Shown here in pieces: positions 1-64,000 of a stretch of 64,000 nt of DNA. Position 1 is the first letter of the stretch; every line of letters begins with the position of its first letter. The stretch is from an uncultured Acidobacteriota bacterium. Its GTDB lineage: Bacteria; Acidobacteriota; Vicinamibacteria; Vicinamibacterales; CAVVIG01. The stretch lies in the NCBI GenBank assembly GCA_963695635.1, contig CAVOHK010000009.1, forward strand, positions 72,671-136,670, read 5' to 3'. The position numbers and the translations under genes are program-made. The notes under the pieces were generated by a model. The model searched no databases. It saw only the letters and a list, made by a program, of their open reading frames with translations, and was not told the origin of the DNA.

Positions 1-625
1 GATCGCCGACGTCGAGAAATGTGAATCCGCGGTACGAAACCAGAACGCCAGTGCACTGGGAGTTCTCCGTGGTATTGGGCGGCTTCGCGTCGGCGGGATT
101 GCAAAACTGGTTTTTGGCACCACCACTGTTCAGTGGCTTCGCGATTACCGACCCGTGTGAGGCGACGACATCGACGCGCACGTCGTCAAAGGGGATCCGG
201 TCGCCGGCATTGGTGACGGTCCGCTTGTTCTGCGCGATTTCGAGATACGCGTCGTAGCGAGCGCGGCCGTTGGCGTTCTGTTCCCACTTCGGATCCATCT
301 CGCCGTGATCGAAAAAGCGATCGAAGTGGGCGACGGCATTCGCCGCCGGCGCGCCGCCGACATGATCGCCGTCGTAGTGAGTCGTGAACAGATAGTCGAT
401 CTTCGTCAGCCCGGCCGCCTGCATCGCGTCGGCGATGCGCTTCGAATCGCGTTCGGCCGCCGCGCCCGGGCTGCCGCTGTCGATCAACATCGAGCGGCCT
501 GACGGCGCGATCACCAGCGTCGCGCCGCCGCCCTCGACATCGACCACGTAAATCCGGAGTTTGCCGGCCGGCGCGGTCTGCCCCAGCATCACCGCCACGG
601 CGACAATCGTCGTCAGTAGCTTCAC
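1..625 (-). CDS. MBL-fold metallo-hydrolase (ComEC/Rec2-type beta-lactamase domain), probably secreted; 3' end cut by window edge
   Basis: Own translation from GTG at 625-623: VKLLTTIVAVAVMLGQTAPAGKLRIYVVDVEGGGATLVIAPSGRSMLIDSG...KIDYLFTTHYDGDHVGG. It has a signal-peptide-like N-terminus and a THxDxDHxGG metal motif. It is absent from the ORF track because it runs off the window. Confidence 0.6.
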   Translation of the reverse strand, partial: MKLLTTIVAVAVMLGQTAPAGKLRIYVVDVEGGGATLVIAPSGRSMLIDSGSPGAAAERDSKRIADAMQAAGLTKIDYLFTTHYDGDHVGGAPAANAVAHFDRFFDHGEMDPKWEQNANGRARYDAYLEIAQNKRTVTNAGDRIPFDDVRVDVVASHGSVIAKPLNSGGAKNQFCNPADAKPPNTTENSQCTGVLVSYRGFTFLDVGD

Positions 626-717
626 GGCGGGAGCCTACTACAACTACTGACTGTCAGCTCAGCTGCCGATTAACCAATCCGCCAAAGCTCCGTCTAACTA
701 CGTTGTCTAACCATACG

Positions 718-3138
718 ATGCCGATGGATTTGTTCTGGAGCGATGCAAAACAGGCCTGGCGGAACGCCGTACGGCGTCCGGCCTTCACACTCCTGGTCGC
801 GCTGACACTGGCGCTAGGCATCGGCGTTAACAGTGCGGTATTCGCGCTGCTTGACGGCGTGCTTCTCCGACCGCTCCCGTATCGACAGCCGTCAGAGCTG
901 GTATTCATGTGGCAAACGCTGCCGCGCCTCAATGTTGCGGAAGTAGAAGCGACCGCGTTTGACTACGACGCCTGGCGAACGTTGCGAACCATTCCGGAGA
1001 TCGCGATGCTCACCTACAGCTCGTTCAGCATCACCGGTGGGAATGATCCGGAACGGGTGAAAGGCGCGCGGGTAACCGCCTCGTTGATGCCTACGCTCGG
1101 CATCGTTCCGGCGATCGGCCGCGGTTTCATAGACGCTGAAGACGGAGACGAAGTGCCGCGCGCCGCCATCCTCGGTGACGGCCTGTGGCGGCGACGATTC
1201 GGCGCCGACCCCTCTATTGTCGGCCGGCAGGTCGAGATCGACGGTGCATCGTGGACCGTTGTCGGGATCATGCCGCGCGGCGCAATCCTTCCTGGCTCAA
1301 CGCCGGCGGACAGCGAGTTGTGGTTGCCGATGCGGATGAGTCCGTCCGAGCGCGCCAACGACCTCAGTCACAGCTACACGTTGGTCGGCCGTCTTGCCGC
1401 GGGCACCTCGCTGACTCGAGCGACTGCAGAATTCGAGGCGCTCGGGACGCGCTTGGCGACTGAACGTCAATCGCATCGCGGCGTCGGTGTCCGGTTGGTG
1501 CCGTTTGCCGAGCAATCGGTCCGCGTCATTCGCCCGACGCTGATCGTGGCGGCCGCGAGCGTGGCCCTGCTGCTGCTTGTCGCCACGGCGAACGCGTCTA
1601 CGTTGTTGCTCGCGAGAGCGTCAAACCGGCGGGCCGAAACCGCGCTTCGCGCGGCATTGGGTGCGTCGCGGTCGCGGCTGCTGTCGCAAGCGCTGGTTGA
1701 AGGCGTGCTGCTCGCGTCACTCGGTGCGTTGCTCGGCCTTGCGCTGGGCGCATGGACGCTCAGGCTCCTGATCCCGCTCTTTGGCCCCTCGTTGTCGGCG
1801 TTGCCGATCGAGATCGGTCCGCGCGCCGCATTGTTCAGCTTCGGGCTCGCCTTCGCCATCGGCGCGCTGTTCGGCGTGATTGCCGCGTTCCACTCCGGCC
1901 CGCGGCTCGCCGATGCGCTCGGCGGTATCACGCGCTCCACTGCATCGAAGTCCACCTTGCGAACCCGTCATCTGCTGGTCGTTTCGCAAGTCTCGCTTGC
2001 CGTGGTTCTGCTCTCGGCCGCCGGCTTGATGCTATCGAGCGTTGCCAAGCTGTCGCGCGTCAGCACCGGCTTCGACGCCAACAATCTGCTTACATTCCGA
2101 GTGGCGCTCAGCACCGGTCGCTACGCCACCACGAGTTCGCGCGCGGTCTTTGTCGCGAACCTGCTCGAGCGGCTGTCGACGCTCCCAGGCGTCCAGTCGA
2201 GCGGTGCAGTCTCGGCCATTCCGTTCGGCGGGGCGCGTAATGCGAACGGCATCGAGATCGAGGGGCGACCGGTGTCGCCATCGGAACCGCCAATCGTCAT
2301 CGACCAGCGGTATGCATCGCCGAACTATTTCCAGGCGATGCGCATTCCACTGCTGATGGGCCGCGGATTCGTGGCGTCTGACGACGAGCGCGGCGAGCGT
2401 GTCGTGGTGATTAATAGAACGATGGCCAGGCGCTACTTTCCGAACGGCGATGCCGTGAATCGGCGGGTGCGCGCCACCGCCGGGCGCGATGCCGTCGGTT
2501 GGCTGCGGATCGTTGGCGTCGTCGACGACGTCCGGCATATCTCGCTGAGCCGCGATCCGGTTCCCGAGATGTATCACCCGTTCGCGCAGACGGCACCGCC
2601 GACCTTCACCGTCGTGTTGCGAACCGCAGCGGAACCAGCCGCGCTTGCCACCGCGGCGCGGGCCGGTGTCGTCGCGGTCGATCCGACGTTGCCAATCTAC
2701 GAAGTGCTGACCATGAAGCAGCGCGTGGCGTCGTCCCTTGCACAGACGCGCGGCACGATGTTGGTGTTGCTGGTCACGGCAGTCCTGGCCGCATCGCTGG
2801 CGGCGATCGCGATCTACGGATCGATCTGGTACGCCGTCGTTCAGCGTCAGAAGGAGATCGGTATCCGGATGGCGCTCGGCGCCTCGCGCGCGGCCGTATT
2901 TCGCGGCGTCGTTGGAGGAGCAATCGGACGCGCCGGCATTGGAGCCGTGGTTGGCGCGGCCGTGGCGATGGCGGGCGGTTCGTTGCTCCGCACGATGCTG
3001 TTCGAGACGCGGACCTCCGATCCGCTCACCTATGCCCTGGTCACCGTGGTCGTCCTTGCGGTCGCAGTGGTGGCGAGTGTGGTTCCGGCGCGTCGAGCGA
3101 TGACCATCGACCCGATGTCAGCCCTTCGCAACGAGTAG
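718..3138 (+). CDS. ADOP-family duplicated FtsX/MacB-type ABC transporter permease
   Basis: 811-aa ORF 703..3138. N-terminus DLFWSDAKQAWRNAVRRPAFTLLVALTLALGIGVNSAVFALLDGVLLRPLPY plus two FtsX-like TM bundles flanking large periplasmic domains. ATG at 718 preferred over TTG at 703. Confidence 0.85.
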   Translation: MPMDLFWSDAKQAWRNAVRRPAFTLLVALTLALGIGVNSAVFALLDGVLLRPLPYRQPSELVFMWQTLPRLNVAEVEATAFDYDAWRTLRTIPEIAMLTYSSFSITGGNDPERVKGARVTASLMPTLGIVPAIGRGFIDAEDGDEVPRAAILGDGLWRRRFGADPSIVGRQVEIDGASWTVVGIMPRGAILPGSTPADSELWLPMRMSPSERANDLSHSYTLVGRLAAGTSLTRATAEFEALGTRLATERQSHRGVGVRLVPFAEQSVRVIRPTLIVAAASVALLLLVATANASTLLLARASNRRAETALRAALGASRSRLLSQALVEGVLLASLGALLGLALGAWTLRLLIPLFGPSLSALPIEIGPRAALFSFGLAFAIGALFGVIAAFHSGPRLADALGGITRSTASKSTLRTRHLLVVSQVSLAVVLLSAAGLMLSSVAKLSRVSTGFDANNLLTFRVALSTGRYATTSSRAVFVANLLERLSTLPGVQSSGAVSAIPFGGARNANGIEIEGRPVSPSEPPIVIDQRYASPNYFQAMRIPLLMGRGFVASDDERGERVVVINRTMARRYFPNGDAVNRRVRATAGRDAVGWLRIVGVVDDVRHISLSRDPVPEMYHPFAQTAPPTFTVVLRTAAEPAALATAARAGVVAVDPTLPIYEVLTMKQRVASSLAQTRGTMLVLLVTAVLAASLAAIAIYGSIWYAVVQRQKEIGIRMALGASRAAVFRGVVGGAIGRAGIGAVVGAAVAMAGGSLLRTMLFETRTSDPLTYALVTVVVLAVAVVASVVPARRAMTIDPMSALRNE

Positions 3139-3990
3139 GTAGGCGCCGCGCCGGTTTCCGCGATCGAGAATGAAATCCACTGCCTTGTAGCCGCGTGCGA
3201 AGTAGGTGGTGAAGATCTCGCGCGTCGCCATGCGCCACTCGAGCGCAAGCGCAGGATCGTCGACGAGCATCTCGGTGAAGCCCATCGGGATCTGCACGGC
3301 GACCCGGCGGGCGTCGAGATGCAGATTGACGTCGGAACAGCTCGGCGAACCAGCCCGGGCGATCGTATTGGCGGCGACCGCATCGCTCGATTCATGGGAT
3401 CGCACGGGAATGGCGGTGCCCCCGCCGTCACGCCCGCTGTGTGCCGCGCGGGCAAGCCGACCCGCGACGTGCGGTTCGCGGATGTTCCATTCGGCAACGA
3501 ACCGGTCGGTCGGATTACCGGCATGAAGCGGGCTGTTCGAGGTGCCGTACACGTTGATCTCGTACTCTTCGACGACGACGCCGAGCTTGGTGAAGTTGAG
3601 GTGCGCATTGAGCGCCTGCATCGGGTCGTAGGTCCACTCGATGAGGTCGAGCCCCATCGCCAGCGTCCGCTCGCGCTGCAAGAGCTTGAGGTGGTGGCCG
3701 ACACCGTCGTTCCTGAACTCCGGCAGGACCCCGAGCATGTGCGACCACTGTGTCGGCTTGCTATGTTTGATGCCGGCGATCGAATAGACGAAGCCGATCA
3801 TCCGGTCGCCGTTAAACGCTCCTACGAGCACCCCGCCGCGCATCACGGTGATCGCGAAGATCGGCACCGGTACTACCTCGACGTAGCCCGGTCCCCAGAT
3901 AGTGCGCTCGAGTTCGACGACCTGCGCGAATTCATCGAGGGTCGTGAGATCGCGATAGGAGAGGGACGCGCTAGATTCCATTGTCGGCAT
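3118..3990 (-). CDS. GNAT-like acetyltransferase domain protein with uncharacterised C-terminal half
   Basis: 290-aa ORF. N-terminal half carries a GNAT motif-A-like region (LGVLPEFRNDGVGHHLKLLQRERTLAMGLDLIEWTYDP). Confidence 0.6.
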   Translation of the reverse strand: MPTMESSASLSYRDLTTLDEFAQVVELERTIWGPGYVEVVPVPIFAITVMRGGVLVGAFNGDRMIGFVYSIAGIKHSKPTQWSHMLGVLPEFRNDGVGHHLKLLQRERTLAMGLDLIEWTYDPMQALNAHLNFTKLGVVVEEYEINVYGTSNSPLHAGNPTDRFVAEWNIREPHVAGRLARAAHSGRDGGGTAIPVRSHESSDAVAANTIARAGSPSCSDVNLHLDARRVAVQIPMGFTEMLVDDPALALEWRMATREIFTTYFARGYKAVDFILDRGNRRGAYLLVAKG

Positions 3991-5287
3991 ACGGTCCGGC
4001 GATCACCACTGTGGCTCGTTCTGTCGATAGCACGCGCCTGGCCGCTGCGTGCGCGCTTTCGAGCGTCACCGCCCGCAGGTGACCGGGCAACTGCAGGTCG
4101 TAATCAAGTCCCAGCCCGAAGAATTCGGACGTCTGCAGAAAATTGGCGATCGCCGTGTTCGTTTCCAACGCGCGTGGCATGGCACCGATCAGGTAGCGGC
4201 ATGATTCATCCAGTTCTTTCTCGGTAAGACCGTCCGCCAGCAGCCGCTCGATCTCTTCATCGATCGAGGCAATCGCGCGCTCTATGTTCGTCGCGCTGAC
4301 TCCGGCGCGAATCGCCAACGGCCCTTCGGCGAGGTTGGCATCGAACGAGCTCGAGACGTAGTAGGCCATGCCCTGCCGCTCGCGGATGCTGTCTCCCAGC
4401 CGGCCGCCGATCGCGTACTGCCCAAACGCCACGTTCATCAGCCACATCGAGTAGTAGTCCGGATCGCGCCGCGTGATCGTCGTGAATCCGTAAGCAATGT
4501 CGGCCTGGGCTTTGTTGGGCATCGGGATAACGATGCGATTGCGCGTGTTCGCGGCGTGCACCGGCGGCAGCACCAACGCAGCCGTCGCCGTCGCACGCCA
4601 TCCGCCGAAAACTCGCTCCGCGATGTCCTGCACGCGCGGCGGCTCCACGTCGCCGACGATCGCAGCCGACAGCTCGCTGGGAGCGAACCGCGCCGCATGT
4701 TGCCGTTGCAGCGCCTGACGCGTGAGACCTTCGACAATTTCGATAGTTCCCTTGGTCCGGCGGCCGTACGGGTGACCGTTCGGATACAAATGCCCCATCA
4801 ACGTCTCGCTGGCACGAACCGCCGGGTTGTCGTCGTCCTGCCGAATCGCCGTGATGATTTCGCCTTTGCGTGTCGCAATCTCGGTTTCAGGCAGCGACGG
4901 GGTCAGGACAATTTCAGCGAGCAGCGACAGCACGGCTTCGAAGTCTTCAGCGAGGCACGTGCACACGATGGTGAACTGGTGTCGCGTGATCTGAATCGTC
5001 AGCGTGATGCCGCGGCTGTCCAGCTCCTCGGCGATATCTGCTGCCGACCGCGCGTGAGTACCGCGGTCGAGCACGCGCGACAACAACCAGGTCGTGCCCT
5101 CTGCGCCCGGCGGATCGTAGGCTGAGCCGGCGCGGACTGCGAGGCTGATGGTCACCGCCGGAGTAGCGTGCGTGGCCTTGGCCAGCAGCACCATGCCGTT
5201 CTCGAAAACAGAACGGACCGGTGCGAGACCTCTCGAAGTCTGAAGTTTCAAGTCTGAAGTTTGCCGGGAGTCGGAGTTTTGCGCCAT
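3971..5287 (-). CDS. M16 (pitrilysin/insulinase) family peptidase, subunit without the HxxEH motif
   Basis: 438-aa ORF with M16 N- and C-domains and no HxxEH. Paired with the upstream catalytic M16 gene. The first about 20 codons lie in a heptamer repeat array, so the start is uncertain. Confidence 0.8.
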   Translation of the reverse strand: MAQNSDSRQTSDLKLQTSRGLAPVRSVFENGMVLLAKATHATPAVTISLAVRAGSAYDPPGAEGTTWLLSRVLDRGTHARSAADIAEELDSRGITLTIQITRHQFTIVCTCLAEDFEAVLSLLAEIVLTPSLPETEIATRKGEIITAIRQDDDNPAVRASETLMGHLYPNGHPYGRRTKGTIEIVEGLTRQALQRQHAARFAPSELSAAIVGDVEPPRVQDIAERVFGGWRATATAALVLPPVHAANTRNRIVIPMPNKAQADIAYGFTTITRRDPDYYSMWLMNVAFGQYAIGGRLGDSIRERQGMAYYVSSSFDANLAEGPLAIRAGVSATNIERAIASIDEEIERLLADGLTEKELDESCRYLIGAMPRALETNTAIANFLQTSEFFGLGLDYDLQLPGHLRAVTLESAHAAARRVLSTERATVVIAGPYADNGI

Positions 5288-5336
5288 TCGGTCTATCTAA
5301 CCAGACTTCATACTTCAGACTTCACACTTCAGATTC
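5235..5336. repeat. Inverted arrays of heptamer GAAGTYT / ARACTTC (hairpin-forming) between the two M16 genes
   Basis: Left arm gaagtctgaagtttcaagtctgaagtttg. Right arm cagacttcatacttcagacttcacacttcagattc. The arms are imperfect reverse complements. Confidence 0.85.
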
Positions 5337-6602
5337 GAACCAACCTACCGTTCGATTCGATGGCGCAAAGATGCTGCCGGCAATGGACGCAACGTCGTCG
5401 GTCGTCACGGCGGCGATCCGGCGTGGAGCGGCGGTGAAGAAATCGGCCGAGGCGATGGTCTCGAAATAACCCAGCTGGTGCGCGATATTGGTAACGCTGT
5501 CATCGTCGAACACCAGGCGGGCGCGCAGCTGCGCCTTCGCCTTCGCCAGCTCCGCGTCGGTGACGCCTTCGCGGCGCACGCGATCGAGCTCGTCGAGGAT
5601 CGCCGACTCGACGTCCGCCAAACCGACCCCTTCGGTCGCGGTGGCCGATACCGTATAGAGAAACGGCTGCTCTGTCGGCAGCAACGCGCCGGAAACCTGG
5701 GAAGCGAGACCTCGTTCGACGGCTGCGCGATAGAGTCGAGCGCTGCGTTGTGGCGGGGGCAGGCGAAAACTCGACCACAGGTTCATCCCTTTCGCGCCGG
5801 TCAGCACGGCGTCGAGCAACAGTAATGGATAGAACCCGGCGTCGGTCGCGGCCGGCGCGTGAAATGCCACTTTCAGGTAGTCAGTCGTTCCCTCTTTGCG
5901 AATCGTCAGCCGCCGTTCACCTGTTTGTTCGGGCTCGATGATCTGCATCCGCGAGACGATCGGGCCTGGCGGGATGCGGCCAAAGTGGCGATCGACTTGT
6001 TTTAGCGCGTCATCGGTGTCGACATCGCCGACGATCACCAGCGTCGCGTTGTTGGGAACGTAGTGACGACGGTAATAGCCGTACAGGTCGTCGCGCGTCA
6101 TCGACTGCAAATCCGGCAGCCAGCCGATGGTCGGATGGCGATAGGGGTGGGCCTTGAACGCGGTCGCCGTCAGCTCCTGATCGAGCAACTGGTCGGGATC
6201 GTTTTCTCCGCCCTGCAGTTCGGAAATGATCACCGTGCGTTCGGATTCACAATCCTCGGGATGGTAGAGGCCGTTGGCCATGCGCTCGGCCTCGATGAAC
6301 AGCATCCGGTCTAATGCGTCTTTCGTCGCCGTCTCCAGGTACGTCGTCTGATCGATCCAGGTATACCCGTTCCAGCTGCCGCCGAACTGCTCGATGATGC
6401 CTTTGACCTGATCGCGCGGGATATTGGTGGTGCCCTTGAAATTCATGTGCTCCACCCAGTGCGACACGCCGGTCAGCCCCGGCCGTTCGTCCTTCGAGCC
6501 AACCTTGTACCAGCACCAGACCGACGCGAGCGGCGCGGTGTGCTCCTCCCGAATGAGAACCTTCAGTCCGTTGTCGAGCGTAGTGGCGCGCATCCGGATC
6601 AT
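5322..6602 (-). CDS. M16 family zinc peptidase (catalytic subunit)
   Basis: 426-aa ORF with the zinc motif HWVEHMNFKG (HxxEH). The last codons (FESEV-stop) lie inside the repeat array. Confidence 0.9.
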   Translation of the reverse strand: MIRMRATTLDNGLKVLIREEHTAPLASVWCWYKVGSKDERPGLTGVSHWVEHMNFKGTTNIPRDQVKGIIEQFGGSWNGYTWIDQTTYLETATKDALDRMLFIEAERMANGLYHPEDCESERTVIISELQGGENDPDQLLDQELTATAFKAHPYRHPTIGWLPDLQSMTRDDLYGYYRRHYVPNNATLVIVGDVDTDDALKQVDRHFGRIPPGPIVSRMQIIEPEQTGERRLTIRKEGTTDYLKVAFHAPAATDAGFYPLLLLDAVLTGAKGMNLWSSFRLPPPQRSARLYRAAVERGLASQVSGALLPTEQPFLYTVSATATEGVGLADVESAILDELDRVRREGVTDAELAKAKAQLRARLVFDDDSVTNIAHQLGYFETIASADFFTAAPRRIAAVTTDDVASIAGSIFAPSNRTVGWFESEV

Positions 6603-6622
6603 TATAAAATCGAAGGATACCC

Positions 6623-9466
6623 ATGCCTGAGTGGAAGGACACCGTCAACCTGCCGCGCACCGACTTTCCGATGAAAGCCAACCTGCCGACGAGCGAGCCG
6701 GAGACCCTGGCGCGCTGGCAGGCGATGGATCTCTATGGGAAGATTCGCGCCAGCCGGAAGCACGCACCGAAATTCGTGCTCCACGATGGTCCGCCGTACG
6801 CCAACGGCAACATCCACATCGGCACGGCGATGAACAAGATTCTCAAAGAGCTGGTCGTCAAGTCGCGATCGATGGCCGGCTTCGACGCACCCTACGTCGT
6901 CGGCTACGACTGCCACGGCCTGCCGATCGAGTTGCGCGTCGACCGCGAGCTGGGGGCGAAAAAGCGCGACCTCTCGGTCGCCGATTTCTGCCGCGCCTGC
7001 CGCGCCTACGCCGAGCGATTCGTCGGGGCGATGAGCGAGCAGTTTCAGCGGCTCGGCATCCTCGGCACCTGGGAAAACCCCTACTTGACGATGAACTTCA
7101 AGTACCAGGCGGCAATCGCGCGCGCCTTCGGCCGTTTCGTCGAGCAGGATCTGGTTTACAAGGGCAAGAAGCCGGTGCACTGGTGTATCCACTGCCGCAC
7201 CGCGCTCGCGGAAGCCGAAGTCGAATACGAAGATCACACCTCGCCGTCGATCTACGTGGAATTTTCACTGGATCCGGCAAGCGCCGGCGATTTGGCGGCG
7301 CGCGTTCCGGAATTGGCCGGCAAGAACGTGTCGGTGCTGATCTGGACGACCACACCGTGGACGATTCCGTCGAACATGGCGATCGCCTTCCATCCGGATT
7401 TCGATTACGCCGCGTACGAAGTGGACGGCCGCTACGTGATCGTCGCCGAAGCGCTGGCCGATAAGGTCGCGGCTGCCGCCGGCAAGCAGTTCGGCGCGCC
7501 GGTTGCCCGCGTCAAGGGTGCGGTGTTCGAGCATCTGCGTTTCCAGCATCCGCTGTACGCGCGGCCGTCACTTGGGGTACTCGGGGAATATGTGACGCTC
7601 GACGCTGGTACCGGTGCGGTACACACCGCGCCAGGCCACGGCGCGGACGATTTCAACACCGGCAACAAGTACGGGCTCGAAATCTACGCGCCGATCGGAC
7701 CGGCCGGCCATTTCCTCGAGACCGTCGAACTGTTCGGCGGCCAGCGGGTGTTCGACGCCAACCCGAATGTCGCGGACGCGCTCAAGGAACGCGGCAAGCT
7801 GTGGCATCGCGAATCGTTCTCGCACCAGTATCCGCATTGCTGGCGCTGCCACAATCCGGTGATCTTCCTCGCCACCAGCCAATGGTTCATCGCGCTGGAC
7901 AAACCGGTGGACGCGCGCGGCGCGCAGCCGGCGGCGCGGACGCTGCGGCAGAGGGCGCTCGACAACATCGACAACCAGGTGCAGTGGCATCCGCGGTGGG
8001 GCCACGACCGGATGTACAACATGATCGCGCACCGGCCCGACTGGTGCATTTCGCGCCAGCGCGTCTGGGGCGTTCCGATTCCGGCGGTCGACTGCACCAA
8101 GTGCGGGACGGCGATCACCACGCCGTCGCTGGTGGCAAAGACCGCGAGCGTGTTCGAGCAGTACGGCGCGGATTCGTGGTACGAGCGGCCGACCGAAGAT
8201 TTCGTCCCATCGGACCTGGTGTGTCCCACTTGTGGCAACACCAGCTTCGAGCGCGAGATGAACATTCTCGACGTGTGGTTCGACTCGGGTTCGAGCCACG
8301 AGGCGGTACTCTCGGTGTGGCCGGAACTGACCTGGCCGGCCGACATCTACCTTGAAGGCAGCGATCAACATCGCGGCTGGTTCCAGAGTTCACTGCTGGT
8401 CGGGCTGGGCACGCGCGGCCGGGCGCCGTTCAAACAAATCGTCACCAACGGCTTCGTCGTCGCCGAAGACGGCAAGAAGATGTCGAAGTCGCTCGGCAAC
8501 TCGGTCGAGCCGACCGACGTCATCAAGCAGTCGGGCGCCGACATCCTGCGGTTGTGGACGGCGATGGGCGACTATACGCAGGACATCCGGATCAGCAAGG
8601 AGATCCTCGCGCGCGCGGTCGAGGCCTATCGGAAAATCCGCAACACCGCGCGCTACCTGCTGGCGAATCTTTACGACTTCGATCCGGCAATGGATCGCGT
8701 GCCGCACGGTCAATTGGAAGAAGTGGACCGTTATATCCTCGCGAAGTACGCTGAGATTGGCGGTCGTATTCTCAAAGCCTACGAAGGTTACGACTACAAC
8801 ACGATTTTTCAGTCGTTGAACACGTTTACGACCGTTGACCTGAGCGCCTTTTACGCCGACGTGTCGAAGGATCGGTTGTATACCTTTGCCGCGCGATCGC
8901 GCGAACGCCGCTCGGCCCAGACCGCGCTGTACATCATGGCGGATGGTCTGACGCGGCTGATGGCGCCGATCCTGTCGTTTACGGCTGACGAGCTGTGGCG
9001 CTTTCTTCCCGGAAGGCGTGAGGAGTCGGTTCATATTGCGCTGTTCCCGACCCACGAGGATCTGCTGCTGATGGTGGACGAAGAGGTAACCGCACGGTGG
9101 GACAGCCTGGTGACCGTGCGCGAGCAGGTACTCGCTGAAATCGAGCCGCTGCGGAAGAACAAGCAGATTGGCAGCTCGTTGCAAGCCCGGGTGATCGTCT
9201 CGGCGGCGCCCAGGGAACTGGCCTTGCTCGAACGCTATTCGCGCCAGTTGCCGATGTTATTCATCGTCTCGGACGTCGACGTCCGTCCGGCGCCGCCCGA
9301 TGTCGAAACACACGCCGAGGCGAAACCGCGGATTACGATTGAACGTGCCGGTGGTGTGAAGTGTGAACGCTGCTGGCGGTATGTTCCGTCAGTATCCAAC
9401 GATCCCGCCTGGGCCGGCTTGTGCGAGCGGTGTCAGGGTGCGCTCGCCGAGCCAGTCAATGGATGA
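6623..9466 (+). CDS. ileS: Isoleucine--tRNA ligase
   Basis: 947-aa ORF with [12 protein letters not shown] (HIGH region), KMSKSLGN (KMSKS) and a C-terminal zinc finger CERCWRY...CERC. Confidence 0.97.
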
Positions 9467-9962
9467 ACCGCGTAAGCTGAATGTGATTTTGCCGCTCGCG
9501 ATCGTTGTCTTCGATCAGCTGACAAAGGCGATCGTCCGGGCGAGACTGCCGCTGCATGAAAGCGTGACGATCATCCCCGGGCTGGTCGACTTTACGCACG
9601 TGCGCAATAGCGGCGCAGCGTTCGGCTTCCTGGACGCCGTCGATTTTCCGTACAAGACGGTCGTGATCGCGCTGATTGCAACGGCGGCCTTGATCGGCGT
9701 GGGCATGTACGCCGCCAGCCTCGCGCATCATCAACTCGCGGCCCGCGCCGGCCTCGCCCTGATCATCGGCGGCGCCGCCGGCAACCTGATCGACCGCCTG
9801 ACTGCCGGATCGGTGGTGGATTTTGTCGACGTCTACTGGCACAGCTGGCACTTCTGGGCGTTCAACGTCGCCGACTCGGCGATCACCGTCGGTGTCGCGA
9901 TCATGATTCTCGACATGATCATGCCGGATGCCGCGCCAGCTCCCGGCCCGGTCAACGAGTAA
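9459..9962 (+). CDS. lspA: Lipoprotein signal peptidase II
   Basis: ATG at 9459 overlaps the ileS stop (ATGGATGA). [26 protein letters not shown]...NSGAAFG...[11 protein letters not shown]. The ORF-track start 9363 lies inside ileS. Confidence 0.9.
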
Positions 9963-9965
9963 CCT

Positions 9966-10766
9966 ATGTATCCACGACTTCTCGAGCTGGGCCCCGTTAC
10001 CGTCTACACCTACGGCGTCCTGCTGGCGGCGGCCTATCTGCTCGGCCTGAAACTCGCGATGACCCGCGCCAAAGCGCGCGGTCTCGATGCCAACCGCGTC
10101 CTCGACCTCGGCATCTACATCATCATCAGCGCGCTGGTCGGCGCAAAACTGTTGCTGCTGGTCACCGACTTTCGAACGTTCACCTCGAACCCGCGTGAAC
10201 TGCTGACCTTGGCGCGATCCGGCGGTGTGTTTTACGGCGGACTGATCCTCGCGGTCGTCGTGGCGCTGTGGTACATCCGTAAGATCGGTCTGCCGTTGTG
10301 GACCACCTGCGACGTGTTCGCGCCAGGGATTGCGCTCGGCCATGTCGTCGGACGCTTCGGCTGTCTGTTTGCCGGCTGTTGCTACGGAAAAGAAACCCAC
10401 GTGCCGTGGGCGATTACTTTTCACGATCCCTTTGCGGCCGCCAATGTCGGAACGCCGCTCGGCGTCCCGCTGCATCCGACACAACTCTACGAGGCTGGTG
10501 CCGAATTTCTGATTCTTCTGCTGTTGCTTGGTATCGAGCGCAGGAACCGGGGCTTCCCCGGCCGCACCTTCTGGCTCTACATGCTGCTCTACGGCGTGTC
10601 GCGCTTCATCATCGAGTTCTATCGCGGCGACGAACGCGGCACGGTGTTGATGTTCTCGACGTCGCAGTTCATTTCCGTGCTGCTCGTACCCCTGGCGATC
10701 GTGATGTTGTTCGTACTATCACGGGTAAAAGAGCCGGAGCCGAAACGGGCGAGAAAAGCAGCGTGA
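9966..10766 (+). CDS. lgt: Prolipoprotein diacylglyceryl transferase
   Basis: 266-aa polytopic protein containing GRFGCLFAGCCYGK and HPTQLYE. Confidence 0.93.
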   Translation: MYPRLLELGPVTVYTYGVLLAAAYLLGLKLAMTRAKARGLDANRVLDLGIYIIISALVGAKLLLLVTDFRTFTSNPRELLTLARSGGVFYGGLILAVVVALWYIRKIGLPLWTTCDVFAPGIALGHVVGRFGCLFAGCCYGKETHVPWAITFHDPFAAANVGTPLGVPLHPTQLYEAGAEFLILLLLLGIERRNRGFPGRTFWLYMLLYGVSRFIIEFYRGDERGTVLMFSTSQFISVLLVPLAIVMLFVLSRVKEPEPKRARKAA

Positions 10767-11732
10767 ATGCAACAAGCCATCCTAGTACCGGCCGACTCCG
10801 AAGGTACTCGCCTCGATCGCTTCCTCGTCTCCGTCCTTCCGAATCAATCGCGTTCTCAGATTCAACGCCTGATCAAAGACGGTAAGGTTTTGCTCGCAGG
10901 CAAGGCGGCAAAAGCCAACCTCGCCGTCAAGCAGGGGCAGACATTCGAGGTCGAGATACCGGAAGCGGTCGACACCGAACTGCAACCCGAAGCACTACCA
11001 CTGCCGATCCTCTATGAAGACACCGACCTGTTGGTCGTCGACAAACCGGCCGGCATGGTCGTGCATCCGGCGGCTGGCCACGCCAGCGGAACACTGGTCA
11101 ATGCACTCCTGCATCATGTCGACGACCTCAGCGGCATCGGCGGCGAGAAGCGGCCGGGAATCGTCCACCGGCTCGACCGCGGCACTTCGGGACTGATGGT
11201 GGTGGCCAAACACGACGCCGCCCACGAAGAACTGTCGCGGCAGTTTCACGACCGTGAGGTCGAAAAAGAATACGCCGCGCTGGTCTGGGGCGAAGTGATG
11301 GCGGGCCGCCGCATCGACGCGCCGATCGGTCGCGATCCGTCGAACCGCAAGAAGATGTCGGCCGCAACACCAAACCGTGTGCGGCGCAGCCGCGAAGCGG
11401 TTACCCGCATCGTCCGCGCCGAACATTTTGGCCGCACGCTGACACTCGCGGTGGTTGCCATTCATACCGGCCGTACCCATCAAATTCGCGTTCACTTGAG
11501 CGCGATCGGTCACCCGATCGTCGGCGACTCGCTGTATGGCGGTGTTCATCGTCGCGTCCCGGGCGACCTGCGAGCGGTCACGCACCTGGATCGACCCTTC
11601 CTGCACGCCGCCCATCTCGCCTTTACGCATCCGGCTGACGGCCGCCGCATGGAGTTCTCGAGCGAGCTGCCCGACGATTTGCAGCGCGTCCTCGATGAAC
11701 TCCGGGAGCAGATCCATGGCGACCGTCTTTAA
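10767..11732 (+). CDS. rluD: RluA-family 23S rRNA pseudouridine synthase (RluD-like)
   Basis: N-terminal S4-like domain and the catalytic HRLDRGTSGLMVVAK motif. The start abuts the lgt stop. Confidence 0.9.
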   Translation: MQQAILVPADSEGTRLDRFLVSVLPNQSRSQIQRLIKDGKVLLAGKAAKANLAVKQGQTFEVEIPEAVDTELQPEALPLPILYEDTDLLVVDKPAGMVVHPAAGHASGTLVNALLHHVDDLSGIGGEKRPGIVHRLDRGTSGLMVVAKHDAAHEELSRQFHDREVEKEYAALVWGEVMAGRRIDAPIGRDPSNRKKMSAATPNRVRRSREAVTRIVRAEHFGRTLTLAVVAIHTGRTHQIRVHLSAIGHPIVGDSLYGGVHRRVPGDLRAVTHLDRPFLHAAHLAFTHPADGRRMEFSSELPDDLQRVLDELREQIHGDRL

Positions 11733-12222
11733 AGGACGGGTTTTTTCGGTCGAAGTCGACGAGCTGACGTTTCCGAACGGACAGCGCCATACCGTCGAGA
11801 TCGTCCGTCACGCACCATCGGTCGTGCTGATCCCGCTCGAAGACGACGGCCGCGTGGTCTTGATCAAGCAGTTTCGCGCGCCGCTTGGCCGTGAGATCTG
11901 GGAATTCCCCGCCGGCCGGGTCGACGCCGGCGAGTCGGCCGAGGACGCGGCCCGCCGGGAATGCGAAGAGGAAATCGGACGCGCCCCACAACGGCTCGAA
12001 CGCATTCGCGGACTCTTTCCTACGCCGGGATTCTGCGACGAAGAACTGATTTTCTTCCGCGTCAGCGAGCTGCGTGCGCCCGCTACTGGTTCGGCGCGCC
12101 AGCCAGATGAAGACGAATACATCGTGACGAAGAGCCTCTCCGTCAGCGAGGCGCGGGCAATGCTCACGCGCGGCGAGATTGTCGACTTGAAAACCGCGTA
12201 TGCGTTGACGTTACTGGAGTAA
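11716..12222 (+). CDS. NUDIX hydrolase (ADP-ribose pyrophosphatase-like)
   Basis: Nudix box GRVDAGESAEDAARRECEEEIG. ATG at 11716 (MATVFKGRVFSV) overlaps the rluD end by 17 nt. Confidence 0.85.
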   Translation: MATVFKGRVFSVEVDELTFPNGQRHTVEIVRHAPSVVLIPLEDDGRVVLIKQFRAPLGREIWEFPAGRVDAGESAEDAARRECEEEIGRAPQRLERIRGLFPTPGFCDEELIFFRVSELRAPATGSARQPDEDEYIVTKSLSVSEARAMLTRGEIVDLKTAYALTLLE

Positions 12223-12230
12223 GACGGCGC

Positions 12231-12300
12231 GTCGCTGGTCGCTGGTTGCGCGTCACTCGTTGCTCGTCGCTAGTCGCTCGTTACTCGCAGCTCGTCGTTG
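12231..12300. repeat. Single-orientation short-period array (GTCGCTS units)
   Basis: gtcgctggtcgctggttgcgcgtcactcgttgctcgtcgctagtcgctcgttactcgcagctcgtcgttg. It spans the nudix/HDAC junction and the last HDAC codons. Confidence 0.6.
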
Positions 12301-13229
12301 CCATTCGTCGCCTCATCGACGGTGGCTGCGTGTATTTCCACGGTGTCTTGCACGCGACGGGCATAGCCGCCAGCCAGCGTGATCACCAGGGGAATGCCGG
12401 CCGTTCGCGCCGTTTGGATCACCGTCCGATCGCGCTTCCGCAACCCGTCTTTCGTCAGCCGTAGCCCGCCGAGCTGGTCGTCCTCATACGGGTCCGCGCC
12501 CGCCAGATAAAAGATGCAATCGGGACGATGCGCCAAGACCTCGGGCAGGGCGCGTTCGAGCGCTGCGAGATACGTCGCATCGTGCGTCCCGTCCGGCAAT
12601 CCGATGTCGAGCGAACCTTTCGGCTTCCACATCGGGTAGTTATGCTGCTGGTGCATCGAGAACGTGAAGACGTCAGGATCGGATTCGAAGATGAACGCGG
12701 TGCCGTTACCGTGATGGACATCGAGGTCCACGATCGCGTGACGCGCAACCCCTTCTTGCTGGAGTACGCGAACCGCCACGGCGACGTCGTTGAACGGGCA
12801 AAAACCCTCGCCGTGATTCGGGAAGGCATGATGGAGGCCGCCGCCGATGTGGCACGCGACGTTGAACGCCGAGTTCGCCGGGCTCGCCGAGAAAAAGTTG
12901 CTCGGCGTTCTCGGCGGGCTCGGCGTTCCGATTTTCGTCGCCAGCCGGGCGGCGAGGATCGTTCCGCCGACCATCAACCGGAAACCCTCCACCATTTCTT
13001 CCGACCACGGCAACTCGAGCTGCGCGATGTCGGCGGTTTCCATCCGGCCGGTGCGCAGCTTCTCGAGATACTCGGGCGTGTGAACCAGCGCGAGCTGATC
13101 CCAGGTGGCCGGCTCAGGCTCGATGGTGTCGATCTTCAGCTGTTCGGCGACGAGGCGGTACTTCTCGGTGGGAAAAACGTGCAGCCCGATATCGATCTGA
13201 TATCGAACTGAATAGACAACATTGATCAC
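12270..13229 (-). CDS. Histone deacetylase family protein (AcuC / acetylpolyamine amidohydrolase-like) carrying an in-frame repeat insertion
   Basis: 319-aa ORF with GGGLHHAF, DLDVHHGNGT and LAGGYA motifs. A segment of about 25 aa (KIGTPSPPRTPSNFFSASPANSAFN) before GGGLHHAF is encoded by a hairpin repeat. Confidence 0.88.
   Translation of the reverse strand: MINVVYSVRYQIDIGLHVFPTEKYRLVAEQLKIDTIEPEPATWDQLALVHTPEYLEKLRTGRMETADIAQLELPWSEEMVEGFRLMVGGTILAARLATKIGTPSPPRTPSNFFSASPANSAFNVACHIGGGLHHAFPNHGEGFCPFNDVAVAVRVLQQEGVARHAIVDLDVHHGNGTAFIFESDPDVFTFSMHQQHNYPMWKPKGSLDIGLPDGTHDATYLAALERALPEVLAHRPDCIFYLAGADPYEDDQLGGLRLTKDGLRKRDRTVIQTARTAGIPLVITLAGGYARRVQDTVEIHAATVDEATNGNDELRVTSD
12861..12928. repeat. 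GAACGCCGAG...CTCGGCGTTC hairpin element, copy inside the HDAC coding sequence
   Basis: gttgaacgccgagttcgccgggctcgccgag-aaaaagttg-ctcggcgttctcggcgggctcggcgttc. Same termini as the intergenic copies at 13241 and 54756. Confidence 0.8.
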
Positions 13230-13240
13230 GAAAAAGATTA

Positions 13241-13312
13241 GAACGCCGAGAACGCAGAGCTCGCGGAGATAAATTTGGTCTTTTCTCGGCGTGCTCGGCG
13301 AGCTCGGCGTTC
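13241..13312. repeat. GAACGCCGAG...CTCGGCGTTC hairpin element, intergenic copy
   Basis: gaacgccgagaacgcagagctcgcggag-ataaatttggtctttt-ctcggcgtgctcggcgagctcggcgttc. It lies between the HDAC start and the corrected lon stop. Confidence 0.8.
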
Positions 13313-13319
13313 CGGTTTT

Positions 13320-15768
13320 TTACGGCCGCGCCGCCATCGGCGGCGTCCGCTTCGGTTCGGGCTTCGACGGTCGAACGTCGGTCGACACCGGCTGCAGCGC
13401 CAGCGCCAGCACTTCGTCGATCGTCGATACCAGGTGCACGGTCAGGTTCTTTCGCAGCTCTGGGCGTCAGGTCCTCGTTGACGTTCTTGCCGTTCTGTAT
13501 CGGCAGGATCACCTCGTTGATCCCGACGCGCCGCGCGGCGAGCACCTTCTCTTTGACGCCGCCGATCGGCAAGACACGCCCCGACAGGGTGATTTCGCCG
13601 GTCATCGCGATGTCGCCGCGTACCGGACGTCCGGTCAACTCCGAAACCATCGCCGTCACCATTGTCACCCCCGCCGACGGACCATCTTTCGGAATCGCTC
13701 CGGATGGCACATGCACGTGCATTTCAGCGTTTTTGAAGAAATCGGGATCGATGTTGTACGCCTTCGCGTGCGCACGCAGCCACGACAGCGCTGCCCGTGC
13801 CGATTCCTTCATCACTTCGCCGAGCTGACCGGTCAGCGTGAGGGAGCCTGTACCCGCCATACGTGACGCTTCGATGAACAGCACTTCGCCGCCAACCGCG
13901 GTCCACGCCATGCCGATGGCGACGCCTGGATCCTTGGTTCGCTCTTCCATTTCCTCGTCGAGGAACCGCGGCGCCCCCAGCATTTCAAGCACCACTTCCG
14001 GCGTGATCTCGATTGGCGACTCGTCGCCTTCCGCGCGTCGCCGCGCCGCCTTGCGGCACAGCGATCCGATCTCGCGCTCGAGATTGCGGACGCCGGCCTC
14101 TCGGGTGTAGCCGCGAATCACTTGCCGGATGGCCGCGTCGGTGAACCGGATCGTCTCGGGCGTCAAACCGTGATTGGTCACCTGCTTCGCCACCAGGTGA
14201 TCCACCGCGATCCGCAGCTTCTCTTCCTCGGTGTATCCGGCGATTTCGAGTACTTCCATCCGATCGCGCAGCGCCGGCGGAACCGGATCGAGCACGTTCG
14301 CGGTCGTGATGAACAGCACCGAGGACAGATCGAACGGCACGTCCAGATAGTGATCGCGGAACGTGTTGTTCTGCTCCGGATCCAGCACTTCCAGCAGCGC
14401 CGACGATGGATCGCCGCGGAAGTCCGAACCGAGCTTGTCGATCTCATCGAGGATGAAGACCGGATTCTTCGATTCGGCGCGGCGCAGCCCCTGGATGATC
14501 TGGCCTGGCAGCGCACCGATGTAGGTCCGGCGGTGGCCGCGGATCTCGGCTTCGTCTCGCATGCCGCCAAGCGACACCCGCACGAACTTTCGGCCGATCG
14601 ACTCGGCGATCGAGCGCGCCAGCGACGTTTTGCCGACGCCGGGAGGGCCGACAAAGCACAGGATCGGTCCCTTGACGTTCGGATTCAGCTTGCGGACGGC
14701 CAGATATTCGAGGATCCGGTCTTTCGCTTTTTCCAGGCCCGAATGATCGGCGTCGAGCTTCTCTTTCGTCTTCGGCAGGTCGATCACTTCTTCGGTGGTC
14801 TTTGCCCAGGGCAGCGCGACCAGCCAGTCGAGATAGGTGCGCGAGACGGTGTACTCCGCAGCGGCAACCGGCATCTTCGACAACCGGTCGAGCTCGCGCA
14901 CCGCTTCCTTCTTTACCAGCTCGGGCATGCCGGCGGCCTCGATCTTTTCCTGGAGCTCCTCGATCTCCTTGGTCTGATCGTCGCCCTCGCCCAGCTCCTT
15001 CTGAATCGCCTTCATCTGCTCGCGCAGGAAGTACTCGCGCTGGTTCTTCCCGACTTCCGACTGGACCTGCGACTGGATCTTCGACCCGAGCTCGAGAACT
15101 TCCAGCTCCTTGATCAGGATCCGATTCAGGTTATCCATCCGCGCGCGGATATCGAGCGTCTCGAGCACTTCCTGCTTCGTCGCGGTTGAAATCGTCGACA
15201 GCGATGAAGCGATGAAGTCCGCGAGCCGTCCGGCCTCGGTGATATTCGACGCGAGCGTCTGCAGATCGTCGGACAGCAGCGGCGACAACGAGACGACCTG
15301 CTGGAAGTTGGTCTTGATGTTGCGCGCCAGCGCGTCGATCTCCAGCCGATCGGCATCGTTGGTGCCCTCCGCAGCGGCGCTGACGCGGGCGCGGAGATAG
15401 GGATGCGAAGACACGACTTCGTCGAGCTTGAGACGCGCCAGGCCCTGGACGATCAGCCGCAGGCTGCCATCAGGCAGCTTGAACATCTTGTGGATGTGCG
15501 TCGCGGTCCCGACCGCGTGGAGATCGTCCTGGCCGGGCTCTTCGACCGCCGCGTCACGCTGCGTGAAGACCGCGATCAGTTTGCCGTTGGCGATCGCGTC
15601 GTCGATCAGGCGCACCGAGCTTTCGCGCGCGACCGCGAGCGGCATGAACGAATTCGGAAAGAGGACCGTGTCCCGAAGCGGGAGGATCGGCAGCTCCGAG
15701 GGAATCGAAAGCGGCCGATCGCCGATCGAGACGTCCTCGGTTTTGAGGTTCTCGATTTGATCGCTCAC
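13320..15768 (-). CDS. lon: ATP-dependent Lon protease, frameshifted near the 3' end as assembled
   Basis: LON N-domain, Walker A GPPGVGKTSLARS, and the protease Ser in PKDGPSAGVTMVTA. As read, the ORF runs to 13114 with a nonsense tail. Dropping one base of the GGG run at 13462-13464 restores ...NEDLTPELRKNLTVHLVSTIDEVLALALQPV... with a stop at 13320-13322. Confidence 0.93.
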
Positions 15769-15797
15769 AGCGACCTCACTTCAATTGTGAATTTATT

Positions 15798-15908
15798 CAT
15801 CTGGTCATCTGGTCATCTGGTCATTTGATCGATGGAGTTTCGAGCGTTCAGATATTTAGACGCTCAATTCCAATGACCAGATGACTAAATGAACAAATGA
15901 CCAGATTG
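15798..15908. repeat. Inverted octamer arrays (CATCTGGT / ACCAGATG) with a central small palindrome
   Basis: catctggtcatctggtcatctggtcatttg ... gagcgttcagatatttagacgctc ... caatgaccagatgactaaatgaacaaatgaccagattg. Located between the lon start and the dksA-like stop. Confidence 0.85.
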
Positions 15909-15997
15909 AACTATTCCCGAGTTTTGCTTCTGGGCTTGCCGAAGGCGGAGGGTGTGGGCTCCGCTTCCGGCGGAGCCCACCAATGGGACGCCGAGAG

Positions 15998-16462
15998 TTA
16001 CATGTCGAGGAACAGCGACGAAGCACCCCGCCGGGCGTTCGCCTGGCGCTCGCGCATCTCGATGTTCTCGCGCCGCTCCTCGCAGTCCTTGCAGCGGACC
16101 GCGAACGGAAGAGCGCGCAGACGCTTTTCGCCGATTTCCTCGCCGCACTCGAAGCAGTAGCCGTAATCGCCTTGCTCGAGCCGGACGATCGCGTCGTCAA
16201 TCTTGTTGAGAGTCTCCGACTTCATCTGAATAAGCGCGAACTCCAGATCTTCCTGGATGTCGGCCTCGGAGCTCTCGACGGCGTCAAGCACTTCGTTGAG
16301 CTTGCCGCCCCAGGTGCCTTCTTCGCGGACACCGCGCATCTTGCCCTGAACTTGTGCGTGTAGTTCTTTACGCCGCCCGTCGAGCATCTGTTTAAGTTCG
16401 GCGTAGCGATTCCGAGACATTCTCGGTTCCGCTGCCGCATTCTGAACGTTCTTATTCGCCAT
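15998..16462 (-). CDS. dksA: DksA/TraR-family C4 zinc-finger protein
   Basis: CFECGEEIGEKRLRALPFAVRCKDC (CxxC-N17-CxxC) after a coiled-coil region. ATG at 16462 (MANKNVQN) is preceded by GAGGAAGGAG. The ORF-track start 16558 is rejected. Confidence 0.85.
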   Translation of the reverse strand: MANKNVQNAAAEPRMSRNRYAELKQMLDGRRKELHAQVQGKMRGVREEGTWGGKLNEVLDAVESSEADIQEDLEFALIQMKSETLNKIDDAIVRLEQGDYGYCFECGEEIGEKRLRALPFAVRCKDCEERRENIEMRERQANARRGASSLFLDM

Positions 16463-16530
16463 GTCCGCCGCTCCTTCCTCGCTCACCGTCACGCTAAGAT
16501 TGCCGACCGTTATGCAAATGAACTGCCAAC

Positions 16531-16558
16531 TGTATACTGAACTACTGTCATATTGCAA
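16531..16558 (-). promoter_or_regulatory. Candidate sigma70-type promoter for the dksA-like gene
   Basis: Minus strand reads TTGCAA-16 nt-TATACA, about 65 nt upstream of the ATG. Confidence 0.4.
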
Positions 16559-16874
16559 GCGCCTTTGTCAGGATGCCTCGACTACGAGCTTTCGGGGCCA
16601 ATCGACGCTGTACCGCAAACCGCTTTTGCTTCTTCTATAACCGCTCACCGTAGCAACTTATTCCTTCGCAATGAGTTGAGCAGCACGACCCGCGAGAATC
16701 AACCGTTTGTTCAAAAAACGGATACTCCCTTAGACGCCAGAGACTGCCGAACGGTTCGGGCGTCAAGCGGTGGGTTTTGTCCGAAATTTCGGACGGCTAG
16801 CTGTCCCTAAATGGCAGGGGGTGTGCCGTGGAAGCTACGTAATTCGATCACATTTTCGACACACAGCGACAGTT

Positions 16875-17450
16875 TTAGTGTTTGACGGACGAGTTGCCGC
16901 CGGCCGACGGAACGACGCCTTTTTCAGTCAGCAGCTGGGCGCTGCGCGGGCTGCCGGTCTTCAACCATTTCTCGTAAAGCCGCAGCAAGTCGGCGTTCGA
17001 TCCGCACGAGGTGCGCTCGCTGACGTCGGCCAGCACATCGACGAAGCCCACAAACTTGCGCGCCAGCTCGGCGAAAACCGGCGAGCAGGCGTCGGTTTCC
17101 TGGCGTCCCAGCGCATTGTAGGCGGCGCCGCCGATCGCAACGTAGTAGTCGACATCCACGACGCCGCGCTGTAGTGATTCGGAAAAAAAACCGGAGACAA
17201 ACAACGACTCGTCGCCGATGGCTTTCAATCCGGCGCGCTGTCGAACGCCATCGCTACCGAGCGCCTGCGCGAGTCGGACCACGAGCGGACCCGAGTCTTC
17301 GTCGGCGGAGCGTCGCAGGAAGCTGGCAAGCAGGTGGACGATGTAGAACGCGGCGTCTTCGGTGGTCGTGAGTCGTTGGCGCGCGAGTGCGCTCTCGACG
17401 AGCTCACGGAAGTACGGCATGGCGTGTTCGACGACCTCGCGTCGAGCCAT
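16875..17450 (-). CDS. Hypothetical protein
   Basis: Open frame with GC3 bias. Start chosen at MARREVVEHAMPYFRELVE (17450). I recognise no motif. Confidence 0.5.
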   Translation of the reverse strand: MARREVVEHAMPYFRELVESALARQRLTTTEDAAFYIVHLLASFLRRSADEDSGPLVVRLAQALGSDGVRQRAGLKAIGDESLFVSGFFSESLQRGVVDVDYYVAIGGAAYNALGRQETDACSPVFAELARKFVGFVDVLADVSERTSCGSNADLLRLYEKWLKTGSPRSAQLLTEKGVVPSAGGNSSVKH

Positions 17451-17463
17451 AACCATTTGTACC

Positions 17464-18105
17464 ATGCAATTGAACAATAATGAACTGGTGGTTTGCCCTC
17501 TGTGCGGGACCCGAAAGGCGCGCCGTGGCTGTCCCGCTGTTGGACAGCAAATCTGCGCAGTCTGTTGCGGAACCAAGCGTCTCGTAGAGATTCAATGTCC
17601 GCCGGACTGCTCGTGGCTCGCCAGCGCCCGCGATCACCCGCCCGCCGTCATGGTCCGCCAGCAGAGACACGACATCGGTCTGCTGGTGAATTTCATGCGC
17701 GATCTCAGCGAACGGCAATCGCAGCTGTTCTTCTTGATCAACTCGTTCATCACCAGCTACCAGCCGGCGGAACTCCAGTCGCTGATCGACGACGATGTCG
17801 CGGAAGCGGTCGAGGCTCTGGCAGCGACCTACGAAACGTCCGTTCGCGGCGTGATCTACGACCATCGTCCCGCTTCACTGCCCGCCGACCGGCTGGCTAC
17901 GGCGCTCAGGCCCGTGCTGGCCGAGGCCGGCAAGAATCTCGGGACGGCATTCGAGCGCGACGCCGCCGTGGTCCTGCGCCGAATATCGGAGGCGGTCCGC
18001 GAGGTGCGGTCGGTTGCCGAACGAGAACAGGGCGGCGAGACCGACAACCGCAAAGCCTTCGTCGATTTGCTCGCCCGGGTGATCAAGCGCCCCGATCCGG
18101 TATAA
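17464..18105 (+). CDS. Hypothetical protein with Cys-rich N-terminus (probable metal-binding)
   Basis: MQLNNNELVVCPLCGTRKARRGCPAVGQQICAVCCGTKRLVEIQCPPDCSW has 9 Cys in about 40 residues, followed by a helical domain. ATG at 17464. Confidence 0.55.
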   Translation: MQLNNNELVVCPLCGTRKARRGCPAVGQQICAVCCGTKRLVEIQCPPDCSWLASARDHPPAVMVRQQRHDIGLLVNFMRDLSERQSQLFFLINSFITSYQPAELQSLIDDDVAEAVEALAATYETSVRGVIYDHRPASLPADRLATALRPVLAEAGKNLGTAFERDAAVVLRRISEAVREVRSVAEREQGGETDNRKAFVDLLARVIKRPDPV

Positions 18106-18119
18106 TCAAGGTTTTGCAT

Positions 18120-18311
18120 ATGGCCAAACATTGCGAGATTTGCGGGAAGACCCCTGTCGTCGGACGCCAGCACAGCCACGCCAACAACGTGAGCGCGCGG
18201 CGCTTTGAACCGAATCTTCAGGTCGTGCGGGCGATGATCAACGGCGGTGTACGCCGCATCCGCGCCTGCACACGGTGTATTCGCTCGGGCCGAGTGACGA
18301 AAGCAGCGTAG
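18120..18311 (+). CDS. rpmB: 50S ribosomal protein L28
   Basis: MAKHCEICGKTPVVGRQHSHANNVSARRFEPNLQVVRAMINGGVRRIRACTRCIRSG. It is embedded in the tail of a longer ORF-track entry. Confidence 0.92.
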   Translation: MAKHCEICGKTPVVGRQHSHANNVSARRFEPNLQVVRAMINGGVRRIRACTRCIRSGRVTKAA

Positions 18312-18334
18312 GCTCGCCCGCCAGGAAGAGGCGA

Positions 18335-18778
18335 ATGAAGCATTCCTTTTCCAGCGACACCGCTCCGAAGGCGATCGGGCCATATTCGCAGGCCGTTCGC
18401 GTCGGTGATCTGCTTTTCCTGTCCGGGCAAGTCCCGCTCGACCCGGCAACCGGTCAGCTGATCGAGGGCGACATCAGCGCACAGACGCGGCGGGTGATGG
18501 ACAACCTCGACGCCGTGCTGAAGAGCGCCGGCTTGTCGTTCGCCGATGTCGCGCGCACCACGATCTTTCTCGCTGACATGAACGACTTCGCGAAAGTGAA
18601 CGAGGTCTACGGCTCGTATTTCACCGAGCCGTTTCCGGCTCGAGCCACCGTTCAGGTCGCGCGCCTGCCGAAAGACGCGCGCGTCGAGATCGACGCGATC
18701 GCCTTCTTCGCTGAAACGAAGCCGTGGAGTTGCTGGATATGCTCTGGGACTCGGCTTCGCTGCGAGCTTCGCTTTTGA
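18335..18778 (+). CDS. ridA: RidA/YjgF-family reactive intermediate deaminase
   Basis: APKAIGPYSQAVRVGDLLFLSGQ...ARATVQVARLPKDARVEIDAIA. AGGAAGAG precedes the ATG at 18335. There is an unusual C-terminal extension of about 20 aa. Confidence 0.88.
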   Translation: MKHSFSSDTAPKAIGPYSQAVRVGDLLFLSGQVPLDPATGQLIEGDISAQTRRVMDNLDAVLKSAGLSFADVARTTIFLADMNDFAKVNEVYGSYFTEPFPARATVQVARLPKDARVEIDAIAFFAETKPWSCWICSGTRLRCELRF

Positions 18779-18781
18779 CCA

Positions 18782-20956
18782 TTAGCCGGCGCGCCCAGCC
18801 CTCTCGACCCCGAGGACTCCTTCAACGCCCTTGAGGGATTTGATGACCTTCTCGAGGTGTTTCAGGTCGCTGATTTCGACCGTCATGTCGAGGCGGGCGC
18901 GGCGGTCTTCGTCGGTGCGGGCTTCCATGTTCTTGATGTTGGTGTTGAGGTCCGCGATCTTGGCGCTGACCGCGGCCAGCAATCCTTTCCGATCCTCAAC
19001 TTCCATCGTCAGCTTGACGGTATAGCGCGCGGCGGTGTCGGTGCTGGTGGTCTTGTCCCACTCGACTTCAATCCGCCGCTCGGGGTCGTAGAGCAGATTC
19101 ACGACGTTCGGGCAGGTTGCCGAGTGGACCGACACACCTTTGCCGCGCGTGATGTACCCCACAATCTTTTCCCCACGAATTGGATTGCAGCAGCGCGCGC
19201 GGAACACCATCAGATCGTCGAACCCGCGCACCTTGATCTTTTCTTCGCCCGTACCCAGGACGCGGCGGACCACCGAGGTGACCGGACCGTCCGGCGGCTT
19301 TTCCCGCAGCTTGTCGTCGGGAACGATCTTGACGAATACCTGCCGCGGCTGAAGTTTGCCGTAGCCGATCGCGGCGAACACGTCCTCGGCCTTCTGGACG
19401 CCCAGCTCCGACAACACGTTGGCAAACTCCGGCGTCTCGAGCAGCGTCTTCGGATTCAGGTCGAAGCGCCGCGCCTCTTTCTCGAACACCTTGCGTCCGA
19501 GGTCGATCGATCGCGCTTTCTCTTCGCGCCGGATCCAGTGCTTGATTTCGTAGCGCGCGTGCGAGGTGACGACGAAATTCAGCCAATCGCGGCTTGGCTG
19601 GTGTCCGTTCTGCGTCACCACTTCGACGATGTCGCCATTTTTCAGCAGGCTGCGCAGCGGCACCATCTTGCCGTTGATCCGCGCGCCGACGCATCGATGG
19701 CCGACATCGGTGTGGATCGAATAGGCGAAGTCGATCACGGTCGCGCCGCGTGGAAACGACTTGACCAGCCCTTTCGGGGTGAAGGCGTAGACATCCTCCG
19801 GATAGAGCTCGACCTTGAGGTTCTGGATGAACTCGCCGGCGTCGCGCACGTCTTTCTGAATGTCGAGCAGCTGGCGCATCCAACGGAAATACCGCTCGTC
19901 GCGCTGGTCGTCGCCGCCGCGCCCTTCCTTGTATTTCCAGTGCGCCGCGATGCCTTCCTCGGCCATCCGGTGCATCTCGATAGTGCGAATCTGCACTTCG
20001 AACGGCGTGCCGTGCGCGCTGATCACCGAGGTGTGGAGCGACTGGTAGCCGTTCGGGCGCGGCATCGCGATGAAGTCCTTGATTCGGCCCGGCACCGGCG
20101 ACCAGGTTTGATGAATGATGCCGAGCACGGCGTAGCAATCTTTCACGCTGTTGGTGATGATCCGCAGCGCGATGAAGTCGTAGACCTGCTCGAGCTCGAT
20201 CTTCTGTTTTTTCAGCTTCTGGCTGATGCTCCACAGGCGCTTGATGCGGCCATCGATTTCAACGATTGGCACCTGCGCATCGGCGAGCTTGGCGGTGACC
20301 TGCTGCTTGAGCTCCTCGATCAGCCCTTCGGTCTGCCGGCGTTTTGCGTCGACGCGGATGCGCAGCGCCTCGTAGGTCTGCGGCTCGAGATACTTGAACG
20401 ACAGCTCCTCGAGTTCGTTCTTGACCTTGCTCATGCCGAGCCGGTTGGCAATCGGCGCGTAGATGTCGCGCGTCTCCTGGGCAATCTTCACGCGCTTGTC
20501 GTCGGGAAGGTGGCTCAAGGTGCGCATGTTGTGCAGGCGGTCGGCAAGCTTGACGAGAATCACGCGGATGTCGTCAACCATCGCCAGCAGCATCTTGCGG
20601 AAGTTCTCGGCCTGACGCTCCTCGCTCGAGGCAAACGGCATCGCGCTGATCTTGGTGACCCCTTCGACGACATGAGCGACGTCCTTGCCGAACAGCTCCT
20701 CGATCCGCTCGACCGTGGTCAGGGTGTCTTCGACGACGTCGTGGAGGAGCCCGGCGGCAATCGCCACCGCATCGAGCTTCATGTCCGCGAGGAAGTCCGC
20801 AACTGCTAGTGGGTGGATGAGGTATGGTTCGCCGGAATGGCGTACCTGTCCGCGATGCTCGAACGCCGAGAAGACGTAGGCGCGCCTCAGCAGCTCGACG
20901 TCAGCATCCGGGCTGTAGACCCGGACTTTTTCCAGCAAATCCTCGAAGCGAATCAT
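18782..20956 (-). CDS. relA: Bifunctional (p)ppGpp synthetase/hydrolase, RelA/SpoT (Rel) family
   Basis: 724 aa with an HD domain (HRGQVRHSGEPYLIHPLAVA), a synthetase domain, and TGS and C-terminal ACT regions. Confidence 0.95.
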   Translation of the reverse strand: MIRFEDLLEKVRVYSPDADVELLRRAYVFSAFEHRGQVRHSGEPYLIHPLAVADFLADMKLDAVAIAAGLLHDVVEDTLTTVERIEELFGKDVAHVVEGVTKISAMPFASSEERQAENFRKMLLAMVDDIRVILVKLADRLHNMRTLSHLPDDKRVKIAQETRDIYAPIANRLGMSKVKNELEELSFKYLEPQTYEALRIRVDAKRRQTEGLIEELKQQVTAKLADAQVPIVEIDGRIKRLWSISQKLKKQKIELEQVYDFIALRIITNSVKDCYAVLGIIHQTWSPVPGRIKDFIAMPRPNGYQSLHTSVISAHGTPFEVQIRTIEMHRMAEEGIAAHWKYKEGRGGDDQRDERYFRWMRQLLDIQKDVRDAGEFIQNLKVELYPEDVYAFTPKGLVKSFPRGATVIDFAYSIHTDVGHRCVGARINGKMVPLRSLLKNGDIVEVVTQNGHQPSRDWLNFVVTSHARYEIKHWIRREEKARSIDLGRKVFEKEARRFDLNPKTLLETPEFANVLSELGVQKAEDVFAAIGYGKLQPRQVFVKIVPDDKLREKPPDGPVTSVVRRVLGTGEEKIKVRGFDDLMVFRARCCNPIRGEKIVGYITRGKGVSVHSATCPNVVNLLYDPERRIEVEWDKTTSTDTAARYTVKLTMEVEDRKGLLAAVSAKIADLNTNIKNMEARTDEDRRARLDMTVEISDLKHLEKVIKSLKGVEGVLGVERAGRAG

Positions 20957-21000
20957 GAAAAATGGTGTCTAAACCCCTGTCAAACGTCGGCAAGCGCGCC

Positions 21001-21030
21001 TTGACGTACGTTTTTCTGCTTCACTATACT
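21001..21030 (+). promoter_or_regulatory. Candidate sigma70-type promoter for the TPR lipoprotein gene
   Basis: TTGACG-18 nt-TATACT, about 80 nt upstream of the ATG at 21111. Confidence 0.45.
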
Positions 21031-21110
21031 GGCCCGGTTTTGGCTTCGGCAATTTTCTCGCCTGTTTCACGCGCGCTCCGGGGGGCAGGGGTTCCCGGAT
21101 TGGGGGATGA

Positions 21111-22079
21111 ATGCGATCTTTAGCGGGAACATCGCTCGTCATGGCGATGCTGGCCCTGGGTTTCGTCGGCTGCGGGAAGGTTGGCGAACTGAAGGCAATG
21201 AAGGCGTTCAAGGCAGCCAACGCGGCATATCAGCAGCAGGACTATAAGAAAGCGGTCCCGCTCTACGAAGAGGCCATCGCTTCGGCTCCTGAAACGCAAG
21301 CCGCGCACCAGGCATATTTCTTTCTCGGCAACAGCTACGACCAGCAGTTCAAGCCGAGCAAGAAAGGCGAAGCCGACAACGACGCGCTGCTGACCAAAGC
21401 AGTCGATAACTACGCGAAAGCCGCCGAGACGCTGTCTGCCTCGAATGATGCCGGCGACAAAAAACTCGGGAAGTTGTCGCTCGAATATCTGGTTGCCGCT
21501 TACGGCGCCGACAAGTTGAACGACCCTTCCAAAGCGGAACCGGTTCTTCAGAAAATGATCCAGGCCGAACCGGGCGAACCGACCACCTACTTCCAGCTCG
21601 CCAAGCTGTACGAAGACGCCGGTGTCTATGACGCCGCGGAGAAGATGTATCTGGCCGGCAAAGACGCCAAACCGGCGTCGTCTGATGGCTACATGCAGGT
21701 AGCGGGCTATTACAACCGTCAAGGTCAATTCGACAAGACAATTGATGCACTCGAGCAGCGCGCGCAGCGCGAGCCGAACAACCCCGAGGCGTTCTATACC
21801 ATCTCGACCTTCTACTGGGACAAAGCCTTCCGCGACGCCCGCCTGAAGGAAGCCGAGAAAAAGGAATTCGTGCTGAAGGGCATCGAAGCGGTCGATCACG
21901 CGATTCAGATCAAGCCTGACTACGCCGAGGCGCTCGTCTACAAGGGCCTGTTGCTTCGTCTTGAAGCCAACATGGAGAAGGATCCGGCGAAGCAGAAGCA
22001 ACTGCTGCAAGACGCCGACAAGCTGCGCGACAAGGCCAACGATCTGCGCAAGCAAAAGGCCGCCGGCGCGACCGACTGA
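21111..22079 (+). CDS. Tetratricopeptide-repeat lipoprotein
   Basis: Signal peptide with a lipobox-like LGFVGC, then TPR-like repeats (AYQQQDYKKAVPLYEEAI...). Confidence 0.75.
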   Translation: MRSLAGTSLVMAMLALGFVGCGKVGELKAMKAFKAANAAYQQQDYKKAVPLYEEAIASAPETQAAHQAYFFLGNSYDQQFKPSKKGEADNDALLTKAVDNYAKAAETLSASNDAGDKKLGKLSLEYLVAAYGADKLNDPSKAEPVLQKMIQAEPGEPTTYFQLAKLYEDAGVYDAAEKMYLAGKDAKPASSDGYMQVAGYYNRQGQFDKTIDALEQRAQREPNNPEAFYTISTFYWDKAFRDARLKEAEKKEFVLKGIEAVDHAIQIKPDYAEALVYKGLLLRLEANMEKDPAKQKQLLQDADKLRDKANDLRKQKAAGATD

Positions 22080-22110
22080 TATCACGCCGCGCTACAACGC
22101 TTTGGATCGA

Positions 22111-22143
22111 GGGCTGTCGGGTTGCACCCGGCAGCCCTTTTTT
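22111..22143 (+). terminator. Rho-independent terminator
   Basis: gggctgtcggg-ttgca-cccggcagccc followed by tttttt. Confidence 0.75.
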
Positions 22144-22276
22144 GCATTGTCGTCACGCGTCCACAAGGTAGAATTGCTGGTCTTTTTCTTCTCTTCCAAT
22201 CTGTCTGATCTGCCGGTTGCATAGTGTGCAGCCGCCCCGAATGTGGGTGGCCGATGCTTATTCAGGAGTGAGATCT

Positions 22277-25200
22277 ATGAAGCGTGTTTCTCTCGTCCTA
22301 CTGATGTTGGGCGGGCTGTTATTTCCCAGCCGGACGTTCGCGCAAGGCGTGACCACCGGCGCCATCAACGGCGTGGTGAGTGACGCGCAGGGCGCAGTCA
22401 TTCCGGGCGCCAGTGTCACCGCAACGCACGTGCCGTCAGGCACGACCTACGAAGCGGTCACGCAGGGTGATGGACGATTCTTCATGCCGGGCGTGCGGGT
22501 TGGCGGACCGTACAAGGTTTCCGCGTCGCTCACCGGGTTCAACACCGAGACGCAGAACGATATCCAGGTGTCGCTCGGCGTCGCCGCCGATTTGAACTTC
22601 AAGCTGAAGCTGGCGACGATTGCTGAAGAAGTCACGGTCATCGGCCACACCGATCCGGTGTTCAGCTCGGGCCGCACTGGCGCCGCAACCGCCGTCCTGC
22701 GCGAGGATCTCGCGTCGCTGCCGACCGTGACGGGCCGCATCACCGACATCACGCGGCTCACGCCGCAGTACGGCGGCAGCGGCACGTTCGCCGGTCAGGA
22801 CAACCGCGCCAACAACGTCACGGTGGACGGGTCGTACTTCAACAACTCGTTCGGTCTCGGCGTCACGACCGGCGGCATCGGCGACCGCACCGGCGTCGCG
22901 CCGATCTCGCTCGAAGCGATTGAACAAATCCAGGTGAACGTCGCGCCGTACGACGTCCGTCAGGGCAGCTTCACCGGCGCCGGCATCAACACGGTCACGC
23001 GCAGCGGGACGAACAAGATCACGGCCTCGGCGTACTACCGAACGCGCAACGAGGACTGCTCGGACGTGACGAAGGTGGACACCTGCTCCGGATTCGTCGG
23101 CACGACGGCGTCCGACCAGCGCTTCAATCCCGGAAACTTCAAGACGAAGACGAAGGGGGTGTGGGCCGGCGGTCCGATCATCAAGAACCGGATGTTCGCG
23201 TTCGGCGCCTACGAAAAACAGGAAGACGTGCGGCCGCTGACGACGTTCACGTCGAATCCCGGCGGAGCGCCGGTTGCCGGCAACACCACGCGCGTGCTCG
23301 CGTCCGATCTCACCGCGCTCAGTTCGTTCCTGTCGGCGCGGTTCAACTACGACACCGGCCCGTTCGACAACGTTCAGAAGATCACGCCGGCGAAGCCCTG
23401 GATGCTCAAGGGCGACTACAACGTCAACAGCGCCAACAAGGTCACCTTCCGCTACAACCAGCTCGACTCGAAGAGTCCGATTCTTCAGAACGGATCGTCC
23501 GCGCTCGGCACCCTCGGCCGGCAGACCAACTCGATAAACTACCTCAGTTACCAGAGTTCGAACTACGCGATCCTCGAGAACCTGAAGTCCGGCATCGGCG
23601 AATGGAACTCGGTCTTCGGGACGATGACGAATAACCTGCTGATCGGCTACACGAAACAGGACGAGAGCCGTGATGCGATCCAGCTGTTTCCGTACGTGGT
23701 CATTAGCGACGGCGCCGGCAGTCCGTACACGTCGTTCGGGTCGGAACCGTTCACGCCCTTCAACCTGCTCCGCTACGGCACGTTTCAGATGCAGGATAGC
23801 GTGACGAAGTTCGCCAAGAACCACTCGCTCACCTTCGGCGGCACCGTCGAGAAGTTCCATTCGGACAATTCGTTCTATTTCGGCATCCAGAGCGCGTACG
23901 CCTACAACACGCTCGCGGACTTCTACGCGGACGCGAACGGATACCTCGCCAATCCGAACCGGACCGTGTCACCGGTCAACCTCCTCGGGTTCCAGGTCAA
24001 GTACCTGCTACAGCCCGGCCAGACGACGCCGCCGATGCAGCCGCTCGACGTCCTCTACGCGGGCGGGTACATCCAGGACGAGTGGCGGCCGCGGTCGAAC
24101 GTCACGGTGACCGGCGGCGTGCGCATCGACGTGCCGAGGTTCGGCGACACCGCGTTCAACAACCCGGCCGCCAACGCGCTGACCTTCCGCGATCAGGACG
24201 GCTCGTCGGTGCACTACAACACCGGGGCGCTGCCGGAAACGACCGCCTACTGGTCGCCGCGGGTCGGTATGAACTGGGACGTGAACGGCAACCAGAAGAC
24301 GCAGGTCCGTGGCGGATCGGGTCTGTTCTCGGGCAAGCCGCCGTACGTCTGGATTTCGAACCAGATCGGCAACACGGGCGTGCTCTACGGGTTCATCGAC
24401 ACGCGCAGCACGACGGCCTACCCGTTCAATCCCAACCCCGACAAGTACAAGCCGACCGCGACGGGCGGCACGGCGGCGAGCTACGAGCTCAACGTCACCG
24501 ACCAGAGCTTCCGCTTCCCACAGACGTGGCGGACCAATATCGGCGCCGACCGTAAGCTGCCCTGGGGTCTCGTCGGATCGCTCGACTACATCTACAACCG
24601 CGACCTGAACGCGCCGGTCTACGTCAACGCGAATCTGCCGGCACCTGAAGGCGCCTACACGGGCGTCGATAACCGGCCGCGGTGGGCGTCCACCACGCCC
24701 GGCGCCGCGCTCGCGCCCGGCATCACCGTGGGGCTTCCGACCTGCGCGGCCACCGGTCAGGCGGGTCCCTGCTTTACGCGGTTGAACAACGCTGTGGGCA
24801 ACCAGATCACAAACGCCTACGTGATCAAGAACCAGAGCCAGAACCGTTCATGGAACCTCTCGGGGGCGGTGACGAAGATCATGACCCGCGGTTTCATGTT
24901 CAGAGGCGGCTTCAATTACGGCGAGTCCAGAAGCCTCGTCGAGCCGTCGTCGACGGCGGGCACGTCGTGGGGCCTTTCGAACCCAATTTCCAGAGACCCG
25001 AACAACCCGGATCTCGCGTTCTCGACCAACTCTCCTGGAAAGCGCGTGTTCTTCGCGGCCACCTATAGCAAGTCGTACTTCTCGTGGGGCACGACCAGCT
25101 TCTCTGCGTTCTACGACGGTCACACGAACGGCAGCACGAGCTACGTGTTCGCGGGCGACGCCAACGGCGACACGGTGTCGGGCAACGACCTGATCTACAT

Positions 25201-25669
25201 CCCGCTCAACACGTCGGAGATGAACTTCAGGCCGCTGACCGTCAGCGGCCGCAGCTACACTGCCGCCGAGCAGGCCTCGGCGTTCGAGCAGCTGATCCAG
25301 GCAGATAGCTACCTCAGCTCCCGCCGCGGTAAGTACGCGGAGCGCGGGGCGGTGTTCCTCCCGATCGTCAATCGCATCGACCTGAGCCTCACGCAGGACG
25401 TCTTCACGACGATCGGCGGCAGGAAGCACGGGGGACAGATTCGGCTCGACATCACGAACTTCGGGAACATGCTCAACCACGACTGGGGCATCGGCAGCCG
25501 TCTGGTGAACAGCCAGATTCTGACGGCCCCGCAGGCTGACGCCGCCGGCCGCCTCAGTTACAACCTGCAGAACGTGAGCGGCAACCTGATCACGACGCCG
25601 TTCCAGACGTCAGCGGGGATCGCGGACGTCTACGTGATGATGCTGAGTTTCCGCTATACGTTCCAGTAG
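22277..25669 (+). CDS. TonB-dependent receptor with N-terminal carboxypeptidase-regulatory-like domain
   Basis: MKRVSLVLLMLGGLLFPSRTFAQG signal peptide after CAGGAG. CarboxypepD_reg-like GAINGVVSDAQGAVIPGASVTATH...GDGRFFMPGVRVGGPYKV. Long barrel ending in SFRYTFQ. Confidence 0.9.
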   Translation: MKRVSLVLLMLGGLLFPSRTFAQGVTTGAINGVVSDAQGAVIPGASVTATHVPSGTTYEAVTQGDGRFFMPGVRVGGPYKVSASLTGFNTETQNDIQVSLGVAADLNFKLKLATIAEEVTVIGHTDPVFSSGRTGAATAVLREDLASLPTVTGRITDITRLTPQYGGSGTFAGQDNRANNVTVDGSYFNNSFGLGVTTGGIGDRTGVAPISLEAIEQIQVNVAPYDVRQGSFTGAGINTVTRSGTNKITASAYYRTRNEDCSDVTKVDTCSGFVGTTASDQRFNPGNFKTKTKGVWAGGPIIKNRMFAFGAYEKQEDVRPLTTFTSNPGGAPVAGNTTRVLASDLTALSSFLSARFNYDTGPFDNVQKITPAKPWMLKGDYNVNSANKVTFRYNQLDSKSPILQNGSSALGTLGRQTNSINYLSYQSSNYAILENLKSGIGEWNSVFGTMTNNLLIGYTKQDESRDAIQLFPYVVISDGAGSPYTSFGSEPFTPFNLLRYGTFQMQDSVTKFAKNHSLTFGGTVEKFHSDNSFYFGIQSAYAYNTLADFYADANGYLANPNRTVSPVNLLGFQVKYLLQPGQTTPPMQPLDVLYAGGYIQDEWRPRSNVTVTGGVRIDVPRFGDTAFNNPAANALTFRDQDGSSVHYNTGALPETTAYWSPRVGMNWDVNGNQKTQVRGGSGLFSGKPPYVWISNQIGNTGVLYGFIDTRSTTAYPFNPNPDKYKPTATGGTAASYELNVTDQSFRFPQTWRTNIGADRKLPWGLVGSLDYIYNRDLNAPVYVNANLPAPEGAYTGVDNRPRWASTTPGAALAPGITVGLPTCAATGQAGPCFTRLNNAVGNQITNAYVIKNQSQNRSWNLSGAVTKIMTRGFMFRGGFNYGESRSLVEPSSTAGTSWGLSNPISRDPNNPDLAFSTNSPGKRVFFAATYSKSYFSWGTTSFSAFYDGHTNGSTSYVFAGDANGDTVSGNDLIYIPLNTSEMNFRPLTVSGRSYTAAEQASAFEQLIQADSYLSSRRGKYAERGAVFLPIVNRIDLSLTQDVFTTIGGRKHGGQIRLDITNFGNMLNHDWGIGSRLVNSQILTAPQADAAGRLSYNLQNVSGNLITTPFQTSAGIADVYVMMLSFRYTFQ

Positions 25670-25683
25670 ATAGATAGATACTG

Positions 25684-25748
25684 GAATTTGAGGATTTGAG
25701 GATCTGAGAATTTGAGGATCTGAAGAATCTATCGATGTGAGGATCTGG
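25684..25748. repeat. Octamer array GAGGATYT
   Basis: gaatttgaggatttgaggatctgagaatttgaggatctgaagaatct...gtgaggatctgg. The reverse-complement version occurs at 61556-61616. Confidence 0.8.
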
Positions 25749-25780
25749 CCGGCGCCCAAAACGCGCCGGCCTTTTCTTTT
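25747..25780 (+). terminator. Rho-independent terminator of the TonB-dependent receptor gene
   Basis: ggccggcgc-ccaaaac-gcgccggcc followed by ttttctttt. Confidence 0.8.
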
Positions 25781-25788
25781 AGCATCAA

Positions 25789-25870
25789 ACGTTTTGTACT
25801 GACTTTACCCGTGATCTCCGTTGCTCTGTTTCTCCGTGTTGAACCCGTGTCTCCGTCCAACTCCGTTACA
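25789..25870. repeat. CTCCGTTG / GTGTTGAACCCGTG repeat unit, solo copy
   Basis: tttgtactgactttacccgtgatctccgttgctctgtttctccgtgttgaacccgtgtctccgt. It is a direct repeat of 26946-27020. Confidence 0.8.
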
Positions 25871-26219
25871 CGTCACGCGCAGCCTCGCCACCGGCCGGCC
25901 CGTAGAACACCCGCCAGACTGTGAGATCGGCGCTGTGTTCGAGGAACTGATGCTCCACACCGGCGGCGACGAACAACAGGTCGCCGGCCTCGAATGGGTC
26001 ACGCTTCTGGTCGTGCAACAGCACGCCTCGACCGCTGACGATCACGTAAATCTCGTCCTGCGAGTGCGGCGATTGCTGTTTCGGAGTGATCGGAACGGAT
26101 AGCGCGACGTCGAGGGTTCCGCACTGGAAGAGGCCAACTGCATGTTCACCCGCGGGCCCAGGGATTCGCTTCCGGGCCTCGGCGAGATGGATCACTTGGC
26201 TTCGAGTACTCGAGGTCAC
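25866..26219 (-). CDS. Cupin domain protein
   Basis: 117-aa ORF with a cupin-like core (SPHSQDEIYVIVSGRGVLLHDQKRDPFEAGDLLFVAAGVEHQF). Confidence 0.7.
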   Translation of the reverse strand: MTSSTRSQVIHLAEARKRIPGPAGEHAVGLFQCGTLDVALSVPITPKQQSPHSQDEIYVIVSGRGVLLHDQKRDPFEAGDLLFVAAGVEHQFLEHSADLTVWRVFYGPAGGEAARDV

Positions 26220-26299
26220 GATTCGCTCCTGCCGCTGGACAGCGGGCCGATCGCTGCCAGCGTCGGATTAGTATGCTCGTAGCGCCGCGAGTCTCGACG

Positions 26300-26848
26300 T
26301 TAGCCGCCGACGCGGGCGTATCCGCGCATCTGTAGATTCACCATCGTGGTCATCGCCCACAGGTCAGCCTGGACGCCCGGCAGGAGCTGCGATGGATCGA
26401 CTTTCTTGCCGAGTAGTCCCTGACCGCACACGCGCAGTTCGACTCCAGCCTGTTTCAGCTCGGCGAGCGCCGCAATGTTCGGGTTGTCGGTACCGTTGTG
26501 CCGCGATTTGTAAACGTCATTCGCCAGCACGGCGTCGCCGCCGCCCTGGTGGAAGACAGCCACGATGTGGCGATGGTTGGCCGGCACGCCGTTATGGGCG
26601 AGCGTGTTCAGGTAGAGGCCAATCGTTTTCAGCGTCGGGTGGACTTCGTTATCCTTGGCGTTGGCCGCCACGGAGAACACCACCTTATAGTCGATCGTCG
26701 GATCGGGCAGTTCCTTGGCGCCCGAAAAGTCTTTCGCCGCAGCCGCGCTTGCGACCGGCAATTTCGACTCGGTCTGCGTCCAGCCCCGCCCGGCGTAACC
26801 AACAACCACTCCCGCGGCCAGCACCAGCGTGATGACACTCTTCTGCAT
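26300..26848 (-). CDS. DsrE/DsrF-like family protein with signal peptide
   Basis: MQKSVITLVLAAGVVVGYA signal peptide after GGGAGG. DsrE-like core ...YKVVFSV...IVAVFHQGG...LRVCGQG. Confidence 0.65.
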   Translation of the reverse strand: MQKSVITLVLAAGVVVGYAGRGWTQTESKLPVASAAAAKDFSGAKELPDPTIDYKVVFSVAANAKDNEVHPTLKTIGLYLNTLAHNGVPANHRHIVAVFHQGGGDAVLANDVYKSRHNGTDNPNIAALAELKQAGVELRVCGQGLLGKKVDPSQLLPGVQADLWAMTTMVNLQMRGYARVGG

Positions 26849-26882
26849 ACCGCCTCCCAGGCGCATACGCTACCTCAATTAG

Positions 26883-27025
26883 AGGAACGGAGGGGACGGA
26901 GAAACGGGTTCAACACGGAGCAACGGAGTAACAGAGAAAAAATCCTTTGTACTGAATTCCCGTGATCTCCGTTGCTCCGTTGCTCCGTGTTGAACCCGTG
27001 CCTCTGTTTCTCCGTTCGTCACCGT
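26883..27025. repeat. Large palindrome built from two inverted copies of the CTCCGTTG / GTGTTGAACCCGTG unit
   Basis: ggagaaacgggttcaacacggagcaacggag ... ctccgttgctccgtgttgaacccgtgcctc. The arms are reverse complements around a spacer of about 30 nt. Confidence 0.85.
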
Positions 27026-27888
27026 CGCTCCTCGTTGCGCGCTTCGATGATCGTGTAGTCGGACGGCACCACGAACAGGTCGTGGGACGGTTCGGCGCGG
27101 CTGACGTTGGCGAGACGGTATTCGACGATGCCGGTGCGCGGGTCGCTGTGACGCGACTGCACCAGGATCCTGAGCGCCGGCGATTCCCAGCGTTCGTCGG
27201 TGATCTCGATCGGCCGGTCGTTGCCGATCCGTCCGACCGGAATCACTTCCACTCGCCGTGTTCCGACCGCTTCAAGGCCTTCAATCTGACGCGTTCCGAG
27301 CGGCTGCGGCAGGTTCGCGACGTTGCCCGGGTTGGAGCTTTGACCACGCCCGCGCGCATTGACTCCTTCGCCGACGCCAGGCGGCGGGGGCGGCGGGGGT
27401 GGTGGCGGCGGCGCGAGCGGGTCCATGATGCTTCCGCGCGCGCCCGGCGCTGAGCGCGGCGGCGGGGGCGATCCTCCCCTGTTGCCTGCGATCGCCGGCA
27501 CGCCCGCGCGTCTGGCCGTTCTCGCCTTCGGATCCAGCGTGTAACTGACAGCCGCGACCGGATCCACGATCAGCACGAACGACAGCTCCTCTTCGCGTGG
27601 CACCAGCCCTCCGAGACCGAGGACCGTCTGCTCGCGCCGTACCCGCCCAGCCCCGTCGCGATAAACGCGCGTGACGGTCGTCCGCTCGATCCGTGTGCCG
27701 TCAGCCAGGACCTGTGTGACCGTAGTGGTCGCTTCAGCAGAGTACGGCGAGTCGCGAACCAATGGCCCGAATGGCGGTTCGACTGCGACGAAATCGATTG
27801 CCGCAGGCCCTCGCGAACGCGTCTCCTGCGCGGCGGCTCCGGCTGCAAGAGCCATCGCACACGCCGCCAACAACAACGTCTGTTTCAC
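27019..27888 (-). CDS. Secreted hypothetical protein with a central Pro-rich segment
   Basis: Signal peptide MKQTLLLAACAMALAAGAAAQ and an internal PPPPPPPPPPP run. Last gene of the ECF sigma operon. Confidence 0.65.
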   Translation of the reverse strand: MKQTLLLAACAMALAAGAAAQETRSRGPAAIDFVAVEPPFGPLVRDSPYSAEATTTVTQVLADGTRIERTTVTRVYRDGAGRVRREQTVLGLGGLVPREEELSFVLIVDPVAAVSYTLDPKARTARRAGVPAIAGNRGGSPPPPRSAPGARGSIMDPLAPPPPPPPPPPPGVGEGVNARGRGQSSNPGNVANLPQPLGTRQIEGLEAVGTRRVEVIPVGRIGNDRPIEITDERWESPALRILVQSRHSDPRTGIVEYRLANVSRAEPSHDLFVVPSDYTIIEARNEERR

Positions 27889-27954
27889 ATTGCTACCCTC
27901 CTGCCCTTCATCCGCTGCATGCCCTTCTCGCCGCTGCTGCTGCGTTTGCGCCTC

Positions 27955-28446
27955 CTAGGGCGCAGCCGCCTGCGCCGGCCGCACGAACCGGACGGCGCGC
28001 GCGAGACCGTCTTCGCCGACCAATACCTCGGCAACGACGGTCTGCGTTTCGATGTACGGCGCGGCATCAGCCGTGATCAAACCGAACGGGATCATCGACG
28101 CGCGCGGCACCGCGAGACGGACGATTTGGGCGCTGGTATACGGCACCGCACCGTACGGCAGCGGCAGAAACGCGGTCGTCACTTCGCCGAGCGGCGTCGA
28201 CGTCAATCGCGGATCTGAAACGTTCGCGGGTCGGCGGACGGCAAGCCACAATGACGTGCCGATCAAGACCGCCAGCGAGGCAGCCATTGCGAGCCCGATC
28301 GCGTGCGCAGCTCCGCTGCGGCGTCGGGCTCGATAACCCGCGCGAAATTCGGCTAACAACGCCGCGCCGGGTTGCAGCGACACCGCGGCGTCCTCGCGCG
28401 CGATATCGCGGAGGGCGCCAATCAACCGATTCCGCTGTTCATCCAC
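27955..28446 (-). CDS. Putative anti-sigma factor (single-pass membrane protein)
   Basis: 163 aa with one TM (AIGLAMAASLAVLIGTSLWLAV). The start overlaps the sigma gene stop by 8 nt. Confidence 0.55.
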   Translation of the reverse strand: MDEQRNRLIGALRDIAREDAAVSLQPGAALLAEFRAGYRARRRSGAAHAIGLAMAASLAVLIGTSLWLAVRRPANVSDPRLTSTPLGEVTTAFLPLPYGAVPYTSAQIVRLAVPRASMIPFGLITADAAPYIETQTVVAEVLVGEDGLARAVRFVRPAQAAAP

Positions 28447-28999
28447 GGGAACTCACCTTCTCCACTGTTTGCGCCGCTGCGAGAGCGCTCGCCAGCAGCG
28501 CCCGGGCCCTGTGCAGCCGCGATCGCACGGTGCCGACCGCACAATGCATCACCGCCGCCGCCGAGACGTAATCCAGATCGTTCAACTCGCAGAGCACGAT
28601 TGCTTCGCGGTACGCCGGCGGCAGCGCGGCGATCGCCTGACGGACGCGCGCCGTCGCCTCGGCGCGCGTCAGATGCTCGAGTGGATCGCTCTCCACGGAC
28701 GGACCGTCCACGCCGTCGAGCGACTCCTCGTCGCGGACGTCGTCAAGCTGCTTCAGTACCTGGCGCCGCGTAATCCCAAGGAGATAGGCCTGCACAGTGC
28801 CGCGCGCCGCGTCGAATCGCTCCAACTGCCGCAGGAAGGCGAGGAACACCTCCTGCACGACGTCTTCGGCCAGGGCCGTGTCACCACCCCGCATGTGGAC
28901 TGCGTAGCGAAACACCGACGCTTTGTGCCGCTCGAAAAGCGCGGCGAAGGCCTCTTCCTCTCCTTGCCGGATGCGCTCGACGAGCCGGAGGTCGTCCAC
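28439..28999 (-). CDS. ECF-type RNA polymerase sigma-70 factor
   Basis: Region 2 (FAALFERHKASVFRYAVHMRGG...AEDVVQEVFL) and region 4 (LPPAYREAIVLCELNDLDYVSAAAVMHCAVGTVRSRLHRAR). Confidence 0.9.
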   Translation of the reverse strand: MDDLRLVERIRQGEEEAFAALFERHKASVFRYAVHMRGGDTALAEDVVQEVFLAFLRQLERFDAARGTVQAYLLGITRRQVLKQLDDVRDEESLDGVDGPSVESDPLEHLTRAEATARVRQAIAALPPAYREAIVLCELNDLDYVSAAAVMHCAVGTVRSRLHRARALLASALAAAQTVEKVSSRG

Positions 29000-29093
29000 T
29001 CAGTGAGTATTGCGCTGGCAGGGCGGATTAGTTCCCGCCTTCGCGCTCTGGCACCAGCAGCGCTACGGCGAGGCAAGCTCCGACTTCAGACCA

Positions 29094-29201
29094 GGTGATT
29101 GGGGATTGGGGATTGGGGGTTAGTGGCGGTCAGGGATTGGAGGAAGTCGGGGAGTGGTGGTTAGTGGCGGTCAGGGATTGGAGGAAGTCGGGGAGTGGTG
29201 G
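29094..29201. repeat. GATTGGGG octamer array followed by a perfect 41-bp tandem duplication
   Basis: ggtgattggggattggggattggggg, then ttagtggcggtcagggattggaggaagtcggggagtggtgg twice (29120-29160 and 29161-29201, identical). Confidence 0.9.
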
Positions 29202-29357
29202 CGGCAGCTCGGCTCGGGTCTCGGCCGGAACGTCGGCATCGATGCCCACCTGAGTCAACGGCAGCGCCGCGAGGAAGATGACGAGGAGTACGAGCAGGAT
29301 ATCGATCAGCGGTGTGATGTTGATCTCGGCGTTGATCTCGGCGCGGTGGCTGGCCAT
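29130..29357 (-). pseudogene. ExbD/TolR remnant (N-terminal TM segment only)
   Basis: MASHRAEINAEINITPLIDILLVLLVIFLAALPLTQVGIDADVP matches the ExbD N-terminus. The periplasmic domain is missing and the tail is encoded by the 41-bp duplication. It lies downstream of the operon terminator. Confidence 0.6.
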
Positions 29358-29390
29358 CGTGCGTTGTCCTCTGTGTGGTTTGACACCGGA

Positions 29391-29556
29391 TCACCGCTCG
29401 CCGCCACCAGTCACCGCTCACCAACCACCTGACCATCACCAATCACCAATCACCAACCACCAATCACCTGACCACCCCAATCACCTGACCACCACCAATC
29501 CCCAATCCCCAATCCACTTGACCACCACCAATCCCTAATCCCCAATCCCCAATCAC
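29391..29556. repeat. CCAATCAC / CCCCAATC short-period arrays (reverse complement of 29094-29119 units)
   Basis: caccaatcaccaatcaccaaccaccaatcacctgaccaccccaatcacc...ccaatccccaatccccaatcac. Confidence 0.85.
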
Positions 29557-29566
29557 TACCCAGTAC

Positions 29567-29601
29567 AAAGAAAAACGGCCGCCCCGTTTCCGAAGCGGCC
29601 G
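29567..29601 (-). terminator. Rho-independent terminator of the tonB-exbBD operon
   Basis: Minus strand reads cggccgc-ttcggaaacggg-gcggccg followed by tttttcttt, about 25 nt after the exbD stop. Confidence 0.6.
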
Positions 29602-29625
29602 CTCTCAGTTCTAACTTCTGAGTTC

Positions 29626-30096
29626 TTAGTTCGAGACGTTAGCTCCGCCCGCGCGGCGCATGCCGTCGGTGACGATGCCGACTTTTTCGACGCCGGCGCC
29701 TTTCGCCGCGTCGATCACTTCGACGATCTCGCGATAACGCAGCGTCCCGGCACCGATGATGAACATCGTCTTGTCTTTACGCTGGTCGAAGATGTTGCGC
29801 AGGCGGGTTTCGAGTTCAGCGATCGTCACGTCGTTGTTGTTGACCGAGATCTTCTTGTCGGCCGAGTAGTTGACGACGATCTGGCTGACGTCGGGCGTAG
29901 CTTCCGTCGTCTTCTTGCTTTCCGCGGGCAGGTTGATGTCGACGCCCTTCTGGGTCAGCGGCAGCGCCGCCATGAAGATGACGAGCAACACCAGCAGCAC
30001 GTCGATCAACGGCGTCACGTTCATGTCCGCATTAGAATGCGGTACTTCGCCTTTGACGACTTTGTCGGCGCCGAGATGATGATGCGCGTGAGCCAT
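29626..30096 (-). CDS. exbD: ExbD/TolR family biopolymer transport protein
   Basis: 156 aa. NVTPLIDVLLVLLVIFM TM segment plus a periplasmic domain. Confidence 0.9.
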   Translation of the reverse strand: MAHAHHHLGADKVVKGEVPHSNADMNVTPLIDVLLVLLVIFMAALPLTQKGVDINLPAESKKTTEATPDVSQIVVNYSADKKISVNNNDVTIAELETRLRNIFDQRKDKTMFIIGAGTLRYREIVEVIDAAKGAGVEKVGIVTDGMRRAGGANVSN

Positions 30097-30533
30097 TACT
30101 TGCCTCCCGCGCCTTCGGCGCCCTTTTTACGCTCGGTGATGAGGCCGATGTCCTCAACCCCGGCGTTGCGCAGTTGATCCATCGCCGCCATCACGGCGCT
30201 ATAGGCTGCTTCTTCGTCGGCCTTGATCAGAACGATTTTCTCTTTCTTGTTCTCGAGAATCTCGTTCAGCCTGGTCGTCAGGTCCTGCTCGACCACCGGC
30301 TTCGCGTTGAGAAAGAACGAGCCATCCTTCGACACGGCGAGCACGGTTTGCTCCTGTGTCTCGGGCTTGTCGGTCGTGTTGGCTGCCGTCGGCAGCTTCA
30401 CCGCGACGCCCTGCTGCAACATCGGCGCGACCAGCATCATGATGATCAGCAGCACCAGCATGACGTCGACCAGCGGAGTGACGTTGATGTCAGCCTTGAC
30501 TCCGCCTTTTGCGCCGCCAAGATCCATTGCCAT
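30096..30533 (-). CDS. exbD: ExbD/TolR family biopolymer transport protein
   Basis: ATG at 30533 (MAMDLGGAKGGVKADINVTPLVDVMLVLLIIMM) after CAGGAGA. The ORF-track start 30614 is rejected. Confidence 0.9.
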   Translation of the reverse strand: MAMDLGGAKGGVKADINVTPLVDVMLVLLIIMMLVAPMLQQGVAVKLPTAANTTDKPETQEQTVLAVSKDGSFFLNAKPVVEQDLTTRLNEILENKKEKIVLIKADEEAAYSAVMAAMDQLRNAGVEDIGLITERKKGAEGAGGK

Positions 30534-30638
30534 GACTAAATCTCCTGAAGTTGCCAGAGTGCCAAAATTGCCACGGTGAAAGTGGCAATGAGGTCTGCAC
30601 GCACCCTGGCGCATCTGGCAATGGCGCGACTTGGCACG

Positions 30639-31310
30639 TTACGCCGTCTTCTTAATAAAGTAGTCGACCAGCTCCGACGAGGAGTTGTCCATCTCCACGT
30701 TGAAGTACTCGATGCGCGACGTCAGGTAGTTGTAGATCCAGACCGCCGGAATCGCGACGACCAGACCGAGCGCGGTTTCGACCAGCGCTTCCGAAATACC
30801 GACCGAGACGGCGCCGATACCGGCCGAACCGCTCGCGCCGATGCCCTGGAAGGCGTTGATGACGCCGACCACCGTGCCAAGCAGTCCGACGAACGGTGCC
30901 GTGGAACCGATCGTCGCCAGCGCCGAAACGCCCTTCTTCAGGTCGGACGCGGTCAGTGCCGAGGCGCGCTGAATCGCGCGGCGGACGGTGTCCATCAGGT
31001 CTTCGCGGTTCATGCCGCCGCCGCTTTCCTGCTGGAATTGATATTCCTGTAAACCGGCGAGCACCACTTTTGCCAGGTGGCTATAGCGGTAGTTCTTCGA
31101 GGTCGAAAGCGCAATCGCGTCCTTCAGGCGGCCTTCCTTGAGATGCTTGGCCACCTGCGGTGCGTAGACTTTCGACTGATTACGCGCCTGCTGATACGTA
31201 AAGAAGCGCTCGATCCCGACGCCGAGCGACCACATCGACATGATCAACAGAATGACGGCCACTGCCTTGGCCACATAGCCCATCGACTGGTACATCGCCA
31301 TCAAATCCAC
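30639..31310 (-). CDS. exbB: MotA/TolQ/ExbB proton channel protein
   Basis: 223 aa with three TMs and the conserved TIGSTAPFVGLLGTVVGVINAF region. Confidence 0.92.
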   Translation of the reverse strand: MDLMAMYQSMGYVAKAVAVILLIMSMWSLGVGIERFFTYQQARNQSKVYAPQVAKHLKEGRLKDAIALSTSKNYRYSHLAKVVLAGLQEYQFQQESGGGMNREDLMDTVRRAIQRASALTASDLKKGVSALATIGSTAPFVGLLGTVVGVINAFQGIGASGSAGIGAVSVGISEALVETALGLVVAIPAVWIYNYLTSRIEYFNVEMDNSSSELVDYFIKKTA

Positions 31311-31375
31311 GGTCCATCCTCCTCACTAACTAACAACGAAATCTTGGTAATCGAGTAATCGAGTGATTGATTGCC

Positions 31376-32101
31376 TTATTGCAACGTGAAATTGACGGTG
31401 ACCGTCATGATCACCGGCACCGGCACGCCGTTGAGCAGCGTCGGCGTGAATTGCCACTGACGCACCGCATCGAGCGCGGCGGCATCGAGCAGCGGAATCG
31501 AACGGAGCACTTTGGCGTCTTGCACGGCGCCGTTCGGTCCAATCGTCGCTTCGATGATGACGACGCCCTGGACGCGCGCTGATTGCGCGATCGCCGGATA
31601 CACCGGCTTGACGTCCTTCACCTTGGTTGGGGTCTTGATGTTGCCGCCGACACGGACCGGAGCGGAAGGCGGTGGTGGCGGAGGTGGTGGCGGCGCTTCC
31701 GCAAGTCCGCCGACGATACCGCCGCTCACGCCACCGACGACGCCGCCTTCGACGCCGCCGACAACGCCTTTCACGCCTTGTTCGATTCCGGTCTCTGGTT
31801 TGATTTCCTTCGGTGCTTCAACCGGCGCGGCCGCAGGATTCACGTCCATCACCGGCTTGGGCGGCGCTGCGGACGGAGGTGGTGGCGGCGGCGGTGGTGG
31901 TGGGGGCGGCGGTGGTGGTGCCGCGACGAATGCCATCATCGATGGAGGCGTCGGCAGAACATCCGCGGCCATCAACGGGATGATGACGATCGCCCCAATG
32001 AGCACCGTGTGCGCAAGGATGGACAGCGGAACCGTATACCAGCTGCGGCTGCCGACCTTGATCGATGGGTCGACGACATCGCCGAACATGTCACGTGGCA
32101 C
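31376..32101 (-). CDS. tonB: Energy transducer TonB
   Basis: N-terminal TM, long poly-Pro linker, and a C-terminal TonB domain (VYPAIAQSARVQGVVIIEATIGPNGAVQDAKVLRS...). GTG start after GAGGAGG. Confidence 0.9.
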   Translation of the reverse strand: MPRDMFGDVVDPSIKVGSRSWYTVPLSILAHTVLIGAIVIIPLMAADVLPTPPSMMAFVAAPPPPPPPPPPPPPPPSAAPPKPVMDVNPAAAPVEAPKEIKPETGIEQGVKGVVGGVEGGVVGGVSGGIVGGLAEAPPPPPPPPPSAPVRVGGNIKTPTKVKDVKPVYPAIAQSARVQGVVIIEATIGPNGAVQDAKVLRSIPLLDAAALDAVRQWQFTPTLLNGVPVPVIMTVTVNFTLQ

Positions 32102-32175
32102 GGGGTTGTTCCTCCTCTACTGCTTACAAGCCGATGTGCTTACAGTTCGGCGCCCACGGTCAAGGAAAGGCGCCG

Positions 32176-32205
32176 ATTATAGTCAGGTCAAAAACAGGGA
32201 GTCAA
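32176..32205 (-). promoter_or_regulatory. Candidate sigma70-type promoter of the tonB operon
   Basis: Minus strand reads TTGACT-18 nt-TATAAT, about 75 nt upstream of the tonB GTG. Confidence 0.5.
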
Positions 32206-32216
32206 CGAAGACTCCC
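32190..32216 (-). terminator. Rho-independent terminator downstream of hppA
   Basis: Minus strand reads gggagtc-ttcgtt-gactccc followed by tgttttt. It overlaps the -35 of the tonB promoter. Confidence 0.6.
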
Positions 32217-32344
32217 ATGCTTAGACACCAAAAACCTGCAAATGGCCCGCCCTTCGCACCGCACAACCTGAGGTGCTACGGCGCGGCCAGCCGCCTTTCA
32301 CACTGTTGTTTGCGCGAGCGCAAGCTCCACGTTTACGTGGGGCT

Positions 32345-34808
32345 TTACTGGCCGATCCGCATACCGTAAAACGATCGGTGAACAAAAAACAAAGACGCGG
32401 CAAAGAACGCCGCCGACAACATCAGGCTGAGCGCCGAGCCCGACTGACGCGTCAACTGGACCGCCAGCTGGACCGCCAACAACCCGAACAATGTCGTGAA
32501 CTTGATCACCGGGTTCATCGCCACCGACGATGTGTCCTTGAATGGGTCGCCGACGGTATCGCCCACGACCGTTGCCGCGTGTAACGGGGTGCCTTTCGCT
32601 TTCAGTTCGACTTCGACGATCTTCTTCGCGTTGTCCCACGCGCCGCCGGCGTTGGCCATGAAAATCGCCTGGAATAAGCCGAACAGCGCAATCGATATCA
32701 GATAGCCGATGAAGAAGAAAGGTTCGAGGAAGGCAAACGCCAGCGTCGAGAAGAAGACGGTCAGGAAGATGTTGAACATCCCTCTCTGCGCGTATTTCGT
32801 GCAGATCTCAACCACCTTCTTACTGTCTTCAACTGAAGCTTTCTCGACACCCTCGAGCTTGATATTCGCCTTGATGAACTCGACGGCGCGGTACGCGCCG
32901 GTCGTGACGGCCTGCGCCGACGCGCCGGTGAACCAGTAAATCACCGCGCCTCCCGTAATCAGTCCCAGCAGGAATGGCGGGTGGAGCAGCGACAGCTTGT
33001 CGAGATCGGTGGTCAGCTCGTGCGTGAGGGCGACGATGATCGAGAAAATCATCGTCGTCGCACCGACCACCGCGGTGCCGATCAGAACCGGCTTGGCGGT
33101 CGCCTTGAACGTGTTGCCGGCGCCGTCGTTTTCCTCGAGCAGCTCTTTGGCGCGTTCAAACTTCACGTCGAAGCCAAATTCGCGCTTGAGCTGATCTTTG
33201 ATTCCCGGGATTTTCTCGATTATTGACAGCTCGAACACCGACTGCGCGTTGTCGGTCACCGGCCCGTACGAATCGACGGCGATCGTCACCGGACCCATGC
33301 CGAGGAAGCCGAACGCCACCAGACCGAACGCGAACACCGCGTGCGCGATCATCAGGTTCTGCAGGCCCAGGTTGCTGATCAAGTAGGCGATGCCCATCAG
33401 CGACACGATGCTGAGCCCGAGCCAGTAGGCACTGAAGTTACCGGCGACGAATCCTGACAGAATGTTCAGCGACGCTCCGCCTTCCCGCGACGACGTCACG
33501 ACTTCTCTGACGTGGCTCGACTCGGTGGACGTAAAGACTTTGACACCCTCGGGGATGATCGCGCCGGCCAGCGTGCCGCAGGTGATGATGGTGGAGAGCT
33601 TCCACCAGATCGTGCCGTCGCCGAGCGTCCGGAATCAGGAAATACGACACGATGTAAGTGATCACGACCGAGATGATCGACGTGAGCCAGACCAGCGACG
33701 TCAGCGGCGCCTCGAAATTCATCTTGTCGACGGTGCTGTAGCGGGCCTTGGCGATCGCTTCGTTGATGAAGTACGACAGGCCGCTCGCGACGATCATCAT
33801 GATGCGCATGACGAACAGCCAGACCAGCAGCTGGACCTGCACGCTGGGATCGCGCACCGCTTCGAGGATGAACGTGATCAGCGCGACGCCGGTCACGCCG
33901 TAGGTCTCGAATCCATCCGCGCTCGGACCGACCGAGTCGCCGGCGTTGTCGCCGGTGCAGTCCGCGATCACGCCGGGGTTGCGCGCGTCGTCTTCCTTGA
34001 TGTTGAAGACGATCTTCATCAGGTCCGACCCGATGTCTGCGATCTTCGTGAAGATGCCGCCGGCGATCCGGAGCGCGGCTGCGCCAAGCGATTCACCGAT
34101 TGCGAAACCGATGAAACAGGGCCCGGCCAGGGTGGCCGGAATGAACAGCAGAATGCACAGCATCAGAAACAGCTCGACGCTGATCAGCAGCATGCCGATG
34201 CTCATGCCCGCGCGAAGCGGGATGGCGTAAATCGGAAACGGCTTTCCCCTGAGGCTGGCGAACGCGGCCCGTGAGTTCGCGTAGGTGTTGACGCGAATGC
34301 CGAACCACGCGACGCCGTAGCTGCCGGCGATGCCGATCAGGCTGAAGATCAGGATGATCGCGACGCGGAACGGCTCCATCGCGCTGAGGACGCCGAAATA
34401 GAAGATCATGATGACCCCGATGAAGATCTCGAGGATCAGAATGAACTTCCCCTGCGTCGTCAGATAGGTCTTGCAGGTCGCGTAAATCAGCTCCGAGACC
34501 TCACGCATCGACGAGTGGACGGGCAGGTTTTTCAGACCCGTCAGTGCGAACACGCCGAAGCCGAGACCGAACACGCAGACGATCAGGCCGCTCATCAGCA
34601 GCGTCCGTCCGTTGACGCCTCGGAAATCCACGGTTGAGAGATCCGGCAGCACGAGATTGGCTTCGCCGCCCGCCGCTCGTTCGGTTGTCTGTCCAGTCGC
34701 CGCTGGCTGATCCAGACTTGCCGCCAGCAACGGCCGTCCGACGGCCAACAGGCCGGCCACAATCACAACAACGACGGCAGCTCGCCGCACCAATCGCTCA
34801 ACGGTCAC
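32345..34808 (-). CDS. hppA: Membrane-bound proton-translocating pyrophosphatase, one frameshift as assembled
   Basis: ORFs 33438..34808 and 32345..33499 are the N- and C-parts. Motifs DCTGDNAGDSVGP and GDTVGDPFKDT. Skipping one base near 33623-33630 gives ...SYFLIPD-LGDGTIWWKLSTIITCGTLAGAIIPEGVKVFTSTESSHVREVVTSSREGGASLNILSG... Confidence 0.93.
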
Positions 34809-34855
34809 AATAAATATCCTCGGCAGCGTCCAGCCTCAGCCGGACAAAACGCAAA

Positions 34856-35443
34856 TTATAGACGTACCTTGGGCGGCAGCGCCATGCCGCCGGTGAGGAA
34901 GATGCGAATCCCGTCTTCGACCGAAATGTCGGGAAAGATCGCCCGGCTACGTTCGCAAATGAGGATGTCGCCCAGATAGAGGTTATTAGTCGGCACAAAG
35001 ATCGCCAGCAGCAGCTCGGGACCGCTGCCACGATCCGCGGTGAACTCGCGCGTCAGGAACCCGAGCGTGTAGCCGCCGTGTTGATTCGCGATCATCACGA
35101 CGCGTTTGAAACCCGACTCGCTGTCGGGATTGAACGCCGCCACCAGCTGCTTGATCGGCGAATAGATTTTGCCGAACAGCGGCACCCGCAGCAGCATCGC
35201 CTCGAACAGCTGCAGGACGCGACGGCCGATGACGTTGCGCGCGAACGCGCCGACCACCACCACCACCAGCGCGGTGGTCACCACGCCCAATCCGGGAACG
35301 CGCCGGCCGATCAGCTGGTCGTAAAACTGCGTCGTCGCGCCGTCGACGATGTTGAACAGCCAGATAAACGCCGCCGCACTGATGAACAGCGGCACGACGA
35401 CGAAGAAGCCGGTGATGAAGCTGCGCCGCAGCCAGGAGATCAT
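34856..35443 (-). CDS. DUF502 domain membrane protein
   Basis: MISWLRRSFITGFFVVVPLFISAAAFIWLFNIVDG... is a typical DUF502 N-terminus. 4-nt overlap with uppP. Confidence 0.75.
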   Translation of the reverse strand: MISWLRRSFITGFFVVVPLFISAAAFIWLFNIVDGATTQFYDQLIGRRVPGLGVVTTALVVVVVGAFARNVIGRRVLQLFEAMLLRVPLFGKIYSPIKQLVAAFNPDSESGFKRVVMIANQHGGYTLGFLTREFTADRGSGPELLLAIFVPTNNLYLGDILICERSRAIFPDISVEDGIRIFLTGGMALPPKVRL

Positions 35444-36231
35444 AGGCCGGTCGCGAGGAGGATCGCGCCGAGGACGATTCGGTACCAGGCGAACGGCGCA
35501 AAGCCGCGGCGCCTGACGTAATTCAAAAACGGTTTGACGACCAGCAGCGCGCCGAGAAACGCCATGACAAAGCCGACGGCGATTTCCGCGCCGCGTGACG
35601 GCCCGACGCCGTGCCGCAATTCGAGCAGGTCGTGCGCGAACGCCGCCGCCATCGTCGGCATCGCCAGAAAAAATGTGAACTCCGCAGCGGCAGCACGTTC
35701 CACTTTCATCGCCATTGCCGCGACGATCGTGCCGCCGGAACGCGACACCCCGGGGATCAGCGCCAGCGCCTGAAAAGCGCCGACCGCAAGCGCGCGGCCG
35801 ACCGGCAGTTCATCGACGGTCCGCACGTCGGGAACCGGCCGGAAGCGCTCGACGATCAGGATGATAATGCCGCCGACGATGAAGGCGACCGCGGCGACGG
35901 TCAACGTCGTGTAGAGCACCCGTTTCACGTAGGACGAGAACAGCGCGCCGGCGACCAGTGATGGGACGGTCGCGAGAATCACTTTGAACGCAAATCGCCG
36001 CGCCTCGGGATCTGACGGCAGGCCGGTAAGCACCTCGAGAATCTTCGCGCGATACAGCCAGACCACCGCAAGGATCGATCCCAGCTGGATCATCACGGTG
36101 AACAGTCCGCCGGGATCATCGAAGCCGATCAGCTTTTCAACGATCAGCAAATGAGCGGTCGATGAAATCGGCAAAAACTCGGTCAGCCCCTGGACGATGC
36201 CGAGAAGAGCCGCTTGCGCTAATGGTGGCAT
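35440..36231 (-). CDS. uppP: Undecaprenyl-diphosphate phosphatase
   Basis: LGIVQGLTEFLPISSTAHL and PGVSRSGGTI motifs. ATG at 36231 preferred. The ORF-track TTG at 36243 lies in the repeat array. Confidence 0.9.
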   Translation of the reverse strand: MPPLAQAALLGIVQGLTEFLPISSTAHLLIVEKLIGFDDPGGLFTVMIQLGSILAVVWLYRAKILEVLTGLPSDPEARRFAFKVILATVPSLVAGALFSSYVKRVLYTTLTVAAVAFIVGGIIILIVERFRPVPDVRTVDELPVGRALAVGAFQALALIPGVSRSGGTIVAAMAMKVERAAAAEFTFFLAMPTMAAAFAHDLLELRHGVGPSRGAEIAVGFVMAFLGALLVVKPFLNYVRRRGFAPFAWYRIVLGAILLATGL

Positions 36232-36243
36232 CGCTGGAGGCAA

Positions 36244-36353
36244 GTCTGAAGTTTGAAGTGTGAAGTCTGCCTCATTTCACCAACCGGCTGTCTCGAAGCA
36301 GCACCGTCGATCGAACGAGGCAGACTTCAGACTTCTTACTTCAGACTTCAGGA
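36244..36353. repeat. Inverted heptamer GAAGTYT arrays (hairpin) between secF and uppP
   Basis: gtctgaagtttgaagtgtgaagtctgcctc ... gaggcagacttcagacttcttacttcagacttcagg. Confidence 0.85.
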
Positions 36354-37352
36354 AGCGCGCGCCTTCTTCGCAGGCTTCTGCTTCCGTTGCACCTGCTGCT
36401 GCGGCGCGGACGCCACCGACGGGGCGTGCGCGGCGGCGCGGGTCGGCGCGTCACCGCGCCAGAAGCTGACGATCGCCGCGGCGATGAAGACGCTCGAATA
36501 GGTGCCGGTGATGATCCCGACGATCATCGTGAAGGCAAATCCGTGCAACACTTCGCCGCCGAAGAAGAACAGCGCCAGCGCGGTCAGCAGGGCGGTGCCC
36601 GACGTAATGATCGTCCGGCCGAGCGTTTGATTAATCGACACGTTGAGGATGTGCATCATCGAATCGCGCCGCATCCCGCGCAGGTTCTCGCGAATCCGGT
36701 CGAAGATCACGATCGTGTCGTTGGTCGAGAAGCCGGTGATCGTCAGAATCGCCGCGATCACGTTGAGCGTCATGTCGTAGCGGAAAAACGCGAGGAACGC
36801 CAGCGTGATCAGCAGGTCGTGCACGGTCGCGACGACGGCGCCGAGTCCGAAGCTGAACTGGAAGCGGAAGCCGATATAAGCGAGGATGCCGATCAGCGAA
36901 AACACGGTCGCCAGCAAGGCCTTGCCGCGCAACTCCTGGCCGACCGCCGGACCGACAATCTGCGTTCCTTCACGCTTGAACGGCGGCAGGTTGGCCTGCC
37001 GCAACGCCTGCTCGACCTGCGACGCCGTCGAACTGAGCGCATCGCCCGATTCCGCGCCGACGGTCGGCACGCGAATCATCACCTGATTCTTTGCCGGGTC
37101 GCCGAACGAGTTGATCACTGCCTCGCTGCCGCCGCCCGGGAACCCCTTGTCGATCGCCCCACGGACTTGCTGAATCGAGACCGGCTGCTCGAAGGTTTCA
37201 ATCACCGACGTGCCGCCGGCGAATTCGATGCCGAGCGGGATACCCCTGGTGAAAAAGACCGCGGCGCCGGCAATGATGACCAGCCACGACAGCACGATGG
37301 CGTGGACGCGCCACTTGAGGAAATCGAAATTCGTATTCTTGAAAATGTGCAT
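36348..37352 (-). CDS. secF: Protein translocase subunit SecF
   Basis: 334 aa, SecD/SecF family TM bundle (HDLLITLAFLAFFRYDMTLNVIAAILTITGFSTNDTIVIFDRIRE). Confidence 0.93.
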   Translation of the reverse strand: MHIFKNTNFDFLKWRVHAIVLSWLVIIAGAAVFFTRGIPLGIEFAGGTSVIETFEQPVSIQQVRGAIDKGFPGGGSEAVINSFGDPAKNQVMIRVPTVGAESGDALSSTASQVEQALRQANLPPFKREGTQIVGPAVGQELRGKALLATVFSLIGILAYIGFRFQFSFGLGAVVATVHDLLITLAFLAFFRYDMTLNVIAAILTITGFSTNDTIVIFDRIRENLRGMRRDSMMHILNVSINQTLGRTIITSGTALLTALALFFFGGEVLHGFAFTMIVGIITGTYSSVFIAAAIVSFWRGDAPTRAAAHAPSVASAPQQQVQRKQKPAKKARAS

Positions 37353-37354
37353 GA

Positions 37355-38959
37355 CTAGATGCTCAGGGTCGCGGTCTGCGGCTGCTGGCGGTTGCCCAGC
37401 ACCAGTTCAAACAGCGTCTTCGAGACAAAGATCGATGTAAACAGGTTCGACATCAGTCCGTAGAACAGCGTCACGGCAAAGCCGCGAATCGGGCCGGTGC
37501 CGAACTGGAACAGAAACGCCACCGAGATCAGCGCCGCGATGTGGGTATCGAACAGCGTCCAGAACACGCGGCCGAAGCCGGCGTTGATCGCAGCGCGGAC
37601 CCCGCGCTGCGCTTCCAGTTCTTCCTTGATCCGCTCGAAGATCAGCACGTTCGAGTCAACGCCGATGCCCATCGTCAGCACGAAGCCGGCGATGCCGGGC
37701 AGCGTCATCACCGCGCCGATGTAAGCCATCAGCCCGAGCAGGATCACCAGGTTCGCAACCAGCGCCACCACTGCGTTGACGCCCGACAGCTTGTAATAGA
37801 TCAGCATGAACACGATGATCGATATCAGGCCGATCATCGAGGCGATCACTCCGGAGCGGATCGAGTCGGCGCCGAGGGTCGGGCCGATCACTTGCTCTTC
37901 GAGATACGTCAGGCCGGCCGACAACGAGCCGGAGCGCAGGATCAGGGCAAGGTCGGCCGCTTCCTGCTGCGTAAAGCTGCCGTAGATGCGGCCGTCGGTG
38001 TTGATGCGGCCGTCAATGCGCGGCGCCGACTGCACGCGCCCGTCGAGGACGATCGCCAGTTGCCGTCCGATGTTCTCGCCGGTGACCTTGCCGAAACGGC
38101 GGCCACCGTCGGAGTTCAATGAGAAGCTGACCGCCGGCTGGTTGTTTTCGTCGAGCGACGGCCGCGCGGTCCGCAGGTCGCGGCCGGTCACCGCCGCCGC
38201 GGCGCGCAGCATGTAGAAGGACGTACCGGAATCGCCTGCCGAGCCACTCGAGCCGGGGACGATTTCCATGCCCGACGGCACTTGACCATTGACGAGCAGC
38301 GACTCGCGCGTCGGCGACGGTCCCTGCTCGACGATCTTGAGATCGAGCTTGCCGGTGGACTGGATGATGCTCTTCGCGCGCTCGACATCGCTGACGCCCG
38401 GCAGCTGCACCATGATCTGGTCGCCGTTGGCACCCTGCTGCGCGATCTGCGGCTCGGCGACGCCCAGTTCGTTGACACGCCGCTCGATCGTCTGCCGCGC
38501 CTGCACCACCGATTCGTCGCGCAGGTTCACCGCGATATTCGGTTTCATCGTGAAGGGATAGTTCCCACTCGCCCCCGAGCCGCGGTCAAAATTCGTGATC
38601 GTTTCCTGCATCGCGGAACGGAACGTCGCGTCCTGGTCCTGCGGAATGCCTTCGACACGGAACTGGGTCGGCGACACCAGCGTGACGTTGGTAAACGGAA
38701 TCTTCCGGTTCGTCAGCTCTTCACGCACCCGCTCCATCTCGGTCTGCGTCTCGCTCTTCAGCGCATCGTCGGTCTGGACGCGCAACACCAGGTGGACGCC
38801 GCCTTTCAGGTCCAACCCGAGCTTGAGCTGCTTCTCGAGCAACCAGGAAGGCGCCGGCAAGTGGTAGCGCTGCGCCGCGATCGGGTAAACGCCGACGCCT
38901 CCAAAAATGACAAAGACGGCGATGATCGTGATGAACTTCCACCGAACGTTTGACGACAT
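37355..38959 (-). CDS. secD: Protein translocase subunit SecD
   Basis: 534 aa with a large periplasmic domain and a C-terminal bundle (LPGIAGFVLTMGIGVDSNVLIFERIKEE). Confidence 0.95.
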   Translation of the reverse strand: MSSNVRWKFITIIAVFVIFGGVGVYPIAAQRYHLPAPSWLLEKQLKLGLDLKGGVHLVLRVQTDDALKSETQTEMERVREELTNRKIPFTNVTLVSPTQFRVEGIPQDQDATFRSAMQETITNFDRGSGASGNYPFTMKPNIAVNLRDESVVQARQTIERRVNELGVAEPQIAQQGANGDQIMVQLPGVSDVERAKSIIQSTGKLDLKIVEQGPSPTRESLLVNGQVPSGMEIVPGSSGSAGDSGTSFYMLRAAAAVTGRDLRTARPSLDENNQPAVSFSLNSDGGRRFGKVTGENIGRQLAIVLDGRVQSAPRIDGRINTDGRIYGSFTQQEAADLALILRSGSLSAGLTYLEEQVIGPTLGADSIRSGVIASMIGLISIIVFMLIYYKLSGVNAVVALVANLVILLGLMAYIGAVMTLPGIAGFVLTMGIGVDSNVLIFERIKEELEAQRGVRAAINAGFGRVFWTLFDTHIAALISVAFLFQFGTGPIRGFAVTLFYGLMSNLFTSIFVSKTLFELVLGNRQQPQTATLSI

Positions 38960-38973
38960 GTTCCGCTACCTGC

Positions 38974-40400
<1,427 letters not shown>

Positions 40401-40461
40401 GCGTGCGAGGGATTACAATTCGGGGCGTCGCACTGAATCGACACGAAGGAATAGGTACTCG

Positions 40462-41565
40462 GTGAATCCTGTGAAGAAAACTCGCGTTGGCGTGATCTAC
40501 GGCGGTCGATCGGGCGAGCACGAAGTATCGCTGGCGTCGGCTGCCGCGGTTTTTCAGAACCTCGATCCCGACAAGTACGAAGCGGTGCCGATTCGCATCG
40601 AAAAGGACGGCCGCTGGGCGCTGCCCGATCGCGCGCCGAAAGTGATGAAGGCCGCGGACGTCATTCAAGGGAAGCAGGTCGACGAACCATCGGCGAAAGA
40701 AATCCAGCTTGCCGCGAGGCCGGCCACCCAGACGTTGATTTCCGGCGTCGATCTCGACGTCGTGTTTCCAGTCTTGCACGGACCCTACGGCGAGGACGGG
40801 ACGGTTCAAGGCCTGCTCGAACTGGCAAACGTGCCGTATGTCGGTGCTGGCGTGCTCGCTTCCGCGGTTGGCATGGACAAAGCGGTGATGAAGCTGGTGT
40901 TCGCCGCGAAGGGTTTATCGATCTGCGATTACGAGGTCGTGTTCAAGCACGACTGGCAGCGTGACGAGCACGCCATCATGCATCGCGTCGCCTCGCGACT
41001 GGGCTTTCCGGTGTTCGTCAAGCCGGCGAACCTTGGCTCCAGCGTCGGGATTTCGAAGGCGAAGCACTCGGTCGAACTGCGCGCGGCGATCACCTTTGCC
41101 GCCCAGTTCGACCGCAAGATTGTCGTCGAGGCCGCCGTGCCGAACGCGCGCGAGATCGAGTGTGCGGTGCTCGGCAACGACGAGCCCCAGGCGTCAGCCC
41201 CGGGCGAAGTGATCCCGTCACGCGAGTTCTACGACTACGAAGCGAAGTACCTCGACGAAGGGTCGCGCACCGACGTGCCGGCGAAGCTCAGCGAGCAGCA
41301 GGCCGCCGAAATTCGCGCGCTGGCGATCGATGCGTTCAAGGCGATCGACTGCGCCGGCATGGCACGCGTCGATTTTTTACTCGCGCGCGACACTGGCGTC
41401 CTGTATCTCAACGAAGTGAACACCATCCCCGGCTTCACGACGATCAGCATGTACTCGAAGATGTGGGAAGCGAGTGGACTGTCGTACCCGCAGTTGATCG
41501 ATCGCCTGATCGCGCTCGCGATCGAACGTCACGCCGCCAAACAACAACTGCGAACCACCATGTGA
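40462..41565 (+). CDS. ddl: D-alanine--D-alanine ligase
   Basis: GTG at 40462 (VNPVKKTRVGVIYGGRSGEHEVS) after GAAGGA. ATP-grasp motifs and EVNTIPGFT. Confidence 0.93.
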   Translation: MNPVKKTRVGVIYGGRSGEHEVSLASAAAVFQNLDPDKYEAVPIRIEKDGRWALPDRAPKVMKAADVIQGKQVDEPSAKEIQLAARPATQTLISGVDLDVVFPVLHGPYGEDGTVQGLLELANVPYVGAGVLASAVGMDKAVMKLVFAAKGLSICDYEVVFKHDWQRDEHAIMHRVASRLGFPVFVKPANLGSSVGISKAKHSVELRAAITFAAQFDRKIVVEAAVPNAREIECAVLGNDEPQASAPGEVIPSREFYDYEAKYLDEGSRTDVPAKLSEQQAAEIRALAIDAFKAIDCAGMARVDFLLARDTGVLYLNEVNTIPGFTTISMYSKMWEASGLSYPQLIDRLIALAIERHAAKQQLRTTM

Positions 41566-41611
41566 CGACGAATCGCATGAGAAATTTTTGACAAAAAGCA
41601 CGCGTTTGTGC

Positions 41612-41639
41612 TTGACACTCGAAATTTCTCGTCCATAAT
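41612..41639 (+). promoter_or_regulatory. Strong sigma70-type promoter candidate
   Basis: TTGACA (41612-41617)-16 nt-CATAAT (41634-41639). A second TTGACA lies at 41588. Confidence 0.55.
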
Positions 41640-41801
41640 CTACATCTGGTATGAGGCGATCCACATTAGCCCACACGTTGGGTTGATGTTCGACGCTGAT
41701 GCCTGAGAGCGCCGGTTTCGGATGTGCGTGCCAGGCGGCAGCCATCGCGGGGCCGAGAGCGTTCTCGGAATGATCCCAACTGAAGGGGGGGATAAGACAC
41801 A

Positions 41802-41852
41802 ATGGCGAAGAAAGCCAAGGGCGGGAAGAAGAAGGCCGGCAAGAAACGGTAA
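41802..41852 (+). CDS. 16-codon Lys/Gly-rich micro-ORF (MAKKAKGGKKKAGKKR)
   Basis: ATG preceded by GAAGGGGGGG at about 9-nt spacing, with a TAA stop and a GC hairpin 25 nt downstream. It lies about 155 nt downstream of the promoter candidate. Confidence 0.4.
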   Translation: MAKKAKGGKKKAGKKR

Positions 41853-41870
41853 CCGACCTCTCCCTGTACA

Positions 41871-41901
41871 AGAAAAAGGGGGGCCACCGCGGCCCCCCTT
41901 T
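41871..41901. terminator. Bidirectional GC-rich hairpin terminator
   Basis: agaaaaa-GGGGGGCC-accgc-GGCCCCCC-tttc. There is a T-run on the minus strand (after the PPIase gene) and a weaker one on the plus strand. Confidence 0.55.
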
Positions 41902-41913
41902 CAACATCCTGCC

Positions 41914-44144
41914 TTACCGTTCTTGCGTCATCTGCTGTCCGTCCCACACCCGGATCCGCCGAATCACGTCCCACTGCTGAATCTTGTCGACCACGTCCAT
42001 GCCGGCGACGACGCGGCCGAAGGCGGTGTACTTCGCGTCGAGATGCGGTTGCGGTGAGTGCGTGATGAAAAACTGGCTGCCGCCAGTGTCGCGCCAATCG
42101 AGCGCCATACCCACTGTGCCGCGCAGATATGACCGCTGGTTCAACTCGTCGCGGATGGTATAGCCCGGCCCGCCTTCGCCGTCGCCTCGTGGATCGCCAT
42201 CCTGGACGACGAAGTTCGGCACCACGCGATGAATGCTGAGCCCGTTGAAGTAGCCCTTGCGTGCCAGCGTAATGAAACTGTCGACGGTCAGCGGCGCGTC
42301 CAGCATCGCCAGCTCGACCTGGATGGTGCCGCGGTCGGTGTCGATGTACACCTGCAGCGATACGTTGGGGTTGGTCACGCCGGGACTGGAATACAGCGCG
42401 GCGGTAACCGTCGTCGGTGCGGGACGGATGGTGGTTTCGGCCTGATCCGCGGCGTCCCGATCGAGTTCGCGCATCAACGCCACGGCTCGGACTCGAACCG
42501 CCCAATCCTTGTCGGTCAACGCGGAGTCCCTAGCGGCGGTATCGCGACTGCGGCGCCGTACTTGGCCAAGGCGCTCAGCGCGGCCGCCCGCGCGATGTAG
42601 GTCGTATCGCGCTGACCGAAGGTGTAGGCCTCCGACAACGCGGCCGGACCCTGCGACGGCTTCAGTTCGGCCAGCCCGTTCGCGGCGGCGGTGCGCACCA
42701 CCGCATCGTCGGCCTTGAGGCTCTCCAGCAGCACGGCGGCCGCGTTGGGCGCTTTCAATCGCGTCAGCGCGCCAAGAACGGCTGGAATGACGCGCTGATC
42801 CTGATCACCGAGCATCGCGTTCAAGCGCGGCAGCGCCACTTCCTGGTTCATCGTGCCGAGCAGCGTCGCCATCGATGCGCGAACACTCCAGTGCGGATCG
42901 GGATCGAGGCCAGAAAGAACGACCAGGAAATTGTCGGCATCGAGAGCGGCCAGCGATCGCAGGGCAGCCGCGCGCAGTGGCGGACTGGAATCGGTCAGCA
43001 GATCGAGCAGATCGTCGACGACCCCGGAGGCATGGCGCCCGCCAACGGGTGAATGCCGCCGATTGCGCCAACGGTTTCGAGCTTGACGATCGGATCGACG
43101 CTTTGATCGTGCAACAGCTTCTGCAGTGGCGCGGCCGAAGATGGATCACCAATCTTGCCGAGCGCGCGGATCGTCTCGACGAGGACGCTTCGATCGCCGC
43201 TGGTCAGCAGCGGTACCAGCAGCGGCAGCGCTGACGGATCCTTCAGGGCGCCGAGTCCCTTCACCGCGAACGCGCGCGCGTACGGGTTGCTGTCCTTCGC
43301 CAGAGTCAGCAGCGCGGGCAGCGCACGCTTGTCCTCGAGGCGCTGCAGTGCATAAGCGATCGGCCACCAGTGGATTCGCGGCTGGCCGTTCGCATCGAGA
43401 ACCGCCGAGGCGAGCTGCGTGAAGCCTTTGAGCCGCACCAGCGCAAAGATCCCGAGCCTCGCCGCCGCCGACACCGTATCGCGACGCGCGTCGTCGTCGT
43501 CTGACGGCGGCTGCGTCAGCGCGCCGGATTGAACGATCTGCGCGACCAGTCGGCCGACCGCGTCCGCAGCGCTCGCATCGCCGATCAGGCCGAGGGCTTC
43601 CGCGGCGCTTCCCTGGACGAGCGGCGACTGATCACCGAGCGCAGTGATCAGCGCCTCTTTGGCCCTGGCATCGCCGATCAGACCGAGTGCGAAGGCCGCC
43701 ATCTGTCGCACTTCCGCTTCGGGATCGGACGCCAGGATCGGCAGCAATGGTTGTATACCGTCGGCTAAACCAACCCGGCCGATGGCAAGCGCCGCACGGC
43801 GGCGCACTCTCGCCTCGCTGTCGGTAAGCAGCCGCGTCAAATCTGGTGGTGGCGGCGGTGGAACGATGACCGGCGTCTGCTGCCCCTTCACCGGGGGCGG
43901 GGGCGGTGGTGCGGGGGCGACCACCGGCGCATTGTCGCGGAGCAGGCGCTGGTCTTCGAGCCGGAGCATCCACGTCATCTTCTGTTCGAACGACGGCGGT
44001 TCGGGAAGCTGCGGGCCTTTGACGGGGGGGCGCGCTGGCGCATGCCGCCGCGACCAGGGCAACCATCGCAATGGGAATCGCGCGCAGCAGGTCATAGCGT
44101 TTCGGAACGAAGGGTCGCCGCGGCGACGCGATCGTCGCGGACAT
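41914..44144 (-). CDS. HEAT-repeat protein fused to a cyclophilin-type peptidyl-prolyl isomerase, three frameshifts as assembled
   Basis: Pieces: the 43632..44201 N-terminus (signal-like RAIPIAMVALVAAACASAPP), 42995..44095 (HEAT repeats), an open frame from about 43030 to 42516, and 41914..42519 (FHRVVPNFVVQDGDP cyclophilin). The frames join at the G7 run 44024-44030, at about 43021-43035 and at about 42526-42534. Confidence 0.8.
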
Positions 44145-45196
44145 CGACGCCCAACCCAGGCCGCTGTGGCACTGCCACAGTGCCAGTCGAATCCACTTCA
44201 ATGCCTGGCTCGATCAGGTCCGGAACGAAGTAGCGTTTGCTGGCGGCGATATCGCCGGGCAGCGAAAAATTCGGCAGCGTCGCCAGGTGGATATTGGCCG
44301 CGCGGCCGATGCCCGACTCGAGCATGCCGCCGTGCCACACCGGAATTCCGTGCTCGGCGCAGAGATCGTGAAGCCGGATCGACTCGGCGAAGCCACCGAC
44401 CCGGCCAGGCTTGATATTGATAATGCGGCAGGCGTGCGCGGTGATGGCGTCGCGCGCCAAACCGATCGTCTTGATCGATTCATCGAGGCAAATCGCGGTC
44501 TTCAGCCGGCGCTGCAGGCAGGCGTGATCGGCGATGTCGTCGTAATCGAGCGGCTGCTCGATCATCATCAAGTCGAACGCATCGAGCTGCGCCAGGTGGT
44601 CGGCGTCCTTCATCGTATAAGCCGCGTTGGCATCGACCATCAACGGAATCGTTCCGAATGTCGCGCGAACGCGCTCGACTGCGGCAACATCCCAACCCGG
44701 TTTGATCTTGATTTTGATCCGCTGATAACCGGCTGCCAGCTCGTGTTCGACTTTGCTGACAAGCTGGGCGAGCGATTCCTGGATGCCAATCGAAACGCCC
44801 GACGCGATTCGGTCGCGCGTCCCACCGAGCACCCGATACAACGGCTGACCCTGCTGGCGCGCGTAGAGGTCCCACGCCGCCATTTCAACGGCGGCCTTGG
44901 CCATGTTGTGACCGCGAATCGCTTTGAGCGCCGGAAACACCTCGCGTGGGTGCGCAAAAGTCGCCCCGATGACGCGCGGCGCGATGAAATCGCGGATGAT
45001 GTGCCAACAGGTCTGGTTGGTCTCGGAACTGTAGTACGGGATCTTCTTCGGCGACGCACTCGCCGTAGCCGACCACGCCATCCCCGAACGCGCGGACCAC
45101 GATGAAATGTTTGTCGTCGATTCGGCCGAAGCTGGTCTCGAAGAAATGAACGAGCGGGAGCTTCAGGAGGCGCAGCTCCAGTCGATCGATCCGCAC
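44092..45196 (-). CDS. Enolase-superfamily enzyme (o-succinylbenzoate synthase / N-acylamino acid racemase family), one frameshift as assembled
   Basis: ORF 44885..45196 (MRIDRLELRLLKLPLVHFFETSFG...GYGECVAEEDP) joins ORF 44092..45081 (YYSSETNQTCWHIIRDF...KIKIKPGWD...DANAAY...IEQP...DES...NIKPGRVGG...GGMLESGIGRA) when one base of the GGG at 45038-45040 is dropped. Confidence 0.85.
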
Positions 45197-45222
45197 CGCC
45201 GGATGATATCATCGAGGCCGCC

Positions 45223-45864
45223 TTGCCGTTCCGCACCCTCGCCATCGAAGGGCCCATCGGTGCCGGCAAAACCGCGCTGGCCGAGCGGCTTGGCACGCGA
45301 CTCGATGCCACAGTCGTGCTGGAAGAAACCGAAAATCCGTTCCTTGCTGATTTTTATGCCGAGCGTCCCGGTGCCGCGCTGCAGACGCAGCTGTTCTACC
45401 TGCTGAACCGTCACCGCCAGCAAACCAGTTTGCGGCAGACCGATCTCTTCAGCCAGACGACGATCTGCGATTACTTGTTCGACAAGGACAAGATCTTCGC
45501 GTACCTCAATCTCGACGACAACGAACTCTTCATCTATCAACGGCTCTACGAACTGCTCGCGCGCGACGTGCCGCCGCCCGATCTCGTCGTCTACCTGCAG
45601 GCGCCGACCGACGTCCTGCTGCGGCGTGTGCACAGCCGCCGCATGGATCCGGAAGCCGTCGCCTTTCAACCCGACGATGATTACCTGCGGGAGTTGAACG
45701 AGGCGTACCACCACTTCTTCTTTCATTACAACGCGACGCCGCTGCTGGTGGTCGAAACCTCGCAGTTCGACTCGGACGCCAGCGATGAAGCGCTCGATGA
45801 TCTGATCAAGCAGATCCGCGCGATGGGCCCGGGAACGCGGTATTACGTGCCGAGAACGAAGTAG
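45223..45864 (+). CDS. Deoxynucleoside kinase
   Basis: P-loop IEGPIGAGKTALAERL and dNK-family core (FLADFYAERPGAALQTQLFYLLNR...DYLFDKDKIFA...VVYLQAPTDVLLRRV). TTG start as listed. Confidence 0.85.
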   Translation: MPFRTLAIEGPIGAGKTALAERLGTRLDATVVLEETENPFLADFYAERPGAALQTQLFYLLNRHRQQTSLRQTDLFSQTTICDYLFDKDKIFAYLNLDDNELFIYQRLYELLARDVPPPDLVVYLQAPTDVLLRRVHSRRMDPEAVAFQPDDDYLRELNEAYHHFFFHYNATPLLVVETSQFDSDASDEALDDLIKQIRAMGPGTRYYVPRTK

Positions 45865-45938
45865 AAGCTGAAAGTCGAAGCTGAATGGCCGTTGGCTCGA
45901 CTGAAGCAACTCCAAACTGCAGACTTCAACTTCAGACT
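45865..45938. repeat. Short-period GAAGYTG / CAGACTTC arrays
   Basis: gaagctgaaagtcgaagctgaatgg ... ctgcagacttcaacttcagactaagc. Confidence 0.7.
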
Positions 45939-45951
45939 AAGCTGATCATTT

Positions 45952-46860
45952 ATGGCGTGGTTCAAAAAGACCAAGAAGCCGATCGCCGCGGCGACCAAGG
46001 AAAAACCCAGCCGCGTCCCGGAAGGCTTGTGGGTGAAATGTCCCGACTGCGATCAGATCATCTACAACAAAGACCTGATCACCACGCTGAACGTCTGCCC
46101 GAAGTGCGCCCATCACTTCAAAATCAACGCCGTCGAACGGCTGCGCGTGCTGTTCGACGGCGAATGGACCGAGTACGACAAAGACCTGACATCGACCGAC
46201 CCGCTGCAGTTCACCGACACCAAGCCATATCGAGCACGTCTGCTGGCCAGCAAAGAAGCGACCGGGCTCAAGCGACGCCATCATCGTTGCCGAAGGCGAG
46301 ATTGAAGGGCTCCGCGCGATCGTCGCGTCGATGGAGTACGGCTTCATTGGCGGCAGCATGGGCGTCGTGGTCGGCGAAAAAATCACGCGGGGGATCGAGC
46401 GCGCGCTCGAACGGAAGCTGCCGGTCGTGATCGTCTCGCTGCTCCGGCGGCGCGCGCATGATGGAAGGCGCGCGGTCGTTGATGCAGATGGCCAAAATCT
46501 GCGGCGCGCTGGCGCGCCTCGACAAGGCGCGGCTGCCCTACATCGCCGTTCTCACCGATCCCACCACCGGCGGCGTCACCGCCAGTTTCGCGATGCTCGG
46601 CGACCTGAATATCGCCGAGCCCGAAGGCGCAAATCGGTTTCGCCGGCCCTCGCGTGATCGAGCAGACGATCCGCCAGAAGCTGCCGGAAGGTTTCCAGCG
46701 CAGCGAATTCCTGCTCGAAAAGGGCATGGTCGATCTGGTGGTCGACCGCCGCGATCTGAAGTCGACGATCGCCGGCGCGCTCCGCTTCATGCTGCCGACG
46801 CCGCCAGTCGCGACGATTCCGCTGCCGCAGGCAGCTGCCGAAATCGTGCCGCAGGCGTGA
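45952..46860 (+). CDS. accD: Acetyl-CoA carboxylase carboxyltransferase beta subunit, three +1 insertions as assembled
   Basis: Zn ribbon CPDCDQ...CPKC. Segments in three frames: ...KEATGLK | [37 protein letters not shown]...VIVS | [19 protein letters not shown]...NIAEP | [37 protein letters not shown]. Junctions at about 46272, about 46439 and 46620-46622. Confidence 0.92.
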
Positions 46861-48080
46861 ACCATCTCGATTACCTTTTCGGCCTCGAACAATTCGGCAT
46901 CAAGTTCGGTCTCGACAACATCCGCGCGATCCTCGAGGGTCTCGACCATCCGGAGCGCGACTTTCCGTCGATTCATGTCGCCGGCACCAACGGCAAGGGA
47001 TCCGTCACCGCGATGGTGGAAACCGGCCTTCGCGCCGCTGGCTACCGCACCGGCCGTTACACCTCGCCGCACCTGATCAACCTGCGCGAACGATTTGCTA
47101 TCGACGGCCGTGCGATTGACGATGAGACGATGATCGCGGCGGTCGGGGAGGTGCGCGCGGTCGTCGAGTCGCTGTTGCGAAACCGCGTCCTCGAAGTGCA
47201 GCCGACCTTCTTCGAAGTGACCACAGCGGTCGCATTCGAGCTGTTTCGACGATCACAAATCGGCTTCGCGGTCGTTGAAGTCGGCCTCGGAGGCCGCCTC
47301 GACGCGACCAACGTCCTATCTCCCGTGGCCTGTGCGATCACCTCAATCGCGTTCGACCATCAGTTGTATCTTGGGTCGACGCTGCGGGAAATCGCTCTCG
47401 AAAAGGCGGGCATCATCAAGCCGGGCGTGCCGGTCGTGGTGGGAGCGCTGCACGCTGAGGCGCTCTCGGCAATAGCCGAGGTGGCTCGCGCTCGCAATGC
47501 TCCCCTGGTTCAGGCGTCGCTCTCGGACGTTGCCGGCAAAACCATCGCGCTCCGCGGCGAACATCAGCGGATCAACGCCGCCGTCGCGTTGCGACTGCTT
47601 GCGACGATCGACCGGCAGGGCTTCCCGATTCCAGACGCTGCGATGCGCGCGGCGCTGGCCGACACCGAGTGGCCGGGCCGCATCGACCTCCGGACGCTGC
47701 ATGATGGCCGGCAATTGTTGATGGATGCCGCGCACAATGCGGCCGGCGCGGAGGCCCTGGCCTTATATCTTCGCCAGGCCGCGATCCGGCCGCCGCTCGT
47801 GTTCGCGGCAATGCGCGATAAAGAAATTGCCGGGATGCTGCGGCCCTTATTGCGCGAAGTGGATCGCTTGATCATCACGCGCGCAACGAATCCGCGGTCG
47901 GCGGATCCCGCACAACTGGCGCAAGTGGCTGCCGGCATCACAACGTCGGTGCCGATCGACATCGAACCATCCGTTCCGGACGCGTTGGAGCGCGCGTGGG
48001 ACAACGCGCCGCTGGTGCTGGTGGCCGGTTCGATCTTTCTGTTGGGCGACGTGATGCAGCACGTCGGTTTACACTGGTGA
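46857..48080 (+). CDS. folC: Bifunctional folylpolyglutamate synthase / dihydrofolate synthase
   Basis: GTG at 46857 overlaps the accD stop (GTGA). [12 protein letters not shown]-loop and a Mur-ligase-like fold. The classical accD-folC order. Confidence 0.9.
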
Positions 48081-50560
48081 ACGTGTCGAGGTCTTTCGGT
48101 GCCGTATGTATGGCTGTGGTGATTGTGGTGGCGTCTGCCCGCAATCACGCGCAGAGCGTTCAGCAGCCGCCGCCGACGCCAGCCACGCCACCTTCGACAA
48201 CGCCAGCAACACCACCCGCGACGCCAGCAGCGCCCCCAGCTTCCCCCCCAACCACCACACCGGCACCGGCAACACCTCAGCCTGCCGATGCTTCAGCAGG
48301 CGCTTCCGAGCCGGTGTCGCTGAGCGAATCGCTGATGCGGATTGGACCGAGCCATTACATCCGCCAGGGGAAAGTCGAGATCCACGACGCCAAGAACAAG
48401 ACCGACATTTACGCCGACCTGGTTGAGTTTTTCGAGGACGAGGATCGAGCAATCGCCACCGGAAATTTCGTCATGTCGCAGGGCACCAATCGGATTTCCG
48501 CGGAGCGCGCCGAGTTCAACACCAAGAGCGGGCTGGGTACGTTCTACAACGCCAGCGGCATCGCCACGATCACACCGCCGCGCCAGACCCGTCCCGGAGG
48601 CCTCGCCCCGCCGCCAACCGGCGACGTGCTGGTGTATTTCTTCGGCGAGACGGTCGAAAAGATTGGCCCCAAAAAGTATCGGATCACCAAGGGCGGGTTT
48701 TCGACTTGTGTGCAGCCGACGCCGCGTTGGGAAATGAGCGCCAGCACGGTGGTGTTGAACGTCGATCACTACACGCTGTTGAAGAACGCGGTGATGACGG
48801 TCAAGGGCGTGCCGATGCTTTACCTGCCGGTGCTGTATTACCCGACGAAGCGCGAAGACCGCGCCACCGGCTTCCTCTTGCCCACCTACGGCATTTCATC
48901 GCTGCGCGGCCAGGCGCTTCACAACGGGTTCTTCTGGGCGATCAACCGCAGTCAGGACGCGACGTTTTTTCACGACTGGTTCTCGAAAACCGGCCAGGGC
49001 GTCGGTACCGAATACCGCTATAACTACGGTCGCGGCACCGATGGAAATTTGCGGGCGTACATGCTCGATGAGAAAGAGGTCCAATACGTCCTGTCCGACG
49101 GCTCGCTCGGCGATCCGATTCCGGCCACTCGAAGTTACGAGTTCCGTGGCGGTGCGAACCAGCGCCTGCCTGGAAATCTGATCGCTCGCGCGAACATCGA
49201 CTACTTCTCGAGTTTGCAGACGTCGCAAACGTTCAATACCAACATCTACGACTTTTCGCGCAATTCGCGCCGCTATGGCGGCAACATCGTCGGCGCCTGG
49301 GGCACCTACTCGATGAACGCCACGCTCGACCATAGCGAGTACTTCTACAACGCGGACGAATCGGTCCTGTCGGGCGTCTGGCCGCGGTTTGCGCTCAACC
49401 GCAACGAGCGGCCGATTCCTGGAACACCGCTCTACCTGTCAGTGACCAGCGAGATCGCGCGGCAACTGCGCGACACCAATGCCTTCAACGCCGATCACGA
49501 GATCGAGACGACCAGCCAGTCGCTCAGCCGGTTCGACGTCGCGCCGCAAATTCGATTCCCGTTCAAGAAATGGCAGTGGCTGACCGCGAACACCACCGTC
49601 AGCGCGCGCGAGACCTATTACACGCGGAGCTACGCGCCGACCGGCGATCCGGCGGTCCGTCCTTCAGTCGTCACTGACGAACCGCTCAGTCGGCCGGTCT
49701 TTTCCATCCAATCGCAAATTACCGGACCGCTGTTCAACCGCATCTGGGATACGCCGAACAATGGGTATGCGGAGAAGTTCAAGCACTCGATCGAGCCGTT
49801 CCTCTACATCACCAAGACGGCGGATGTCGAGAATTACGACCGCGTGATCGTGTTCGACGGCATCGACAGCTTCGTCGGTGGCACGACCTATCGGTACGGG
49901 TTGGCCAATCGTTTTTACGCGAAGCGAAAGATGCAGCCTGGACAGCCGTCGCAAGCGCGCGAAATTGCGGCGGTCGAGATTTCGCAGTCGTACTACACCA
50001 ACCAATACCAGTCGATTTACGATCGGCAGTACCAGTCGACCACCTACGGCGACACCATCCCATCGAACTTTTCACCGATCGCGCTGAACTTTCGCACGAC
50101 ACCGGGAAACCAGGTGAACACCACCGTTCGCGCGGAATTCGACAGTCGCTCGCACGAACTGATGACGATTTCGGCGTCGGGCACGGTGACGATTGGCTCG
50201 TTCGTTCAAGCCCAGGCCGGTTGGAGCAAGCGAGCCTTCGTCGAATCGCTGTCGAATTTCAACAACAAGGATTTTCTCGACCACTTCATCAATTCGTCGA
50301 CGACGGTGCGGACGCGCGACAACAAATACGGCACGACCTACACCTTCAACTACGACGTGTTGCACGACGCGATCCTGCAACAGCGCCTCACCGGCTTCTA
50401 CAACGCCCAGTGCTGCGGCCTGGCGATGGAGTATCAGACCTTGAATTACGGCGCGAATTCCAGCTATCCGCCGGATCGCCGTTTCTTCCTGTCCTTCACG
50501 CTCGCAGGCCTTGGCAACTTCTCTCCGTTCAATGGCGCGATGAGCGGCGTGCCGCGGTAG
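48077..50560 (+). CDS. lptD: LPS-assembly outer-membrane protein LptD/OstA family
   Basis: GTG at 48077 overlaps the folC stop. Signal peptide [20 protein letters not shown], a Pro/Thr-rich linker, an OstA-like N-domain and a large barrel. Confidence 0.75.
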
Positions 50561-50570
50561 TCGCTCACCG

Positions 50571-51554
50571 ATGACCACCACTCTCGTCACTGGCGCTGCC
50601 GGATTTGCCGGCAGCCATTTACTGGATCTGCTTGCTGACGTTCCGGGCGCCTCGGACCGCATCGTCGCGTGGCAACGCCCCGGCAGCAATCGGCGGCAGG
50701 CTGACGCCGGCGGCATCGTCTGGGAAGAGGTGGACGTCCTCGACCGCGACGCGGTGCGAGCGGCCGTCGCGAGAATCCGCCCATCGATGGTCTACCACTG
50801 CGCCGGCGCCGCGCATGTCGGACGCGCGTGGGACAAGACCGAATCGACGTTTGCGATCAACGTCCGCGGCACGCACTACCTGCTCGATGCGTTGTCGCGC
50901 GTCGATCAGAACTGTCGGGTACTGATTCCCGGCTCCGCGCTCGCCTACACCCCGGCCGACCGCGCGTTGACCGAGCGCGACCCGCTGGTTCCGTCGAGTC
51001 CGTACGGCGTCAGTAAGCTGGCGCAGGAGATGCTCGCCGCGCATGCTGGTGATAATCTGTCGGTCGTCGTTGCACGTGCGTTCAATCACTTCGGTCCGCG
51101 CCAGGATCCGTTGTTCGCAGCCTCGGGATTTGCGCAGCGGATCGCCGACATCGAGCGCGGCCAGTGGGAACCGACGATCTCGGTCGGCAACCTCGATGCG
51201 CGCCGCGACCTGATGGACGTGCGCGACACGGTGCGCGCCTATCGCCTGATGCTGGAGCGGGCCAAACCGGGCGACATCTTCAACGTCTGCACCGGCACCG
51301 CAATCACGATCCGCGAGCTGCTCGATAAGCTGATTGCCCGAGCGAAGGTTCCGGTCACCATTGCGGTCGATCCGGCGCGCATGCGCCCCAACGACACGCC
51401 ACTGCTCCTCGGCGACCCGACCCGGATCCGGGAAACGCTTGGCTGGGTGCCACGGATTCCACTCGAACAGACAGTTGACGACCTGCTCGATTACTGGCGA
51501 AATCAGGCAAAGTCGAAAGTCGAAAGTCCAAGTCTGAAAGTCGGTGAAGTCTGA
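50571..51554 (+). CDS. Extended-SDR NAD-dependent sugar epimerase/dehydratase (GDP-sugar reductase-like)
   Basis: TGAAGFAGSHL Rossmann motif and YGVSKLAQE catalytic YxxxK. The last about 15 codons are encoded by the repeat array. Confidence 0.8.
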   Translation: MTTTLVTGAAGFAGSHLLDLLADVPGASDRIVAWQRPGSNRRQADAGGIVWEEVDVLDRDAVRAAVARIRPSMVYHCAGAAHVGRAWDKTESTFAINVRGTHYLLDALSRVDQNCRVLIPGSALAYTPADRALTERDPLVPSSPYGVSKLAQEMLAAHAGDNLSVVVARAFNHFGPRQDPLFAASGFAQRIADIERGQWEPTISVGNLDARRDLMDVRDTVRAYRLMLERAKPGDIFNVCTGTAITIRELLDKLIARAKVPVTIAVDPARMRPNDTPLLLGDPTRIRETLGWVPRIPLEQTVDDLLDYWRNQAKSKVESPSLKVGEV

Positions 51555-51598
51555 AGTCTGAAGTCTGAAAATTTGCAATCTGCAATCGCCAATTTGCA
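51509..51598. repeat. Adjacent short-period arrays (GTCGAAA / GTCTGAA heptamers, then GCAATYTG octamers)
   Basis: aagtcgaaagtcgaaagtccaagtctgaaagtcggtgaagtctgaagtctgaagtctgaaaatttgcaatctgcaatcgccaatttgca. It ends at the ATG of the next gene. Confidence 0.85.
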
Positions 51599-52531
51599 AT
51601 GAGAGTGTTACTCACTGGCGGCACCGGATATCTCGGCCAACGCATCGCGCAGGCCCTGGCGGCTCGCGGTCACCAGCTGACGGTGTTTGCGCGCTCCGCG
51701 GAACAGGCCGGCCTTCCCGGACGCGCATGCAATGGCGACATCCGAGACCGCCGCGCACTCGAACAGGCCGCCGCGGGTTGTGAGGCGATTGTCCACACCG
51801 CAGCGCTGGTCAGCATCTGGCAGCGTGGCGGCGGCACGATTTTCGACGACGTCAACGTCGGCGGCTTACGAAACGTCATCGATGCCGCTGCCGCCAACGG
51901 CATCGGTCGGATCGTGTATACGTCGTCGTTTCTCGCGCGACCGCCTGCTGATTCGCCCACACCGATCGACGCCAACGACTATGCGCGAACGAAGATCGCC
52001 GCGGAGCGGCTGGCTGACGATGCCGTTCAACGCGGAGCGCCGATCATCCGTCTCTATCCCGGGGTGATTTACGGGCCAGGCGCGCGGACTGAAGGCAATC
52101 TGCTGGGCAGGTTGATCGCCGACCATTTGCGTTGGCGGCTTCCCGCGATCGTCGGACCGGAAAAGATCTGGTCCTTCGCCTACGTCGACGACGTTGCCGC
52201 CGGCCATTGCGCCGCGGTCGAAAGTGGCGCACTCGGTGGACGCTACGCGCTCGGCGGCGACAACGCGCCGCAGCGCCGAGCGTTCGAAATTGTCCAACAG
52301 TTGACCGGCCGCCGGCCGCCGCTTCGAATGCCGTTTTCGGTTGCCGTCGGACTTGGCGTGATTGAACAAAGCCGCGCTCGCCTGTTCGGCGGCATGCCGC
52401 TCGTCACTCCCGGGACTGTCGAAATCCTCCGGCACGATTGGCCACTCGACAGCACTGACGCCGTTCGCGATCTCGGCTACGCCATGACGCCACTCGCCGA
52501 GGGCATCCGCAGAACCGTGGCGTCGTTGTGA
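51599..52531 (+). CDS. Extended-SDR NAD-dependent epimerase/reductase
   Basis: TGGTGYLGQRI Rossmann motif and YARTKIAAE YxxxK. The stop overlaps the next start (GTGA). Confidence 0.8.
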   Translation: MRVLLTGGTGYLGQRIAQALAARGHQLTVFARSAEQAGLPGRACNGDIRDRRALEQAAAGCEAIVHTAALVSIWQRGGGTIFDDVNVGGLRNVIDAAAANGIGRIVYTSSFLARPPADSPTPIDANDYARTKIAAERLADDAVQRGAPIIRLYPGVIYGPGARTEGNLLGRLIADHLRWRLPAIVGPEKIWSFAYVDDVAAGHCAAVESGALGGRYALGGDNAPQRRAFEIVQQLTGRRPPLRMPFSVAVGLGVIEQSRARLFGGMPLVTPGTVEILRHDWPLDSTDAVRDLGYAMTPLAEGIRRTVASL

Positions 52532-53859
52532 CCGGTCACAACGAGAGGGCGCGGCAATGGGTCCACGCGGGATCCGGGGCTTTCGCACTCGCGCTGCGAT
52601 TTCTAACCTGGTGGCAGGCAGCCCTCCTGGCAGCGATTGCGCTGGTCTTCAATGCGCTCGTGTTGCCGTACGTCGGCGGACGACGCTTGTACCGTCCGGT
52701 CGATCAGGCGCGCGGCTTTCCGCTCGGCATCCTGTTGTATCCGCTTGCGGTGCTGATGTTGATCCTGATGTTTCCGTCGCGGCTCGACATCGCCGCCGCG
52801 GCGTGGGCGATTCTCGCGCTCGGCGACGGTGCCGCGACGCTGGTCGGTCAGGCGGTTCGCAGTTCGCCGCTGCCGTGGAACCGCGACAAAAGTGTTGCGG
52901 GAACTGCAGCGTTCGTCGGACTCGGAGCAATCGGCGGCGTCGCACTGGCCTGGTGGACGCGAACCGCGATCGATCCTCAACCCTCGATGACATTTACGAT
53001 TCTGGCGCCGGTCGTCGCGGCAGTCGTGGCCGCGTCCGTCGAAACCATCCCCGTGCGGTTGGACGACAACATCTCGGTGCCGGCGACCGCGGCCGCAGTC
53101 CTGTGGTTGGCCAGCATCGGTTCAGCCGCGGTGCTGCACGACGCGTTGCCATCGATCTTCGCGACGCTGCCGTGGGCGCTAGCCGTCAACATTCCGGTCT
53201 CTTACCTTGGGTATCGCGCGAAGACCGTCAGCTTGTCGGGTTGCATTGGCGGCGCCGTCATCGGACTCGTCATCTACGCCTGCCTTGGCGGCGGCGCCTG
53301 GCTCTTTCTCTTCGCGACGTTTCTGGTCGCATCGGTGACGTCGCGGCTTGGGCTGAAACGAAAGCTGCTGCTCGGCATCGCGGAGGATCGTGGCGGGCGC
53401 CGCGGCGCCGGCAATGCGATAGCGAACTGCGGTATCGCTGCGGCAGCGGCAATCGCCGCGGTCACGACGCCGCATCGCGAGGCGGCCTTGCTGGTATTCG
53501 TCGCCGCGTTGACAGCGGGTGGTAGCGACACGGTGGCCAGCGAGATCGGCAAGGCGTTTGGCAAAGCAACGTTTCTCGTGACGACATTTCGCCGTGCGCC
53601 CGCCGGCACGTCGGGTGCGATGTCGCTGGAAGGAACGGCGGCCGGCCTGTTGTCGGCGGTAGCGCTCGCCGCGCTTGCCGTCGTGCTGCAACTGATTCCG
53701 TCGCCGGCCGTGGTCGTAGTCAGCGTGGCAGCCACCATCGGCGCGCTGGTCGAGAGCGCGCTGGGCGCGACGCTCGAAGGACCAGGTATCCTGAACAACG
53801 ACATGCTCAACTTTCTCAACACCGCCGTCGCGGCAGCAGCGGTGCTGGCGATCGGATGA
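52528..53859 (+). CDS. Fusion membrane protein: CTP-dependent polyprenol kinase-like domain (dolichol kinase/VTE5 family) + DUF92 (TMEM19/VTE6-like) domain
   Basis: N-half has LALGDGAATLVGQAVRSSPLPWNRDKSVAGTAAF. C-half has GGSDTVASEIGKAFG and AGTSGAMSLEGTAAG. More than 10 predicted TMs. Confidence 0.7.
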   Translation: MTGHNERARQWVHAGSGAFALALRFLTWWQAALLAAIALVFNALVLPYVGGRRLYRPVDQARGFPLGILLYPLAVLMLILMFPSRLDIAAAAWAILALGDGAATLVGQAVRSSPLPWNRDKSVAGTAAFVGLGAIGGVALAWWTRTAIDPQPSMTFTILAPVVAAVVAASVETIPVRLDDNISVPATAAAVLWLASIGSAAVLHDALPSIFATLPWALAVNIPVSYLGYRAKTVSLSGCIGGAVIGLVIYACLGGGAWLFLFATFLVASVTSRLGLKRKLLLGIAEDRGGRRGAGNAIANCGIAAAAAIAAVTTPHREAALLVFVAALTAGGSDTVASEIGKAFGKATFLVTTFRRAPAGTSGAMSLEGTAAGLLSAVALAALAVVLQLIPSPAVVVVSVAATIGALVESALGATLEGPGILNNDMLNFLNTAVAAAAVLAIG

Positions 53860-54755
53860 AGCCCTACTTCGAGCTTGGGCGACCGTTCACGCTCGTCGCT
53901 CCAGCCCTCGGCTTTTTGTCCGGTGCGTTGACGGCCGTTGGCGCCGCCCCTCCCGAAACCTGGAGTCTGGGACTGATGGTTCCACCGATTCTCGGATCGG
54001 TGATGGCGGCTACGCTGAACGCCGGCAACAACGCGCTGAATCAGATTTACGACCTCGAGATCGACCGGGTCAACAAGCCGAAGCGGCCGCTGCCAAGCGG
54101 GCGGCTGAACATCACCCAGGCGTGGATCTTCACGGCGATTACCTACGTCGCCGCGCTCGTGCTGGCATGGTTGGTCGCGCCCGGCGGGCGGCATGAATGC
54201 TTCTGGCTGGTCGCAATCGCGGTGGTGTGTACTTTTATCTACTCGGTGCCGCCGTTGCGGACCAAGCGGCTGGGCATCTGGGCAAACATCACGATTGCGA
54301 TTCCGCGCGGCACCCTGCTGAAGGTTGCGGGATGGTCGTCGGTGAAAACGATTTTCGGCGTCGAGCCATGGTACATCGGCGCCATTTTTGGATTGTTCCT
54401 TCTTGGCGCGACTACCACCAAAGACTTCGCTGATATGGAAGGCGACCGACGCGGCGGTTGCCGGACGCTGCCGATCCAGTACGGCGTACAACGCGCGGCG
54501 TGGATGATTTCACCATCGTTCGTGGTGCCGTTCACGATGATTCCGATCGGATCGTGGATCGGCATTCTGACCGGCAATTTCTGGCTGTTACAGGTGCTCG
54601 GCGTGGTGATGACGGTTTACGGGGTCTACGTCTGTTATCTGATGCTGCGGCGTCCCGAAGAGCTCGCGGTCGAGGAAAACCACGTCTCGTGGGCTCACAT
54701 GTACCGCATGATGTTCGTCGCGCAGATCGGATTCGCGATCGCGTACCTCCTTTAA
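53856..54755 (+). CDS. UbiA-superfamily prenyltransferase (chlorophyll synthase / DGGGP synthase-like branch)
   Basis: NALNQIYDLEIDRVNKPKRPLPSG and KDFADMEGDRRGGCRTLP Asp-rich motifs. ATGA overlap with the upstream gene. Confidence 0.85.
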   Translation: MKPYFELGRPFTLVAPALGFLSGALTAVGAAPPETWSLGLMVPPILGSVMAATLNAGNNALNQIYDLEIDRVNKPKRPLPSGRLNITQAWIFTAITYVAALVLAWLVAPGGRHECFWLVAIAVVCTFIYSVPPLRTKRLGIWANITIAIPRGTLLKVAGWSSVKTIFGVEPWYIGAIFGLFLLGATTTKDFADMEGDRRGGCRTLPIQYGVQRAAWMISPSFVVPFTMIPIGSWIGILTGNFWLLQVLGVVMTVYGVYVCYLMLRRPEELAVEENHVSWAHMYRMMFVAQIGFAIAYLL

Positions 54756-54829
54756 GTTGAACGCCGAGACCGCGGAGATCGCCGAGAAGAAAATCATGAT
54801 TCTCTGCGGCCTCGGCGAACTCGGCGTTC
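54756..54829. repeat. GAACGCCGAG...CTCGGCGTTC hairpin element, intergenic copy
   Basis: gttgaacgccgagaccgcggagatcgccgag-aagaaaatcatgatt-ctctgcggcctcggcgaactcggcgttc. Confidence 0.8.
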
Positions 54830-54901
54830 TTGTCGCTCTTTGCCAAGTAAGATCCAACGCAAAGTTCGCGAAGGTCGCAAAGAAAGATAATCTTTTCTCC
54901 G

Positions 54902-55570
54902 TTACCCCAGTTTCCAGAAGTCCCCGGTCAACCCCACGCTCGCGAAGATCTCATGTGCTTCGTCCACGGTCGGCCGGCGGAAATCGGGATCGAGCCGCGA
55001 ACCGTACCATCGCTGCGACAACGACCACACCTGAGCGATCGTCAGGGTGGCGCCGCGCTCGACACCACGCGCGTCACACCACCGCGCCACGTTCTCTTCC
55101 GACCGGAAGAGCAGGATGTTGGCTCACGTGTAGAAGATGTCGTCCCAAAAACGACGTGCCGGCACTTCGAGATGCACAACGCCCGCGCCTTCGACAACGC
55201 CACGCTGAACCGTCGCGGGCAATGCTTCTCCTGACCACGCGCATTTCGCCTCGAGCAGTGCATCTTCCTTGAGCGCCGCCGCCACACCGAACATGTCCCA
55301 TGCGCAGGGTGCGTACCAGGACACAGCGGCGCCATGCGCACGGAACGAACTCGGAACGGCAGAAAACGGCGGCGCCGACCACAACTGGACTGTTCCCGGC
55401 TTCAGAACGACAACGTGTGATTCGGCGAGTGTCTCGAACGCGTGGGTAACGTCCGCGACAGCAAGTTCTTCAACGGCTGCAACTTGTTGGACCGTCGGGG
55501 CAAGGCCGGTGGCGACGATGCGGTCGTAAATGACGCTCCTGACGCGCTGCAGCAGCTCGGTCTGCGGCAT
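54902..55570 (-). CDS. MerB (alkylmercury lyase) family protein with an in-frame TGA at the catalytic-Cys position; candidate selenoprotein
   Basis: ORFs 55124..55570 and 54902..55090 share one frame and are separated by the TGA at 55124-55126. PCAWD (C-x-x-D), a Cys 21 residues later, and ...FWDDIFYT-TGA-ANILLFRSEE... aligned with MerB ...SFCCHVHFFAS... Confidence 0.65.
55086..55123 (-). promoter_or_regulatory. Candidate bacterial SECIS element
   Basis: mRNA reads UGA-GCCA-ACAUCCUG-CUCUUCC-GGUC-GGAAGAG-AACG-UGGC. A 7-bp perfect stem with a GGUC loop starting 19 nt after the UGA. An optional 4-bp lower stem. Confidence 0.55.
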
Positions 55571-55605
55571 GGGCTTGACAGTACTGACTAGAAGAGCAGA
55601 ATCAT

Positions 55606-56659
55606 GTGGCGAAGAAAAAGCGTATGCCAGCCTTCCCTTTACTCTTCGACCTCGAACCGCGTCGAGCGAAGCCTACCGTCCGCGATGTCGCGAATACCGT
55701 AAAGCGCGGCGGCACCGAAGCGCTCACCGAAGCAGAACGACGCGCCGATCAAGCGACCTATCAGGAAGTGACCTGCCGTTCGGCGCTCAACCGCGTGAAA
55801 GGAATGCCGTTCGACTGGACGCTCAACCCCTATCGCGGCTGCACGCACGGTTGCCATTATTGCTATGCGCGGCGCTATCACCGCCAATTCGAGATGAACG
55901 CCGACGACGAATTCGCGTCGGTGATTCTGGTAAAGAAGAACTTCGTCGAGGTGCTCGAACGTGAACTGGCGAGGCCCTCGTGGACCGGCGAGTACATCGC
56001 AATCGGCACCGCGACCGACTGTTACCAGCCGATCGAAGGCCATTACAAGTTGACGCGCGAATCGTTGAAGGCGCTGGTGCGCGCACGGAATCCGGCCGGC
56101 TTGATCACCAAAGGCCCGATGGTGGTGCGCGATCGCGACGTGCTGTCGGACTTGACCAAAGCGGCCGGCTGCACCGTCTACATCAGTGTGCCGACGGTAG
56201 ACGAGCACGCCTGGGAGACGCTGGAGCCTGGCACGGCACATCCGCTGCAGCGCTTGCGAGCGGTTCGAGAACTGGTCGACGCCGGCATCAGCGCGGGCGT
56301 TCTGATGAATCCGATCGTCCCTGGCTTCTCCTCGTCACGCGCGAAGATCGAGCGGACGATCAAGGCGATTGCCGACCACGGCGCGCGCTTCGTCGGCTGC
56401 AACGTGATGTTCCTCGAAGACGGAACCCGCGACCATTTCATGAAGTTCCTGGCACGCGACTTTCCGTCGTGGGTGCCACGTTACGAACGCCTCTACGCCA
56501 GGAAGTACGCACCCGACGACTATCGGAAACAGGTGCAAGGGATGATTCGGGTGCTTCAGGACCGATACGGAGTCGTCCGCCGCGAGCGTCCGAGCGAGGC
56601 GAAACAGCTCCCCGGCGTCGTTCGCCGGGGAGGTTGCGCAGGTTGGATTCGCCTTTTAG
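55606..56659 (+). CDS. Radical SAM protein (SplB/COG1533-like), probable frameshift near the 3' end
   Basis: YRGCTHGCHYCYARRY CxxxCxxC cluster motif. As read, the ORF runs on to 57666 antisense to clp. Dropping one C of the CCCC at 56610-56613 gives ...AKQLPASFAGEVAQVGFAF-stop at 56657-56659. Confidence 0.8.
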
Positions 56660-58956
56660 GCGACGGCGATCGTCGGATCGGTCGACATCAATTTCGCTGG
56701 CGCCGCTTCGACGTGAATGTCGCCGTTCTTGACGCGCACTTCGAAGTGCGAGCCATCTTTCCAGTGCGCGCTGATCGGCAGCTTGATGTGTTCGTCGATG
56801 AAGCGCTTCAGGAAGCGCGCGCCGAATGCCATGTTGTAGCCCTTGGCGACAATCACTTCGAGCGCGTCGTCCGACACGTCGATGGTCTTGCCGGCCCGGC
56901 CCAGGGTCAGCGTCACCTTCTGCATGTAGTTGCGGGCGATGGCGCGAACTTCATCGTGGGTCAGCGGCGCGAACAGCACGACTTCGTCGATGCGGTTGCG
57001 GAACTCCGGCGGGAAGCGGCGTTCCAGTTCCCGGAGCACTTCGCCCTGCACCTGCTCGACTCCGGCGGTCCGATTGAGGAAGCCGAGCGGACTGGTCAGC
57101 TTGCGGAAGTTTTCCGAGCCGATGTTCGAGGTCATGATGATCACGGCGTCGCTCAGATAGACGCGCTTGCCGCGGCCGTCGGTCAACCAGCCTTCGTCAA
57201 AGGCCTGGAGGAAAAGATTGAGCAGATTGGGACTGGCTTTTTCCACTTCGTCGAGCAGGACGACCGTGTACGGATTGTCCTTGAGCTGATTGGTCAGGAT
57301 GCCACCGCGCTCGCTGCCGACGATGCCACGAGGCATGCCGATCAGTTTGTCGACCGCCACCGACCCGTCCTGGTACTCGGACATGTCGACGCGAACCATT
57401 TTCTTCTCGTCGCCGAACAGGAATTCCGCCACCGCCTTGGCGAGCTCGGTTTTGCCGACGCCGGTCGGACCGAGGAACAGCAGCACACCGTCTGGACGAT
57501 CGAATCCGTCCTTGAGCGGCCCTTTGTTCAACACCAGCCGCTGCGCCACCGAACGGACGGCGTTTTGTTGGCCAACGACACGTTTCTGCAGGCGGACTTC
57601 GATGTCCTTGAAGCGGTCGGTGACGTCGCGATAGACCATGTCTTCGGGAATCGAAGCGGCGTGTGAGATCACCGACACCACATCGTCGGTCTTCACTTCC
57701 CAGCGGCGATCGATTTCCGCGCGAACCGCCGCGGTATCGAGCCAGCCGATCACTTTGTCGGGCAAATGCAGATGACGCATGTAGCGCGGCGACAGGTCGA
57801 GTGCGGTTTCGATCGCTTCGTCGAGCATCCGCACTGAATAGTTGCGTTCGAGCCTGGGCCGCAGGCTGTAGAGAATCCGGCGGGTTTCCTCGATCGTCGG
57901 TTCACAGACGTTGACGCAGCGGAACCGGCGCGCCAGCGCCTCGTCTTCCTGGATGTACTCTTTGTATTCGCTGAGCGTGGTGGCGGCAATCATCCGAATC
58001 TCGCCGCGCGCCAGGACCGACTTCAGCACATTGGCGGCGTCCGATGGCGCTCCCAGCGCCGAACCGGCGCCAACCATGGTGTGCGCCTCGTCAACGAACA
58101 GCACGAGATTCGGGCGTTCCTTCAGTTCACGGATTACGTTCTGAATGCGATCCTCGAACATGCCGCGCAGCATCGTGCCCGCGACCATCGTGTTCATCTG
58201 CAGATTCACCAACTGACAGTCGCGCAGGCGCACCGGAACGCTTTCCGGTTCGAATTCGACGCGGCGAGCAAGACCTTCGACGATCGCGGTTTTGCCGACA
58301 CCCGGTTCGCCGACCAGCATCACAGAGTTGGCACGTTCGCGGTGACAAAGGATTTCCAGCACCTGCTGGATTTCCTTGTCGCGTCCGAAAACCGGCGGCA
58401 CTTTATCCTGACGCGCCAGCAGGTTGAGGTTGGTGGCGAAGTGTTTGAGGAACGGCGGCAGCTCGAAGCGCTTCTTGAGCCGTTCGTCGCGCAACTCCAT
58501 GTCGCGCATCCGTGCGGTCAGACGGTTGACCAATGCTTCCGGTTCGACGCCATGGCGCCGCAGGATAGAAACTGGAACGCCCTGGGTTTCCTCGAACACG
58601 GCCGAGAACAGGTCGGCGGCTTCAATCGTCTGGCGACCGGCCCGGCTGGCGTGGTGCAGTCCGAGCTTGAACACCAGTTTCGTCGCAGGCGAGACGCGGA
58701 TGTCGCGGCCGGCGAACGACGGCAGCATGTGCAGATGCTCCTCGACCGCCTGAAGGATGGTGTGCGGGTTCAGCTCGATGTCGCGCATGACCTCGGCGAA
58801 CATGTCCCATTCCACCTGGGCGAAGGCGAGAAAAATATGTTCGTTGGTGAGCAGCGCATGCTCCCGCCGACGCGCCTCTTCGACAGCGCGATCAACGATC
58901 CGTTGCGCCGTTTCTCCTATCTTGCTTGGCGAGATGTCGAGGTCGTCTACTATCAC
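56656..58956 (-). CDS. Clp/Hsp100 AAA+ unfoldase, ClpA/ClpC-like (two AAA modules, no long middle domain)
   Basis: Clp N-domain, Walker A GEPGVGKTAIVEGLARR and GPTGVGKTELAKAVAEF, and an LGF ClpP-docking-like loop. GTG at 58956 after GGAGGG preferred over 59034. Confidence 0.88.
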   Translation of the reverse strand: MIVDDLDISPSKIGETAQRIVDRAVEEARRREHALLTNEHIFLAFAQVEWDMFAEVMRDIELNPHTILQAVEEHLHMLPSFAGRDIRVSPATKLVFKLGLHHASRAGRQTIEAADLFSAVFEETQGVPVSILRRHGVEPEALVNRLTARMRDMELRDERLKKRFELPPFLKHFATNLNLLARQDKVPPVFGRDKEIQQVLEILCHRERANSVMLVGEPGVGKTAIVEGLARRVEFEPESVPVRLRDCQLVNLQMNTMVAGTMLRGMFEDRIQNVIRELKERPNLVLFVDEAHTMVGAGSALGAPSDAANVLKSVLARGEIRMIAATTLSEYKEYIQEDEALARRFRCVNVCEPTIEETRRILYSLRPRLERNYSVRMLDEAIETALDLSPRYMRHLHLPDKVIGWLDTAAVRAEIDRRWEVKTDDVVSVISHAASIPEDMVYRDVTDRFKDIEVRLQKRVVGQQNAVRSVAQRLVLNKGPLKDGFDRPDGVLLFLGPTGVGKTELAKAVAEFLFGDEKKMVRVDMSEYQDGSVAVDKLIGMPRGIVGSERGGILTNQLKDNPYTVVLLDEVEKASPNLLNLFLQAFDEGWLTDGRGKRVYLSDAVIIMTSNIGSENFRKLTSPLGFLNRTAGVEQVQGEVLRELERRFPPEFRNRIDEVVLFAPLTHDEVRAIARNYMQKVTLTLGRAGKTIDVSDDALEVIVAKGYNMAFGARFLKRFIDEHIKLPISAHWKDGSHFEVRVKNGDIHVEAAPAKLMSTDPTIAVA

Positions 58957-59002
58957 TGCTGCCCTCCGCTGTCGAGCAAACAGCAATTCGTACGCCAGTC
59001 GA

Positions 59003-59026
59003 ATCTGTGGCCTTTCGGCCACAGAT
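59003..59026 (-). other. Perfect 10-bp hairpin between htpX and clp
   Basis: atctgtggcc-tttc-ggccacagat (GAAA loop on the minus strand). No U-tract. Confidence 0.6.
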
Positions 59027-59033
59027 GTAATCA

Positions 59034-59861
59034 CTAACCCTTCTGTAGGAGCGCCTTGATCCGTTCCGCGGTCGGGGGGTGTGTCGAAAAGAGGCCAGAG
59101 AGAGTCTGCGCAGAAAACGGCTTGATAATGAACATGTGGGCAGTCGCCGGATTCGCATCCATCGGGATGGATTTTGACGCCGCTTCGATCTTCGTCAGTG
59201 CGCTGACAAGACCGTGCGGTCCACCGGCGATGTCCGATCCGCCGGCGTCGGCATCGTATTCGCGGGAGCGAGAAATGGCGGTCTGAATCAACATTGCGGC
59301 AACCGGCGCCAGGATTATCGTCGCGAACAGAACGATGGGGTTCGCGCCCCGATCGTTGTCGCGATGTCCGCCGCCAAAGAACATGACAAAGCGCGAGAGG
59401 AACATGATCGCCGCCGCGAGCGTCGCCGCCACCGAGCTAATCAGGATGTCTCGATGCTTGACGTGCGTCAGCTCGTGCGCGATCACCCCTTCCAGTTCGT
59501 CATTCGTCAGGATGCCCAGGATTCCCTCGGTGGCCGCGACCGCCGCGTGATCCGGGCTTCGGCCGGTAGCGAACGCATTTGGCGACATGTCCGGGATCAC
59601 GTAGACACGCGGCATCGGCAGGCCGGCGCGCTGCGCAAGCCGGCCAACCAACTCGTACAAACGATCGCCGGGGCCAACTTCCTTCGCCCGGTACATGCTG
59701 AGCACGATCTTGTCCGAGAACCAGTAGGACCCGAAGTTCATCGCGGCCGCCATGAACAGGCCGGCCAGCATGCCCTGCGCGCCGCCGAGCATCTCGCCGA
59801 AAATCAGGAACAGCGCGCTCATCGCGCCGAGCAGAATCGTCGTCTTCAGTACATTCGACAT
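59034..59861 (-). CDS. htpX: M48-family zinc metalloprotease HtpX
   Basis: HELTHVKHRD (HExxH) and four TM segments. Confidence 0.93.
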   Translation of the reverse strand: MSNVLKTTILLGAMSALFLIFGEMLGGAQGMLAGLFMAAAMNFGSYWFSDKIVLSMYRAKEVGPGDRLYELVGRLAQRAGLPMPRVYVIPDMSPNAFATGRSPDHAAVAATEGILGILTNDELEGVIAHELTHVKHRDILISSVAATLAAAIMFLSRFVMFFGGGHRDNDRGANPIVLFATIILAPVAAMLIQTAISRSREYDADAGGSDIAGGPHGLVSALTKIEAASKSIPMDANPATAHMFIIKPFSAQTLSGLFSTHPPTAERIKALLQKG

Positions 59862-59865
59862 ATCG

Positions 59866-60999
59866 TTATTGTATGCGCGCCATCAGGCCGGCGACGAGCG
59901 CGGCCCGGTCGGCCAGGGCGGCAATCTCCACGTGTTCGTGTAGCGCGTGGGCGCCGTCACCGACGGCGCCAAGCCCGTCTAATGTTGGGACGCCGAGCGC
60001 GGCCGTGAAGTTGCCGTCGGACCCTCCGCCGGTCGACCCTTCGGCAAGATCAATCCCGATCTCCTTCGCGACAGTTCGCGCCTGATCGTACAGACGCGCG
60101 ACGGCCGCCGTGCGTTCCAGGGGCGGCCGATTCAAGCCGCCAGATACGCTGATCCGGGTCCGCGGATCCGCAGTTTGCAGCCCGAGCATCGCCCGCTCGA
60201 GATCCGCGCCATCGTCAACGGTGGGAACACGGACGTCCACGACTGCCCGGGCTTCCTCCGGAATAACGTTGGACCGCAGACCACCCTGCACCTGAACGAC
60301 GTTGACCAGGCGTCCGCGGTCGAGATCCTGCAGGGCGTTGATGGTCAGGATTTGCCGTGCCAGTTCCTGAACGGCGCTCGCACCCTTTTGCGGTTCGATA
60401 CCAGCGTGGGCCGACACGCCATGCACCACCACTTCGTAGCCGCCACATCCTTTCCGCGCCGTTTTCAGAGCGCCACCCGGGAGCGACGGCTCCAGTACCA
60501 GCACAGCAGCGCTCCGCCGCGCTTCGTCTTCAATCGCGCCGCGTGAGGTGTCGCTGCCAACTTCTTCATCGGTCGTCCACAGCATGGTGATGCGGTGCGC
60601 GATTGACGTGCCGGTTTCGAGCAAGGCGCGCGTCGCCAGCATGGCGATGGCGATACCGGCCTTCATGTCGAACACACCCGGTCCGTAGAGCCTTCCGTTG
60701 TCGGTTTTCAGCGGCATCCGCGACAGCTGACCAACCGGCCAGACCGTGTCGAAATGTCCGAGCAGGAGCAGTTGATTTGCACCACAGCCAAATTCCGCAA
60801 GCAGGTGGTCGCCTCGGTCGCGCCGTGGCAGCTTCGACACGCGGCCGCCGATCGATTCGAGCCGCTTCTGCAGTTCGACGCCGCAGCGATCGACCGCGTC
60901 TTTGTCGGAGGTTGGCGACTCCAGCCGGACGAGCGACTCGATGGTGTCGATCAGCCAGGGTTGCTGGGCGCGGCAGAAATCGCGCAGGGCTATAATCAT
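59866..60999 (-). CDS. M20-family metallopeptidase (carboxypeptidase G2-like)
   Basis: LLLGHFDTVWP, WTTDEEVGS, and the M20 dimerisation/catalytic arrangement. Confidence 0.85.
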   Translation of the reverse strand: MIIALRDFCRAQQPWLIDTIESLVRLESPTSDKDAVDRCGVELQKRLESIGGRVSKLPRRDRGDHLLAEFGCGANQLLLLGHFDTVWPVGQLSRMPLKTDNGRLYGPGVFDMKAGIAIAMLATRALLETGTSIAHRITMLWTTDEEVGSDTSRGAIEDEARRSAAVLVLEPSLPGGALKTARKGCGGYEVVVHGVSAHAGIEPQKGASAVQELARQILTINALQDLDRGRLVNVVQVQGGLRSNVIPEEARAVVDVRVPTVDDGADLERAMLGLQTADPRTRISVSGGLNRPPLERTAAVARLYDQARTVAKEIGIDLAEGSTGGGSDGNFTAALGVPTLDGLGAVGDGAHALHEHVEIAALADRAALVAGLMARIQ

Positions 61000-61003
61000 C
61001 TTC

Positions 61004-61555
61004 GTGAGAGGCAGCGTACCTCTTCTTCTAGTGTGCGGCCTGTGCGCGATCGGCGTCGAAATCGCGGCGCAGGGACAGCCGGTCCCGCAGCCATTTCCAC
61101 GCCCGGGACAACCAGCGCGGCCCGTGCAGCCACCGCCGGCGGCGCCTTCTCCTTCGGCGCCCGCGCCAACTACGTCACCACTCGGACCACCCGAAGCCGC
61201 ACCGACCGAAGCGATGCTCGGCGTGCCGATTTATCCCGGCGCGCAGTTCATTCGATCGTACGACGCCGGACGCGGCCAGCGTTATTACATCTTCGGATCG
61301 GCCGCGTCGTTCGTCGATCTGGTCGGATTCTACCGGAACGTGTTGAAGGACAAAGGCGAGCTGGTTTACGACGTGCCGGCGACGCATGAATTCGACGTCG
61401 GCAAGTACAACGAAAACACCATGGCGTTCCCGCCAGGGGTGACGATCAAGGATTTTCAGTCCGACGTGTCGCGGGGATTCCCCAACCCGAAGCCCGGTGG
61501 GCAACCGGAACGATTCCCGACGATTATTCAAATTGTGCCGGTCGTCGCCCGTTAG
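61004..61555 (+). CDS. Secreted hypothetical protein with Pro-rich N-terminal region
   Basis: GTG at 61004 gives the signal peptide MRGSVPLLLVCGLCAIGVEIAAQG. The ORF-track start 60902 lies inside the divergent M20 gene. Confidence 0.55.
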   Translation: MRGSVPLLLVCGLCAIGVEIAAQGQPVPQPFPRPGQPARPVQPPPAAPSPSAPAPTTSPLGPPEAAPTEAMLGVPIYPGAQFIRSYDAGRGQRYYIFGSAASFVDLVGFYRNVLKDKGELVYDVPATHEFDVGKYNENTMAFPPGVTIKDFQSDVSRGFPNPKPGGQPERFPTIIQIVPVVAR

Positions 61556-63415
<1,860 letters not shown>

Positions 63416-63473
63416 GGTTGATAAATTCCGACTATAGCACCATCTCCAGGATCGTCTTTCCCGGGCACTTCGC

Positions 63474-64000
63474 TTGCACGGTCAAACGGCATCCAAACCT
63501 CGGCTCGACTGGCGATCGCGTTTGTCGGGTATTTGGGCCTGACTCTGGTTCTGTTGCACCCGATTACGTCGCATTTTGCGACGCAGGTGCCACATGACCT
63601 CGGCGATCCACTGCTCAGCACTACACTTTTGTGGTGGAACGCCCACACCACGCCGCTGACTGCCCGTTGGTGGGACGGCTTTTTTTTCGCACCGGCAACC
63701 GGCACGATTGCATTCTCGGATCATCGCCTCGGCGAGAGCCTGATCGCGTCGCCGATCATCTGGCTGGGCGCTTCGCCGATTGCCGCCTACAACATCACGC
63801 TGTTGCTGACGTTCCCGCTGTGCGCGATCGCCGCGCACGGGTTGGCATTCGTGCTCACCAGGCGTCACGACGCGGCGATCATCGCCGCACTGGCGTTTGG
63901 TTTCAGTCCGTATCGGTTCGCGCACATTGAACATCTCGAGCTGCTGGCGGCCTACGGCATGCCGATCGCGCTGCTCGCGCTCCATCGGTCGCTTGAAGAT
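63474..64000 (+). CDS. Polytopic membrane protein (possible GT-C-type glycosyltransferase); start unresolved, 3' end beyond window
   Basis: Own translation of the frame open from 63425: ...ARLAIAFVGYLGLTLVLLHPITSHFATQVPHDLGDPLLSTTLLWWNAH...LLLTFPLCAIAAHGLAFVL... There is no ATG/GTG/TTG in that frame before the first TM. TTG at 63474 is in another frame, so one more frameshift is possible. Confidence 0.45.

Follow-up and report, generated by a model that had tools for sequence, protein, structure and literature searches.

A string of forward-strand genes at positions 50571–54755 of the window, the 64,000-nucleotide stretch analysed here from a soil acidobacterium of the Vicinamibacterales (Acidobacteriota subdivision 6), encodes a fusion of a VTE5/dolichol-kinase-like domain with a DUF92 (VTE6-family) domain and, directly behind it, a UbiA-superfamily prenyltransferase. 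We hypothesize that these genes form one operon in which the fused double kinase would make a prenyl diphosphate that the UbiA enzyme would transfer to an acceptor, in a deoxysugar or envelope glycolipid context; to this explanation as a whole we assign a probability of about one half. The parts are of known kinds, while their combination and product are predicted.

The kinase fusion and its two domains

Three ORFs on the + strand are linked by overlapping stop and start codons, as the original prediction had it: SDR2 (51599–52531, 310 aa, ATG start), the kinase fusion (52528–53859, 443 aa, GTG start) and UbiA (53856–54755, 299 aa, ATG start). The overlaps read GTGA (52528–52531) and ATGA (53856–53859), and each ORF matches full-length homologues. 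Because 4-base overlaps are frequent among bacterial operons, they are by themselves unremarkable. What goes beyond chance is the conservation of the tight spacing, with projected median gaps in 79 related genomes of 14 nt between fusion and UbiA and of 3 nt, often −4, between SDR2 and fusion; the 4-nt overlap of fusion and UbiA is found in the window and also in locus L099. The accD gene (45952–46650) is broken across three reading frames, and indels may therefore occur in this assembly, but the SDR2, fusion and UbiA ORFs are free of such frame damage.

The fusion is not an artefact of a missed stop or an indel. It has at least 120 homologues of 430–491 aa (65–99% identity among the matches listed), full-length ones included, and the same architecture is found in at least 80 species genomes. 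The three motif segments quoted earlier for this protein are all present: LALGDGAATLVGQAVRSSPLPWNRDKSVAGTAAF at residues 96–129, GGSDTVASEIGKAFG at residues 331–345 and AGTSGAMSLEGTAAG at residues 359–373. An AlphaFold2 model is all-helical, with a mean pLDDT of 89.5 and a pTM of 0.87, and nowhere falls below a pLDDT of 50 for three or more residues running. The two domains are fused in about 70 of 150 clusters at 50% identity, always with the VTE5-like domain first. They also occur as separate adjoining genes with overlapping stop and start (L093, L094) or as near neighbours (L085–87), a pattern that speaks for two coupled reactions. A polyprenyl synthase gene precedes the pair in one lineage, and archaeal members of the two-domain family adjoin uppS, a cis-prenyl synthase gene (PMC5898192); these neighbours tie the family to isoprenoids.

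Residues 5–191 (52540–53100) form the prenol-kinase-like domain. Invariant in it are R9, H13, D100 (within GDG, 52822–52830), K121-S122, E172 and D179-D180-N181 (53062–53070). It is only 31% identical to Arabidopsis VTE5 (121 aa, BLASTP E 9e-14), but hhalign matches it to a profile of 22 plant VTE5 sequences with 98.8% probability (E 1.1e-16, 172 columns) and, with a more diverse profile, with 99.8% (E 5e-29); VTE5, which acts on C20 phytol, was the only reference kinase family in this comparison. The alignment pairs D100 with D160, K121 with K181, E172 with E232 and the DDN with D241-D242-N243. A control against E. coli CdsA reached a probability of 1% (E 0.057). The predicted placement in the prenol/dolichol-kinase branch is thus borne out, and this half is not a plain CdsA. 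A Pfam search gave no direct match for this half, and PF01148 was matched by two of 23 stand-alone homologues, at 5e-5.

The C-terminal half carries a complete DUF92/COG1836 domain (residues 223–436, 53194–53835), which confirms the expected kinship with VTE6 (At1g78620), itself a COG1836 member. It matches PF01940 with 148 bits (E 3.8e-43, profile positions 5–251 of 251), and S333-D334-T335 (53524–53532) and N423-N424-D425 (53794–53802) are invariant. COG1836, equivalent to pfam01940, is related to a cytidylyltransferase family with two conserved Asp residues (PMC5898192).

The fused architecture is not new, since an archaeal version, the arCOG02245 protein Mbar_A3310 of Methanosarcina barkeri with a Sec59-like N-domain and a COG1836 C-domain, was described in 2015 by Makarova, Galperin and Koonin (PMC5898192). 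Going by that published description, the domain architecture and order are identical and the Asp pairs the same, and the same role was predicted, a kinase step of isoprenoid metabolism (PMC5898192). The archaeal genes, however, have uppS as their conserved neighbour, whereas the bacterial one lies beside Rmd- and HpnA-like SDRs and UbiA.

The UbiA protein and the SDRs

The UbiA protein (Pfam UbiA, 134 bits) is identical (100%) to P0121 across 299 aa. Its two Asp-rich motifs, N62-Q-I-Y-D66-L-E-I-D70 (54039–54065) and K189-D190-F-A-D193-M-E-G-D197 (54420–54446), are invariant across 23 UbiA sequences, and with 72–88% identity across the order it is better conserved than its neighbours. Considering the best 25 of 32 NCBIfam families, it scores 135.7 bits on PRK12884 (cut-off 269), 123.6 on ChlG (313), 109 on BchG/ChlG (212), 106 on HPT (226) and 101 and 85 on the DGGGPS models (296 and 353), and by these scores the protein represents a predicted orphan clade below every curated family cut-off. 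The best-scoring solved relative is MjDGGGPS (6m31, 78.5–79.5 bits), which shares near-identical motifs, NxxxDxxxD followed by NKPxRPLPSG, and KDFxDMEGD; chlorophyll synthase (9sas, 9sau) scores as high, at 73–78 bits, and some homologues carry a chlorophyll-synthase-type JGI label. As judged from these alignments the protein is equally near archaeal DGGGP synthase and chlorophyll synthase, the neighbourhood that had been proposed for it. It lies outside the quinone and haem clades, and its scores on the solved structures of AfUbiA (31–34.5 bits) and ApUbiA (33 bits) are far lower.

SDR2 (+ strand) is an HpnA-like/3-beta-HSD-like extended SDR (Pfam Epimerase 104.6 bits, 3Beta_HSD 71 bits) with a TGGTGYLG motif near the N-terminus and YARTK as its YxxxK. 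It aligns end to end (positions 1–318 of 327) with HpnA, the hopanoid-associated sugar epimerase (TIGR03466), but its 186.6 bits fall short of the 367.65 cut-off, and its surroundings contain no hopanoid genes; OleD and SdmB come next, and among solved structures the best match is a putative oxidoreductase, 3wj7, with 115.6 bits. Upstream of it lies SDR1 (50571–51554, + strand; Pfam GDP_Man_Dehyd 195 bits), which aligns over its full length with the GDP-6-deoxy-D-lyxo-4-hexulose reductase Rmd (2pk3, 211.6 bits, E 1.4e-61), a specificity that is predicted for SDR1. SDR1 falls outside the region covered by the original prediction. The string is headed by an LptD-like outer-membrane protein of 854 aa (47996–50560, + strand), which is 39% identical over 742 aa to an L084 gene bearing Pfam LptD_2.

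Conservation of the gene neighbourhood

Fusion and UbiA are adjacent in 79 of 80 species genomes, and among the lineages surveyed this adjacency is confined to Vicinamibacterales. Because the flanking folC, lptD, radical SAM and clpB genes are equally syntenic within the order, it is weaker evidence for coupling than it appears. Among related lineages, L095 and L098 carry SDR-SDR-fusion with no UbiA behind it, and in L090 and L096 the fusion stands by itself amid housekeeping genes. The kinase is therefore independent of this UbiA. On one Vicinamibacterales-like contig, L084, the UbiA gene is likewise absent from this place.

Of all the neighbours that the kinase genes have, SDR1 is the most widely conserved, and it stays beside them in distant UbiA-less lineages too. 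It is present in 78 of 80 loci, immediately upstream of the fusion in 39; homologues with 35–39% identity lie directly 5' of the VTE5-like gene or fusion in L082, L085–87 and L095, and in L098 two genes of GDP_Man_Dehyd/Epimerase type by Pfam hold that place. SDR2, by comparison, is found in 40 of 80 loci. The LptD-like gene is upstream in 69 of 80, LptD_2/LptD genes hold its position in L095 and L099, and in L025, L041 and L099 the order runs lptD, rmlA, rmlC, rmlB, SDR1 onward. The idea of a self-contained module consequently fails, as SDR2 is patchy, SDR1 is conserved without UbiA and rmlA-C-B adjoin SDR1 in relatives; the gene structure, both domains and the UbiA kinship stand.

Possible roles of the operon

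In the route that we prefer, the N-terminal domain would use CTP to convert a free isoprenoid alcohol to the prenyl phosphate, and the DUF92 domain would add the second phosphate to give the diphosphate, so that the fusion, as a single bifunctional membrane enzyme, would be the core of the operon. The translationally coupled UbiA enzyme, likened to O-prenylating DGGGP synthase and chlorophyll synthase, would presumably receive this product. Its two Asp-rich sites, with Mg2+, would ionise the diphosphate, and the acceptor would take up the prenyl chain on a hydroxyl or a carboxyl. The closest relatives of this UbiA enzyme are enzymes using C20 prenyl diphosphates. In plants and cyanobacteria, phytyl diphosphate from VTE5 and VTE6 goes to UbiA-family enzymes (PMC5694494, PMC10849223). 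That phytol salvage uses the same two families in the same order (VTE5, then VTE6/DUF92/COG1836), and the N-terminal half has the GDG, K-S-x-x-G, E-S/T-x-P and DDN-SVP motifs of VTE5. The consumers there are HPT/VTE2, MenA and ChlG, and the putative consumer here likewise comes from the ChlG/HPT/DGGGPS part of the UbiA superfamily. In contrast to phytol salvage, the kinases are here one polypeptide in a non-phototroph, which has no chlorophyll from which phytol could come; the UbiA protein falls in none of the known consumer clades, and the operon adds sugar-nucleotide-type SDRs. Vicinamibacterales are described as chemoheterotrophic, and the flanks showed no photosynthesis genes. Among bacteria, the FCB group contains homologues of DGGGP synthase (PMC7852524); in Cloacimonetes the GGGP and DGGGP synthase genes are co-located, unlike here.

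Against this route stand the restriction of the UbiA adjacency to one order, the UbiA-less kinase loci including L084, the 155 bits of the DUF92 half on TIGR00297 (trusted cut-off 205.85) and the finding of no polyprenyl synthase or GGGP-synthase-like gene in the window or flanks. Nor is there an evident reason why a bacterium should have so highly conserved an enzyme draw on free prenol and not on prenyl diphosphate made de novo.

A serious rival, though we hold it to be the less probable, is that the fusion acts as a kinase on polyprenol of the undecaprenol or dolichol type and so produces or regenerates a long-chain carrier, a polyprenyl phosphate or diphosphate, that serves an LPS or envelope glycan with rhamnose or another 6-deoxyhexose, the UbiA gene being a later addition in Vicinamibacterales that need not take the kinase product. 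This explains the linkage of the fusion to lptD, rmlA-C-B and the Rmd-like SDR, which precedes the kinase genes in the UbiA-less loci. The recurrent sugar-nucleotide enzymes fit such a role better, as does the string in L085 (RmlD, SDR, VTE5-like, DUF92, UDP-glucose/GDP-mannose dehydrogenase, SDR, PMT_2-type GT-C glycosyltransferase), whose last enzyme belongs to a class using polyprenyl-phosphate sugars. The archaeal uppS and the JGI name “dolichol kinase” on P0045, a near-identical fragment, point the same way. However, a monophosphate carrier needs no second phosphorylation by DUF92, the tight, often overlapping packing of fusion and UbiA throughout the order is an argument that the two are co-translated and serve one pathway, and the N-terminal half strongly matches the C20 kinase VTE5, within the limits of that comparison.

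It is improbable that UbiA acts like the mycobacterial decaprenyl-phosphate phosphoribosyltransferase, with kinase-made polyprenyl phosphate as acceptor, a donor (PRPP or the NDP-6-deoxyhexose of rml/Rmd) ionised at the Asp-rich site and the HpnA-like SDR modifying the lipid-linked sugar. Every gene of the lptD-rml-SDR1-SDR2-kinase-UbiA string would gain a role, extended SDRs of this type do carry out sugar epimerisation and reduction, and the superfamily holds one such enzyme, in group G6 (PMC9235831). But DPPR-synthase likeness was found neither among the best 25 of 32 NCBIfam families nor among solved structures at E<=10, the nearest relatives all take prenyl diphosphate donors, an NDP-sugar donor is without precedent in the superfamily and the DUF92 step is left idle.

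Least likely of all, one or both halves would be CdsA- or CarS-like and form a CDP-activated lipid alcohol such as CDP-prenol: the two families are part of the CTP-transferase superfamily, with its two catalytic Asp in common (PMC5898192), stand-alone N-domain homologues occasionally match PF01148 and the SDRs are of nucleotide-sugar-binding type, but the hhalign contrast between VTE5 and CdsA speaks against it, as does the fact that the nearest characterised members, VTE5 and VTE6, are kinases. By eye, moreover, the fusion lacks the PROSITE-style CdsA signature KRxxxxKDxxxxxPGHGGxxDR.

For the double kinase supplying a UbiA transferase, the Rmd-like SDR1, the HpnA-like SDR2 and the rml genes of relatives suggest an acceptor or end product that involves a deoxysugar or some other constituent of an envelope glycolipid.

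Gene string and integrity of the fused gene

The original prediction described three ORFs on the forward strand joined by GTGA and ATGA overlaps, and an ORF check recovered exactly this arrangement: an HpnA-like SDR gene, here SDR2 (51599..52531, +, 310 aa), the gene of the fused kinase-like protein, here the fusion (52528..53859, +, 443 aa, GTG start), and the gene of a UbiA protein (53856..54755, +, 299 aa). The peptide motifs quoted earlier are present in the translated ORFs, each of the three ORFs aligned to its homologues end to end, and consensus scans gave no promoter- or terminator-like signals inside the gene string beyond chance. The segment ahead of it, 51509-51600, carries tandem heptamers (about nine copies of AAAGTCG / AAGTCTG, then about four of AATCTGC) that cover the last codons of SDR1, the Rmd-like gene at 50571-51554, and the 44-nt spacer before SDR2. 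On the other side of the string, a 148-aa ORF at 55124-55570 (- strand) matches the MerB (alkylmercury lyase) Pfam family with an E-value of 1.2e-10; an ORF of this type lies 3' of the UbiA gene in just 7 of 80 related loci.

How far can the reading frames of this contig be trusted? The gene accD at 45952-46660 is broken over three reading frames, and a reading-frame check located its pieces at 45952..46305, at 46331..46657 and in the first ~60 codons of 46458..48080, the last being an ORF that continues from accD into folC to give a product of 540 aa. Either several assembly indel errors or a pseudogene would account for the breakage. Judged from the split accD, the assembly may contain indels, so whether the fused gene is genuine had to be put to the test and could not be taken for granted. 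The radical-SAM ORF at 55606-57666 is also over-long, with 686 aa against 316-346 aa in homologues of two related loci (L084, L099), and past about residue 340 it reads antisense of clpB (56656-59034, - strand), pointing to an indel, to the loss of a stop codon or to a spurious extension in high-GC sequence.

Searched against 5.8 billion proteins, the fusion gave about 3000 relatives, and the best 120 of these are nearly all 430-491 aa long and 65-99% identical, with full-length coverage. Scanning one genome per species, we found a relative in 188 species; every one of the best 80 of these 188 loci belongs to Vicinamibacterales / Acidobacteriota subdivision 6, which places the source organism in this order. 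AlphaFold2 predicted the 443-aa protein as all-helical (pLDDT 89.5, pTM 0.87), with no segment of at least three residues below a pLDDT of 50. The full-length homologues, the 188-species scan and the confident model show that the two-domain fusion is genuine and does not stem from a missed stop or indel, the artefact that had been named as a danger. A tblastn search of plasmids with the fusion gave no match.

Family membership of the two halves

The N-terminal half had been assigned to the prenol-kinase branch, yet Pfam, including PF01148 (CTP_transf_1), returned no match to it even at E-values up to 10. An NCBIfam scan found none either. Solved structures, searched by sequence both with the protein itself and with two profiles, likewise gave no match, and no solved CdsA was hit. 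For comparison we assembled plant VTE5 sequences, namely the Arabidopsis catalytic region, which is 100% identical to a database protein named phytol kinase, and 119 further plant sequences among those listed, most of them named phytol kinase by their source. A precomputed PF01148 match exists for only two of these 120 listed plant sequences; since the other 118 genuine VTE5 sequences lack it as well, the silence of Pfam on our N-terminal half says little. When 1.84 billion representative proteins were searched with a profile built on residues 1-212, 3470 relatives emerged, 971 of them at E <= 1e-10; many are stand-alone proteins of 190-215 aa, alongside fused ones. The stand-alone homologues share the invariant motifs E..R(K/Q)..H, W..LA.GDG.A...G, LPWN..KS.AG, E(S/T) and DDN..VP, and 2 of 23 match PF01148 at 5e-5.

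BLASTP aligned the N-terminal half with VTE5 at 31% identity over 121 aa (E-value 9e-14), and hhalign against 22 plant VTE5 sequences gave a probability of 98.8% and an E-value of 1.1e-16 over 172 columns, rising to 99.8% and 5.4e-29 with a profile of diverse stand-alone homologues. In this register residues 5-191 correspond to VTE5 55-253, and the GDG, K-S-x-x-G, E-T/S-x-P and DDNISVP motifs are all aligned. Residues D100, K121, G125, E172, D179, D180 and N181, invariant in 40 fusion proteins, align with the invariant VTE5 residues D160, K181, G185, E232 and D241-D242-N243. In a control, the N-terminal profile reached a probability of only 1% (E-value 0.057) against E. coli CdsA, to which VTE5 itself scores an E-value of 9e-4; the half thus does not score as a plain CdsA. 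Homology, shared catalytic motifs and separation from CdsA place it, as a putative prenol kinase, in the VTE5 / FOLK / dolichol-kinase family (COG0170), in line with the earlier assignment.

For the C-terminal half, residues 223-436 match Pfam PF01940 with 148.1 bits against a cut-off of 27.5 and cover positions 5-251 of the 251 in the profile, so that the proposed DUF92 domain is matched by essentially the whole model. The score against TIGR00297 is 155.3 bits, below the trusted cut-off of 205.85. By Pfam, then, this half is classed as a DUF92 family member, but a divergent one. Published work connects it with VTE6: COG1836 includes At1g78620, for which a role in phytol-phosphate metabolism is predicted (PMC3223725), At1g78620 is VTE6, and COG1836 equals pfam01940 (PMC5898192). 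The same work relates COG1836 to the cytidylyltransferase family (HHpred 97.6%) with two catalytic Asp residues kept (PMC5898192). The residues that would match this pair are invariant in our protein, as D100 with D179/D180 in the N-terminal and D334 with D425 in the C-terminal half; D334 and D425, which may be the Asp residues proposed to hold a di-metal centre, are unchanged in 40 sequences, and their equivalence to the Asp pair of CdsA is taken from that paper. We also considered an internal duplication, but hhalign with shallow profiles did not confirm it and gave no significant match of the C-terminal half to the N-terminal half or to VTE5 (E-values of 0.045-0.1, probability about 1%); homology between the halves is thus cited from the literature only.

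The two-domain architecture was already known from archaea, where "several" COG1836 proteins, for example Mbar_A3310, carry an N-terminal Sec59/dolichol-kinase-like domain (99.85%) and have uppS as conserved neighbour (PMC5898192, 2015). Among the 150 best 50%-identity clusters about 70 are fusions, and the VTE5-like part comes before DUF92 in every case. Elsewhere the two genes lie side by side: at loci L093 and L094 a DUF92 gene of its own starts within 1-2 nt of the stop of a stand-alone VTE5-like gene, the pair coming just after a polyprenyl synthase, and at L085-87 one small gene separates the two. Gene fusion and adjacency together indicate that the two domains are functionally coupled. 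Reportedly, vom Dorp in 2015 and Seaver in 2014 had observed COG1836 clustered with, or fused to, phytol kinase.

Two of these arrangements contain further genes. At L093 a 635-aa gene of the type I phosphodiesterase / nucleotide pyrophosphatase family (1847-3754) stands between the polyprenyl synthase and the kinase pair, its end overlapping the start of the kinase gene; its product could be a prenyl-diphosphate or nucleotide-releasing partner. The intervening gene at L085 (2340-2711; also L086 and L087, a freshwater lineage) encodes a 123-aa Pol-beta-type nucleotidyltransferase-like protein.

The UbiA protein and the SDR partners

The UbiA protein matches Pfam PF01040 with 134 bits (cut-off 34.2), and both predicted Asp-rich motifs are present and invariant, as N62xxxD66xxxD70 and D190xxD193xxxD197. 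NCBIfam matched 32 families, and among the 25 listed no curated model reaches its cut-off and no MenA model appears. The top score is that of the archaeal "prenyltransferase" PRK12884 (about 136 of 269), followed by the ChlG model PRK07566 (123.6 of 313), the BchG/ChlG model TIGR01476 (109.3 of 212.3), the homogentisate phytyltransferase model (106 of 226), the DGGGPS (EC 2.5.1.42) models PRK12882 (101 of 296) and PRK12883 (85.1 of 353), and TIGR02056 (75.2 of 436). Quinone and haem models lie far lower: 41 of 275 for ubiA_proteo, 40-42 of 420-430 for MqnP and 51.6 of 210 for cyoE_ctaB. Among solved structures MjDGGGPS, the best solved relative with 79.5 bits, ties with chlorophyll synthase at 78 bits, and AfUbiA and ApUbiA reach only 33-35 bits. 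Family and structure scores thus agree with the predicted proximity to ChlG and DGGGPS, outside the quinone and haem clades. Taken together, they indicate that the protein represents an orphan clade, located in the part of the superfamily that holds ChlG, HPT and DGGGPS. An EboC / Ubi-297 identity was discarded, since the score is 50 bits where the cut-off is 250 and the operon is a different one. An AlphaFold2 model of the UbiA protein from a shallow alignment was too poor to use (pLDDT 52).

Across the 80 Vicinamibacterales loci the UbiA gene follows the fusion in 79 and an SDR gene precedes it in 78, with a median gap of 14 nt to UbiA and of 3 nt, often -4, from the SDR. The surrounding folC-lptD-...-radical SAM-clpB region is syntenic across these loci, so that adjacency inside the order partly reflects shared ancestry. 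The UbiA protein is 72-88% identical across loci, compared with 53-70% for the fusion and about 40-60% for LptD. Just 40 of the 80 loci have SDR2; for the other 39, the gene directly upstream of the fusion is an orthologue of SDR1. SDR2 belongs to the extended SDR class (Pfam Epimerase 104.6 bits, GxxGxxG and YxxxK present), scores 186.6 bits against HpnA (TIGR03466), under the cut-off of 367.65, and has 3wj7 as best solved match. SDR1 gives a full-length match to the GDP-6-deoxy-D-lyxo-4-hexulose reductase 2pk3 with 211.6 bits. Three loci (L025, L041, L099) show the order lptD, rmlA-like, rmlC-like, rmlB-like, SDR1, SDR2, fusion, UbiA; by tblastn, neither a polyprenyl synthase nor rmlA/B/C was found in our 64-kb window.

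Three apparent SDR-kinase fusion proteins (P0300, P0341 and P0337) were dropped as support for an SDR-kinase link, being probably frameshift artefacts. On the Vicinamibacterales-like long contig L084 (7001-9334) pieces of the kinase gene lie in different frames and are joined to the SDR ORF upstream, with no UbiA gene ahead of the radical-SAM gene. P0300 lies on this stretch and is for that reason probably a frameshift artefact or pseudogene; either the module was lost naturally at L084 or the assembly is damaged there.

Outside the order, SDR1-like genes (35-39% identity) stand directly upstream of a VTE5-like gene or fusion at L082, L085-87 and L095, and L098 has two upstream SDR genes that are alike by the GDP_Man_Dehyd/Epimerase Pfam profile only. 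No UbiA gene was seen on any of these contigs. L085 additionally encodes RmlD, a UDP-glucose/GDP-mannose dehydrogenase and a PMT_2 GT-C glycosyltransferase, and at L090 and L096 the fusion stands alone amid housekeeping genes. An Rmd-like NDP-6-deoxyhexose reductase is the most widely conserved neighbour of the VTE5-like/DUF92 genes, including in distant lineages without a nearby UbiA gene.

A candidate prenyl-diphosphate pathway

Of the mechanisms weighed, the best supported is the one originally proposed, to which we give a probability of about one half: the fused prenol kinase and prenyl-phosphate kinase would generate a prenyl diphosphate, whose prenyl group the UbiA enzyme coupled to them would pass to an acceptor, most likely by O-prenylation to judge from the relatives of the UbiA protein. 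Such a route would resemble plants and cyanobacteria, in which supply of phytyl diphosphate to UbiA-family enzymes by VTE5/VTE6 is established (PMC5694494, PMC10849223).

Could the fusion instead supply or recycle the long-chain polyprenyl phosphate that carries an envelope glycan with deoxysugars? This main alternative, which we hold to be less likely but serious, explains the recurring link to Rmd-like SDRs, rml genes, lptD and a GT-C transferase and accounts for the lineages without UbiA, but it leaves both the second kinase domain and the tight coupling to UbiA unexplained. There is little to favour DPPR-synthase-like sugar transfer onto polyprenyl phosphate, as the UbiA protein gave no similarity signal for such an identity among the listed NCBIfam families or solved structures, or CDP-lipid formation.

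One further-reaching reading, which we regard as quite improbable, is that the lptD-(rml)-Rmd-HpnA-like-kinase-UbiA operon builds an undescribed isoprenoid-bearing envelope lipid in Vicinamibacterales. The orphan UbiA clade would then O-prenylate a glycerol-type or deoxysugar-type acceptor, with prenyl diphosphate from the dedicated fused kinase, for which phytol of plant origin or geranylgeraniol might be scavenged. An envelope lipid of this kind would be a bacterial contribution to the isoprenoid lipids that occur in ether or ester linkage in soils.

The two kinase families and the UbiA superfamily are known already, as is the fusion of the kinases in archaea. New or uncharacterised are the widespread bacterial fusion family hidden from Pfam, its conserved partnership with Rmd-like SDRs and, in Vicinamibacterales, a common and abundant order of soil Acidobacteriota, the orphan UbiA clade that is coupled to this family and is itself highly conserved. 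The genes of two-step prenol salvage are hardly characterised outside plants (PMC10849223), and with a bacterial fusion enzyme of this compact form both steps would be convenient to study; it would also be useful for supplying engineered isoprenoid pathways with prenols. Should the kinase just recycle a glycan carrier lipid, the finding would be an ordinary one. The strong conservation of the UbiA protein, together with its position outside any known functional branch, suggests that the product is probably important to these soil bacteria. Should that product turn out to be a lipid-linked sugar or an isoprenoid lipid of the ether or ester type, it would matter for the envelope biology of acidobacteria and could alter the reading of isoprenoid lipid biomarkers in soils.
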